Sequence record: DRR723986_8021
DNA length: 38,346 bases
Direction: 5' to 3' (one strand)
Shown here: piece by piece, positions 1 to 38,346 of the stretch
Position numbering within the stretch: position 1 is the stretch's first letter
How the letters are laid out: each line of letters starts with the position of its first letter
The notes under the pieces: model-generated
Databases searched by the model: none
Told to the model about the DNA's origin: nothing
The model's input: the letters and a program-made list of their open reading frames with translations, nothing else
Program-made: the position numbers and the translations under genes

Positions 1-339
1 GCCCTTCGCCAACAACGAGTGGCGGTTTTTGTTGCCGGCATGGCTGAATTAGCCGGTGTGAACTTTCAAACAGCATGGCAAATTTTCTCGGATACAGGCG
101 GTGAAAGTTTTGCAGTTATGGCCAAAGCGGTTGGCATTGAGCGCAGCCAGTTCACCAGTATCTATCTGTTGGTTGTACAGGCGCGGGATGGCAGTGCGCC
201 GAAGTCGCCCGGTGTGATTAAAGAAATTTTAGAGCTTTTTGACGCAACATCAGAGAGTAGTGCGCGAGGCGCTTTGCAGGTTTGGCAGCGAGACAGTGCC
301 TATCAAGAGGCGATCGAAGAGCTTGATAAGGTTGGGTAG
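1..339 (+). CDS. 3' end of a DUF2336-family protein (truncated by window start)
   Basis: Frame is open from base 1 to TAG at 337-339. The segment 'FVAGMAELAGV..TAWQIFSDTGGESFAVMAKAVGIERSQFTSIY' resembles the C-terminus of alphaproteobacterial DUF2336 proteins (recognition from memory). Confidence 0.6.
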   Translation, partial: ALRQQRVAVFVAGMAELAGVNFQTAWQIFSDTGGESFAVMAKAVGIERSQFTSIYLLVVQARDGSAPKSPGVIKEILELFDATSESSARGALQVWQRDSAYQEAIEELDKVG

Positions 340-383
340 AGACATGATTTGCTTGGCACCGTGCAGCATTGTTGGAGTGGTAT

Positions 384-2147
384 ATGACTGAGCGCCTCAC
401 AGAGGAGGGAAAGGTCGTGGATCTGCACGGGCACCGTGACAAGCGTTTGCCTGGGCTGGATGCTTTTCCTGCGTCTACGCAGCGGGCTACTGATCAAAAA
501 CCACCTGCCAACGAACAACTTATGGCAATGCTATCCAATATATTGGTGGATGAAACCTTGCCGTTTTATATGGCGACTTTAGACGGCACCGTAATTCATA
601 CTAACGAACATTATAATTACATTGACGGAGCGCTTGGTGACGTGACACTAGCGCCTGGTGCTGCGTGTGGCGCTTCAATTGACTCAACTTCGGGTGCTGT
701 TTCTAGCGTTGGTCAATTCCGGGTTTCGTCATTGCTGCCGATTATCAATGATGTTTTGGCCAGTGACACCACTGTGCGGGCAGAAGAAATTGTTACAATA
801 AAAGACCGTGAGCGGGTTTTCATGGGGCGCCATATGCCAGTGCGCAATGAACGCTGCGAAATTATTGCAGTGGCGGGTACATATGAAGATGTCACAATGC
901 AAATTCGCGGTGTTGAGGCTGCCAACAAGACCCAGGCGCAATTCCAAGACTTTGCGCGGGCAAGTTCTGACTGGTTCTTTGAATGCAGCGCTGACTTACG
1001 GGTCAGCTCCCTGTCCGACCGGTTCACCGCGATCATTGGGCAGCCTGCGTCGTTGTTTGTCGGCTCTCATTTCGAACAGTTTGGCCGATTTGAGAAAAAC
1101 CTGGAGGGTCGACTGGAAGGGCCTAGCGCGCTTTTGTCGCGTAAACCCTTTCGCGAACAACTATTTGTGGTGACAGGCCCCGGTGGGTCGGAACTGAAAT
1201 TCCACTTGTCTGGTGTCCCCGTGTTTGACCGTATAACCGGTGTTTTTGAGGGCTACCGCGGTGTTGGTATGGATGTTACAAGCCTATATGCACAGGCAGA
1301 AGAACGCCAACTGGCGAAAGACACATTAGAGAACCTTTTTGCCGAACTTACCCGCAATAACATTGCGCTCGATGAGGCAACGGAGCAGGCTAAAAGCGCG
1401 CTCAGAGCTAAAAACGAGTTTCTTGCGGCCATGAGCCACGAGCTGCGAACCCCACTGAATGCGATTATTGGATTTGCCGAAGCTTTTCAGCATCAAACTT
1501 TTGGTAAGCTGGATGACGCTTATATCGAATATTCCAAAGATATTCGCACGTCAGGCGAGCATCTTTTGAGCTTGATAAATGATATACTTGATGTCGCAGT
1601 CATTGAGGGAGGTGGTCTATCCCTACAACTGGAAAAAGTGGGTGTTGAGCAGCTTATTACAAAAGCCGTTCACATGAATATTGAAGCCGCCAGGTTTAAA
1701 AACCTGAAAACGTCTGCCCTCAATCTATCTACTAATTTAAGTGTTTTGGCTGACGAGCGCCGCGCTATACAAATTCTTGTAAACCTATTGTCCAATGCCA
1801 TCAAATTCACCCCCAAGGGCGGCGAAATTGGCTTAGAGCTTTTAAAAATCGGGGATCAACTTTCTCTTACGGTTTGGGACACTGGCGTTGGTATTTCTAT
1901 TGAGCAACAGGCAAGAATTTTTGATAAGTTTCATCAAGTTACCGAGCATATATATTCTCGCAGGCAGGAGGGTGCCGGGCTTGGCCTGCACATATCACGG
2001 CAACTCGCACGCAAAATGAACGGCGAACTATCAGTGGAAAGTGTTGAGGGTCAAGGGAGCAGATTCACCGTGACCTTACCCATTGCGACACAAGCAAACA
2101 TACAAGCCAATATGGACGCTAATTTGTATAGAATATCGCCTCTATAG
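384..2147 (+). CDS. Cytoplasmic PAS-PAS sensor histidine kinase, PleC/DivJ-like HisKA group
   Basis: H-box 'FLAAMSHELRTPLNAIIGFAE', N-box 'QILVNLLSNAIKFT', G1 'DTGVGI', G2 'GAGLGL'. Two PAS-like segments ('FQDFARASSDWFFE', 'GYRGVGMDVT'); no TM helix seen. ATG at 384 with GGAG at 374-377 is preferred over TTG at 369. Confidence 0.9.
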   Translation: MTERLTEEGKVVDLHGHRDKRLPGLDAFPASTQRATDQKPPANEQLMAMLSNILVDETLPFYMATLDGTVIHTNEHYNYIDGALGDVTLAPGAACGASIDSTSGAVSSVGQFRVSSLLPIINDVLASDTTVRAEEIVTIKDRERVFMGRHMPVRNERCEIIAVAGTYEDVTMQIRGVEAANKTQAQFQDFARASSDWFFECSADLRVSSLSDRFTAIIGQPASLFVGSHFEQFGRFEKNLEGRLEGPSALLSRKPFREQLFVVTGPGGSELKFHLSGVPVFDRITGVFEGYRGVGMDVTSLYAQAEERQLAKDTLENLFAELTRNNIALDEATEQAKSALRAKNEFLAAMSHELRTPLNAIIGFAEAFQHQTFGKLDDAYIEYSKDIRTSGEHLLSLINDILDVAVIEGGGLSLQLEKVGVEQLITKAVHMNIEAARFKNLKTSALNLSTNLSVLADERRAIQILVNLLSNAIKFTPKGGEIGLELLKIGDQLSLTVWDTGVGISIEQQARIFDKFHQVTEHIYSRRQEGAGLGLHISRQLARKMNGELSVESVEGQGSRFTVTLPIATQANIQANMDANLYRISPL

Positions 2148-2234
2148 AACAGAGGTGAAGCGCGTGAGCCAAATAAGGTGAGGGCCGTTCAATGTGCCAT
2201 CAGCATTAGCAAAGCCGCCCAAAAATTGAAATTG

Positions 2235-2993
2235 CTAGTAAATAAATTGTTCAGTAAAAATTCGTTCAGCCAGCGAATGTTCGGCGTCAAACATTATTTG
2301 CAGGTCTCTATCCCTAGCTTCTTCGATGAGCACATGGCGTACATCCCGCACTTCATGCATGTCGGCAACCGCAGAAACCGGGCGTTTTTGCGGCTGATTA
2401 ACCGTCACTTCAACTGAAACATTATGTGGCAGCAGGGCACCGCGCCATCTGCGTGGGCGAAAGGCCGAAAGCGGCGTTAAGGCTAACAGGTCAGACCCCA
2501 GCGGAATGATCGGTCCGTGAGCGGACAGGTTATAGGCGGTACTTCCTGCGGGTGTAGACACAAGTACACCGTCGCCCACCAATTCCGGTATGCGCACTTT
2601 GCCGTCAATGGCAACACGCATGTGTGCCGCTTGTCGGGTTTCGCGCAGCAGGGAAACCTCATTCACCGCCAAATATTCCACCACTTCGCCGTCACACCGT
2701 GTTGCCCGCATCCTTAGTGGGTGCAGTTTAAAAGTATCAGCTTTTGAAATCCGGTCCTGTAAATCATCAGATGAAAATTCATTCATTAGAAAGCCGACAG
2801 TGCCTTTATTCATGCCATAAATAGGTTTGCCAAAATCCATATAGGCATGAAGCGTTTGCAGCATGAAACCATCGCCGCCCAGTGCAACAATCACATCGGC
2901 CTCTTTAACGCCGACAGACTTCACCTTATTTTTCAGTGCTTTGGCCGCTTTTCCGGCGTCGCCAAAGTCACTGGCAATGATAGCTAATTTCAT
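2235..2993 (-). CDS. nadK: NAD kinase
   Basis: 'VALGGDGFML' (GGDG motif), 'AVNEVSL' (NE motif), 'GDGVLVSTPAGSTAYNLSAHGP'. Likely start is ATG at 2993; the ORF track extends to 3020. Confidence 0.93.
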   Translation of the reverse strand: MKLAIIASDFGDAGKAAKALKNKVKSVGVKEADVIVALGGDGFMLQTLHAYMDFGKPIYGMNKGTVGFLMNEFSSDDLQDRISKADTFKLHPLRMRATRCDGEVVEYLAVNEVSLLRETRQAAHMRVAIDGKVRIPELVGDGVLVSTPAGSTAYNLSAHGPIIPLGSDLLALTPLSAFRPRRWRGALLPHNVSVEVTVNQPQKRPVSAVADMHEVRDVRHVLIEEARDRDLQIMFDAEHSLAERIFTEQFIY

Positions 2994-3073
2994 AAACTGT
3001 CCGATTTTATTTAGCAGCATTATAGCTAAATACCGCTTTCATGCGAGCGTAAATTATTGAAGCCGATGGCTTG

Positions 3074-4102
3074 CTATCCGCCTGTTTGGCTCATGTGCCG
3101 ATTAACCTTGCCCACCATTTGACCATCGCTCATGGCAAATTCATGCCCTTTTGGCTTTAACCCCATGGCAGTATTCATTGCAGCGTTAAGCTCAGCCCCT
3201 TTGTCCTGCGACCGTAAGGCGGCGCGAAGGTCTACATGATCATCTTGCCCCAAACACATATATATTCTGCCGGTACAGGTTACGCGAATACGGTTACATC
3301 CATCGCAAAAATTATTGGTAAGCGGAGTGATGAGCCCAAGCCGGCTTTTGCCGTTGTTAACGGTGTAATATCGGGCCGGACCACCTGTACGGTGGGTGCT
3401 GGGCGTCAGCGTAAATGTTTGTTCCAGTTTATCTTTAACAGCCGTAAGCGGCAAATAACTGGACTCGCGGCCGTCTTCCACTTCGCCCAGTGGCATAGTT
3501 TCAATTAAGGTAAGGTCAAAGCCTTCGGCGTCCGCCCATTTCACCAGTTCAGGGATTTCCGCTTCGTTAAAGTTTCGCATGGCAACGGTGTTGATTTTTA
3601 CCTGAAGTCCAGCGGCTTTTGCTGCTTGAATACCTTCAAGAACTTCTTCCAGTTTATCCCGGCGGCTGATTGCTTTGAAGCTCTCTGCCGACAAAGTATC
3701 TAGTGAAACGTTAATGCGTTTGACGCCTGCGGCATACAGATCTGATGCCATGGCGGGTAGCTGGGTGCCATTTGTCGTTAATGTAAGTTCCTCCAGCTCG
3801 CCGTCTTTTACTTTTTGCCCAAGTTTGCGGATAAGCCATAGTATATTTTTACGCACAAGCGGTTCGCCGCCTGTTAGTCGAATGCGGCGCACGCCCCGCG
3901 CCATAAAGGCGAGGCTCAGTTCATAAAGCTCTTCCAGTGAAAGCACGTCACTCTTGGGTAAGAAAATCATGTCTTCAGCCATGCAGTAACGGCACCTAAG
4001 ATCACAGCGATCAGTAACCGACAGTCGCAAATAGTTGATTTTCCGGCCAAATTGGTCAGTCAACTGTGCGGTCGCGTCTTGTGGTTTTGTTGGTAGGTCC
4101 AT
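3074..4102 (-). CDS. moaA: GTP 3',8-cyclase (molybdenum cofactor biosynthesis, radical SAM)
   Basis: 'YLRLSVTDRCDLRCRYCM' (CxxxCxxC), 'LTGGEPL', C-terminal cluster 'FCDGCNRIRVT..YMCLG', terminal GG. Start uncertain (4102, 4120 or 4138). Confidence 0.96.
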   Translation of the reverse strand: MDLPTKPQDATAQLTDQFGRKINYLRLSVTDRCDLRCRYCMAEDMIFLPKSDVLSLEELYELSLAFMARGVRRIRLTGGEPLVRKNILWLIRKLGQKVKDGELEELTLTTNGTQLPAMASDLYAAGVKRINVSLDTLSAESFKAISRRDKLEEVLEGIQAAKAAGLQVKINTVAMRNFNEAEIPELVKWADAEGFDLTLIETMPLGEVEDGRESSYLPLTAVKDKLEQTFTLTPSTHRTGGPARYYTVNNGKSRLGLITPLTNNFCDGCNRIRVTCTGRIYMCLGQDDHVDLRAALRSQDKGAELNAAMNTAMGLKPKGHEFAMSDGQMVGKVNRHMSQTGG

Positions 4103-4276
4103 AGCGTGCAATGTTGGCATTAATCGTTTGTTCGTCAAGACAAACTGATGTGATCACGCAAAAACTATCTCATACACTGGCCGGCAGTCCTTGCCGGAAG
4201 CAGTTTTGCGAACTAGATTTGGCTAACGCACAGTAATTTGCGAAACTCGGTGCATTAAATTGGTAAGGATACCCAA

Positions 4277-4909
4277 ATGGAACTTGATGTTGTCATCGAT
4301 GTAGTTTGTCCATGGTGTTATGTGGGCAAAAAACAGTTGGATAAAGCGCTGGCCCTGCGCCCCGGTGTTGTAAAGCAAGTGCGGTGGCGTCCTTTTCAGC
4401 TCGCAAGCGATACACCGCAAGAGGGCGTTGACCGGGCCGAGCATTATGCTCGCAAGTTTGGCGATAGTCCGCAATATAAGGCCTCGCGTGAGCATTTGCT
4501 GAAAGTGGGAAAAGAATTGGGTATTGATTTTGACTTCGAAACCGATTGCCGCATCGCCAATACACTGGATGCACACCGCTTAATTCGGTGGGCCATATCA
4601 CCGGGTCTGCAAAACGAAATCGCAGAAGGTTTAATGAAAGCCTATTTTGTTGATTGCGCCTTTTTGGGTGACCATAACCTGTTGGTAGACGTGGCGCGTA
4701 TAGCAGGCATGGACGGAGACTTAGTTAGGGACCTTTTGAAAAGCGATAAGGATAAAGACTTAATTGCCAATGAAGTTCGCGAAGCCCATTCCAAGGGTAT
4801 TCAGGGTGTTCCCATGTTTATTTTTAACGGAAAATCGGGTGTGTCAGGTGCACAAGACAGTTCTGTTCTGGTTCAAGTGATTGATAAAATACAGGCAGAG
4901 GCCGCATAG
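4277..4909 (+). CDS. DsbA/FrnE-like thioredoxin-fold oxidoreductase
   Basis: 'DVVCPWCYVGK', 'WRPFQL', 'NTLDAHRL', 'GIQGVPMFIFN..SGAQ'; AAGGA ribosome site upstream. Confidence 0.92.
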   Translation: MELDVVIDVVCPWCYVGKKQLDKALALRPGVVKQVRWRPFQLASDTPQEGVDRAEHYARKFGDSPQYKASREHLLKVGKELGIDFDFETDCRIANTLDAHRLIRWAISPGLQNEIAEGLMKAYFVDCAFLGDHNLLVDVARIAGMDGDLVRDLLKSDKDKDLIANEVREAHSKGIQGVPMFIFNGKSGVSGAQDSSVLVQVIDKIQAEAA

Positions 4910-4926
4910 TGAAGCTTTTAACGTTC

Positions 4927-4955
4927 AAAAAAGGGGCGGCAAAACCGCCCCTTTT
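4927..4955. terminator. Bidirectional rho-independent terminator between convergent dsbA-like and porin genes
   Basis: AAAAAA-GGGGCGG-CAAAA-CCGCCCC-TTTT: perfect 7-bp GC stem flanked by A6 and T4. Confidence 0.88.
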
Positions 4956-5030
4956 GGGTCACGCGGGAGGTGCGTGAAAATTACTGGGTGCATCAGGGTA
5001 GCGATGGGGGAAACACCCAGTAAGTTTTGG
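4927..5030 (-). ncRNA. Candidate structured 3'-UTR-derived small RNA (three hairpins, C-rich single-stranded motifs)
   Basis: Minus strand reads TTACTGGGTG-tttcccc-CATC-gctaccct-GATG-CACCCAGTAA, then TCACGC-acctccc-GCGTGA, then the terminator hairpin. The structure is seen in sequence; existence as a discrete RNA is inference. Confidence 0.4.
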
Positions 5031-5037
5031 TTAGGCT

Positions 5038-5580
5038 CTAGAATTTCAGAAGTAGACCGCCTTTGGCTTGCCACTGGCCAACATCGTTTCCGTATGTGGT
5101 ATAGTCGCCGCCTAGACGGAAGCTAATATTCTCGGACAAGGCGCGCTCATATCCGCCGCCAAAGCGCCAACCGCCATCATTGAAGCTGTCGTTCGGTGTG
5201 CCAATTGGATCAAACGTAGCTTGGGCATATCCGGCCTTTCCGTATAAAAGGTTGTTACCATCACCAAAGGTTTGGCCCAGGATAATGGATGTTGACCATT
5301 CATATTCGGACTTCAGGCTAAGTGCAGCATTCTCATAGCCGCTGTCGCCAAAGGTGCCTTCAATACCAAACACCATGCCGCTGTCCATTTCCTGGCGTAG
5401 ACCAAGGACGCCGCCGTAATAAAGGCTGCGATCTCGCTCTATATCTCCGGCAAGCTTTGTCCAGTCAACGCCGACTTCAACTCCGCCGTATGGGCCGCTG
5501 AATGGTTTGGCATCCTGTGCGAATGCTGTTGTGCCCAAAATAGTGCTCATAGTGGCAATAATAAGGATCTTCGATTTCAT
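5038..5580 (-). CDS. Small outer-membrane beta-barrel protein (Omp25/RopB-like porin family)
   Basis: Signal peptide ending 'TTAFA', 'FSGPYGGVEVG' first strand, alternating beta-strand pattern, 'GWRFGGGYE', C-terminal Phe; GGAGG ribosome site. Confidence 0.88.
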   Translation of the reverse strand: MKSKILIIATMSTILGTTAFAQDAKPFSGPYGGVEVGVDWTKLAGDIERDRSLYYGGVLGLRQEMDSGMVFGIEGTFGDSGYENAALSLKSEYEWSTSIILGQTFGDGNNLLYGKAGYAQATFDPIGTPNDSFNDGGWRFGGGYERALSENISFRLGGDYTTYGNDVGQWQAKGGLLLKF

Positions 5581-5586
5581 TTTTTC

Positions 5587-5659
5587 CTCCAGAATCCTAT
5601 TGCTGTCAGTGTTCGGCAGTGAAATATCGCTGCCGACAACAAGGAAGATGGTTCTGGAG
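5587..5659 (-). promoter_or_regulatory. Long 5'-UTR hairpin that pairs with the porin Shine-Dalgarno sequence
   Basis: Minus strand CTCCAGAA (5659-5652) is complementary to TTCTGGAG (5594-5587), which overlaps the GGAGG. Nested pairings are TCCT/AGGA, TGTTGTC/GACAGCA and GGCAG/CTGCC. Confidence 0.5.
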
Positions 5660-5767
5660 TAGGGCGCTGAAATGGGCAGCGCGTGTCAGAAAAAAGAAAA
5701 ATTGTGGCGTTTTGTGGTCAGTCAGCTCAAATGTGGCAGGCGCCAGTTGTCCAATAAAGCATACGAA

Positions 5768-8700
5768 TTAGGTTGTCGTTGCAACGGCTGCCAGCTTGCG
5801 GGTGATTGCCGAGGCGGATTTCAAGCGTGTGTTTACCTTGTCCATACGAGCAAAATAAACCAGCTTATGGTCTGGGCGCAGTTTGGCCGTTTGGCCGGTT
5901 GCAGAGATAAATTCAATCAAGCCCGCAGGGTTGGCAAACTTATCCTCCCGGAAGCTTATGACTAAGCCTTTTGGTCCGGCTTCAAGCTTGTCTATACCTG
6001 CGCGTTTACTGTGGCCTTTAATGATCATGATTGCCGCCAATTGCTTCACCTCAGAGGGAAGAGGGCCAAACCGATCAATCAATTCAGCGCAGAAGGCATC
6101 AACGTCTTCACGGGTTTCAAGGTCGGCTAAGCGCCGGTAAAGAGCCATTCTTTGGGTGAGGTCAGGCACATACCCTTCAGGGATCATAACGGTTGCCCCC
6201 AAGTTTATCTGCGGCGACCAACTGGTCTCAGAGAAGTCATCTTCTGATTGTCCCGCGCGCGCCTCAGCCACGGCTTCTTCAAGCATTTTCTGGTACAATT
6301 CCACGCCAACCTCGCGGATATGACCAGATTGTTCGTCGCCGAGCAGGTTGCCGGCCCCGCGAATGTCCATGTCGTGGCTGGCAATTGAGAAACCAGCCCC
6401 CAGTGTGTCCAGCGCTTGCAGGACCTGAAGCCGTTTATCTGCATTTTCCGTTAGGCGTTTGCCTGCCGGTGTTGTCAGGTAAGCATAAGCCCGCGTTTTT
6501 GACCGGCCCACACGACCGCGAAGCTGGTAAAGCTGGGCAAGCCCGAACATTTCTGCGCGGTGGACAACCATTGTATTGGCCGTTGGAATATCAATGCCAG
6601 ATTCGATGATCGACGTTGACAAAAGCACGTCATAGCGCCCTTCGTAGAAGGCGGTCATAACATCTTCTATGGTCTTCGGTGCCATTTGGCCGTGCGCCAT
6701 AATGAATTTTACCTCAGGCACTTCTTCGCGCAGGAAGGTAGCAGCTTCTTCAAGGTCAGAAATGCGGGGACAGACATAAAAGCTTTGGCCGCCGCGGTAA
6801 TGTTCGCGCAGTAAGGCTTCGCGCACCACCATTGGGTCAAACGGCAATACAAATGTTCTAACCGCCAGCCGGTCAACTGGCGGTGTGGCAATAAGCGATA
6901 GATCTCGAATACCCGACATCGCCATTTGAAGTGTGCGGGGGATCGGCGTTGCGGTCAGCGTGAGGACATGAACATTTGCTTTCAGTTCCTTCAGCTTTTC
7001 TTTGTGACCAACCCCGAAATGTTGTTCCTCGTCAACAATCAACAACCCCATGTCCTTAAACTCTATGTCTTTGGCCAACATAGCGTGGGTGCCAATAACA
7101 ATGTCGATGGTGCCTTGGCGCATTTCTTCTTTTGTGGCTTTCAGTTCCTTAGCTGAAACAAGCCGTGAAAGTTGGCCAATGCGAACCGGAAGCCCTTTGA
7201 AACGCTCTGTAAAGTTCAGGTAATGCTGGCGCGTAAGCAGGGTTGTTGGGGCCACAATAGCAACCTGATGCCCTTCCATAACCGCAAGGAAAGCGGCCCT
7301 AAGGGCAACTTCGGTTTTGCCGAAGCCTACATCGCCGCACACAAGGCGGTCCATAGGCTTGCCGGAAGAAAGGTCGCTGATAACATCAGTGATGGAGCGT
7401 AGCTGATCGTCGGTTTCTGTGTAGGGGAAGCGGGCGCAAAATTCGTCGTACATGCCTTCCTGTATAGTAATGCGCTGGCCTTCCTTGAGCGCGCGAGCAG
7501 CAGCCAGTTTTATCAGTTGGTCCGCCATCTCGCGGATGCGTTTTTTCATCTTGGCTTTGCGGCCTTGCCATGCAACACCGCCCAGCTTGTCTAGTTGGCC
7601 GCCACCATCTTCGCTGCCATAGCGCGAGAGTATTTCAATATTTTCAACCGGCACATAGAGCTTGTCACCACCAAGGTAAGAGAGCAGAAGGCAATCATGG
7701 CCCGCGCCCGATACGGTGACGGTCTCTAAACCTTCAAACTTGCCGATTCCGTGGCTTACATGAACGACCAGGTCGCCGGGCGCGAGCGTACTTGCCTCTT
7801 TGAGGAAATTATCCGCTCGTTTGTTACGGCGCGACTTGCGAACCAGACGGTCGCCCAGCACGTCTTGCTCTGAAATGATTGCAAGATCATCTGTCTCGAA
7901 CCCACTTTCCAGTGGCAACACAGTAACAGCAATGGCCGTTTTGTTGGCGGTGCGAATATCAGCCCAGCTTTCTGCAAGCCCAACAGGCGCAAGGCCGTGA
8001 TCTTCCAGCACGCCTTTCATGCGGTCGGCAGCGCCGGCAGAATAACAAGTAAAAACCACCCGTTTATCGTTCTTGCGGAGAGCGACAACATGGTCGCGCA
8101 CAGCATCGTAAACGTTAATTTCTTTGTTATTGCGCTCAGGCCCAAAGTTCCGGCCTTGCTTGGCGTCAAAGGAAACAACGTTTAATGCTGCAGGCTCATC
8201 AAACGGTGTGAAGCGTTCAACATTGAGGTCTTCGAGAATGTCGTTCCATTGGTTTTCTGTCAGATACAGCTTGGACGCCGGAACTGGCTTATAGGGAGGT
8301 GTTCTATTATCCCTGTTCTGGCGCATGATCTCCCATGCTTCTTGCCGGCTATCATGGTAATCATTGATCGCTTTTTGTCGCTCAGAGGCAGCTTCGTCCG
8401 CTTGGTGGTCCAGTGAAAACACTGGATTATCCATATAGTCAAATATTGTCGAAAGGGTCTCATGAAACAAAGGCAGCCAATGCTCAGCGCCTTGATACTT
8501 GCGGCCTTCGCTAATGCTTTCGTACAATATGTCGTCCGACCGGGCAGGGCCAAACATAGCAACATAGTTTTTGCGAAAGCGTTTGATGGCATCAGCGTCC
8601 AAAGCATATTCACTGGCGGGCTTCAGGTGCAGCACATTGGTTGTGCCGGTTGTGCGCTGGTCTAGTGGGTCAAACCGGCGGATGGTGTCAAGCTCATCAC

Positions 8701-9268
8701 CAAAAAAGTCCAGTCTGAGCGGCTCTTTGTGGGCCGGCGGGAACAGGTCAATCAGGCCGCCTCTAACGGCAAACTCGCCGGGTTCCATCACTTGGCTGGA
8801 CCGGTTGTAGCCGTTGGCCGCCAGAAAATCTGTTAATTCCTTCATATCAACGCGGTCGCCCGGTTCGGCATGGAAGGTCGCGGTTTTCAACGCTTCGCGA
8901 GCAGGCATGCGCTGCAGAGCAGCATTGATGGTGGTGAGCACTAGCCGTGGTTTTTTGAGGGTTGATTTTGTCAGGGCAGACAAGGCTGCCATTCGGCGGG
9001 CGACAATATCACTTTGCGGACCAACCCGATCGTAGGGAAGGCAGTCCCATGCGGGCAAGGTGATGATCTCTAATTTGGGGGCAAAAAACCGAACGGCGGT
9101 TTCCAGCATGGAAAGGCGGGCATCATCACTGGTAACGTGCAAAACGGGCCGCTTTGCGTCAGAAAAGGCTCGCTCGGTCAGGTCTGCGAGCAGCATGGCG
9201 TCGAAGCCGCTCGTCACGCGTGCCAGCGTTAAAGGCTGCTCGTTATGGATAAGATCGTCAAAATTCAT
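5768..9268 (-). CDS. mfd: Transcription-repair coupling factor
   Basis: 1166 aa; 'LPAWDCLPYDR', 'GEFAVRGGLIDLF', CarD-like 'GDLVVHVSHGIG', 'CGDVGFGKTEVA', 'DEEQHFGV', 'QLRGRVGRS', TRG motif 'DMDIRGAGNLLG', C-terminal 'ELIDRFGPLP'. Confidence 0.98.
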   Translation of the reverse strand: MNFDDLIHNEQPLTLARVTSGFDAMLLADLTERAFSDAKRPVLHVTSDDARLSMLETAVRFFAPKLEIITLPAWDCLPYDRVGPQSDIVARRMAALSALTKSTLKKPRLVLTTINAALQRMPAREALKTATFHAEPGDRVDMKELTDFLAANGYNRSSQVMEPGEFAVRGGLIDLFPPAHKEPLRLDFFGDELDTIRRFDPLDQRTTGTTNVLHLKPASEYALDADAIKRFRKNYVAMFGPARSDDILYESISEGRKYQGAEHWLPLFHETLSTIFDYMDNPVFSLDHQADEAASERQKAINDYHDSRQEAWEIMRQNRDNRTPPYKPVPASKLYLTENQWNDILEDLNVERFTPFDEPAALNVVSFDAKQGRNFGPERNNKEINVYDAVRDHVVALRKNDKRVVFTCYSAGAADRMKGVLEDHGLAPVGLAESWADIRTANKTAIAVTVLPLESGFETDDLAIISEQDVLGDRLVRKSRRNKRADNFLKEASTLAPGDLVVHVSHGIGKFEGLETVTVSGAGHDCLLLSYLGGDKLYVPVENIEILSRYGSEDGGGQLDKLGGVAWQGRKAKMKKRIREMADQLIKLAAARALKEGQRITIQEGMYDEFCARFPYTETDDQLRSITDVISDLSSGKPMDRLVCGDVGFGKTEVALRAAFLAVMEGHQVAIVAPTTLLTRQHYLNFTERFKGLPVRIGQLSRLVSAKELKATKEEMRQGTIDIVIGTHAMLAKDIEFKDMGLLIVDEEQHFGVGHKEKLKELKANVHVLTLTATPIPRTLQMAMSGIRDLSLIATPPVDRLAVRTFVLPFDPMVVREALLREHYRGGQSFYVCPRISDLEEAATFLREEVPEVKFIMAHGQMAPKTIEDVMTAFYEGRYDVLLSTSIIESGIDIPTANTMVVHRAEMFGLAQLYQLRGRVGRSKTRAYAYLTTPAGKRLTENADKRLQVLQALDTLGAGFSIASHDMDIRGAGNLLGDEQSGHIREVGVELYQKMLEEAVAEARAGQSEDDFSETSWSPQINLGATVMIPEGYVPDLTQRMALYRRLADLETREDVDAFCAELIDRFGPLPSEVKQLAAIMIIKGHSKRAGIDKLEAGPKGLVISFREDKFANPAGLIEFISATGQTAKLRPDHKLVYFARMDKVNTRLKSASAITRKLAAVATTT

Positions 9269-9270
9269 AA

Positions 9271-9370
9271 TTTTTTACAGAGTTTTCTGAGCTTTTTTAG
9301 TGGTTTTCAGAGTTTTTCTTGGGTTTTTTGGGTGCTTTTCAGCGTTTTTCTGGCCGTTTTTGGAATCTTT
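9271..9370. repeat. Ten helically phased T/A-tracts arranged as about three degenerate 31-32 bp units
   Basis: T-runs end at 9276, 9286, 9298, 9307, 9317, 9329, 9339, 9349, 9361 and 9370 (mean spacing 10.4 bp). CAG(A/C)GTTTT recurs at 9278, 9308 and 9340. Confidence 0.85.
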
Positions 9371-9671
9371 ACCGCGCTTTCAGGACCATAAAATCCAATT
9401 TCTGGAGTCGTTCCATCATCTCCCCCTGAAATTTTTCCGGCACATCTATGCCGTCTGTTACCCATTTCAGTATTTCATGGTCTTGTTCTTCAAACAGGCT
9501 TTCGAACCAACTGCAATCCTCATCGTCAAAAGTTTGCACATTGGCTTCGATAAAGTTTCCGAATATCAAATCCAGTTCTTTAATGCCGCGATGCCATGCC
9601 CGGAAAAGCAACCGCCGCTTGCGGTTTTCCAGATCGATTTCTTTGTGCGGGTTATAGGTCAAGTCAGTCAT
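9369..9671 (-). CDS. sdhE: Succinate dehydrogenase flavinylation/assembly factor
   Basis: 'RRLLFRAWHRGIKELDLIFG' (RGxxE motif); usual alphaproteobacterial position between recG and mfd. Confidence 0.93.
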   Translation of the reverse strand: MTDLTYNPHKEIDLENRKRRLLFRAWHRGIKELDLIFGNFIEANVQTFDDEDCSWFESLFEEQDHEILKWVTDGIDVPEKFQGEMMERLQKLDFMVLKAR

Positions 9672-9784
9672 TTACAGTGCCTGTTAACAGAGCCATTGGC
9701 GGGCGGCACACCATAAGCTATGGTCTTCCATCGTAAAAGCGAAACTTTGGTTTTGAGACCGAATTTTAGGGAATAACTCCGACC

Positions 9785-11869
9785 ATGCGGCCAGAGGCAC
9801 TTTTTGACTATTTTGCAGACGTGGAGCGCTTGCCCGGCATTGGTAAGCGGAACCGGGTGGCGCTTGAGCGCTTGCTTGGCACACGGCTGGTTAACCTGTT
9901 GCTGCATATGCCAGCCGGGCTGGTTGACCGGCGTTATCGCCCCAAGATCAAAGATGCCGCACCGGGGGGCATTGTTACTGTTGAGGTAACGGTTGATGAG
10001 CATATGAAAAGTCACAACCGGCGCACGCCGTATCGTGTGCGGTGCCACGATGACAGCGGCGAACTGACACTGGTGTTTTTTAATCCGCGCGCTGATTGGT
10101 TGGCGAAGCAACTGCCCGAGGGCGAACAGCGTATCATCAGTGGCAAGCTGGAGGATTATCAGGGCAAGGCCCAGATAACCCACCCGGATTATATGGTTTC
10201 GCCTGACAATGCCGATAACATGCCTGATCTGGAAACCATTTACCCGCTCACTGCTGGCCTTTCCGGTAAAATACTGCGTAAGGCGATTAAAGCGGCGGTT
10301 GACATTGTACCTGACCTGCCTGAGTGGTTGGACGGTCCGCTTATTAAACGAGACAAGTTGCCCGGTTTCACAGAAGCACTCCGCGCAGTTCATAACCCCA
10401 CAGCCCTTGAGGGCATTGCGCCGTCGTCATTGGCGCGCCGCCGGTTAGCCTGTGATGAGCTGCTGGCCACCCAACTGGCGCTTGCAATTGTGCGCGAACG
10501 TACGCGCAGGAAACGGGGCAGGGCGCTCAGGGGTAACGGCACCATTTGTGAGCGCATTTTCGAGGCACTGCCGTATACATTGACCGGTGACCAGCAAACC
10601 GCCCTGGGTGAAATTACCGCTGATCTGAAAAGTGAAAAGGCCATGCTGCGACTGATGCAAGGCGATGTGGGCAGTGGTAAAACCATCGTGGCGCTTTTGG
10701 CCATTGCGGCGGCTGTGGAAGCAGGCGTACAAACCGCGCTTTTGGCCCCCACTGAAATTCTCGCCAACCAACATCTGGAAACCATTGCACCACTGGCTGA
10801 AAAAGCCGGGTTGAAAATCGCATTGCTTACCGGCCGTAATAAGGGCAAACCGCGCGCGGCCTTGCTTGAAGCCCTTGCAAACGGCGAGATAGACCTGCTG
10901 ATCGGCACTCATGCAATCATCCAGCAGGATGTCCATTTCAAAGACTTGGGTTTCGCCATTATCGATGAACAACACCGCTTCGGTGTCCAGCAGCGCCTTG
11001 CCTTGGCGGCCAAAGCAGACCACGGCGTTGATGTGCTGGGCATGACAGCCACCCCCATACCGCGCACGCTAACCCTTACCGCCTACGGCGACATGGATGT
11101 ATCGTTGATCCGGGAAAAACCGCCGGGCCGCAAGCCGGTGGATACCCGCGTGGTGGCGCTTGACCGTCTCGCTGATGTCGCCGTTGGCATAGGCCGCGCC
11201 GTTCAGGCTGGCGCACGGGCTTACTGGGTGTGTCCGCTGGTGGAAGAAAGCGAGTTGCTTGATCTGGCTGCTGCAGAGGAGCGTTACGGCGCGCTGAAGC
11301 ATATGTTCGGCGACACGGTTGGCCTTGTGCACGGCAAAATGAAGGGCGCCGAAAAAGATGCTGTGATGGCCAAGTTTCAAAGCGGCGAAATCACCATTCT
11401 GGTTTCCACCACTGTTATTGAAGTTGGTGTTAACGTATCCGAAGCCACCATTATGGTGATTGAACATGCAGAGCGCTTTGGTCTATCGCAGTTGCACCAG
11501 CTTCGGGGCAGGGTTGGTCGCAGCGACCAGAAATCCAGCTGTATTCTACTGCGCGCGAATGAAATCGGTGAAGTGGCGCGGGCGCGGCTTAAAATTATGC
11601 GCGAAACTGAAGATGGTTTTGTAATAGCCGAGGAAGACCTGCGCCTACGCGGCGGCGGTGAAGTGCTGGGGGTCAAGCAAAGCGGCCTGCCTGAGTTTAA
11701 GCTGGTTGATTTCGCTGAGCACGCCGACCTGATCGAACTTGCCCGCGATGATGCTCGCCTTATTATCAACCGTGACCCCGAGTTAACTGGTAAACGGGGG
11801 CAGGCGCTGCGGCACTTGCTTTATCTATTTGAACGCGACGAGGGCGTACGCCTGATGCAGTCAGGCTGA
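9785..11869 (+). CDS. recG: ATP-dependent DNA helicase RecG
   Basis: Wedge/OB domain ('ITHPDY', 'IYPLTAGL'), 'QGDVGSGKT', 'DEQHRFGV', 'MTATPIPRTL', 'HQLRGRVGR', 'DGFVIAEEDLRLRGGGE'. Confidence 0.98.
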   Translation: MRPEALFDYFADVERLPGIGKRNRVALERLLGTRLVNLLLHMPAGLVDRRYRPKIKDAAPGGIVTVEVTVDEHMKSHNRRTPYRVRCHDDSGELTLVFFNPRADWLAKQLPEGEQRIISGKLEDYQGKAQITHPDYMVSPDNADNMPDLETIYPLTAGLSGKILRKAIKAAVDIVPDLPEWLDGPLIKRDKLPGFTEALRAVHNPTALEGIAPSSLARRRLACDELLATQLALAIVRERTRRKRGRALRGNGTICERIFEALPYTLTGDQQTALGEITADLKSEKAMLRLMQGDVGSGKTIVALLAIAAAVEAGVQTALLAPTEILANQHLETIAPLAEKAGLKIALLTGRNKGKPRAALLEALANGEIDLLIGTHAIIQQDVHFKDLGFAIIDEQHRFGVQQRLALAAKADHGVDVLGMTATPIPRTLTLTAYGDMDVSLIREKPPGRKPVDTRVVALDRLADVAVGIGRAVQAGARAYWVCPLVEESELLDLAAAEERYGALKHMFGDTVGLVHGKMKGAEKDAVMAKFQSGEITILVSTTVIEVGVNVSEATIMVIEHAERFGLSQLHQLRGRVGRSDQKSSCILLRANEIGEVARARLKIMRETEDGFVIAEEDLRLRGGGEVLGVKQSGLPEFKLVDFAEHADLIELARDDARLIINRDPELTGKRGQALRHLLYLFERDEGVRLMQSG

Positions 11870-11886
11870 ACTAGAAAGTATTATCT

Positions 11887-13398
11887 ATGGCGTGGAAAAA
11901 AGAGCTGGCGGAAAAGGCTAAGCGTGAGGCGCTTGCCGAAAAGATGGGCGGCGAGGACAAGGTTGGGCGCCAGCACAAGCGCGGCAAGCTGGACGTGCGT
12001 GCGCGGGTCCATAAAATGTCTGACGCAGGCTCGTTCCGTGAAATAGGAAAGCTGGCCGGCAAAGGCCATTACGACGAAAACGGCGAGCTGGAAGATTTCA
12101 CACCGGCCAATATGATTTTCGGTAAGGCAGAAGTTGCTGGCAGGCCAGTTGTGCTGGTCGGCGATGATTTCACCGTGCGCGGCGGCGCGGCGGATGCCGC
12201 CATCTGGCGCAAGGGCATTCTGGGCGAACAAATGGCCCATGAATACGGTATGCCGCTGATCCGTTTGATTGACGGCACCGGCGGTGGTGGCTCGGTTAAA
12301 TCACTGGAGGACATGGGCCTTACTTATGTGCCGTGGCTACCGGGCTGGGAAAATGTGGTTAAAAACCTGGAAAGCGTGCCGGTGGTGTCGCTTGCGCTGG
12401 GCTCTGTCGCGGGCCTTGGTGCCGCGCGGGTTGTGGCCAGCCATTACAGCGTTATGGTTAAGGGCATGTCGCATATGTTTACTGCCGGGCCTGCGGTTGT
12501 GGCGGCCATCGGCGAAGATTTGGACAAGGAGGCCTTAGGCGGCGCTGACATTCATGCGCGCAACGGCGCGGTGGATGATGTGGTTGAAAGCGAAGAGGCC
12601 GCCTTTGAAGCGGCGAAAACCTTCTTGTCATACTTGCCGCAAGCGGTAGGACAGAGAGCCGAACGCGCGGAAAGTAAGGACGGTGTTGAAAGGCGGGATG
12701 AAAGCCTGCTGTCTGCCGTGCCGGAAGACCGGCAAAAAGCTTACTCCATGCGCAATATTCTGAAATCAGTGGTTGATAAGGGTACATTGTTCGAAATGGG
12801 CCGATATTGGGGGCAGGCGGTTATCACGGCCTTTGCCCGGTTGGACGGCTGGCCCGTCGCGGTGCTGGCGTCAAACCCGAGCTATCTGGGTGGGTCCTGG
12901 ACCGCTGACACTGCGCGCAAGGTTGAACGCTTTGTGAAACTGGCCAATACTTTCGGCCTACCAGTGGTGCATTTTGTCGATAACCCCGGCTTTATGATCG
13001 GCTTGGAAGCGGAAAAGGCCGCCACCATCCGCTTCGGTGTTGATGCCCTGAACGGCATCTATAACTCGAAAGTGCCGTGGGCGACTGTGGTTGTGCGTAA
13101 GGCCTACGGTGTTGCAGGCGCATCTATGAGCGACCATACACGTTTCCAATACCGCTTTGCCTGGCCTTCGGGGGACTGGGGCAGCCTTCCACTAGAGGGC
13201 GGCATTGAAGTGGCCTATAAGGCCGAGCTGGAAGCCGCAGACGACCCAGAAGCGCATCTGGCCGACATCCGTGCGCGGCTGGACAAAGTGCGCAGCCCGT
13301 TCCGCACCGCCGAAGCCTTCATGATAGAAGATGTGATCGACCCGCGCGAGACAAGGCCGCTGCTTTGTGAGTTTGCAAATTTGGTATGCGAAGTTTGA
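11887..13398 (+). CDS. Acyl-CoA carboxylase carboxyltransferase (beta) subunit
   Basis: 'MGGEDKVGRQHKRGKLDVRAR', 'DDFTVRGG', 'LGGADIHARNGAVD', 'FVDNPGFMIG', 'VRKAYG', 'AWPSG', 'DVIDPRETR'. Substrate cannot be determined. Confidence 0.92.
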   Translation: MAWKKELAEKAKREALAEKMGGEDKVGRQHKRGKLDVRARVHKMSDAGSFREIGKLAGKGHYDENGELEDFTPANMIFGKAEVAGRPVVLVGDDFTVRGGAADAAIWRKGILGEQMAHEYGMPLIRLIDGTGGGGSVKSLEDMGLTYVPWLPGWENVVKNLESVPVVSLALGSVAGLGAARVVASHYSVMVKGMSHMFTAGPAVVAAIGEDLDKEALGGADIHARNGAVDDVVESEEAAFEAAKTFLSYLPQAVGQRAERAESKDGVERRDESLLSAVPEDRQKAYSMRNILKSVVDKGTLFEMGRYWGQAVITAFARLDGWPVAVLASNPSYLGGSWTADTARKVERFVKLANTFGLPVVHFVDNPGFMIGLEAEKAATIRFGVDALNGIYNSKVPWATVVVRKAYGVAGASMSDHTRFQYRFAWPSGDWGSLPLEGGIEVAYKAELEAADDPEAHLADIRARLDKVRSPFRTAEAFMIEDVIDPRETRPLLCEFANLVCEV

Positions 13399-13421
13399 GG
13401 TTGTATGGAGATAGATGAGTT

Positions 13422-13928
13422 ATGATTAAACAGGATACCGTTGGACGCGAGTTCGCTTCCTTTCCCCGGACTAAAACCAAACAACTCATGCTTATGGCCA
13501 GTGTTATAATGGCCTCAGTTATTTGGGCCTCATTCAAGTATAAGCAACATTTAAACGCTGTCGCAAATTTTCAAAGCAACGGATTCCCTTGGGACAACTT
13601 CCTATATCCTGTTTTGCTTCTAATTGGCGGAATTGGGAAAATCCTATACGATCTGCATCTTGAGATGCCTTACCTCAATTTTGAAGAGGATGGTTTCTAT
13701 TTTGATGACAAAAATAAGCCCGAAAAACGTTACTGGCGTGAGGTTGTTGATATTAAAACAACTAACAGATCAGTTAACGGATCACCTTTATCCAGCCCTC
13801 GTGTCGTAATTGTGCTATCAAAGAAAGAACAAGTTATTGTCGACTCAAAGGAAGTTAATTTTCAGGGGGCTGATATTGAAAAAATTGCTAGGCATTTCTG
13901 GAAAAAAGCCTGCAATAAAATTAGTTAG
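13422..13928 (+). CDS. Hypothetical membrane protein (two hydrophobic segments plus small soluble domain)
   Basis: 168-aa ORF filling the gap; hydrophobic 'LMLMASVIMASVIWASF' and 'FLYPVLLLIGGIG'; visibly more AT-rich than flanks. Confidence 0.65.
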   Translation: MIKQDTVGREFASFPRTKTKQLMLMASVIMASVIWASFKYKQHLNAVANFQSNGFPWDNFLYPVLLLIGGIGKILYDLHLEMPYLNFEEDGFYFDDKNKPEKRYWREVVDIKTTNRSVNGSPLSSPRVVIVLSKKEQVIVDSKEVNFQGADIEKIARHFWKKACNKIS

Positions 13929-14183
13929 TCAGCAAATCTCTCAAATTAGGTTGCTATTTCAAGTGAACCATGACCTTATGCGCTCACAAATGCCGCGCGA
14001 AGATGACGAAAACTCGTTGGCAGCATTTGTTTGGAGAGGCGCGTTTCAAAGCTGCTGCTCCCTTTTAATGCCCAAGGCATTCGATATACGGTGGTTCATC
14101 TCCGCAAGCCCCCCTAGATTAAAAGACAGCTGAATTGTGTGATACTAGGTGTATCGCGCTTGTTGTCTTGCGAAAGTAAACAC

Positions 14184-15557
14184 TTGAAAAATTTTAATGA
14201 TCTCGGCCTTTCCGAGGTTCTTCTGCGCGCTGTATCCGAAGCAGGATACGCACAGGCAACGCCCATTCAGGGCAAAGTAATCCCGGCGATGATCGCAGGG
14301 GGTGATATCGTTGGCATCGCCCAAACAGGCACCGGCAAAACTGCATCCTTCGTGCTGCCTATATTGCACCATGTGCATAAGCAAGGCCGAAGGCCAGCGC
14401 CTAAAACATGCGGTGCGCTTATTTTGGCCCCCACACGCGAGTTGGCGGCGCAAATACATGACAATGTACGGCTATATGCTAAATTTATGAATGTATCCTC
14501 AGCCTTGGTTGTTGGCGGCGTGAAGCCCCACAAGCAAATCAAGGCGCTGGCAAGGGGTTTGGACATTCTTGTCGCGACACCGGGCCGCCTGGAAGACCAC
14601 GAATCTACAGGTGCAGTGCGTCTTGATGCAACAACGACCGTGGTGCTAGATGAGGCCGACCAAATGCTGGACATGGGCTTTATTCCCGCCATCCGCCGCA
14701 TTTTGGCGAAGCTACCGAAGCGCCGCCAAACCATTTTGATGTCGGCGACCATGCCTAAACAAATTAGGGCACTGTCCAACGACTTTCTGTATAAGCCGCA
14801 AGAGATTGCAGTGACCCCGGCATCTAAGCCGATTGAGAAGATTGAACAGCGACTGATATCATCGGTTGGCAAGAACAAACGCATGATGCTCGTCGAGTTG
14901 CTCAAAAACGAACCCATTGAGCGGGCGATTGTATTTTCGCGGACAAAGCACGGCGCGAATAAAATCGTGCAATATCTTGATAAGAATGGACTTTCTTCTG
15001 CTGCTATCCACGGCAATAAAAGTCAGGGTCAGCGCGAAAAAGCCTTGGCAGCTTTTAAAAATGGTACCATTAATGTGCTGATTGCTACTGACATTGCGGC
15101 ACGCGGCATCGACATTAACGATGTTTCTCATGTGATTAATATTGACCTGCCGAATGTACCGGAAGTGTATGTGCACCGCATTGGTCGAACGGCACGCGCG
15201 GGCAAAAGCGGTGTTGCTATTTCTTTTTGCAGCGAAACGGAACTGGACCAGCTTAAAGATATTGAAAAGCTTGTGGGACGCATTCCCGGTGAACGACCAG
15301 ACGGTGCAGCTGTACCTGTTGCCGCTGAGCCGAAAAAGAACGAATTGTCAGAAAGTCAACGCCGCAACCAACGCAGGCGCAAGCGCCATAAGCAAAACAA
15401 AGCCTCTGGCGGCGGCCAGGAGAGTGGCCAAAATGGAAGTCAGAACCGGTCTCAACCAAAGGCAGGACGCTATCACGGCGGCGGACGCGCAAATGGCAAA
15501 CCTAACAGTGGCGGCAACGCCAATGGTAACCGCTCCGATGCTCGGCGGTCAGCTTGA
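14184..15557 (+). CDS. rhlE: DEAD-box RNA helicase, RhlE-like
   Basis: Q-motif 'FNDLGL..GYAQATPIQ', 'AQTGTGKT', 'PTRELA', 'TPGRL', 'DEAD', 'SAT', 'HRIGRTARAG'; R/G/N/Q-rich disordered tail. TTG start at 14184 is inferred from the Q-motif position. Confidence 0.93.
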   Translation: MKNFNDLGLSEVLLRAVSEAGYAQATPIQGKVIPAMIAGGDIVGIAQTGTGKTASFVLPILHHVHKQGRRPAPKTCGALILAPTRELAAQIHDNVRLYAKFMNVSSALVVGGVKPHKQIKALARGLDILVATPGRLEDHESTGAVRLDATTTVVLDEADQMLDMGFIPAIRRILAKLPKRRQTILMSATMPKQIRALSNDFLYKPQEIAVTPASKPIEKIEQRLISSVGKNKRMMLVELLKNEPIERAIVFSRTKHGANKIVQYLDKNGLSSAAIHGNKSQGQREKALAAFKNGTINVLIATDIAARGIDINDVSHVINIDLPNVPEVYVHRIGRTARAGKSGVAISFCSETELDQLKDIEKLVGRIPGERPDGAAVPVAAEPKKNELSESQRRNQRRRKRHKQNKASGGGQESGQNGSQNRSQPKAGRYHGGGRANGKPNSGGNANGNRSDARRSA

Positions 15558-15613
15558 TTATCAGGGCGTTGAACTCGCGGACGGCTTGTTTCGCAGACAG
15601 AAAGACAAAATTT

Positions 15614-16366
15614 ATGATTGGTCAATTATCGCTGGTACTTGCTTCAGCAGTATTCCTTACCGGAACAGCGTTGGGGCAGGACGCCGAAGTGCCTGAAAAT
15701 GCGACCGCTAAACGGTATGGTTCCGGTTGGGAATGCAATGCAGGTTACCGCGAAGACACAGGCGCCTGCGCTGAGATTGCCATTCCGGTTAATGCTTATC
15801 CAACCAACAAGTCATATGGTACGGGGTGGGAGTGTAGCCGTGGTTTTTTGAAGGATGGTTCAGAGTGTAAACCAGTGTTTGTACCTGAGAATGCCTATTT
15901 GAACGACCGCGGTGACGACTGGGAATGTGTGCGGGGGTACCGCGCTAAAGGCGATGTATGCAATATGGTGGTTGTTCCCGAAAATGCGTTCCTATCCGAC
16001 AGCCGCCGTGGTCCGGGTTGGGATTGTCTTGAAACACACCGTATCGTTAATAACAAATGCGAACGGATTATTGTGCCCAAAAATGCCTATTTTGACCGAG
16101 GGTCTTATCTAACCAACTGGAAATGCATCCGCGGGTTTCGCGCTGAAGGCAACACATGTGCCGAGATTTCCGTGCCTGCCAATGCATATCTGTCAGATAG
16201 TTCCTACCAGTCTGGTTGGAAATGCGACAGAGGCTACACTGCTTCAAATTCTATGTGTGTTGCCATACGGGTTCCTGAAAATGCCCATCTGGACTCTTCA
16301 GGGAATGACTGGAAATGTGATGCGCAATATACCAAACGCGAAGGCGCTTGTGTTATTCGAAGCTAA
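15614..16366 (+). CDS. Secreted cysteine-rich tandem-repeat protein (7 repeats of 31-33 aa)
   Basis: Signal peptide 'MIGQLSLVLASAVFLTGTALG' from ATG 15614, then seven copies of (V/I)PxNAx(7-9)WxCxx(G)(Y/F)x6C. Confidence 0.88.
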   Translation: MIGQLSLVLASAVFLTGTALGQDAEVPENATAKRYGSGWECNAGYREDTGACAEIAIPVNAYPTNKSYGTGWECSRGFLKDGSECKPVFVPENAYLNDRGDDWECVRGYRAKGDVCNMVVVPENAFLSDSRRGPGWDCLETHRIVNNKCERIIVPKNAYFDRGSYLTNWKCIRGFRAEGNTCAEISVPANAYLSDSSYQSGWKCDRGYTASNSMCVAIRVPENAHLDSSGNDWKCDAQYTKREGACVIRS

Positions 16367-16389
16367 AGGCGGGCGATACATGGTTTTCG

Positions 16390-17535
16390 TTAAGTAATCG
16401 GCTTCTCGTAAACCCGGTAGGTTTTATAAACCTCACAGCCAATTTCCTCGAGGATGGAGCGCATGCCGTCGTTGTCCTCGAGGATCCAGCCCAATTCTCC
16501 CCAGTAAGCCCCGCGTTTTTCCACATGCTGGCGGCTCACATCGATCATCCACATTGACATAGCGGCCCCCAGAGGGCCCTTTTGGAACTTTTTGCGCACA
16601 CCCATCAGCGGAACGCGGCAGCGGTTCTCCTTGCCGTTTAGCATGCGGTAGGCAAGCTTAAAAATGCCAAAGGGCAACAGGTTGCCATCTAAATCGCTGA
16701 TTTTATGGTTCACATCAGGGATGGTGAGCATAAAGGCCACTGGCTCGCCGTCATATTCGCAAATATACGTGCGGTAGGGTTTCACCACCGGCTTCAGGCT
16801 TTTGGCACCGTGAGCAACTTCGGCGTCGGTGAAGGGTACATAGCCCCAATTGTCGCTCCAGGCCTCATTGTAGATGTCCAGCACAACCGCGACTTCTTCG
16901 TCGAAGCGTTTCATGTCGATGGGGCGCATGGTTACGCGCTTGTTTTTTTGCGCCATTTTAACAATGCGCATGGCGCGCTCGGGCATGGGAATGGTGAGGT
17001 CCAGCGAATAAGCGAACATATCGCGGGCTTTTTCCATGCCGCTTGTCTTCAGCCAGCCATCATAGGCGGGGCGACCGTGGGGCATCATCACACAGGGTGG
17101 TGTATCGAAGCCATCTACCAACGTGCCGACTTCCTCAGCGCTTGAGAGCGACCATGGGCCTTGCATGCGAGCCATACCTTGGCTTTTCAACCAGGCCTCA
17201 GCGGTTTGCAGGAGCGCATCAGCACATTCCTGGTCCAACGCCTCAAAAAATCCGAAGTGACCCAGGTTTGGCCCCCATTTTTCCTGCGCCAGATGGTCTA
17301 TTTGCGCGCTAATGCGGCCAACAAGCTTGCCGCCGCGCTCCGCCACCCACATTTTCACATCGGCATGGTCAAAATAAGGGTTTTTGTCGGCTCGCAGGGC
17401 TTCCATACGTTCCATCATTAATGGCTGGATCCAGTTTGGATCATTGGCATAGACAGTGCGCGTCACATTCACAAAGTCTTTCAGGCCTTTGTTATCGGTG
17501 ATCTCGCGAATGGTGATACTGTTTGATGAAGTCAC
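16390..17535 (-). CDS. bcerS: GNAT-fold N-acyltransferase, bacterial ceramide synthase (bCerS) family
   Basis: 'VYANDPNWIQPL', 'VGRISAQID', 'GHFGFFEA', 'DGFDTPPCVMMPHGRPAY', 'YNEAWSDNWGYVPFT', 'WILEDN', 'YKTYRVYEK'; located in a cluster with spt, ACP and reductase. GTG start. Confidence 0.85.
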   Translation of the reverse strand: MTSSNSITIREITDNKGLKDFVNVTRTVYANDPNWIQPLMMERMEALRADKNPYFDHADVKMWVAERGGKLVGRISAQIDHLAQEKWGPNLGHFGFFEALDQECADALLQTAEAWLKSQGMARMQGPWSLSSAEEVGTLVDGFDTPPCVMMPHGRPAYDGWLKTSGMEKARDMFAYSLDLTIPMPERAMRIVKMAQKNKRVTMRPIDMKRFDEEVAVVLDIYNEAWSDNWGYVPFTDAEVAHGAKSLKPVVKPYRTYICEYDGEPVAFMLTIPDVNHKISDLDGNLLPFGIFKLAYRMLNGKENRCRVPLMGVRKKFQKGPLGAAMSMWMIDVSRQHVEKRGAYWGELGWILEDNDGMRSILEEIGCEVYKTYRVYEKPIT

Positions 17536-17611
17536 AAAATATTCCCGTCATTGCCCAGCTATGTGTCTTGGATAACGAATTGGCGTGTTTTTGCAAGAAA
17601 GATAACGGCAG

Positions 17612-18715
17612 TTAGCCTTTTTGTGCTGCCCGAGATTCGCGCCATAACTGAGCGACAGCGGACAGTAGGCTTTTGCGCGAAGCGGCAAGAAACAGCCGGT
17701 TGTCTGGCAATTCGGCTTTCAACCTGAAATAGGCTTCTTCAAGCGCATGATAGGGCATGCCGGGAAACAGGTGATGAGTGGCATGAAAACGCAAGCCCAC
17801 AGGCGCCCAAAGGCTGGAGATATACCTATTGCCGGGGATGTCTACGCTATCAAGGAATTCCTGTTGGCGGTTCATGCGCTCGCGCCCGCCGTTGCGGTAG
17901 GCGTGGGCCGCTAATGTGCGTAGGCCGTTCAACACAAAGATTGAGAAGGTCACCACATACCAAACAGCAAAAAATTCTACCGGTAATACACCTATGTAAA
18001 GCAAGCCAAGCGCTGCATATGCATAGACACCGGTTAGGATATCTTCCAGCAACCAGCCATTTTCCTGGTCTTTCTTGGGGGCAGGGCGCACATAGGCGAA
18101 GTCAATCACAAGGCTGCTGGCGCGCTGCCAAATGTACGCGCGGAATTTGGCGCTAATGAGCGTTAGGGGCATCAACACCACATAACGCGCTGCCAAAAGG
18201 ACCGGCACAATGAAGGCCTGCGCTACAAAAGCAATGATCTTCCAGGGTTCATCAACCGCAAACGGCAGATACTCGCCGTCTTCAGCGGTGCCGTAATGCT
18301 GTGGTTTGTGATGGTCTATGTGTACGTCCGCATATGTATAGGCTGGCACCATCAGGGGCATTCCGCAGGTGGCGTTCCAAAACCGACGAAACCCGGTAAA
18401 TGTACCTTTGCGAAGGTGTGCCAGTTCATGAATGAAAATAACAGCACGATAAAGCGCCAACATGGCAACAAACAACGCTGCAAACTGGATTAGAGACGCA
18501 AAAGGTGTCAACACAGCAACGGCAACAGCGCCCCAGCCGATGAGGGCACTTAATGTGAAATCAACCCAATAAATGGTGGCGTTTGGCTCCCACAGGTCTT
18601 TAACCAGCCTGCGTGCTTCCTTGAGCGGAAAATCAGCCGCTTCAGGGTGCGCGCCAGAAATCGCTCGCTTTTCAGCGTGATCTGTTTCTGAACTGTCGCC
18701 AACAACCGCTTGCAT
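17612..18715 (-). CDS. Membrane fatty acid desaturase/hydroxylase (three His boxes)
   Basis: HELAH, HIDHH and FHATHHLFP boxes with intervening TM helices. Confidence 0.9.
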   Translation of the reverse strand: MQAVVGDSSETDHAEKRAISGAHPEAADFPLKEARRLVKDLWEPNATIYWVDFTLSALIGWGAVAVAVLTPFASLIQFAALFVAMLALYRAVIFIHELAHLRKGTFTGFRRFWNATCGMPLMVPAYTYADVHIDHHKPQHYGTAEDGEYLPFAVDEPWKIIAFVAQAFIVPVLLAARYVVLMPLTLISAKFRAYIWQRASSLVIDFAYVRPAPKKDQENGWLLEDILTGVYAYAALGLLYIGVLPVEFFAVWYVVTFSIFVLNGLRTLAAHAYRNGGRERMNRQQEFLDSVDIPGNRYISSLWAPVGLRFHATHHLFPGMPYHALEEAYFRLKAELPDNRLFLAASRKSLLSAVAQLWRESRAAQKG

Positions 18716-18754
18716 TACGTTAGTTCCAATATACCGGTAGCTGTATGCTACTGT

Positions 18755-20314
18755 TTATGACTTCGAGCTTCGACTTAGCCACTGGCCTGCTTTGCCAAGG
18801 GCTGCAACATCCTTCGGTTTCAGGCCATATCGCACCAAAACTAGCAGCGACACAATAAGCCCAAATATGGCGGTTATAAGACCCGCCGGCGCAGGCAGTT
18901 TTGGCCCAAACTCTGCTAGGGCCACCAAAGCTGCGGCAGAGATAAGCGAAACGAAGGCTGGTTTCAAGGTTTCTGCGCTGTATGGCCACAGTTTAAAAAT
19001 AAAAACTGTTTGTGCAAAGGCCAGATAGGCGGTGATATTCAGGCCTGTTGCTGCGGCAATGGCAGCACCCGTAACCCCGTGTTCCGGTATCAGCATCCAA
19101 CCCAAGTACACAAACACCAGCAGGCCGATCAAACCATTAATCGGCGGCAGTGACCGGTGACCTAGCATTTCAATGATAGATTGTGACGGGCCGCTGGCGG
19201 CTTCAAGAACGCGTCCAGCCACCAAAATCGCTATGGCGGCTGCAGCGGCTTGGAAGCCGGGTTCAAGGGCGCTTAAAATGTCTGGCCTGGCTAAATATAG
19301 TGCTGCACCAAAGGGCAGGGCCATACACAGCGACATGCGTGTTGCAAAGGCATACATTTTCTGCAAACGGTCTTTGTCGCCTTTGCCTGCTTTTTCGGCT
19401 GCAAGCGGGGCCATAACATATTCGAAGGCTAGGCGCACAACCTGCAACGCACTGGCAAGTTTACGGGCAACTGAATAATAGCCGCCCGCTGCCGCACCAG
19501 CCGCCCCCGGCAACATGAAGTTCAGCATCATCACCGGAAACTCGCTGAACAGCTTTTTGATCAGGTTTGACGGCATGACAGTGAAGCCATATTTACTCAT
19601 GTCATGGGCAATCTGACCGGTCATTTTGGCGCGCACAAGCGCGGCCATATCATAATGTTTGGCGACCAATCGCAGGGCCAGTATCGCTGCTAGAATAACG
19701 CTCAACAAGTGCGCGAGAAAAAGACCATATGTATCTAAACCTAAATAAAAAAATGAAACTGCAGCTATAAGTCTTAAGCCTTGCTCATAAAAAATACGTA
19801 CCCGGATTTCCGGGCCAAATTTACGCCGCGCTCTGATGGCTGCTGTACCAACCTCTACCGCTGTCCAGAAGGGTAAAACCCAGACATAAAGGCGAATAAC
19901 ATTTGTCAGGTGTTCCTGGTCATCTGCGCCCACATTGATAAATTCTGAAATGCTGGGTGCGTAGTATGTGCCCAGCCCGGCAAAGCCGCATGCCAGCAGA
20001 AAGCTTAATTTTAGGGCAAACCCTGCAACAGCTGCTTCATCTTGCTTGGGCGCGCGGGGGACAAAGCGCTGCAATGCCGTGGTCATGGCGGCGTCTGATA
20101 GCGCGGTGGACACCTTGACATAACTCCAGAGAACGGCGAACAGGCCGAAGGTTTCTGCGCCGTAGGCCCAAGTAAATACAACAACTGACAAAGCTTCAAT
20201 AAGCGCGCCCAAACGGCCCAAAAAGGCAAGGCTTGCCCCGCCTGCAACTTGCCGCAGGTCATGTGCCGACTCTTCATTAGTCGGTGGCGTTGGGTCAGGT
20301 GATGCGTTGGTCAT
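18755..20314 (-). CDS. MOP-superfamily (Wzx/MurJ-like) lipid flippase
   Basis: 519 aa, about 12-14 hydrophobic segments; 'YGAETFGLFA', 'ALQRFVP', 'AGGYYSVA', 'LIPEHGVTGAAIA' are typical of polysaccharide-biosynthesis flippases. Confidence 0.85.
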   Translation of the reverse strand: MTNASPDPTPPTNEESAHDLRQVAGGASLAFLGRLGALIEALSVVVFTWAYGAETFGLFAVLWSYVKVSTALSDAAMTTALQRFVPRAPKQDEAAVAGFALKLSFLLACGFAGLGTYYAPSISEFINVGADDQEHLTNVIRLYVWVLPFWTAVEVGTAAIRARRKFGPEIRVRIFYEQGLRLIAAVSFFYLGLDTYGLFLAHLLSVILAAILALRLVAKHYDMAALVRAKMTGQIAHDMSKYGFTVMPSNLIKKLFSEFPVMMLNFMLPGAAGAAAGGYYSVARKLASALQVVRLAFEYVMAPLAAEKAGKGDKDRLQKMYAFATRMSLCMALPFGAALYLARPDILSALEPGFQAAAAAIAILVAGRVLEAASGPSQSIIEMLGHRSLPPINGLIGLLVFVYLGWMLIPEHGVTGAAIAAATGLNITAYLAFAQTVFIFKLWPYSAETLKPAFVSLISAAALVALAEFGPKLPAPAGLITAIFGLIVSLLVLVRYGLKPKDVAALGKAGQWLSRSSKS

Positions 20315-21513
20315 TTAGAGTTAGCAGAAGCTGTTGGTGGTTCTGGTAGCGGGGCTGGTTTTTTTCGCAATCGACCAAAAGGTCTAAGCTGTGGTTTGCC
20401 TTCTTCGGTGTAGAAAATGACCGTGTAGCCAACCAGAAAGAATAAGAAAAATGGCGCCCATGCCGCTAGAAATGGAGGCGCAACGCCAAACTCACCCATT
20501 GCCAGCATGAAATTGTCTGCGACAAAAAAGCTGAAACCCAATGCCATGCCAAATACTAACCGGATAACCAAGCTACCGCCGCGCGAAACACCAAAGGCTG
20601 CTACAGCTGCTAGAAGTGGCATCAATAATGTAGAAGCGGGTGCCGCAATTTTTTGCAGGAGACTGGCCATTAGGCGATCGGTCGACAGGCCTTCTTCTTC
20701 CAACCGCTGCATTGACTGCCACAGCTCGCTAAATGAAACTTGGTCCGCTTTCACGTTCAGCGCCAAGAATCTTTCAGGGCGCGTGGGTATTAACCATGGC
20801 ACCGAAGGTGTTACAGAAAGTAAGTGCGAGTTGGCATCGAAACGGCGCACTTCGTGTAGTGTCCATTTGTCATTCTGGTACCAGGCAAAATCAGCCTTTA
20901 CCATAGCTTGTACGCGGCCTAGTTTGTCACGTTCAAAAATGGAAACACGGTCTAAAATAACCCTGTTGCGAACTGTGCTTACAGATTCGACCAAAACAAC
21001 GCTGTTGCCTTCTCTCACCCACGTACGCCCTGCTAAGTTGGGGTTGGTTGGCAAATCAACGGCGTAGTCGTTGGCTTCCCAATATTCAAGGTCACGGTTG
21101 GCATCAGTGACGATGGTTTCATTGAAAATGAAATGTGAAATACCAATCAACAATGAGGCTATGCCTAACGGCAACAGAATTCGGTGCGCAGACAGGCCGC
21201 TGGCCTTCATAACAGTGACTTCACTGCTTTGGTTCAATGTTGCTAGTGTTAACAATGTGGCCAAAAGAGCGGCAAACGGCGCGAACTGGCTGATAAGTTG
21301 GGGTGCCCGCATACTGACATATGACACGATAGACACCCACGTCGCGCCTTCTGCCGCCATGATATTGTCTGCAGTAGCAAGCAAATCAAGCATTTGAAGC
21401 ACAACGGTTAGGCCGATAAGAATGCCAAAAAAGCGGCTCAGGTGCATTTTCACCATATAGCGCGCAAGCGTGCGTGACGGTATTAGCAAGCGCCTGATAG
21501 AGCGAAGCATCAT
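20311..21513 (-). CDS. lptG: LptG-like permease (probably a sphingolipid-associated paralog)
   Basis: 3 TM helices, periplasmic beta domain, 3 TM helices; 'LNQSSEVTVMKASGLS', 'LAAWAP'. Overlaps both neighbours by 4 nt. Confidence 0.88.
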   Translation of the reverse strand: MMLRSIRRLLIPSRTLARYMVKMHLSRFFGILIGLTVVLQMLDLLATADNIMAAEGATWVSIVSYVSMRAPQLISQFAPFAALLATLLTLATLNQSSEVTVMKASGLSAHRILLPLGIASLLIGISHFIFNETIVTDANRDLEYWEANDYAVDLPTNPNLAGRTWVREGNSVVLVESVSTVRNRVILDRVSIFERDKLGRVQAMVKADFAWYQNDKWTLHEVRRFDANSHLLSVTPSVPWLIPTRPERFLALNVKADQVSFSELWQSMQRLEEEGLSTDRLMASLLQKIAAPASTLLMPLLAAVAAFGVSRGGSLVIRLVFGMALGFSFFVADNFMLAMGEFGVAPPFLAAWAPFFLFFLVGYTVIFYTEEGKPQLRPFGRLRKKPAPLPEPPTASANSK

Positions 21514-22748
21514 GATTGCCCTCCGTCAGCTTGCTGGCCTGATGATTGGCCAATGCCCACAATGCGTTTGCCAAGTCGTTTGATGGGTCCGGAAACCGAT
21601 GATACTGCTGTATCAATGTAGGCTAAAGGCTCACCACCTGCTTTAAAGGCGGCTGTGCGGAAGAAAATGAAACTGATTAAGGCAAAGGCTGCGAATAACG
21701 CCCAAATGGTGAAATAGGGTGATGCGCCACCTTTTACGGCAGTTTCCATACCTTCCATTAATTCATTGTAAACAATAAGCATGGCCAATCCGATGACAAT
21801 ACCTGTGCCTCGACCGGTACGTTTATTGGTTATGCCCATGGGCATGGCAAGAAATGGCAAGATGAAGAAAGAGAGTGTATGCATTAACCGCCAGTGAAAA
21901 TTGGCGCGAAAAGCAGCACGAGCATCCACCGAGTTTAGCGGGTTATCCATTTCTACGAACAATTCTGGCAGAGTAAGCTCCAGTTCCTGACCGCCACGGT
22001 CTCGAAAAACCTCGCGTTCGGGCAGCTTGATGGTTAGGTCCTGTCGTTCAAAGTTCAGAACACGGGGTTTGTTCTGGCTTTCGTTTAAGTCAATCAATAC
22101 GCCGTTAAACAGGCGCAGCAAAATTGTTTGATCATCGTCTGTCGCGAAGAAACCGCCGCGCTCAGCGGTAACGGTAATGCTACTGCGGGCGTCACGGCGT
22201 TCAAGGAAAATGCCAGCAAGTTCTGCACCTTGGTTGCGGGATTCTTCGATCATTAAAGTAATGTCGTTGCCGATTTCTACGAATTCGCCGACACGAATAC
22301 TGGCACCAAGGGCGCCGCTCCTCAGGTCAAAAACAAGGCCGCGGTAGGCATATTGACTGTAAGGCTGGATCCAACCAACCAGAACAGTATTAATTACCGC
22401 CAGTAAGGCCGCTAAAAACAACAAGGGCCTTACGAGTTGGGGCAGACTGGTACCCGAAGAGGTTATGGCGTCATATTCGCTTGAAAGTGAAATTTTCCGA
22501 AAGGCAACCAGCACACCGAGTAATAAGCCAACTGGCAGGGCAAGACCCATGTAGTGCGGCGTTAGGTTTGCAAGCATGCGGAACACCACTTCAACCGGTC
22601 CGCCCTGATTAACGACAAAGTCAAACAGTTTGAGCATGCGCTCTAAAATAAGTAAAAGCGCTGCAACACCCAATGTTATAAACATGGGCGATAAAACCTG
22701 CCGTAGAATGTAACGGTCAATGCTTGTGAATAGAGAACGATTGAACAT
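21510..22748 (-). CDS. lptF: LptF-like permease (probably a sphingolipid-associated paralog)
   Basis: 'IDRYILRQ', 'LALPVG', 'SEYDAITSSGTS' coupling helix, 'WIQPYS', 'FHWRL..LAMPMG'. Confidence 0.88.
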   Translation of the reverse strand: MFNRSLFTSIDRYILRQVLSPMFITLGVAALLLILERMLKLFDFVVNQGGPVEVVFRMLANLTPHYMGLALPVGLLLGVLVAFRKISLSSEYDAITSSGTSLPQLVRPLLFLAALLAVINTVLVGWIQPYSQYAYRGLVFDLRSGALGASIRVGEFVEIGNDITLMIEESRNQGAELAGIFLERRDARSSITVTAERGGFFATDDDQTILLRLFNGVLIDLNESQNKPRVLNFERQDLTIKLPEREVFRDRGGQELELTLPELFVEMDNPLNSVDARAAFRANFHWRLMHTLSFFILPFLAMPMGITNKRTGRGTGIVIGLAMLIVYNELMEGMETAVKGGASPYFTIWALFAAFALISFIFFRTAAFKAGGEPLAYIDTAVSSVSGPIKRLGKRIVGIGQSSGQQADGGQS

Positions 22749-22931
22749 AGGAAGGCGCTACACTGGTTAAAGAGATGTTTCAAGAGACATTTCTGTATCT
22801 TCCACCCTGTAATCATGGCAGAAAAAAGAGAATATTTCGCTAAATTGTCATAAAAAGGGCCACAATTCTGACACCATACGCGGTTTATTTTTATTAATAG
22901 TTTGATTTTAGAGTACCAACCGGAGGCCTTT

Positions 22932-23534
22932 ATGGCACAGTTTATATCAAATTTCTCCAGAATTACAGGCGGTGGAATTCAAGGGAACGGTTTGCGGTCA
23001 CTTGCTTCAACATTTTCTTTCTTTGCCCTGTTGGCGGTTACTGTTCCCTCTGGGGCTGATGATGCGCCGTCAAAATTAACCAAGCAGAATAATACCGGCA
23101 GCGTTTGTGAAGCTGAGGCGGGACAGGCGGCACTGGAGGTCACGGTTGAGAATTTACAAACGACCGAAGGCCAGATGCGGGCACAGATATACAGTTCTGA
23201 TCCGGATGAGTTTCTGGAAAAGGGTAAAAAACTGGTGCGGGTTGATGTTCCGGTTGAAACGCTGGATGGCCCTACCATTTGTGTGCCGCTACCTGCGCCG
23301 GGAACATACGCACTGGTTGTGATGCACGATAAAAATTCGAATGGCAAAGCTGATTTTTTCAGTGAAGGCTTTGGGTTTTCAAATAATCCAAAATTATCTT
23401 TGGCCCCGCCTGACGGCGAAGATGTTATGTTTGTTGCAAATGCAGGTGTTAGCAAACACAAGATTGAACTGAACTATATTTTTGGCGGTGATGACGAGAA
23501 AAAAGAAAAGCGACGTAAGCTAAAGCGTCGCTAA
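22932..23534 (+). CDS. DUF2141-family exported protein
   Basis: Hydrophobic N-terminal segment, 'LEVTVENL...GQMRAQIY', 'PGTYALVVMHDKNSNGKAD..EGFGFSNNP'. ATG 22932 follows GGAGG at 22922. Confidence 0.82.
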   Translation: MAQFISNFSRITGGGIQGNGLRSLASTFSFFALLAVTVPSGADDAPSKLTKQNNTGSVCEAEAGQAALEVTVENLQTTEGQMRAQIYSSDPDEFLEKGKKLVRVDVPVETLDGPTICVPLPAPGTYALVVMHDKNSNGKADFFSEGFGFSNNPKLSLAPPDGEDVMFVANAGVSKHKIELNYIFGGDDEKKEKRRKLKRR

Positions 23535-23551
23535 CCCCAAAAAGCTTAAGA

Positions 23552-23580
23552 TTGAAAAATTGCTGGAATGCGCGTATAGC
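23552..23580 (+). promoter_or_regulatory. Candidate sigma70-type promoter
   Basis: TTGAAA (23552-23557), 17 bp spacer, TATAGC (23575-23580). Confidence 0.4.
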
Positions 23581-23604
23581 ATGCCACTTGATAGTTGAGC
23601 AGAT

Positions 23605-23629
23605 GGGGCCAAGCGGTCCCTTTTGTTTT
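23605..23629 (+). terminator. Terminator-like hairpin between the DUF2141 gene and the lipid kinase gene
   Basis: GGGGCC-AAGC-GGTCCC followed by TTTTGTTTT. Confidence 0.55.
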
Positions 23630-23721
23630 ATTTAATGGTTGTTTTGATGAGTATTTGCTGTGCGCGGGCCCAAAATGAAGTTTGCCTAAAAGCAATGACA
23701 AAAGGTTGAGATACCGCTTTC

Positions 23722-24726
23722 ATGCAGGTTCAAAAACATACAATCAATAGCGGCGCCACGGTGCCGCTTGTCGTGATGATCTCCAATCCGCTTAGCACCA
23801 CAAATGCTAAGAATATGGATGATATTCGCGCGATTGTAGAGGCCAGTGCCAATGTAGTACACTACGAGTTGGACGGCATTGACACTTTGCATGACGCCAT
23901 GGAGCTTTTTTCTCGTGCTAACCCGGCTATGCTCGTTATTAATGGCGGTGATGGCACCATTGGTGCGGCGCTAGCATCCCTACTTTATCAAAACCCGTTT
24001 AGTGTTATTCCCCCCATTGCGTTTTTGCCGGGCGGCAAAACCAACATGACAGCAGCTGACCTTGGCTTTAAAGGTAGCCCTGTTAAGGTGCTGAAAAAAT
24101 TGCTAAAAATTGCTCAGGCAGGGCAAATTCCTGATTTGCTGACAAGCCGTAACCTCATTGAAATGGACTTGGGGGATGGCACGCCGCCTAAAGTAGGAAC
24201 GTTCTTTGGCACTGCGGGCATTGTACGTGGTATTTTTTGGTGCCGGGAAAATGCCTATGCAAAAGGGTTGCCCAATTCAGTAGCGCATGTTTGGTCAGCT
24301 TATAAGTTGATTACGTCTGCGCTTGGGCTTTCTCGGTCCAAGGGTTTGATGATCTCGGACCCAATGTCGATAACGGTGCCGGGCAGCGCACGTATGAGCG
24401 GGCGCTATTCAATTGTGATGAGCACAACACTCGATAGACTTTTATTCGGCGTTAAACCATATGGCAGTGAAGGTGCTGGCGGGCTTAGGTTTTCAGCCTT
24501 AGAAGCCGGACCGGCAACACTCATCCGGTCCTTTATTGGTCTGATTACCGGGCGGTTTGGCAACAGTTCCATCGCGGGACTGCATGTACGCAAGAGTGAT
24601 CAAGTACGCATTGAAGGTACGGACCCGGTGACACTGGACGGTGAGATATACCAACCCTTGCCCGATAAGCCCGTTGTGTTGAAGGGTGACCGCTCGCTAA
24701 CCTTCATATCTTTGAAAAAGAAGTGA
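23722..24726 (+). CDS. cpgB: Diacylglycerol/sphingosine kinase-family lipid kinase, likely ceramide kinase (CpgB-like)
   Basis: 'ISNPLS', 'INGGDGTI', 'FLPGGKTNMTAADLG', 'VTLDGE'; adjacent to spt as in the Caulobacter sphingolipid locus. The family call is strong; the specific symbol rests on context. Confidence 0.75.
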   Translation: MQVQKHTINSGATVPLVVMISNPLSTTNAKNMDDIRAIVEASANVVHYELDGIDTLHDAMELFSRANPAMLVINGGDGTIGAALASLLYQNPFSVIPPIAFLPGGKTNMTAADLGFKGSPVKVLKKLLKIAQAGQIPDLLTSRNLIEMDLGDGTPPKVGTFFGTAGIVRGIFWCRENAYAKGLPNSVAHVWSAYKLITSALGLSRSKGLMISDPMSITVPGSARMSGRYSIVMSTTLDRLLFGVKPYGSEGAGGLRFSALEAGPATLIRSFIGLITGRFGNSSIAGLHVRKSDQVRIEGTDPVTLDGEIYQPLPDKPVVLKGDRSLTFISLKKK

Positions 24727-24736
24727 TGTCTGCTTG

Positions 24737-25726
24737 ATGGTTAAAACATCTTCCATATCACAAGAAGCCGCTGTCGGATTAGGAGAAGCCACACCTGGCG
24801 CGTTGGTTGATTTTGTTCTCAAGGAATGGAATCGCGACGTGCCATCTGCTGTTTTGACAGCCGCGCAGGATATTGCGAGTAAATACGGCGACTGTGTGCA
24901 GGGTGTGCTTTTTTATGGCTCTTGCCTTCGTACTGGCGAAATCGAAGATAAAATTCTGGACTTTTACGTGATCGTAGACAGCTACAAAGCGGCTTATGAC
25001 AAGCGTTGGCTGGCGATTGCGAACCAAATTATTCCACCAAATGTTTTTTATCATGAGATGGATGTTGACGGCATCATGGTTCGTTCAAAATATGCAGTTG
25101 TTTCAAAGGGTGATCTGGGGTTCCGGGTTAGTAAAGCCTGCTTGAATGTTTCCATATGGGCTCGGTTCTGCCAACCCTGCATGCTTTTGTTAGCAAATAA
25201 TGATGCGAAAGCATCAATTGCGCAAGACATTGCCACATCAATTGAAACAATGCTGTGCAACCTTCTTGAGTTAAAGCCTTGGGCGCTGGAGTCGAGAGAC
25301 TTATGGGTGGCGGCATTTGAAGAAACATATGCGGCAGAGCTGCGCTCTGAGCGTGGTGGTAAGGGGCTTGAGATATACCTTCTTGACCAAGCACGCTATG
25401 ATGACGTGACACCAATTGCCTTGCGTGCGCTGGAAGTTGATATAGACAGCGAGGCGGCGATGCCTCCGGCTACCCAACCTGCGCGCTCAGATAACTTTCA
25501 GGCGAAACTGACGTGGTTTACGCGCAGATTGAACGGAAAAATTGTCAGTTTTCTCCGTTTGGTAAAAGCATCCATGACGTTTGATGGCGGTATTGACTAT
25601 TTAGCCTGGAAAATCAGGCGGCATTCTGGCGTTGAGGTTGAAATTAAGCCATGGATGCGCAAACACCCGATTATCGCGGGTGTTGCCTTGTTTTGGAGTG
25701 TGCGCCGGAAGGGTGCGTTTCGCTAA
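24737..25726 (+). CDS. Pol-beta-superfamily nucleotidyltransferase, Tam41-like (probable CpgC homolog)
   Basis: 'VLFYGSCLR..ILDFYVIV', 'PNVFY', 'KYAVVS', 'WARFCQP', 'TYAAELRSE'; lies between the lipid kinase and spt. Confidence 0.7.
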   Translation: MVKTSSISQEAAVGLGEATPGALVDFVLKEWNRDVPSAVLTAAQDIASKYGDCVQGVLFYGSCLRTGEIEDKILDFYVIVDSYKAAYDKRWLAIANQIIPPNVFYHEMDVDGIMVRSKYAVVSKGDLGFRVSKACLNVSIWARFCQPCMLLLANNDAKASIAQDIATSIETMLCNLLELKPWALESRDLWVAAFEETYAAELRSERGGKGLEIYLLDQARYDDVTPIALRALEVDIDSEAAMPPATQPARSDNFQAKLTWFTRRLNGKIVSFLRLVKASMTFDGGIDYLAWKIRRHSGVEVEIKPWMRKHPIIAGVALFWSVRRKGAFR

Positions 25727-25747
25727 ACAGATAAACCTTAAATTAGG

Positions 25748-26944
25748 TTATACTTCCAGGCCAACTATCTCTGCGGTGCGTTTGAATCGGGTAATGATTT
25801 CATCAATTTGCGCGCTTGTATGCTGTGCGCAAACACTGATCCGCAGCAAGAACATACCGGCTGGAGTGGCTGGCGGTGCTGCCATATTGGCATAAACGCC
25901 TTCCTCTAGCAGCTGTTCCCAAAATTTCGTGCCAATCATGGCGTCAGGGAGGTGCACAGCAACAATGGGGCTTTCAGCCGTTTCTGTGCACATGGCAAAA
26001 CCTGCACTTTTCAGGCCAGCGTGCAGCTGGCGGGCATTTTCCCACAAGTGGGCACGGCGGTTGCCGCTGCGGCTAATCGCTTTTATCGAAGCGGTTGCAG
26101 ATGCCACCACACTTGGTGGCAGGCTTGCCGTAAAGATATAGGGGCGACTAACAAAGCGCAGCACATCAAACTTTGGGTGGTTGGAAACAGCAAATCCGCC
26201 CACTGTGCCCACAGACTTGGAAAAAGTGCCGACAATAAAGTCTGCCAAGTGCTCAACACCGAGTTCTTCGGCGATACCACGGCCATTTTCGCCGCAGAAA
26301 CCCATAGAGTGGGCTTCATCAACAAGTGTCATACAGCCATATTTCTTGGCAACTTCAAGAAGCTCTTTGAGCGGGGCGGCATCGCCGAGCATGGAATACA
26401 TGCCTTCAACCACAACAAGTTTACCAGCATCTGCTGGCAATCGCTTCAAGCGGCGCTCCATATGCTCAACATCATTGTGCTTAAACCGAACGATTGTGGC
26501 GTTGCCCATCGCACAGCCATCGTAAATAGACGCATGGCTGTCCGCATCAATGATGACAAAATCATCCTTGCCGCCAAGCGCAGATATTATGCCTAAATTT
26601 GCCTGATAGCCGGTTGAGAAGACCATGCATTCTTTCATGCCGTAAAAGTCTGCAATAGTTGCTTCCAAGGCTTTGTGCCCACCGTAGGTGCCGTTTAAAA
26701 CCCGCGAACCTGTTGTGCCGGTGCCAAAGTCATCCAGCGCTTTTTTTGCCGCTTCAATGGCATCCTCGTTAAAGGTCATGCCCATGTAGTTATTGGTGCC
26801 AGCCAGAATAGTGTGCCTGCCGCCAATAATGGCTTCAGTTTCGGAAATTACTTCCTCGATGACCACTTTGAAAGGGTCGGCTTTTCGGAACGGAAGCGAG
26901 GCTTTCAGGTTTACAACTGAATCAAATTTATCAAGTAAATCCAA
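25748..26944 (-). CDS. spt: Serine palmitoyltransferase (AOS family, PLP)
   Basis: 'GTNNYMGMTF', 'GTTGSRVLNGT', 'DSHASIYDG', 'DEAHSMG', 'GTFSKSVGTVGGF..SNHPKF..RPYIFTASLPPSVVA' closely match sphingomonad SPT. Start is likely TTG at 26944; the ORF track gives 26962. Confidence 0.93.
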   Translation of the reverse strand: MDLLDKFDSVVNLKASLPFRKADPFKVVIEEVISETEAIIGGRHTILAGTNNYMGMTFNEDAIEAAKKALDDFGTGTTGSRVLNGTYGGHKALEATIADFYGMKECMVFSTGYQANLGIISALGGKDDFVIIDADSHASIYDGCAMGNATIVRFKHNDVEHMERRLKRLPADAGKLVVVEGMYSMLGDAAPLKELLEVAKKYGCMTLVDEAHSMGFCGENGRGIAEELGVEHLADFIVGTFSKSVGTVGGFAVSNHPKFDVLRFVSRPYIFTASLPPSVVASATASIKAISRSGNRRAHLWENARQLHAGLKSAGFAMCTETAESPIVAVHLPDAMIGTKFWEQLLEEGVYANMAAPPATPAGMFLLRISVCAQHTSAQIDEIITRFKRTAEIVGLEV

Positions 26945-26948
26945 GGAA

Positions 26949-27194
26949 CTAGCCCTTTTCAACGATTGTTTCTACAGCATCTGCTACCTGGCCAATTGTC
27001 TCAAGGTCTGGCAACATGTTCAGAGGTAAAATAATATCAAAGTCATCTTCAATATCTGCAACCAAATCCATAACAGTCAGGCTGTCCAACTCAAGGTCAG
27101 CCGCGAAAGTTGTCGATTCAGTAAGCTCAACACCCTTTTTATTTAAAGGGCTGATCAAGCTGTAAATTGTATCTAAAGTTGCTGTCTTAGCCAT
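26949..27194 (-). CDS. Acyl carrier protein dedicated to sphingolipid synthesis
   Basis: 81 aa, acidic, phosphopantetheine site 'DLELDSLTVMD'; immediately upstream of spt. Confidence 0.93.
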   Translation of the reverse strand: MAKTATLDTIYSLISPLNKKGVELTESTTFAADLELDSLTVMDLVADIEDDFDIILPLNMLPDLETIGQVADAVETIVEKG

Positions 27195-27264
27195 TTTTTT
27201 CTACCTACCATACCAGCCCGATGGGGTGGTTACATACTTGTTCGTTATATCTATATGTGTTGGA

Positions 27265-28221
27265 TCATAAAAGATCATTTTTCCGGTACCATTCAATGGT
27301 ATCCAATAAACCGGCTTTAAGATCAAAATGTGGCGACCACTTTGCATGTTTGAACCGGCGTGGCTCTTTCACTGTCCAATCGGGGTGACAGAGATATTTC
27401 GCAGTGGATAAAGTGAGCATTGCTGGGCGATTTATTGCTTTGGCCACTAAGCCGTTAATCGCGCCAATACTGCCAAGTAACGGGAAAGGCACGGGAATGG
27501 CCTTTGCACTCTTGGTCGCGCCGTCGGGCAAGGCCTTTGCGACATCTTTAACCGTATAGCCACCTGCCAAGCCATCATCTATTTCAACGATGGCCTGACC
27601 ATTGCTTTTGTCACACAAAACAACAAGCGCATTGGCCAGATCGCTGGCATGAATCATGGAAAATCTGTTCTTCGTGCCGCCGGGGGCAGGCAAAATGCCG
27701 AACTTTGTGGCTTTTAAAAGTTTCAAAATCTCTTTGTCGCCGGGGCCGTATATGGCCGGGGGTCTGACTATTGTCCAGCTGAACGGCCATTTTCTTGCTG
27801 TTAGTAAAAGTTCTGAGCCGGCCTTGCTAGCGCCGTAATGCGACAGCCTAGGCTCACGGGCAGACAGGCTGGAAACATGAATAACATGGGAAACACCCGC
27901 CGTTTGGGCGGCTTTGAACAAAGATTTGCTGCCACCGACGTTAATATCGAAAAACGCATCTCGGCTTAATGCTTTGGTTAGCCCAGCTAAATGCAACAAG
28001 ACATCACAGCCTTCAACAAGCTTTTGCAGGCTAGCTTCATCGGTTAATGAACCCTCAATCCAGTCGATTGTATCTGTGCTTTTCTTTGGGGTGCGTGTTA
28101 GGGCCTTTATGCTATATCCACCGGCTTCAAGGGCGCGCAAAACATGGCCACCGAGAAAACCGGTTGCCCCGGTCAATGCTACTTTTTGACCGTGTCTAGA
28201 TTTTACAGTTTTTGATGGCAT
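27265..28221 (-). CDS. cerR: Extended SDR (NAD-dependent epimerase/dehydratase fold), likely ceramide reductase
   Basis: 'TGATGFLG', 'HVSSL', 'YGASK' (YxxxK), 'VRPPAIYGPGD'; lies between acyl-ACP synthetase and acp-spt, as in Caulobacter. Confidence 0.8.
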   Translation of the reverse strand: MPSKTVKSRHGQKVALTGATGFLGGHVLRALEAGGYSIKALTRTPKKSTDTIDWIEGSLTDEASLQKLVEGCDVLLHLAGLTKALSRDAFFDINVGGSKSLFKAAQTAGVSHVIHVSSLSAREPRLSHYGASKAGSELLLTARKWPFSWTIVRPPAIYGPGDKEILKLLKATKFGILPAPGGTKNRFSMIHASDLANALVVLCDKSNGQAIVEIDDGLAGGYTVKDVAKALPDGATKSAKAIPVPFPLLGSIGAINGLVAKAINRPAMLTLSTAKYLCHPDWTVKEPRRFKHAKWSPHFDLKAGLLDTIEWYRKNDLL

Positions 28222-28235
28222 GACGTGCCTCTAGA

Positions 28236-29984
28236 TTAACTGGCAATCGCCTGTAGGTTGCCTGTTAAATATTCATTACGGGCTTTTGTACGACTAAGTT
28301 TACCGGAAGATGTGCGCGGCAAAGACTTTGGCGGCACCAGCTCAACCATACAGTTTATGCCAGTTTCAGACTGAATTTGCTTTTTCAGTGCGTCTACCAA
28401 CTGCATTCGTTCACTGTCACCAGAAATACGGCATTGCGCCAATATCATCGGAATTTCTTCTGCATTATCACCAGGAATAGAAATTGCGGCAACATCACCT
28501 TTTTTAAGGCCTTCCACTTGTTCTGCAGCCCATTCAATGTCCTGCGGCCAATGGTTGCGGCCATTCACAATAATCATGTCTTTGGCACGGCCCACAATAT
28601 ATATGCAGCGGTCTTTCATGTAACCCATATCGCCAGTATCGAGCCAGCCTTCTGGGCTTAAAACCTCGCGCGTGGTCTCTGGGTCATTGAAGTACTCGCG
28701 CATAACAGATGTACCGCGCAAATAAACCCGTCCAACTTGACGGTCTGCCAGCGGGGTGTCGCCTTCGTCGCGAATTTCTATTTCGTATTCAGGTAGGAGC
28801 TTGCCGCAGTTCACAACTTCCCGCATGCGGTTGTCGTCAGAGCCCTTAACAAGCATCTGGCGGTCACCGGTAAGGGCAGCTTCTTCGATAAGGTCAATTT
28901 CAATGCCGTTGCCCACGGTGCCAAAGCTTACACCGAGTGTACATTCAGCTAGGCCATAGCTTGGTAAAAAAGCTTTATCGGAAAAACCGATCTGCCCAAA
29001 AGTGTCGTGAAATTCTTTCATAACCTCGGGGCGGATCATTTCAGCACCAATGCCGGCAACTCTAACGGCGCTAAGATCCAAGCCTTCCATGGCACTGGCG
29101 CGCATAGCAGCGCGGCGCGTGCAAATATCAAAACCAAATGTAGGGCTGTAGGTTATTGTGCCTTTGGTTGCACTCAAAACCCGCAGCCAACTCATGGGGC
29201 GCCTTGCAAATTCTTCGGTCGGGATAAAATCAACCGACAACTGACAAGTGAGTGAGGTTAGCAGGGTGCCAACTAAACCCATATCGTGATAAAATGGTAA
29301 CCAGGAAACGCAGCGGTCCGTGTCCACGAGAGGAACACCGTGAAAGCCCATACCGTGAGTATTGGCTAATAGTGATCGATGAGTAACCGAAACGCCGTGT
29401 GGGAACCGTGTGCTACCCGATGAATATTGTAGGTAAGCTAGGTCGTCCGGTGTTGGCAGGTTTGGCTCACCTTCGCCTTCAGCATTAAGGTAAGCGTCAA
29501 TGTCACCGCAAAATGTTAAATCAAGTTCTTTGGTGGCATCTGCCACTATTTCGTCCATGAACGCAGGTGCCATTAGGCCGTTGGCTTTGCAGCTTTGCAT
29601 TTGCATTGTCAGCTGAGAAACATAGCCCTCTTTACCACCAAATGACGTTGGTAGAGGGAGTGGCACAGGCAGGACACTAGCGTATTGGCAGCCAACAAAG
29701 AAACATACGAAGTTTGCACTGGATTCTGCAATCAAGGCAACACGGTCGCCTCTTTGAAAGCCCATACCGACAAGTTTACGGCCAATAACTTCGGCGCGGT
29801 CACGAATTTGTTTCCAGGTAATGCTTTCGCTAACGTCGCCGCGCGCATTGAAAAAGTTAACACCGCGCTGGCCTTTGGCAGCATATTCTATTGCTTCAAT
29901 AAGGGTTTCAAAGTCTGAAAATCGGCGCTCCAACGACGGATCAAGCGTTGGCGTGACTTCCATCTGCGCGTTTGTATCGACCAT
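28236..29984 (-). CDS. Fatty acyl-AMP ligase / acyl-ACP synthetase loading the sphingolipid ACP
   Basis: 'AYLQYSSGSTRFPHGV', 'SWLPFYHDMGLVG', 'PSYGLAECTL', 'WLDTGDMGY', 'GRAKDMII..GRNHWPQDIE', 'LPRTSSGKLSR'. Confidence 0.92.
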   Translation of the reverse strand: MVDTNAQMEVTPTLDPSLERRFSDFETLIEAIEYAAKGQRGVNFFNARGDVSESITWKQIRDRAEVIGRKLVGMGFQRGDRVALIAESSANFVCFFVGCQYASVLPVPLPLPTSFGGKEGYVSQLTMQMQSCKANGLMAPAFMDEIVADATKELDLTFCGDIDAYLNAEGEGEPNLPTPDDLAYLQYSSGSTRFPHGVSVTHRSLLANTHGMGFHGVPLVDTDRCVSWLPFYHDMGLVGTLLTSLTCQLSVDFIPTEEFARRPMSWLRVLSATKGTITYSPTFGFDICTRRAAMRASAMEGLDLSAVRVAGIGAEMIRPEVMKEFHDTFGQIGFSDKAFLPSYGLAECTLGVSFGTVGNGIEIDLIEEAALTGDRQMLVKGSDDNRMREVVNCGKLLPEYEIEIRDEGDTPLADRQVGRVYLRGTSVMREYFNDPETTREVLSPEGWLDTGDMGYMKDRCIYIVGRAKDMIIVNGRNHWPQDIEWAAEQVEGLKKGDVAAISIPGDNAEEIPMILAQCRISGDSERMQLVDALKKQIQSETGINCMVELVPPKSLPRTSSGKLSRTKARNEYLTGNLQAIAS

Positions 29985-30252
29985 ATCTACCCCAGGGCTG
30001 TTAACGAACCAGCCTTAAAAAACAACACAGCAACAACGATTTATAGCATCATTGTTTAAAAAAACTACACAAAAAATGCGTTACCCTGAGCCGAATAAAC
30101 CATGCTATTAGCTCACAAACCACAGTTTACAAATGGTTGGCCGCACTTGAAATTATTACGGCTGAGTTACAGTCTGTTATGGTACTTCGCAAGATAATTT
30201 TGCGGCTCAGCAAGACCGGTTAAGGCAATTAGATTAGGAATACGGCTAAAAA

Positions 30253-31449
30253 ATGACCATGAATGCCTCAGGACTGTCCCCTAAAACCATAGCGCAAGTT
30301 CGAATGCAAACTCCCGGCCTAGGGGGCCGTATCCATTTGGATAACAGCGGTTCGGCTCTAATGGCCCAGTCGGTCATTGATGTAATGCAGCATGCATTTG
30401 AGCGTGAAATAGCTGTTGGTGGCTATGTTGCACAGGCGCAACAGGCATCCGCTATGGACGCAGGTTATGCATCATTAGCTGCTTTGCTTGGTGGGAAAGT
30501 TGATGACTATGCTTTTGTGGGCAGTGCCGTTGATGGTTGGACCAAAGCATTTTATAGTCTGCCCTTGACGGCAGGTGATAATATTGTCACCGCCTATAAT
30601 GAATATTGTTCGAACTATATCGCCTATCTCCAGTTACAAAAAAATCGCAACGTTGAAATACGTGTCGCGAGGCAAGCCGCTGAGGGCGGCGTTGACCTTG
30701 AGCACCTTCAATCGCTTATCGATAATCGTACTGCCTTAATCAGTTTGAGCCATATGCCTGCGTCCAGCGGCGAGATTAACCCTGTTGAAAAAGTTGGAAA
30801 AATTGCAAAATCTGCGGATGTTTTGTTTCAGTTGGATGCCTGTCAGTCTACGGGGCATGTACCAGTAAATGTTGATCTGATTGGCTGTGACATAATGACA
30901 GGTACATCACGAAAGTTTTTGCGTGGTCCGCGCGGTATCGGCTTTTTATATGTAAATGCAAAAGCCCGTACAGTGATGGAGCCAGTTGTTTTGACCAATC
31001 AATCTGCAGAGTGGTCCGGCGCTGATAGTTATTCTCTCCGTCAAGATGCCCGTGTATTTGAAGCCTGGGAGCGCAGCGTTATCAACCAACTAGGTTTTGC
31101 CGCAGCGATCGACTATCTCCTTGAATTGGGTGTTGATGCGGCAACAGCGCAAATATCTATAAATGCGACGTATTTGCGATCTCGTTTGTCTGACCTGAAA
31201 AATGTTTACGTGGAATGCCCCAAAGGCTCATCATCAGCTATTATTACACTTAACGTGAGCGGTTCCAAACCGGAAGAGGTGAAAGCGGCGCTTGAAAAGC
31301 AAAATATAGCCGTTCAGACAGCGAGCGTTGTGCACACACGCTTGGACTTAGAAGCACGCGGCATTGTATCAGCGGTGCGCGTTTCTCCGCATTATTATAC
31401 CAATCAAGAAGATATGGATGCTTTGTTAGAAGCACTGGAGGCGCTGTAA
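30253..31449 (+). CDS. Class V aminotransferase-fold PLP enzyme (cysteine desulfurase-like, lacking the persulfide Cys)
   Basis: 'IHLDNSGSALM', 'LDACQSTGH', 'TSRKFLRGPRGIGFLYV' (PLP Lys), 'VRVSPHYYT'. Confidence 0.88.
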   Translation: MTMNASGLSPKTIAQVRMQTPGLGGRIHLDNSGSALMAQSVIDVMQHAFEREIAVGGYVAQAQQASAMDAGYASLAALLGGKVDDYAFVGSAVDGWTKAFYSLPLTAGDNIVTAYNEYCSNYIAYLQLQKNRNVEIRVARQAAEGGVDLEHLQSLIDNRTALISLSHMPASSGEINPVEKVGKIAKSADVLFQLDACQSTGHVPVNVDLIGCDIMTGTSRKFLRGPRGIGFLYVNAKARTVMEPVVLTNQSAEWSGADSYSLRQDARVFEAWERSVINQLGFAAAIDYLLELGVDAATAQISINATYLRSRLSDLKNVYVECPKGSSSAIITLNVSGSKPEEVKAALEKQNIAVQTASVVHTRLDLEARGIVSAVRVSPHYYTNQEDMDALLEALEAL

Positions 31450-31450
31450 C

Positions 31451-32068
31451 GTGAGTGACGGCGAAGATATCAATGGGGGCAATCGTCAAAATCGCTCGCG
31501 GAAGAAACGCGCAATGCCAAAAAAAGTGTCTGCAGCTTACCTGGAGCGTGCAGCAATCCATTATTTAGGTCGGTTTAATAGTTCTGAGAAAAACCTAAAG
31601 GACGTGCTTGAACGCAAAGTTCGGCGCAGAAATGAAAACCATGCCGCAGCCACCGAAGAGCAAAAGGGTTGGATTGACGAAGTTGTTAAGAAATGTGTTC
31701 GCTATGAATATGTGGATGACAATAGTTATGCGGCACAAAGAGCGGAAATGTTACTAAGGCGCGGCAAGCCTGTACGCATGATTAAACAGGATTTGCGGCA
31801 TAAGGGCATCTCGGCAGAGATATCATTGCGCGTATTATCTGAACTGGAAGGCGAAGAGCCAGGTGTTGTCGATCGCCGAGCCGCTGCAGCCTATATAAAA
31901 CGGCGGCGATTTGGGCCTTTTCGGCGCATCGTTACTGCTGACAATGATCAGCAAGAGGCAAAAAAGCAAAAAGAGCTGGCTTCTATGGCAAGGGCAGGGT
32001 TTGCCTATGTTCTCTCGAGCGAAATGCTGAATTTGACTTCAGATGAGATCATTGATCTTTTGGCGTGA
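31451..32068 (+). CDS. recX: Regulatory protein RecX
   Basis: 'LERAAIHYLGRFNSSE..L..VLERK', 'YVDDNSYA', 'IKQDLRHKGI', 'KRRRFGPFR', 'LASMARAGF'. Confidence 0.88.
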   Translation: MSDGEDINGGNRQNRSRKKRAMPKKVSAAYLERAAIHYLGRFNSSEKNLKDVLERKVRRRNENHAAATEEQKGWIDEVVKKCVRYEYVDDNSYAAQRAEMLLRRGKPVRMIKQDLRHKGISAEISLRVLSELEGEEPGVVDRRAAAAYIKRRRFGPFRRIVTADNDQQEAKKQKELASMARAGFAYVLSSEMLNLTSDEIIDLLA

Positions 32069-33653
32069 CGCCGAACTGTGCCAACATTTCTGGTGTGTCC
32101 AAGTCTATTAGAATGCCAGCGTCGTCAACCTGCACTTCAATGACTTTTTCAGGGTTGTTACTAATGATCTGCTTGCCGCCTGTATCACCTCGCAACCGTT
32201 TCAGGTCATCAAAAAATGTTTTGGGCCATAACACCGGGTGGCCGCGTTTTCCATGAAAAGTAGGAACAAAAATGGCAGCACCGTTGGTTTCTGACGCAGC
32301 CTTTAACAATTGTTCAAGAGTTGATGATTGGACAAAAGGCATGTCACCCAAGCAGACAAAGGCAAAGTCAACGGTTTCACCTAACGATGCAATACCAACC
32401 GCGAGGCTGGTGCCCATGCCTTGTTCATAAGCTGGGTTATGAACGCAAGCGGCGATTTTGGTAGATAGACAAGCATCAATTTCATCTGCTTTGTGACCTG
32501 TAACCACTGTAATTTTCAGGTCTTCAACTCGTGTTAGGTTATCTAGCGTTGTGGCGATGACGGTCTTGTCGCCTAGCGTTGACAATAATTTATGAATGTT
32601 TTTGGCGCGGGATGACTTTCCTGCTGCCAAGACGACGGCTGCAGCCGTTACTGTTTTTGACAAGCCGCGCCGGGCAGACTTATCAGTCCTAGGTATTTTT
32701 CTACCTGCAGGTTCTTTCAAAAGCCCGCCGGTCCCCATTCTTGTGAGTGTTTGTGCGTCTAATGGTTCATTGGCGGCGAAACGCTCTAAAACCCAATCAA
32801 ACCCATTTAATGCTGGCGAGCGCGCGCAGCCGGGCAGGCCGATAACGGTTTTGTCGCCCAACGTTCCCAGCATAAGCAGGTTGCCGGGGTCAGCAGGCAT
32901 GCCAAGTTTGACCAATTTGCCGCCACTAGAGACCAATGCTGCCGGGAAAATATCTCTCTTGTCACTGATCGCGGATGCGCCCAACATCAAGATAAGGTCT
33001 GCCACACCAGTTTTTGCGCTCTCTAGCACGGCTGTGACAGCCTTTTCACAGTGTATAATTGGTTTTTGTATTTGTAGGTGTCCACTTACTTGCTCCACCC
33101 GATTCGTCAGGCTAGCGATAGTTTTTTTTGAGGGTGCTTCTCCCGTAATTAGAAGGCTCGCAGTAAATTTCCGAAAGGGCTTTACAGTCATTAAAACCGC
33201 CAAATGTGGAATTTCATTAAGCTTGGCTGCGGGAAGGCCGTACGGAACAAGTTTAATTGTCGCCACCAATTGTCCGGTTCTGACCGGTATGTGTGAGGCC
33301 AGCGAAGCGGCGGAGAACGCATCATCGGTTGCATTGACAGCATCTATGCCTTTTCCAGGAACGAACAAACCGTTGCAAGCGGAAATGATGTTAGCGCGGC
33401 CTTTACCAGCGAGCTCAATGTATAAGCCTGACCCCGTAATTTTTTCTGCTGCATGCTGTGCGGCCGTATCTTCATCAACATCATTGTCCTCCAACAGAAA
33501 AACTTGAGCTTTGTTTATACCGTTGTTGGAGAGGTTTTTGATGAGAGCTGAGGTTAAAACCGTGCCTTTTGCCAGGCGCTTTGGACCACACATAACACTG
33601 TGGGCTAGGGCCCAGCCGTCAGAGTTGGCAATGGGGCGTTTTTCAAACTTCAC
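32049..33653 (-). CDS. Fusion of a MoeA-like molybdopterin-binding domain and a MocA/MobA-like NTP transferase
   Basis: N-part 'GRANI', 'VATIKLVPY', 'GMPADPGNLL', 'GLPGCARSPALNGFDWVL'; C-part 'VVLAAGKSSR', 'LGDMPFV', 'GHPVLW', 'GDTGGK', 'DLDTPE'. Confidence 0.88.
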   Translation of the reverse strand: MKFEKRPIANSDGWALAHSVMCGPKRLAKGTVLTSALIKNLSNNGINKAQVFLLEDNDVDEDTAAQHAAEKITGSGLYIELAGKGRANIISACNGLFVPGKGIDAVNATDDAFSAASLASHIPVRTGQLVATIKLVPYGLPAAKLNEIPHLAVLMTVKPFRKFTASLLITGEAPSKKTIASLTNRVEQVSGHLQIQKPIIHCEKAVTAVLESAKTGVADLILMLGASAISDKRDIFPAALVSSGGKLVKLGMPADPGNLLMLGTLGDKTVIGLPGCARSPALNGFDWVLERFAANEPLDAQTLTRMGTGGLLKEPAGRKIPRTDKSARRGLSKTVTAAAVVLAAGKSSRAKNIHKLLSTLGDKTVIATTLDNLTRVEDLKITVVTGHKADEIDACLSTKIAACVHNPAYEQGMGTSLAVGIASLGETVDFAFVCLGDMPFVQSSTLEQLLKAASETNGAAIFVPTFHGKRGHPVLWPKTFFDDLKRLRGDTGGKQIISNNPEKVIEVQVDDAGILIDLDTPEMLAQFGVTPKDQ

Positions 33654-34606
33654 GATGTTTGCCTTGCGACCTGTATGATTTCGGCCAAAATGGATGCCGC
33701 GATTTCTGCCGGTGTTGCCGACCCGATATCAAGCCCTACAGGTGCGCTAATTTTCCCAATCTGTTGTTCGCTGATACCAGCCTGTTTTAGCCGCTCGATG
33801 CGAGATCTATGTGTTTTTTTGCTGCCTAAACAACCAATATAAAAGGCGTTAGAGTTCAGGGTGTGCTCAAGCGCTGCATCGTCCAGCTTTGGGTCGTGAG
33901 TTAGGGTGACAACAGCGGTTGTGGCGTCCGGCGCGTGGTTGCGGAAGAAATCATCTGGCCAGTCGGAGAACAGCTCGGCCTCGCCGAAGCTACGGCTTTC
34001 TGCAAAAGCACTACGTGGGTCAATGATCCGCACCTGAAAGCTGCACTCTGCCGCCATTACAGCTAAATGCTGGGCGATATGCACCGCACCAACAATATCA
34101 AGCTGAACAGGCGCGATGAAAGGAACAATGAAACTGTCATCGCTAAAGGTAGGTATTGCCTTGCCACTGCCGGTATCACTGGGTGAAACTTTTATGGGGC
34201 CATCACTTAATGGCAGGAACAGTGTGACTGCGTTTCTAGTGCTCATGCTTTCGCAGAGGTTATTGATCACTGGTAAGTCATGCGCGGACAGGCAGAAGAG
34301 GAAAATCTCAATTTCACCGCCACAAGCCAGACCCACTTCCCAAGCTTGTTCCGAGGCAACTGAAAATTCCAGTGTTTTATGGGCATGCGGCGCACGGGTT
34401 AATGCCATCAGGCTTGTTGCTTCGCCAATAACGGAACCCTCCACACAGCCACCGGAAACGGAGCCTTCAAAAACGCCGTCTTCCCTGACAACCATAATAC
34501 TGCCGGCACGCCGCGGCGCTGACCCCCATGTTTTGGCAACCACTGCAATAACCGCCTGACTGCCTTCGCTAAGCCAGTTTCGGAGTATGGATATTTCTTT
34601 ATTCAT
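33650..34606 (-). CDS. xdhC: XdhC/CoxF-family molybdoenzyme maturation factor
   Basis: 'TWGSAPRRAG', 'GSVSGGCVEG', 'GLACGG', 'VGAVHIAQ', 'LTHDPKLDD', 'YIGCLGS', 'APVGLDIG..TPAEIA'. Confidence 0.92.
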   Translation of the reverse strand: MNKEISILRNWLSEGSQAVIAVVAKTWGSAPRRAGSIMVVREDGVFEGSVSGGCVEGSVIGEATSLMALTRAPHAHKTLEFSVASEQAWEVGLACGGEIEIFLFCLSAHDLPVINNLCESMSTRNAVTLFLPLSDGPIKVSPSDTGSGKAIPTFSDDSFIVPFIAPVQLDIVGAVHIAQHLAVMAAECSFQVRIIDPRSAFAESRSFGEAELFSDWPDDFFRNHAPDATTAVVTLTHDPKLDDAALEHTLNSNAFYIGCLGSKKTHRSRIERLKQAGISEQQIGKISAPVGLDIGSATPAEIAASILAEIIQVARQTS

Positions 34607-34847
34607 TCAGCCCCATCGTGCGTTGGTTGAGGTTTGCCTACAATGCTTTAGGTAACATCAGCAACAATAGACCTTAGGAATTTTTCGACAAGTCGAATGA
34701 TATGATTGGACCAATGAATGATTTTGCAATCTGCTAGAATTTGGAATCTAATTCTGGTTGGTGGGTTCATTCGCTTGATTTGGGGCGGCGCGCTCGCTAG
34801 AAGCAGAAGGCAGCTATTTGATAGCTAATCTGTTTAAGGGGATAAAC

Positions 34848-36434
34848 ATGACACTTTTTGCCAACCCAGCGGGTAGAAATTTTCTCGGCAATTCGTCTGA
34901 ATGGTACAAAACAACCATTTTAGCATTTTTGATTATTAATCCGATCCTGTTTTACACGGCAGGGCCATATGTTGCCGGTTGGGCGCTTATTCTTGAATTT
35001 ATTTTCACGCTAGCAATGGCGTTGAAGTGTTACCCTCTGCAGCCTGGCGGTTTGCTTGCCATTGAAGCCGTCGCCCTTGGCATGACCTCAACCACTACCG
35101 TTGTGCATGAGATACAAAGCAATCTTGAAGTGATTATGCTGCTGGTATTCATGGTGGCGGGTATTTATTTCCTTAAAAATATGTTGCTGTTTGTGTTCAC
35201 AAAAATTCTGGTGAATGTGAAAAACAAGGTTGTGCTATCGCTTATTTTCTCTGCTATGGCGGCCTTGCTGTCAGCATTTCTTGACGCGCTAACGGTAACA
35301 GCAGTGGTTATCGCTATTTCGGTTGGTTTCTTTTCCATCTACCACAAAGTGGCTTCTGGTAAGCAGTTCCACCATGACCATGATCACTCCGGTGACGGTG
35401 AAGTGGATGCACTGAATCATGATGATTTGGACCAATTTCGGGCATTTTTGCGTAGCCTGATGATGCATGCGGCGGTTGGTACAGCACTAGGCGGTGTGAT
35501 GACACTGGTTGGTGAACCACAGAATATTCTCATTGGTGACCGCGCCGGATGGGCGTTTGATGAGTTTTTCTTTAGAATGCTGCCTGTAACTGCCCCTGTT
35601 TTTGTTGCCGGTTTGATAACTTGTGCGCTTCTGGAGATCACCGGCAAATTTGGATACGGCACCAAAATCCCGGAAAAAGTTCTCAATATTATTATTGATT
35701 ATGACCAGTATCAGACTGAGCGCCGTACAAAGCGCGACAATGTTGCCCTTATTATGCAGGGAATTGTCGCTATTTGGCTTGTAGTAGGCCTGATTATTCA
35801 TATCAGCCCAGGACTTGTTGGTCTCTCTGTTATTGTATTGGCGTCTGCGCTCAATGGTATTACGGAAGAACACCAAATTGGACATGCATTTGAAGAGGCT
35901 TTGCCCTTTACAGCGCTGTTGGTTGTGTTCTTCTCTATCGTCGGTGTCATCAGCGACAATGGCCTGTTTAAACCAGTAACAGACTTTGTATTGTCGCTTG
36001 ATACGCCGTCTGCACAAATAACGGCGCTTTATGTTGCGAACGGTGTTTTGTCGGCCATATCTGACAATGTCTTTGTTGCAACGGTTTATGTAACCGAAAC
36101 CACCAAAGCCCTGGCAGACGGTATTATTACCCGCGATACATATGATTTGATGAATGTAGCCATTAACACCGGCACGAATATTCCATCAGTTGCGACTCCA
36201 AACGGTCAGGCAGCGTTTTTGTTTTTGCTAACATCTGCGCTCGCGCCATTGATTAGGTTAAGTTACATGAAGATGGTGGTCATGGCGTTGCCTTATACAA
36301 TTGTCATGTCAATTGTCGGTTACATTGGTGTTTCAACTTTCCTCCAGCCAATGACTGATGAATTGTATGAAGCTCATTTGATTGAGCATCATACCGAAAT
36401 GCCGGGCCAGCCGAGCGAAAGGTCAGGTCACTAA
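34848..36434 (+). CDS. nhaB: Na+/H+ antiporter NhaB
   Basis: '[11 protein letters not shown]', '[25 protein letters not shown]', '[10 protein letters not shown]', 'VGEPQN', 'ISDNVFVA', '[25 protein letters not shown]'. ATG 34848 follows AAGGGG. Confidence 0.96.
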
Positions 36435-36482
36435 ACGATCGCTTGGTTTAGAAGAAAAGGCATTTAAACAATAGCTTGTCAG

Positions 36483-36520
36483 GCGGCACTCGCGAAAAAC
36501 AGTTGCGGGTGCCGTTTTTT
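36483..36520 (+). terminator. Rho-independent terminator after nhaB
   Basis: GCGGCACTCGCGA / TTGCGGGTGCCGT stem (with G-U pairs) followed by a T run. Confidence 0.78.
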
Positions 36521-36602
36521 ATGGCTAGCATATCTTCATATTACTAAAGTATCAGTTTTTAAGAGTGTTTGAGCAGGTTCAGCGTTTCTTAAGGGGGAAA
36601 TT

Positions 36603-37154
36603 ATGGACGGCCGCAGTTTGTCGGAAGAAAGCGATAATGCTGAAGAAATCAGCTATAACGTCGCAGGAAAAGTTAAATGGTTTGATGCTGTAAAAGGCTA
36701 CGGTTTTGTCGTGCCAGAAGACAGCGGAACCGATGTGCTACTTCACTTTTCAGTATTGAGAGATGTGGGCAGGCGTTCTGTGCCTGAAGGAACCACCGTG
36801 GTTTGTGACGCCGTTGCGCGTGACAAAGGGCGCCAAGCAACCGTTGTACATTCTCTTGATCTCTCAACGGCCGTTGCGCCAGAGGATATTGGAAGGTCTT
36901 CCTTCTCTCATCCCGGTATGGAAGTTGATGTCTCGCCTGAATATGAAGACGTAATCGTTAAATGGTTCAACCGGACCAAAGGCTATGGCTTTGTTTCGCG
37001 CGGTGAGGGTACTCAGGATATCTTTATTCACATCGAAACGCTGCGGCGCGCAGGCTTGACCGACCTAGAGCCTACGCAGGAAGTGCGCGTGCGTATCGGT
37101 AATGGTGACCGCGGGCTGCTTGTTGCGCAAATTGCGCTGCCGGGTGACGCATAG
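36603..37154 (+). CDS. Two-domain cold-shock (CSD) protein
   Basis: Two RNP1/RNP2 sets: '[22 protein letters not shown]' and '[20 protein letters not shown]'. Confidence 0.93.
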
Positions 37155-37279
37155 ATCAACTAATATTTTACCTTCATCACTTGTGCGCTGACATGGTATT
37201 GTTCAGGCGCAGTTCATCGATGCGGTGTATTACTGTTCAATGATAAGACTTTCTTGATAATGATTCGCCGGGAGGCTTT

Positions 37280-37786
37280 GTGATGACTATGTTTGGTAAC
37301 GCCGTCAGAGTGCGAGTACCGCAATCTATTTTTCTGAATATGGTTTTGGTGTTGGCGTTGGCTTTTAGTGTGGCTCAAGCAGCAGCTGCACAGCAAGAAA
37401 CGCTTCCCATTGAACCGGTAACAGTCCGGCTTGCAGATGGTACTGAACATGTTTTTCAATCAGAAATGGCGATGACACCTCAGCAACAAGCAGCAGGCAT
37501 GATGTTTCGCACCGAAATGGCACCAAACGCTGGCATGCTGTTCGTTTTCGGGGAAGTAAGGCGGGCCTCTTTTTGGATGCGGAATACCCTTATTCCTCTC
37601 GACATTATTTTTGTTCGTGCGAATGGGCGTATTGCAAACATAGTTGCCAATGCAACACCTGAAACTGACGATCATCGTCGTTCAACTGGCCGTGTTGCAG
37701 GTGTGTTGGAAATTCCCGGCGGTCGTGCTGCCGAATTGGGAATTAAAGCGGGTGACCTTATTGTTCACCCAGCCTTTGGTAAATAA
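37280..37786 (+). CDS. DUF192-family exported protein
   Basis: Signal-like N-terminus; 'GMMFR', 'GMLFVF', 'FWMRNTLIPLDIIF', 'VLEIPGG'. Start uncertain. Confidence 0.9.
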   Translation: MMTMFGNAVRVRVPQSIFLNMVLVLALAFSVAQAAAAQQETLPIEPVTVRLADGTEHVFQSEMAMTPQQQAAGMMFRTEMAPNAGMLFVFGEVRRASFWMRNTLIPLDIIFVRANGRIANIVANATPETDDHRRSTGRVAGVLEIPGGRAAELGIKAGDLIVHPAFGK

Positions 37787-37791
37787 GGCAG

Positions 37792-38241
37792 GTGAAGACA
37801 GAAGCCAAACGCGCTACACCTGAAATGATTGCTGCGGCCAACCCGCCAGAGGGTTATTCATCGATTCTATCAACATCGCCCTTCGGGTGGGAAAACGGCC
37901 CTATTTTTGACCGAACCACTGATACGGGGTTTAAGCGGGGTTTTCGCATTGAGCCACGGCACCTAAATGCGGGCGGTGTGCTGCATGGCGGTATGGTTAT
38001 GACCTTTGCCGATATCGTGTTGGCCCAGGCCGTTAGTAAGGTAGCAGAGCCACCTTTTGTAACCGTTAGAATGACGACAGATTTTATCGGAATAGCGGTT
38101 GAAGGCGACTGGGTTGAAGGCACCGCGGTTGCTGAAACCCCTATCGACGGCATCGTTGCGGTGCAAGGCACTATAGAAACGAGGGGCAAGGTTATTGCCT
38201 CGGCGCAAGGACTTTTCAAAATGTTGCGCAGAACGGGGTAA
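37792..38241 (+). CDS. PaaI-family hotdog thioesterase
   Basis: 'HLNAGGVLHGGMVMTFAD' motif and 'VTVRMTTDFI'. Confidence 0.88.
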   Translation: MKTEAKRATPEMIAAANPPEGYSSILSTSPFGWENGPIFDRTTDTGFKRGFRIEPRHLNAGGVLHGGMVMTFADIVLAQAVSKVAEPPFVTVRMTTDFIGIAVEGDWVEGTAVAETPIDGIVAVQGTIETRGKVIASAQGLFKMLRRTG

Positions 38242-38270
38242 GGTTTTTTTGGCAAAGATGCATTTTTCTC

Positions 38271-38299
38271 TTGCGTCTGAAACCCGCAGAACCTATACG
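38271..38299 (+). promoter_or_regulatory. Sigma70-type promoter of the tRNA gene
   Basis: TTGCGT (38271-38276), 17 bp spacer, TATACG (38294-38299), 11 bp before the tRNA. It lacks the final T of the -10 element, as is common in alphaproteobacteria. Confidence 0.6.
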
Positions 38300-38310
38300 G
38301 TTCACCGCGT

Positions 38311-38346
38311 CGGGGAGTGGCGCAGCCTGGTAGCGCACCTGTTTTG
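38311..38346 (+). tRNA. 5' half of tRNA-Pro, probably anticodon TGG (truncated by window end)
   Basis: CGGGGAG-TG-GCGC-AGCCTGGTA-GCGC-A-CCTGT-TT-TG: acceptor strand starting with C, D-arm typical of tRNA-Pro, anticodon beginning TG. Confidence 0.88.

Follow-up and report, generated by a model that had tools for sequence, protein, structure and literature searches.

Twelve contiguous genes in a 38,346-nt stretch of DNA (record DRR723986_8021; this whole stretch is referred to as the window) raise two questions: which sphingolipid they make, and what this lipid does in the outer membrane of the host, a Kordiimonadaceae-type genome of the marine Kordiimonas family. The locus is an alphaproteobacterial phosphosphingolipid locus as found in Caulobacter, Hyphomonas and Sphingomonas, comprising aasR-cerR-acpR-spt, cpgB, cpgC, lptF2-lptG2, a MOP flippase gene and bCerS, and there is good reason to regard it as the Kordiimonadaceae copy that serves an LPS-free outer membrane of the Sphingomonas type. 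Two points go beyond the original prediction, namely the probable loss of LPS in the relatives and a desaturase family that recurs beside sphingolipid genes.

Gene content and predicted ceramide synthesis

All twelve ORFs of the original prediction were confirmed within 16390..29984, a single 13.6-kb stretch, with the block structure and strands that it describes:

16390..17535 (-): bCerS, ceramide synthase (GNAT N-acyltransferase), 381 aa; weak PF00583 match and identity to GNATs of such loci
17612..18715 (-): PF00487 membrane di-iron desaturase/hydroxylase, candidate ceramide hydroxylase or desaturase, 367 aa; fold and His boxes HELAH (96), HIDHH (132) and HATHH (311)
18755..20314 (-): MOP/Wzx-family transporter, candidate phosphosphingolipid flippase, 519 aa; PF01943, 40 bits (cut-off 28)
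20311..21513 (-): lptG2, sphingolipid-type LptG, 400 aa; TIGR04408, 282 bits (cut-off 240)
21510..22748 (-): lptF2, sphingolipid-type LptF, 412 aa; TIGR04407, 236 bits (cut-off 230)
22902..23534 (+): DUF2141 protein (PF09912); likely start ATG 22932 behind GGAGG, 200 aa
23722..24726 (+): cpgB-like ceramide kinase, 334 aa; PF00781 (DAGK_cat), GGDGT at 75
24734..25726 (+): cpgC-like Tam41-fold nucleotidyltransferase, 330 aa; motif and predicted fold
25748..26962 (-): spt, serine palmitoyltransferase, 404 aa; NF047599, PDB matches, GTFSK with Lys249
26949..27194 (-): acpR, dedicated acyl carrier protein directly preceding spt, 81 aa; PF00550, DSL with Ser38
27265..28221 (-): cerR, ceramide reductase (extended SDR), 318 aa; PF01370, TGATGFLG at 17, YGASK at 129, position as CC_1164
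28236..29984 (-): aasR, acyl-ACP synthetase (fatty acyl-AMP ligase type), 582 aa; NF006624 (AMP-binding / fatty acyl-AMP ligase), 782 bits (cut-off 600), P-loop YSSGST at residue 187, and position, opening the aasR-cerR-acpR-spt block in relatives

The oxoamine synthase scored 601 bits against NF047599 (cut-off 500), and its best PDB matches were the Spt entries 2x8u (E 8e-165) and 2jg2, whereas Kbl gave only E 2.5e-68 and the models for BioF, Kbl and HemA 250-324 bits, each below its own cut-off. It is thus of the Spt type; clustering with one of these three enzymes instead is what the original prediction had named as fatal to it. All five genes of the rhodobacterial ceramide set (aasR, acpR, spt, cerR, cerS) were present, the bCerS-type GNAT lying in a separate nearby transcription unit and sharing 39-47% identity with the GNATs encoded next to spt, lptF2 or cpg genes at ten other alphaproteobacterial loci. 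The curated Spt model and the published gene set around spt together support the claim of a ceramide pathway. That the enzymes make another amino-lipid, or that the synthase is BioF, Kbl or HemA after all, is hardly credible: Spt stays below the cut-off of the alphaproteobacterial model NF047603 (620 against 670 bits), but its scores with Spt models and structures are roughly double those with the models and structures of the other three, and the full published set surrounds it.

In the pathway shown for Caulobacter, and here judged from family and position, AasR would activate a fatty acid and load AcpR, Spt would condense the AcpR-borne acyl chain with serine, bCerS would add the N-acyl chain and CerR would reduce the 3-keto group to yield dihydroceramide. 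The occurrence of spt and partner genes has been reported for a group including Kordiimonadales (Geiger 2023, PMC10411912). Against the reading favoured here, a 2020 survey recorded no sphingolipid reports outside Sphingomonadales.

The gene set is known from Caulobacter and six other species, in which spt, aasR, acpR, cerR, cerS, cpgB, cpgC, lptF2/G2 and the IPR002797 flippase CC_1166 have been described (Olea-Ozuna 2024, PMC11324152). The locus was likened to Caulobacter crescentus CC_1152-CC_1168 / CCNA_01210-01226 (PMC11324152; PMC9393093; bioRxiv 10.64898/2026.04.12.717747), with which it shares the aasR-cerR-acpR-spt block, the convergence of cpgB and cpgC on spt, the location of lptF2-lptG2 upstream of cerS, a gene of the polysaccharide-flippase family and the absence of lptB from the locus. 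It lacks the cpgA, cpgD, CC_1153, CC_1158, HIT and lptC2 genes of Caulobacter and, unlike it, includes the DUF2141 and desaturase genes. Orthology to the Caulobacter proteins is drawn from family models, fold, gene order and trees. In Sphingomonas wittichii (Swit_3897-3908, by locus tag), cerR, acpR, spt, cpgC, cpgB, lptF, lptG and cerS form one run as in the window, but aasR and the flippase gene are elsewhere and cpgA and cpgD are present, whereas the window has one stretch seemingly without cpgA.

Among 55 related loci spanning both ends, all 11 non-oxygenase genes occurred together in 38, so that their clustering is not due to chance; the closest relatives have an Spt 92-94% identical to that of the window, and many relatives are incomplete MAGs. 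The arrangement is therefore not new, the more so as a class-sample genome (G246) has the identical 12-slot order, its oxygenase slot being filled by a PF04116 hydroxylase. With the gene set published and another genome (G012) carrying the window-type desaturase family between lptG and cerS, little is left of the proposed undescribed variant. Nor was the locus self-contained, as had been suggested, since export depends on LptA, LptB and LptD, whose genes lie outside it. The intergenic gaps from lptF through lptG, MOP and desaturase genes to cerS (-4, -4, 39 and 76 bp) are compatible with an operon; a promoter scan of the sequence remained at chance level (15 sites found, 15.9 expected). In other Kordiimonas species, csaA has moved into the locus.

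The oxygenase slot before cerS

The PF00487 enzyme would most likely hydroxylate the ceramide. Its fold matches 8xks_K, AlkB and SCD1; the protein has no PF04116 domain, gives no alignment to the PF04116 protein of this slot and does not match Lipid_DES (PF08557). It was likened, by description, to Caulobacter CCNA_00202, a DesA-family desaturase/hydroxylase that acts on the amide-linked acyl chain and is encoded outside the Caulobacter sphingolipid locus, whereas the window gene lies inside. We take CCNA_00202 to be CerH.

In several lineages the desaturase family recurs beside sphingolipid genes, and it tends to stand in for the PF04116 hydroxylase. Its tree has six separate branches on which it adjoins spt, cerS or cpgD-like genes, and in the class sample all eight genomes with the family were among the 23 of 151 with bCerS (p 9e-8, uncorrected). 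Out of 39 Kordiimonas/Iodidimonas/Emcibacter-type genomes, 35 have the desaturase only, three the PF04116 enzyme only, one both and none neither (Fisher p 4e-4, ignoring kinship). This near-exclusive pattern fits the same job for both enzymes, and the desaturase is probably a ceramide hydroxylase.

A possible but clearly less favoured reading is that it acts on the sphingoid base, as a DEGS-like delta-4 desaturase or a C4-hydroxylase giving sphingosine- or phytosphingosine-type ceramides, with the pathway otherwise unchanged. The two enzymes coexist in four genomes (G032, G293, G313 and G324), in G324 even within one locus, which suggests different chemistry; moreover, they are unrelated in sequence, and in 2/30 Atlas look-alike clusters 13% of members carry PF08557. 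This domain is not matched by the window protein, however, and the 35/3/1/0 split, the slot shared with the PF04116 enzyme and the description of CCNA_00202 all speak against this reading. Were the base modified, eukaryote-like sphingosine or phytosphingosine phospholipids would be expected in these marine bacteria.

It is rather improbable that an ordinary desaturase of phospholipid acyl chains moved in by chance, as csaA did. Such an arrival would agree with the variability of the slot (desaturase, PF04116 enzyme, PF01588 protein or empty), with the presence of the desaturase there in only 9 of the 38 complete loci, most relatives having it elsewhere, with the nesting of in-slot copies among unlinked ones in the tree, and with the 59 of 80 metagenome desaturase loci, many of them short, that have no sphingolipid gene nearby. 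It is at odds with the restriction of the family to bCerS-positive genomes in the class sample and with the six branches.

Predicted head group formation

Ceramide would then be phosphorylated by CpgB to ceramide-1-phosphate. The GGDGT of the cpgB-like product is the motif named for CpgB, and its gene directly precedes cpgC, as in CC_1160-CC_1161, which together with PF00781 supports the lipid or ceramide kinase of the original prediction. The neighbouring product, there called a nucleotidyltransferase, had no Pfam or NCBIfam match, but its FYGS..D.Y motif is conserved in 12 homologues and its structure model (pLDDT 83.5) retrieved Tam41 as the top five Foldseek matches (7ecd, E 4.8e-8). The Tam41 CDP-diacylglycerol synthase (PDB 7ecd, 6ig2, 6ig4) shares the fold and the N-terminal nucleotidyltransferase motif at 13-15% identity and a TM-score of about 0.45-0.5; the substrate of the cpgC-like protein is presumably ceramide-1-phosphate instead, which it probably converts onward. 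The Caulobacter counterpart CC_1161 is described as Tam41-like, and a DAGK-family kinase with a GGDG motif beside a Tam41-like protein is the pattern of the CPG branch.

A cpgA-type CDP-alcohol phosphotransferase is absent from the window, and one query found no strong cpgA-like match in 28 Kordiimonadaceae-group genomes and strong matches in 5/38 genomes (three Iodidimonas-type, two Aestuariivirga-type). The product is thus probably a ceramide with a single phospho-head group, formed by the predicted Tam41-fold CpgC probably via CDP-ceramide, and CPG2 is not expected. Zymomonas mobilis likewise has cpgB and cpgC without cpgA and is predicted to make CPG, not CPG2 (S2C Table, PMC11324152); its genes are scattered over ten regions, whereas those of the window are contiguous. 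The DUF2141, cpgC and MOP genes are jointly missing from 12 Emcibacter-type loci.

Export and the probable loss of LPS

The anionic lipid would probably be flipped by the MOP protein, which appears analogous to CC_1166; we take its family PF01943 to map to IPR002797. Strong MOP orthologues were found in 12/50 genomes; a search of nine LpxC-positive bCerS-positive genomes gave none, and G012 has cpgC without one. LptF2G2 and the single LptB of the cell would extract the lipid, as shown in Caulobacter, where LptF2/LptG2 assemble with LptB into a complex and are essential when anionic sphingolipid is made, and LptA/LptD, encoded elsewhere, may deliver it to the surface. LptD and LptA were present in 5/5 relatives' genomes searched, and lptA-lptB in G120. 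In a quick tree of 38 rows, LptF2 and LptG2 clustered with spt-linked copies (13 rows, SH-aLRT 96, and 7 rows, SH-aLRT 99, respectively), apart from lptD-linked copies.

The original prediction had given the lipid its own route to the outer membrane, with extra LptF/G genes as in Caulobacter. The export role is supported, but in close relatives the window-type pair is usually the only one and not an extra: exactly two LptF/G matches were found in 40/50 related genomes, including all nine with the exact arrangement of the window, whereas LpxC-positive bCerS-positive genomes had four (4/5) or three (1/5). The pair of S. wittichii is also the only one in its genome, and LpxC, LpxB and WaaA are missing from Sphingomonas, which keeps LptA/D/E.

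The same picture emerged for the relatives, on which, many being incomplete MAGs, all absences of LPS genes and the genome-wide absence of cpgA rest. LpxC was above cut-off in 0/45 Kordiimonas/Iodidimonas/Emcibacter-type genomes, isolates and two single-chromosome assemblies among them, against 130/151 other Alphaproteobacteria; LpxB and WaaA were each found in 0/5 genomes searched. The bamA-to-fabZ stretch contains no lpxD/A/B, no lpxC follows ftsZ, and pepA abuts lptD in 5/5 relatives, while lptFG stands beside lptD in three LpxC-positive genomes. With LptA and LptD kept and LptFG linked to spt, the outer membrane of these bacteria is probably LPS-free and of the Sphingomonas type, with the acidic ceramide lipid probably taking the place of LPS. 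Caulobacter, by contrast, keeps lipid A genes and an LPS-type lptFG. That LPS is kept here too, the window pair being a second, sphingolipid-only LptFG, is very unlikely. This published state of Caulobacter also occurs in LpxC-positive bCerS-positive genomes, the absences come from relatives, and 8/50 genomes have one to three additional full-length LptF/G copies (one placed, in the spt-linked clade); the uniform lack of LpxC, the empty usual sites of lpx and LPS-type lptFG genes and the two matches in each of the nine genomes weigh far more heavily against it.

In all likelihood, Kordiimonadales, Iodidimonadales and Emcibacterales, together with a separate Aestuariivirga-like Hyphomicrobiales lineage, lack LPS without having been recognised for it, their outer membrane being built on this locus, itself of published type. 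It is doubtful that this holds jointly with a sphingolipid-specific PF00487 family, distinct from the Caulobacter hydroxylase and PF04116, that modifies the sphingoid base. If confirmed, naturally LPS-free Gram-negatives would extend from Sphingomonadaceae to three marine orders. The shared loss would matter for the question of joining these orders to Sphingomonadales, as GTDB does and PMC8879329 disputes, and for employing them as models of the mitochondrial ancestor (PMC10411912). Kordiimonas isolates, with the whole pathway in 13.6 kb and usually a single LptFG pair, would offer a clean system for sphingolipid flipping and outer-membrane transport and, if its role is confirmed, a desaturase family in which ceramide tailoring can be tested.

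One copy in the quick tree ran against expectation: L326, a long-branch copy near cerS, fell with the lptD-linked group.

Gene content, host and conservation of the locus

Twelve open reading frames lie in three blocks at 16390-29984, as originally predicted: aasR-cerR-acpR-spt (-), a DUF2141 gene with a cpgB-like kinase and a cpgC-like nucleotidyltransferase (+), and lptF2-lptG2 followed by a MOP flippase gene, a desaturase gene and cerS, encoding bCerS (-). Family scans upheld the gene labels, and the assignment to the ceramide pathway was right, the oxoamine synthase being of the Spt type by protein models and solved structures alike. It scored 601 bits against the Spt model NF047599 (cut-off 500) and 620 bits against NF047603, slightly below the cut-off of 670, and its closest solved structures were serine palmitoyltransferases (2x8u, E 8e-165). 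Identity as BioF, Kbl or HemA was ruled out, these models giving just 250-324 bits and the Kbl structure falling far behind (E 2.5e-68). Spt, ACP, reductase, ligase, kinase and desaturase all retain their catalytic motifs, and a PDB sequence search returned no relative of the kinase or bCerS. A horizontal island was also ruled out, as the GC content (0.46-0.53) is the same as that of the flanks and the upstream recX is kept across the family. No tRNA or Rfam family was found in scans of the whole window, promoter and terminator scans gave chance-level signals only, and a blastn search with spt had no match in E. coli genomes. The locus and the neighbouring genes observed in the window are as follows.

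11887-13398 (+), carboxyltransferase gene, GC 0.57 against 0.47-0.50 in its flanks
15554-16366 (+), signal-peptide-like start, then cysteine-rich EGF-like repeats (weak PF12946 match, below cut-off); converges on cerS, a position where it is seen chiefly in genomes whose slot between the MOP gene and cerS holds the desaturase
16390-29984, the twelve-gene locus
30253-32068 (+), SufS/EgtE-like PLP enzyme and recX, divergent, upstream of aasR; so placed in most Kordiimonadaceae loci, the recX linkage persisting out to Emcibacter

A scan of GTDB contigs with Spt, in which 80 of 95 relatives were kept, placed the window protein closest to MAGs (92-94% identical), with named Kordiimonas species at 77-86%; the host is therefore taken to be a member of the Kordiimonadaceae. 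The span from aasR to cerS was complete in 55 of the 80 loci, and 38 of these contained all 11 non-oxygenase genes. The slot in the 38 holds a desaturase of the window type (9 loci) or a PF04116 hydroxylase (8), and in the rest a small PF01588 protein or nothing. A unique gene order was ruled out: comparison genome G246 matches the window in order (cerS, PF04116 hydroxylase, MOP, lptG, lptF, DUF2141, kinase, nucleotidyltransferase, spt, acp, cerR, aasR), and G012, of Qipengyuania type, has cerS, a gene of the window desaturase family, lptG and lptF in a row. Kordiimonas aquimaris (L027) shares the arrangement of the window.

The Caulobacter cluster, as described in Olea-Ozuna 2024 (PMC11324152), spans CC_1152-1168; it includes five genes for ceramide synthesis, a kinase (CC_1160), a Tam41-like protein (CC_1161), lptF2/G2 and an IPR002797 flippase (CC_1166); the same source names orthologues in Hyphomonas, Sphingomonas, Zymomonas, Nitrosomonas, Azotobacter and Pseudomonas. 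The undescribed pathway variant of the original prediction was thus not borne out, the gene set being published and its order shared by G246. The locus is a further instance of an already published kind of phosphosphingolipid locus and, contrary to what had been proposed, it was judged not to be self-contained.

Lipopolysaccharide genes and LptF/LptG copies in relatives

Loss of LPS was assessed in the genomes of relatives. LpxC was above cut-off in none of 50 genomes, 45 of them of Kordiimonas, Iodidimonas or Emcibacter type, and in none of the 201 genomes searched from the GTDB order. Since five Hyphomicrobiales genomes picked as positive controls also lacked LpxC, a class-wide sample of 151 Alphaproteobacteria was run as the control, and the same search found LpxC in 130 of them (the unpublished genome G245 enters these class tallies only). 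LpxB and WaaA were each found in none of five relatives, LptD and LptA each in five of five. The gene neighbourhoods, set against the usual positions of the lpx genes, agree with these results. In three relatives (G120, G004 and G003) gltA comes after bamA, a skp-like gene (our own label, with no Pfam match) and fabZ, lpxD/A/I/B being missing from the run, and moaE stands after ftsZ; pepA adjoins lptD in 5/5 relatives, while lptFG lies beside lptD in three LpxC-positive genomes. Across the class sample, bCerS occurred in 12 of 21 LpxC-negative and 11 of 130 LpxC-positive genomes, counts made without correction for kinship.

Judged from gene content, the envelope of these marine orders is likely to be LPS-free. 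Sphingomonas, as presented in Uchendu 2026 (bioRxiv 10.64898/2026.04.12.717747), keeps LptA/D/E without LpxC, LpxB and WaaA; the study shows that in Caulobacter LptF2 and LptG2 bind one another and LptB, and it notes that in S. wittichii they are the sole LptFG. Geiger 2023 (PMC10411912) reports that spt and its partner genes peak in a group including Kordiimonadales, in a treatment of this distribution that does not mention LPS. A literature search in which most subscription journals and species descriptions were beyond reach found nothing published on a loss of LPS from these orders; Table S5 of Geiger 2023 and the supplements of Uchendu 2026 may list these genes.

The pair encoded in the locus was probably the cell's only LptFG, rather than the extra pair that had been proposed. 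All nine genomes with the exact window arrangement had two LptF/G matches, and in the four relatives with this arrangement examined first the only matches were the spt-linked pair. Among the 50 genomes there were exactly two matches in 40, a third below threshold only in 2, and one to three extra full-length matches in 8; genomes positive for both LpxC and bCerS had four matches in four of five cases and three in the other. In a quick tree of 38 rows the window LptF (SH-aLRT 96) and LptG (SH-aLRT 99) grouped with spt-linked copies, apart from lptD-linked ones, and one long-branch copy neighbouring cerS was placed with the lptD-linked group.

Further LptF/G pairs were seen in G079, G108, G125, G073 and G096. 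The Kordiimonas marina locus (L013) keeps lptG without lptF and DUF2141, with three more LptF/G matches elsewhere in the genome, and Kordiimonas gwangyangensis (L091, G005:C5:15932-19987) carries one additional, unpaired lptF, which belongs to the sphingolipid-type clade and neighbours genes for DUF2334, an uncharacterised membrane protein and DUF2141.

Five Aestuariivirga-like Hyphomicrobiales MAGs (G209-G213; loci L070, L074, L078, L079 and L080) had no lpxC. L070, L079 and L080 hold the full Caulobacter-type CPG2 set (cpgA-, HIT-, phosphoesterase-, cpgD- and CC_1153-like genes), and in G213 the LPS genes are missing from the runs ftsZ-bamD-recN, bamA-fabZ-gltA and pepA-lptD. Lipid A may have been lost independently here, in a lineage that lies outside the sphingomonads.

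The desaturase family

The desaturase carries three His boxes and has a membrane di-iron fold (8xks_K, Z 19.4; AlkB, Z 12.3; SCD1, Z 7.7), and a PDB sequence search with its alignment found no relative. Its family was present in 36 of 39 Kordiimonas-, Iodidimonas- and Emcibacter-type genomes, as a single copy in 35 and mostly away from the locus. The three genomes without it are all among the four with a PF04116 hydroxylase (p 4e-4, uncorrected), and in the class sample all eight desaturase-bearing genomes are among the 23 with bCerS. Both enzyme types occur together in G032, G293, G313 and G324, which speaks against a simple equivalence of the two.

A sphingolipid gene lay near the desaturase in 21 of 80 metagenome loci and none was near in 59, two weak cpgD matches being left out of the tally. 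Three of the 21 are of Kordiimonas type, ten adjoin an spt-like gene, one adjoins cerS and DUF2141, and seven adjoin a cpgD-like gene. Behind the spt-like gene of the ten stand cerS-like and cerR-like genes, where the contig reaches; these spt-like genes match the Bacteroidota Spt model best, yet below its cut-off. Sphingolipid-linked copies fall on six separate branches of the desaturase tree. The gene entered this slot recently, since the in-slot copies of Kordiimonas branch from within a set of unlinked copies. Three plasmid homologues (37-40%) showed no link, the one examined sitting among unrelated genes.

The desaturase is, with high probability, a ceramide-modifying oxygenase, and a role as acyl-chain hydroxylase, like Caulobacter CCNA_00202, is more likely than one as base desaturase. 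No published report of the family was found within the same literature coverage; it is, as a candidate, worth pursuing together with the probable LPS-free envelope of these orders.

The low-GC marine metagenome contigs L200, L204-L207, L210, L212, L214, L217 and L220 display a compact operon of desaturase, spt-like gene, bCerS, cerR and CDP-alcohol transferase, visible whole in L204 and L217, with Spt of the Bacteroidota-like type. In L022 two transposase-like ORFs, read from translations, separate desaturase and cerS (19222-20366).

Nucleotidyltransferase, probable head group and candidate flippase

CpgA-D are defined in Zik 2022 (PMC9393093), Dhakephalkar 2025 (PMC12275187) and a kinase preprint (10.1101/2023.05.01.538943), which give the chemistry of CpgC as unknown. 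The window nucleotidyltransferase matched no family, shares an FYGS..D.Y motif with 12 homologues, and found one weak nucleotidyltransferase match (E 0.03) among PDB sequences. Its predicted model (pLDDT 83.5) matched Tam41 in each of the five best Foldseek rows (E 5e-8 to 9e-7, TM ~0.45), a fold that fits Caulobacter CC_1161/CpgC. This suggests that the CpgC-like protein may activate ceramide-1-phosphate to CDP-ceramide.

A cpgA-like query from L070 (PF01066, its identity inferred from position) had strong matches in 5 of 38 genomes, three of Iodidimonas type and two of Aestuariivirga type including its own, and this one query had none in 28 Kordiimonadaceae-group genomes. Synthesis of the lipid probably goes no further than one phospho-head group, as Olea-Ozuna 2024 predicts for Zymomonas.

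In twelve loci of Emcibacter type, cpgC, DUF2141 and the MOP gene are jointly missing; when the twelve whole genomes were searched, no strong MOP orthologue turned up, nor did cpgC in the four examined for it. The joint absence is probably a single loss event, so that it lends weak support to the idea that the flippase acts on what CpgC makes; G012, with cpgC and no strong MOP orthologue, counts against that link. Only a divergent kinase (20-26% identity) is left in the Emcibacter-type loci L056-L068, L062 being too short to score, and lpxC was also absent from the four Emcibacter-type genomes examined; the head group of their surface lipid must differ.

In two of the closest relatives, G003 (L130:1057-3276) and G001 (L131:1054-3219), a myo-inositol-1-phosphate synthase gene adjoins a CDP-alcohol phosphotransferase gene, possibly a head-group module for inositol lipids; a weak MOP-type match lies near the pair in G003.
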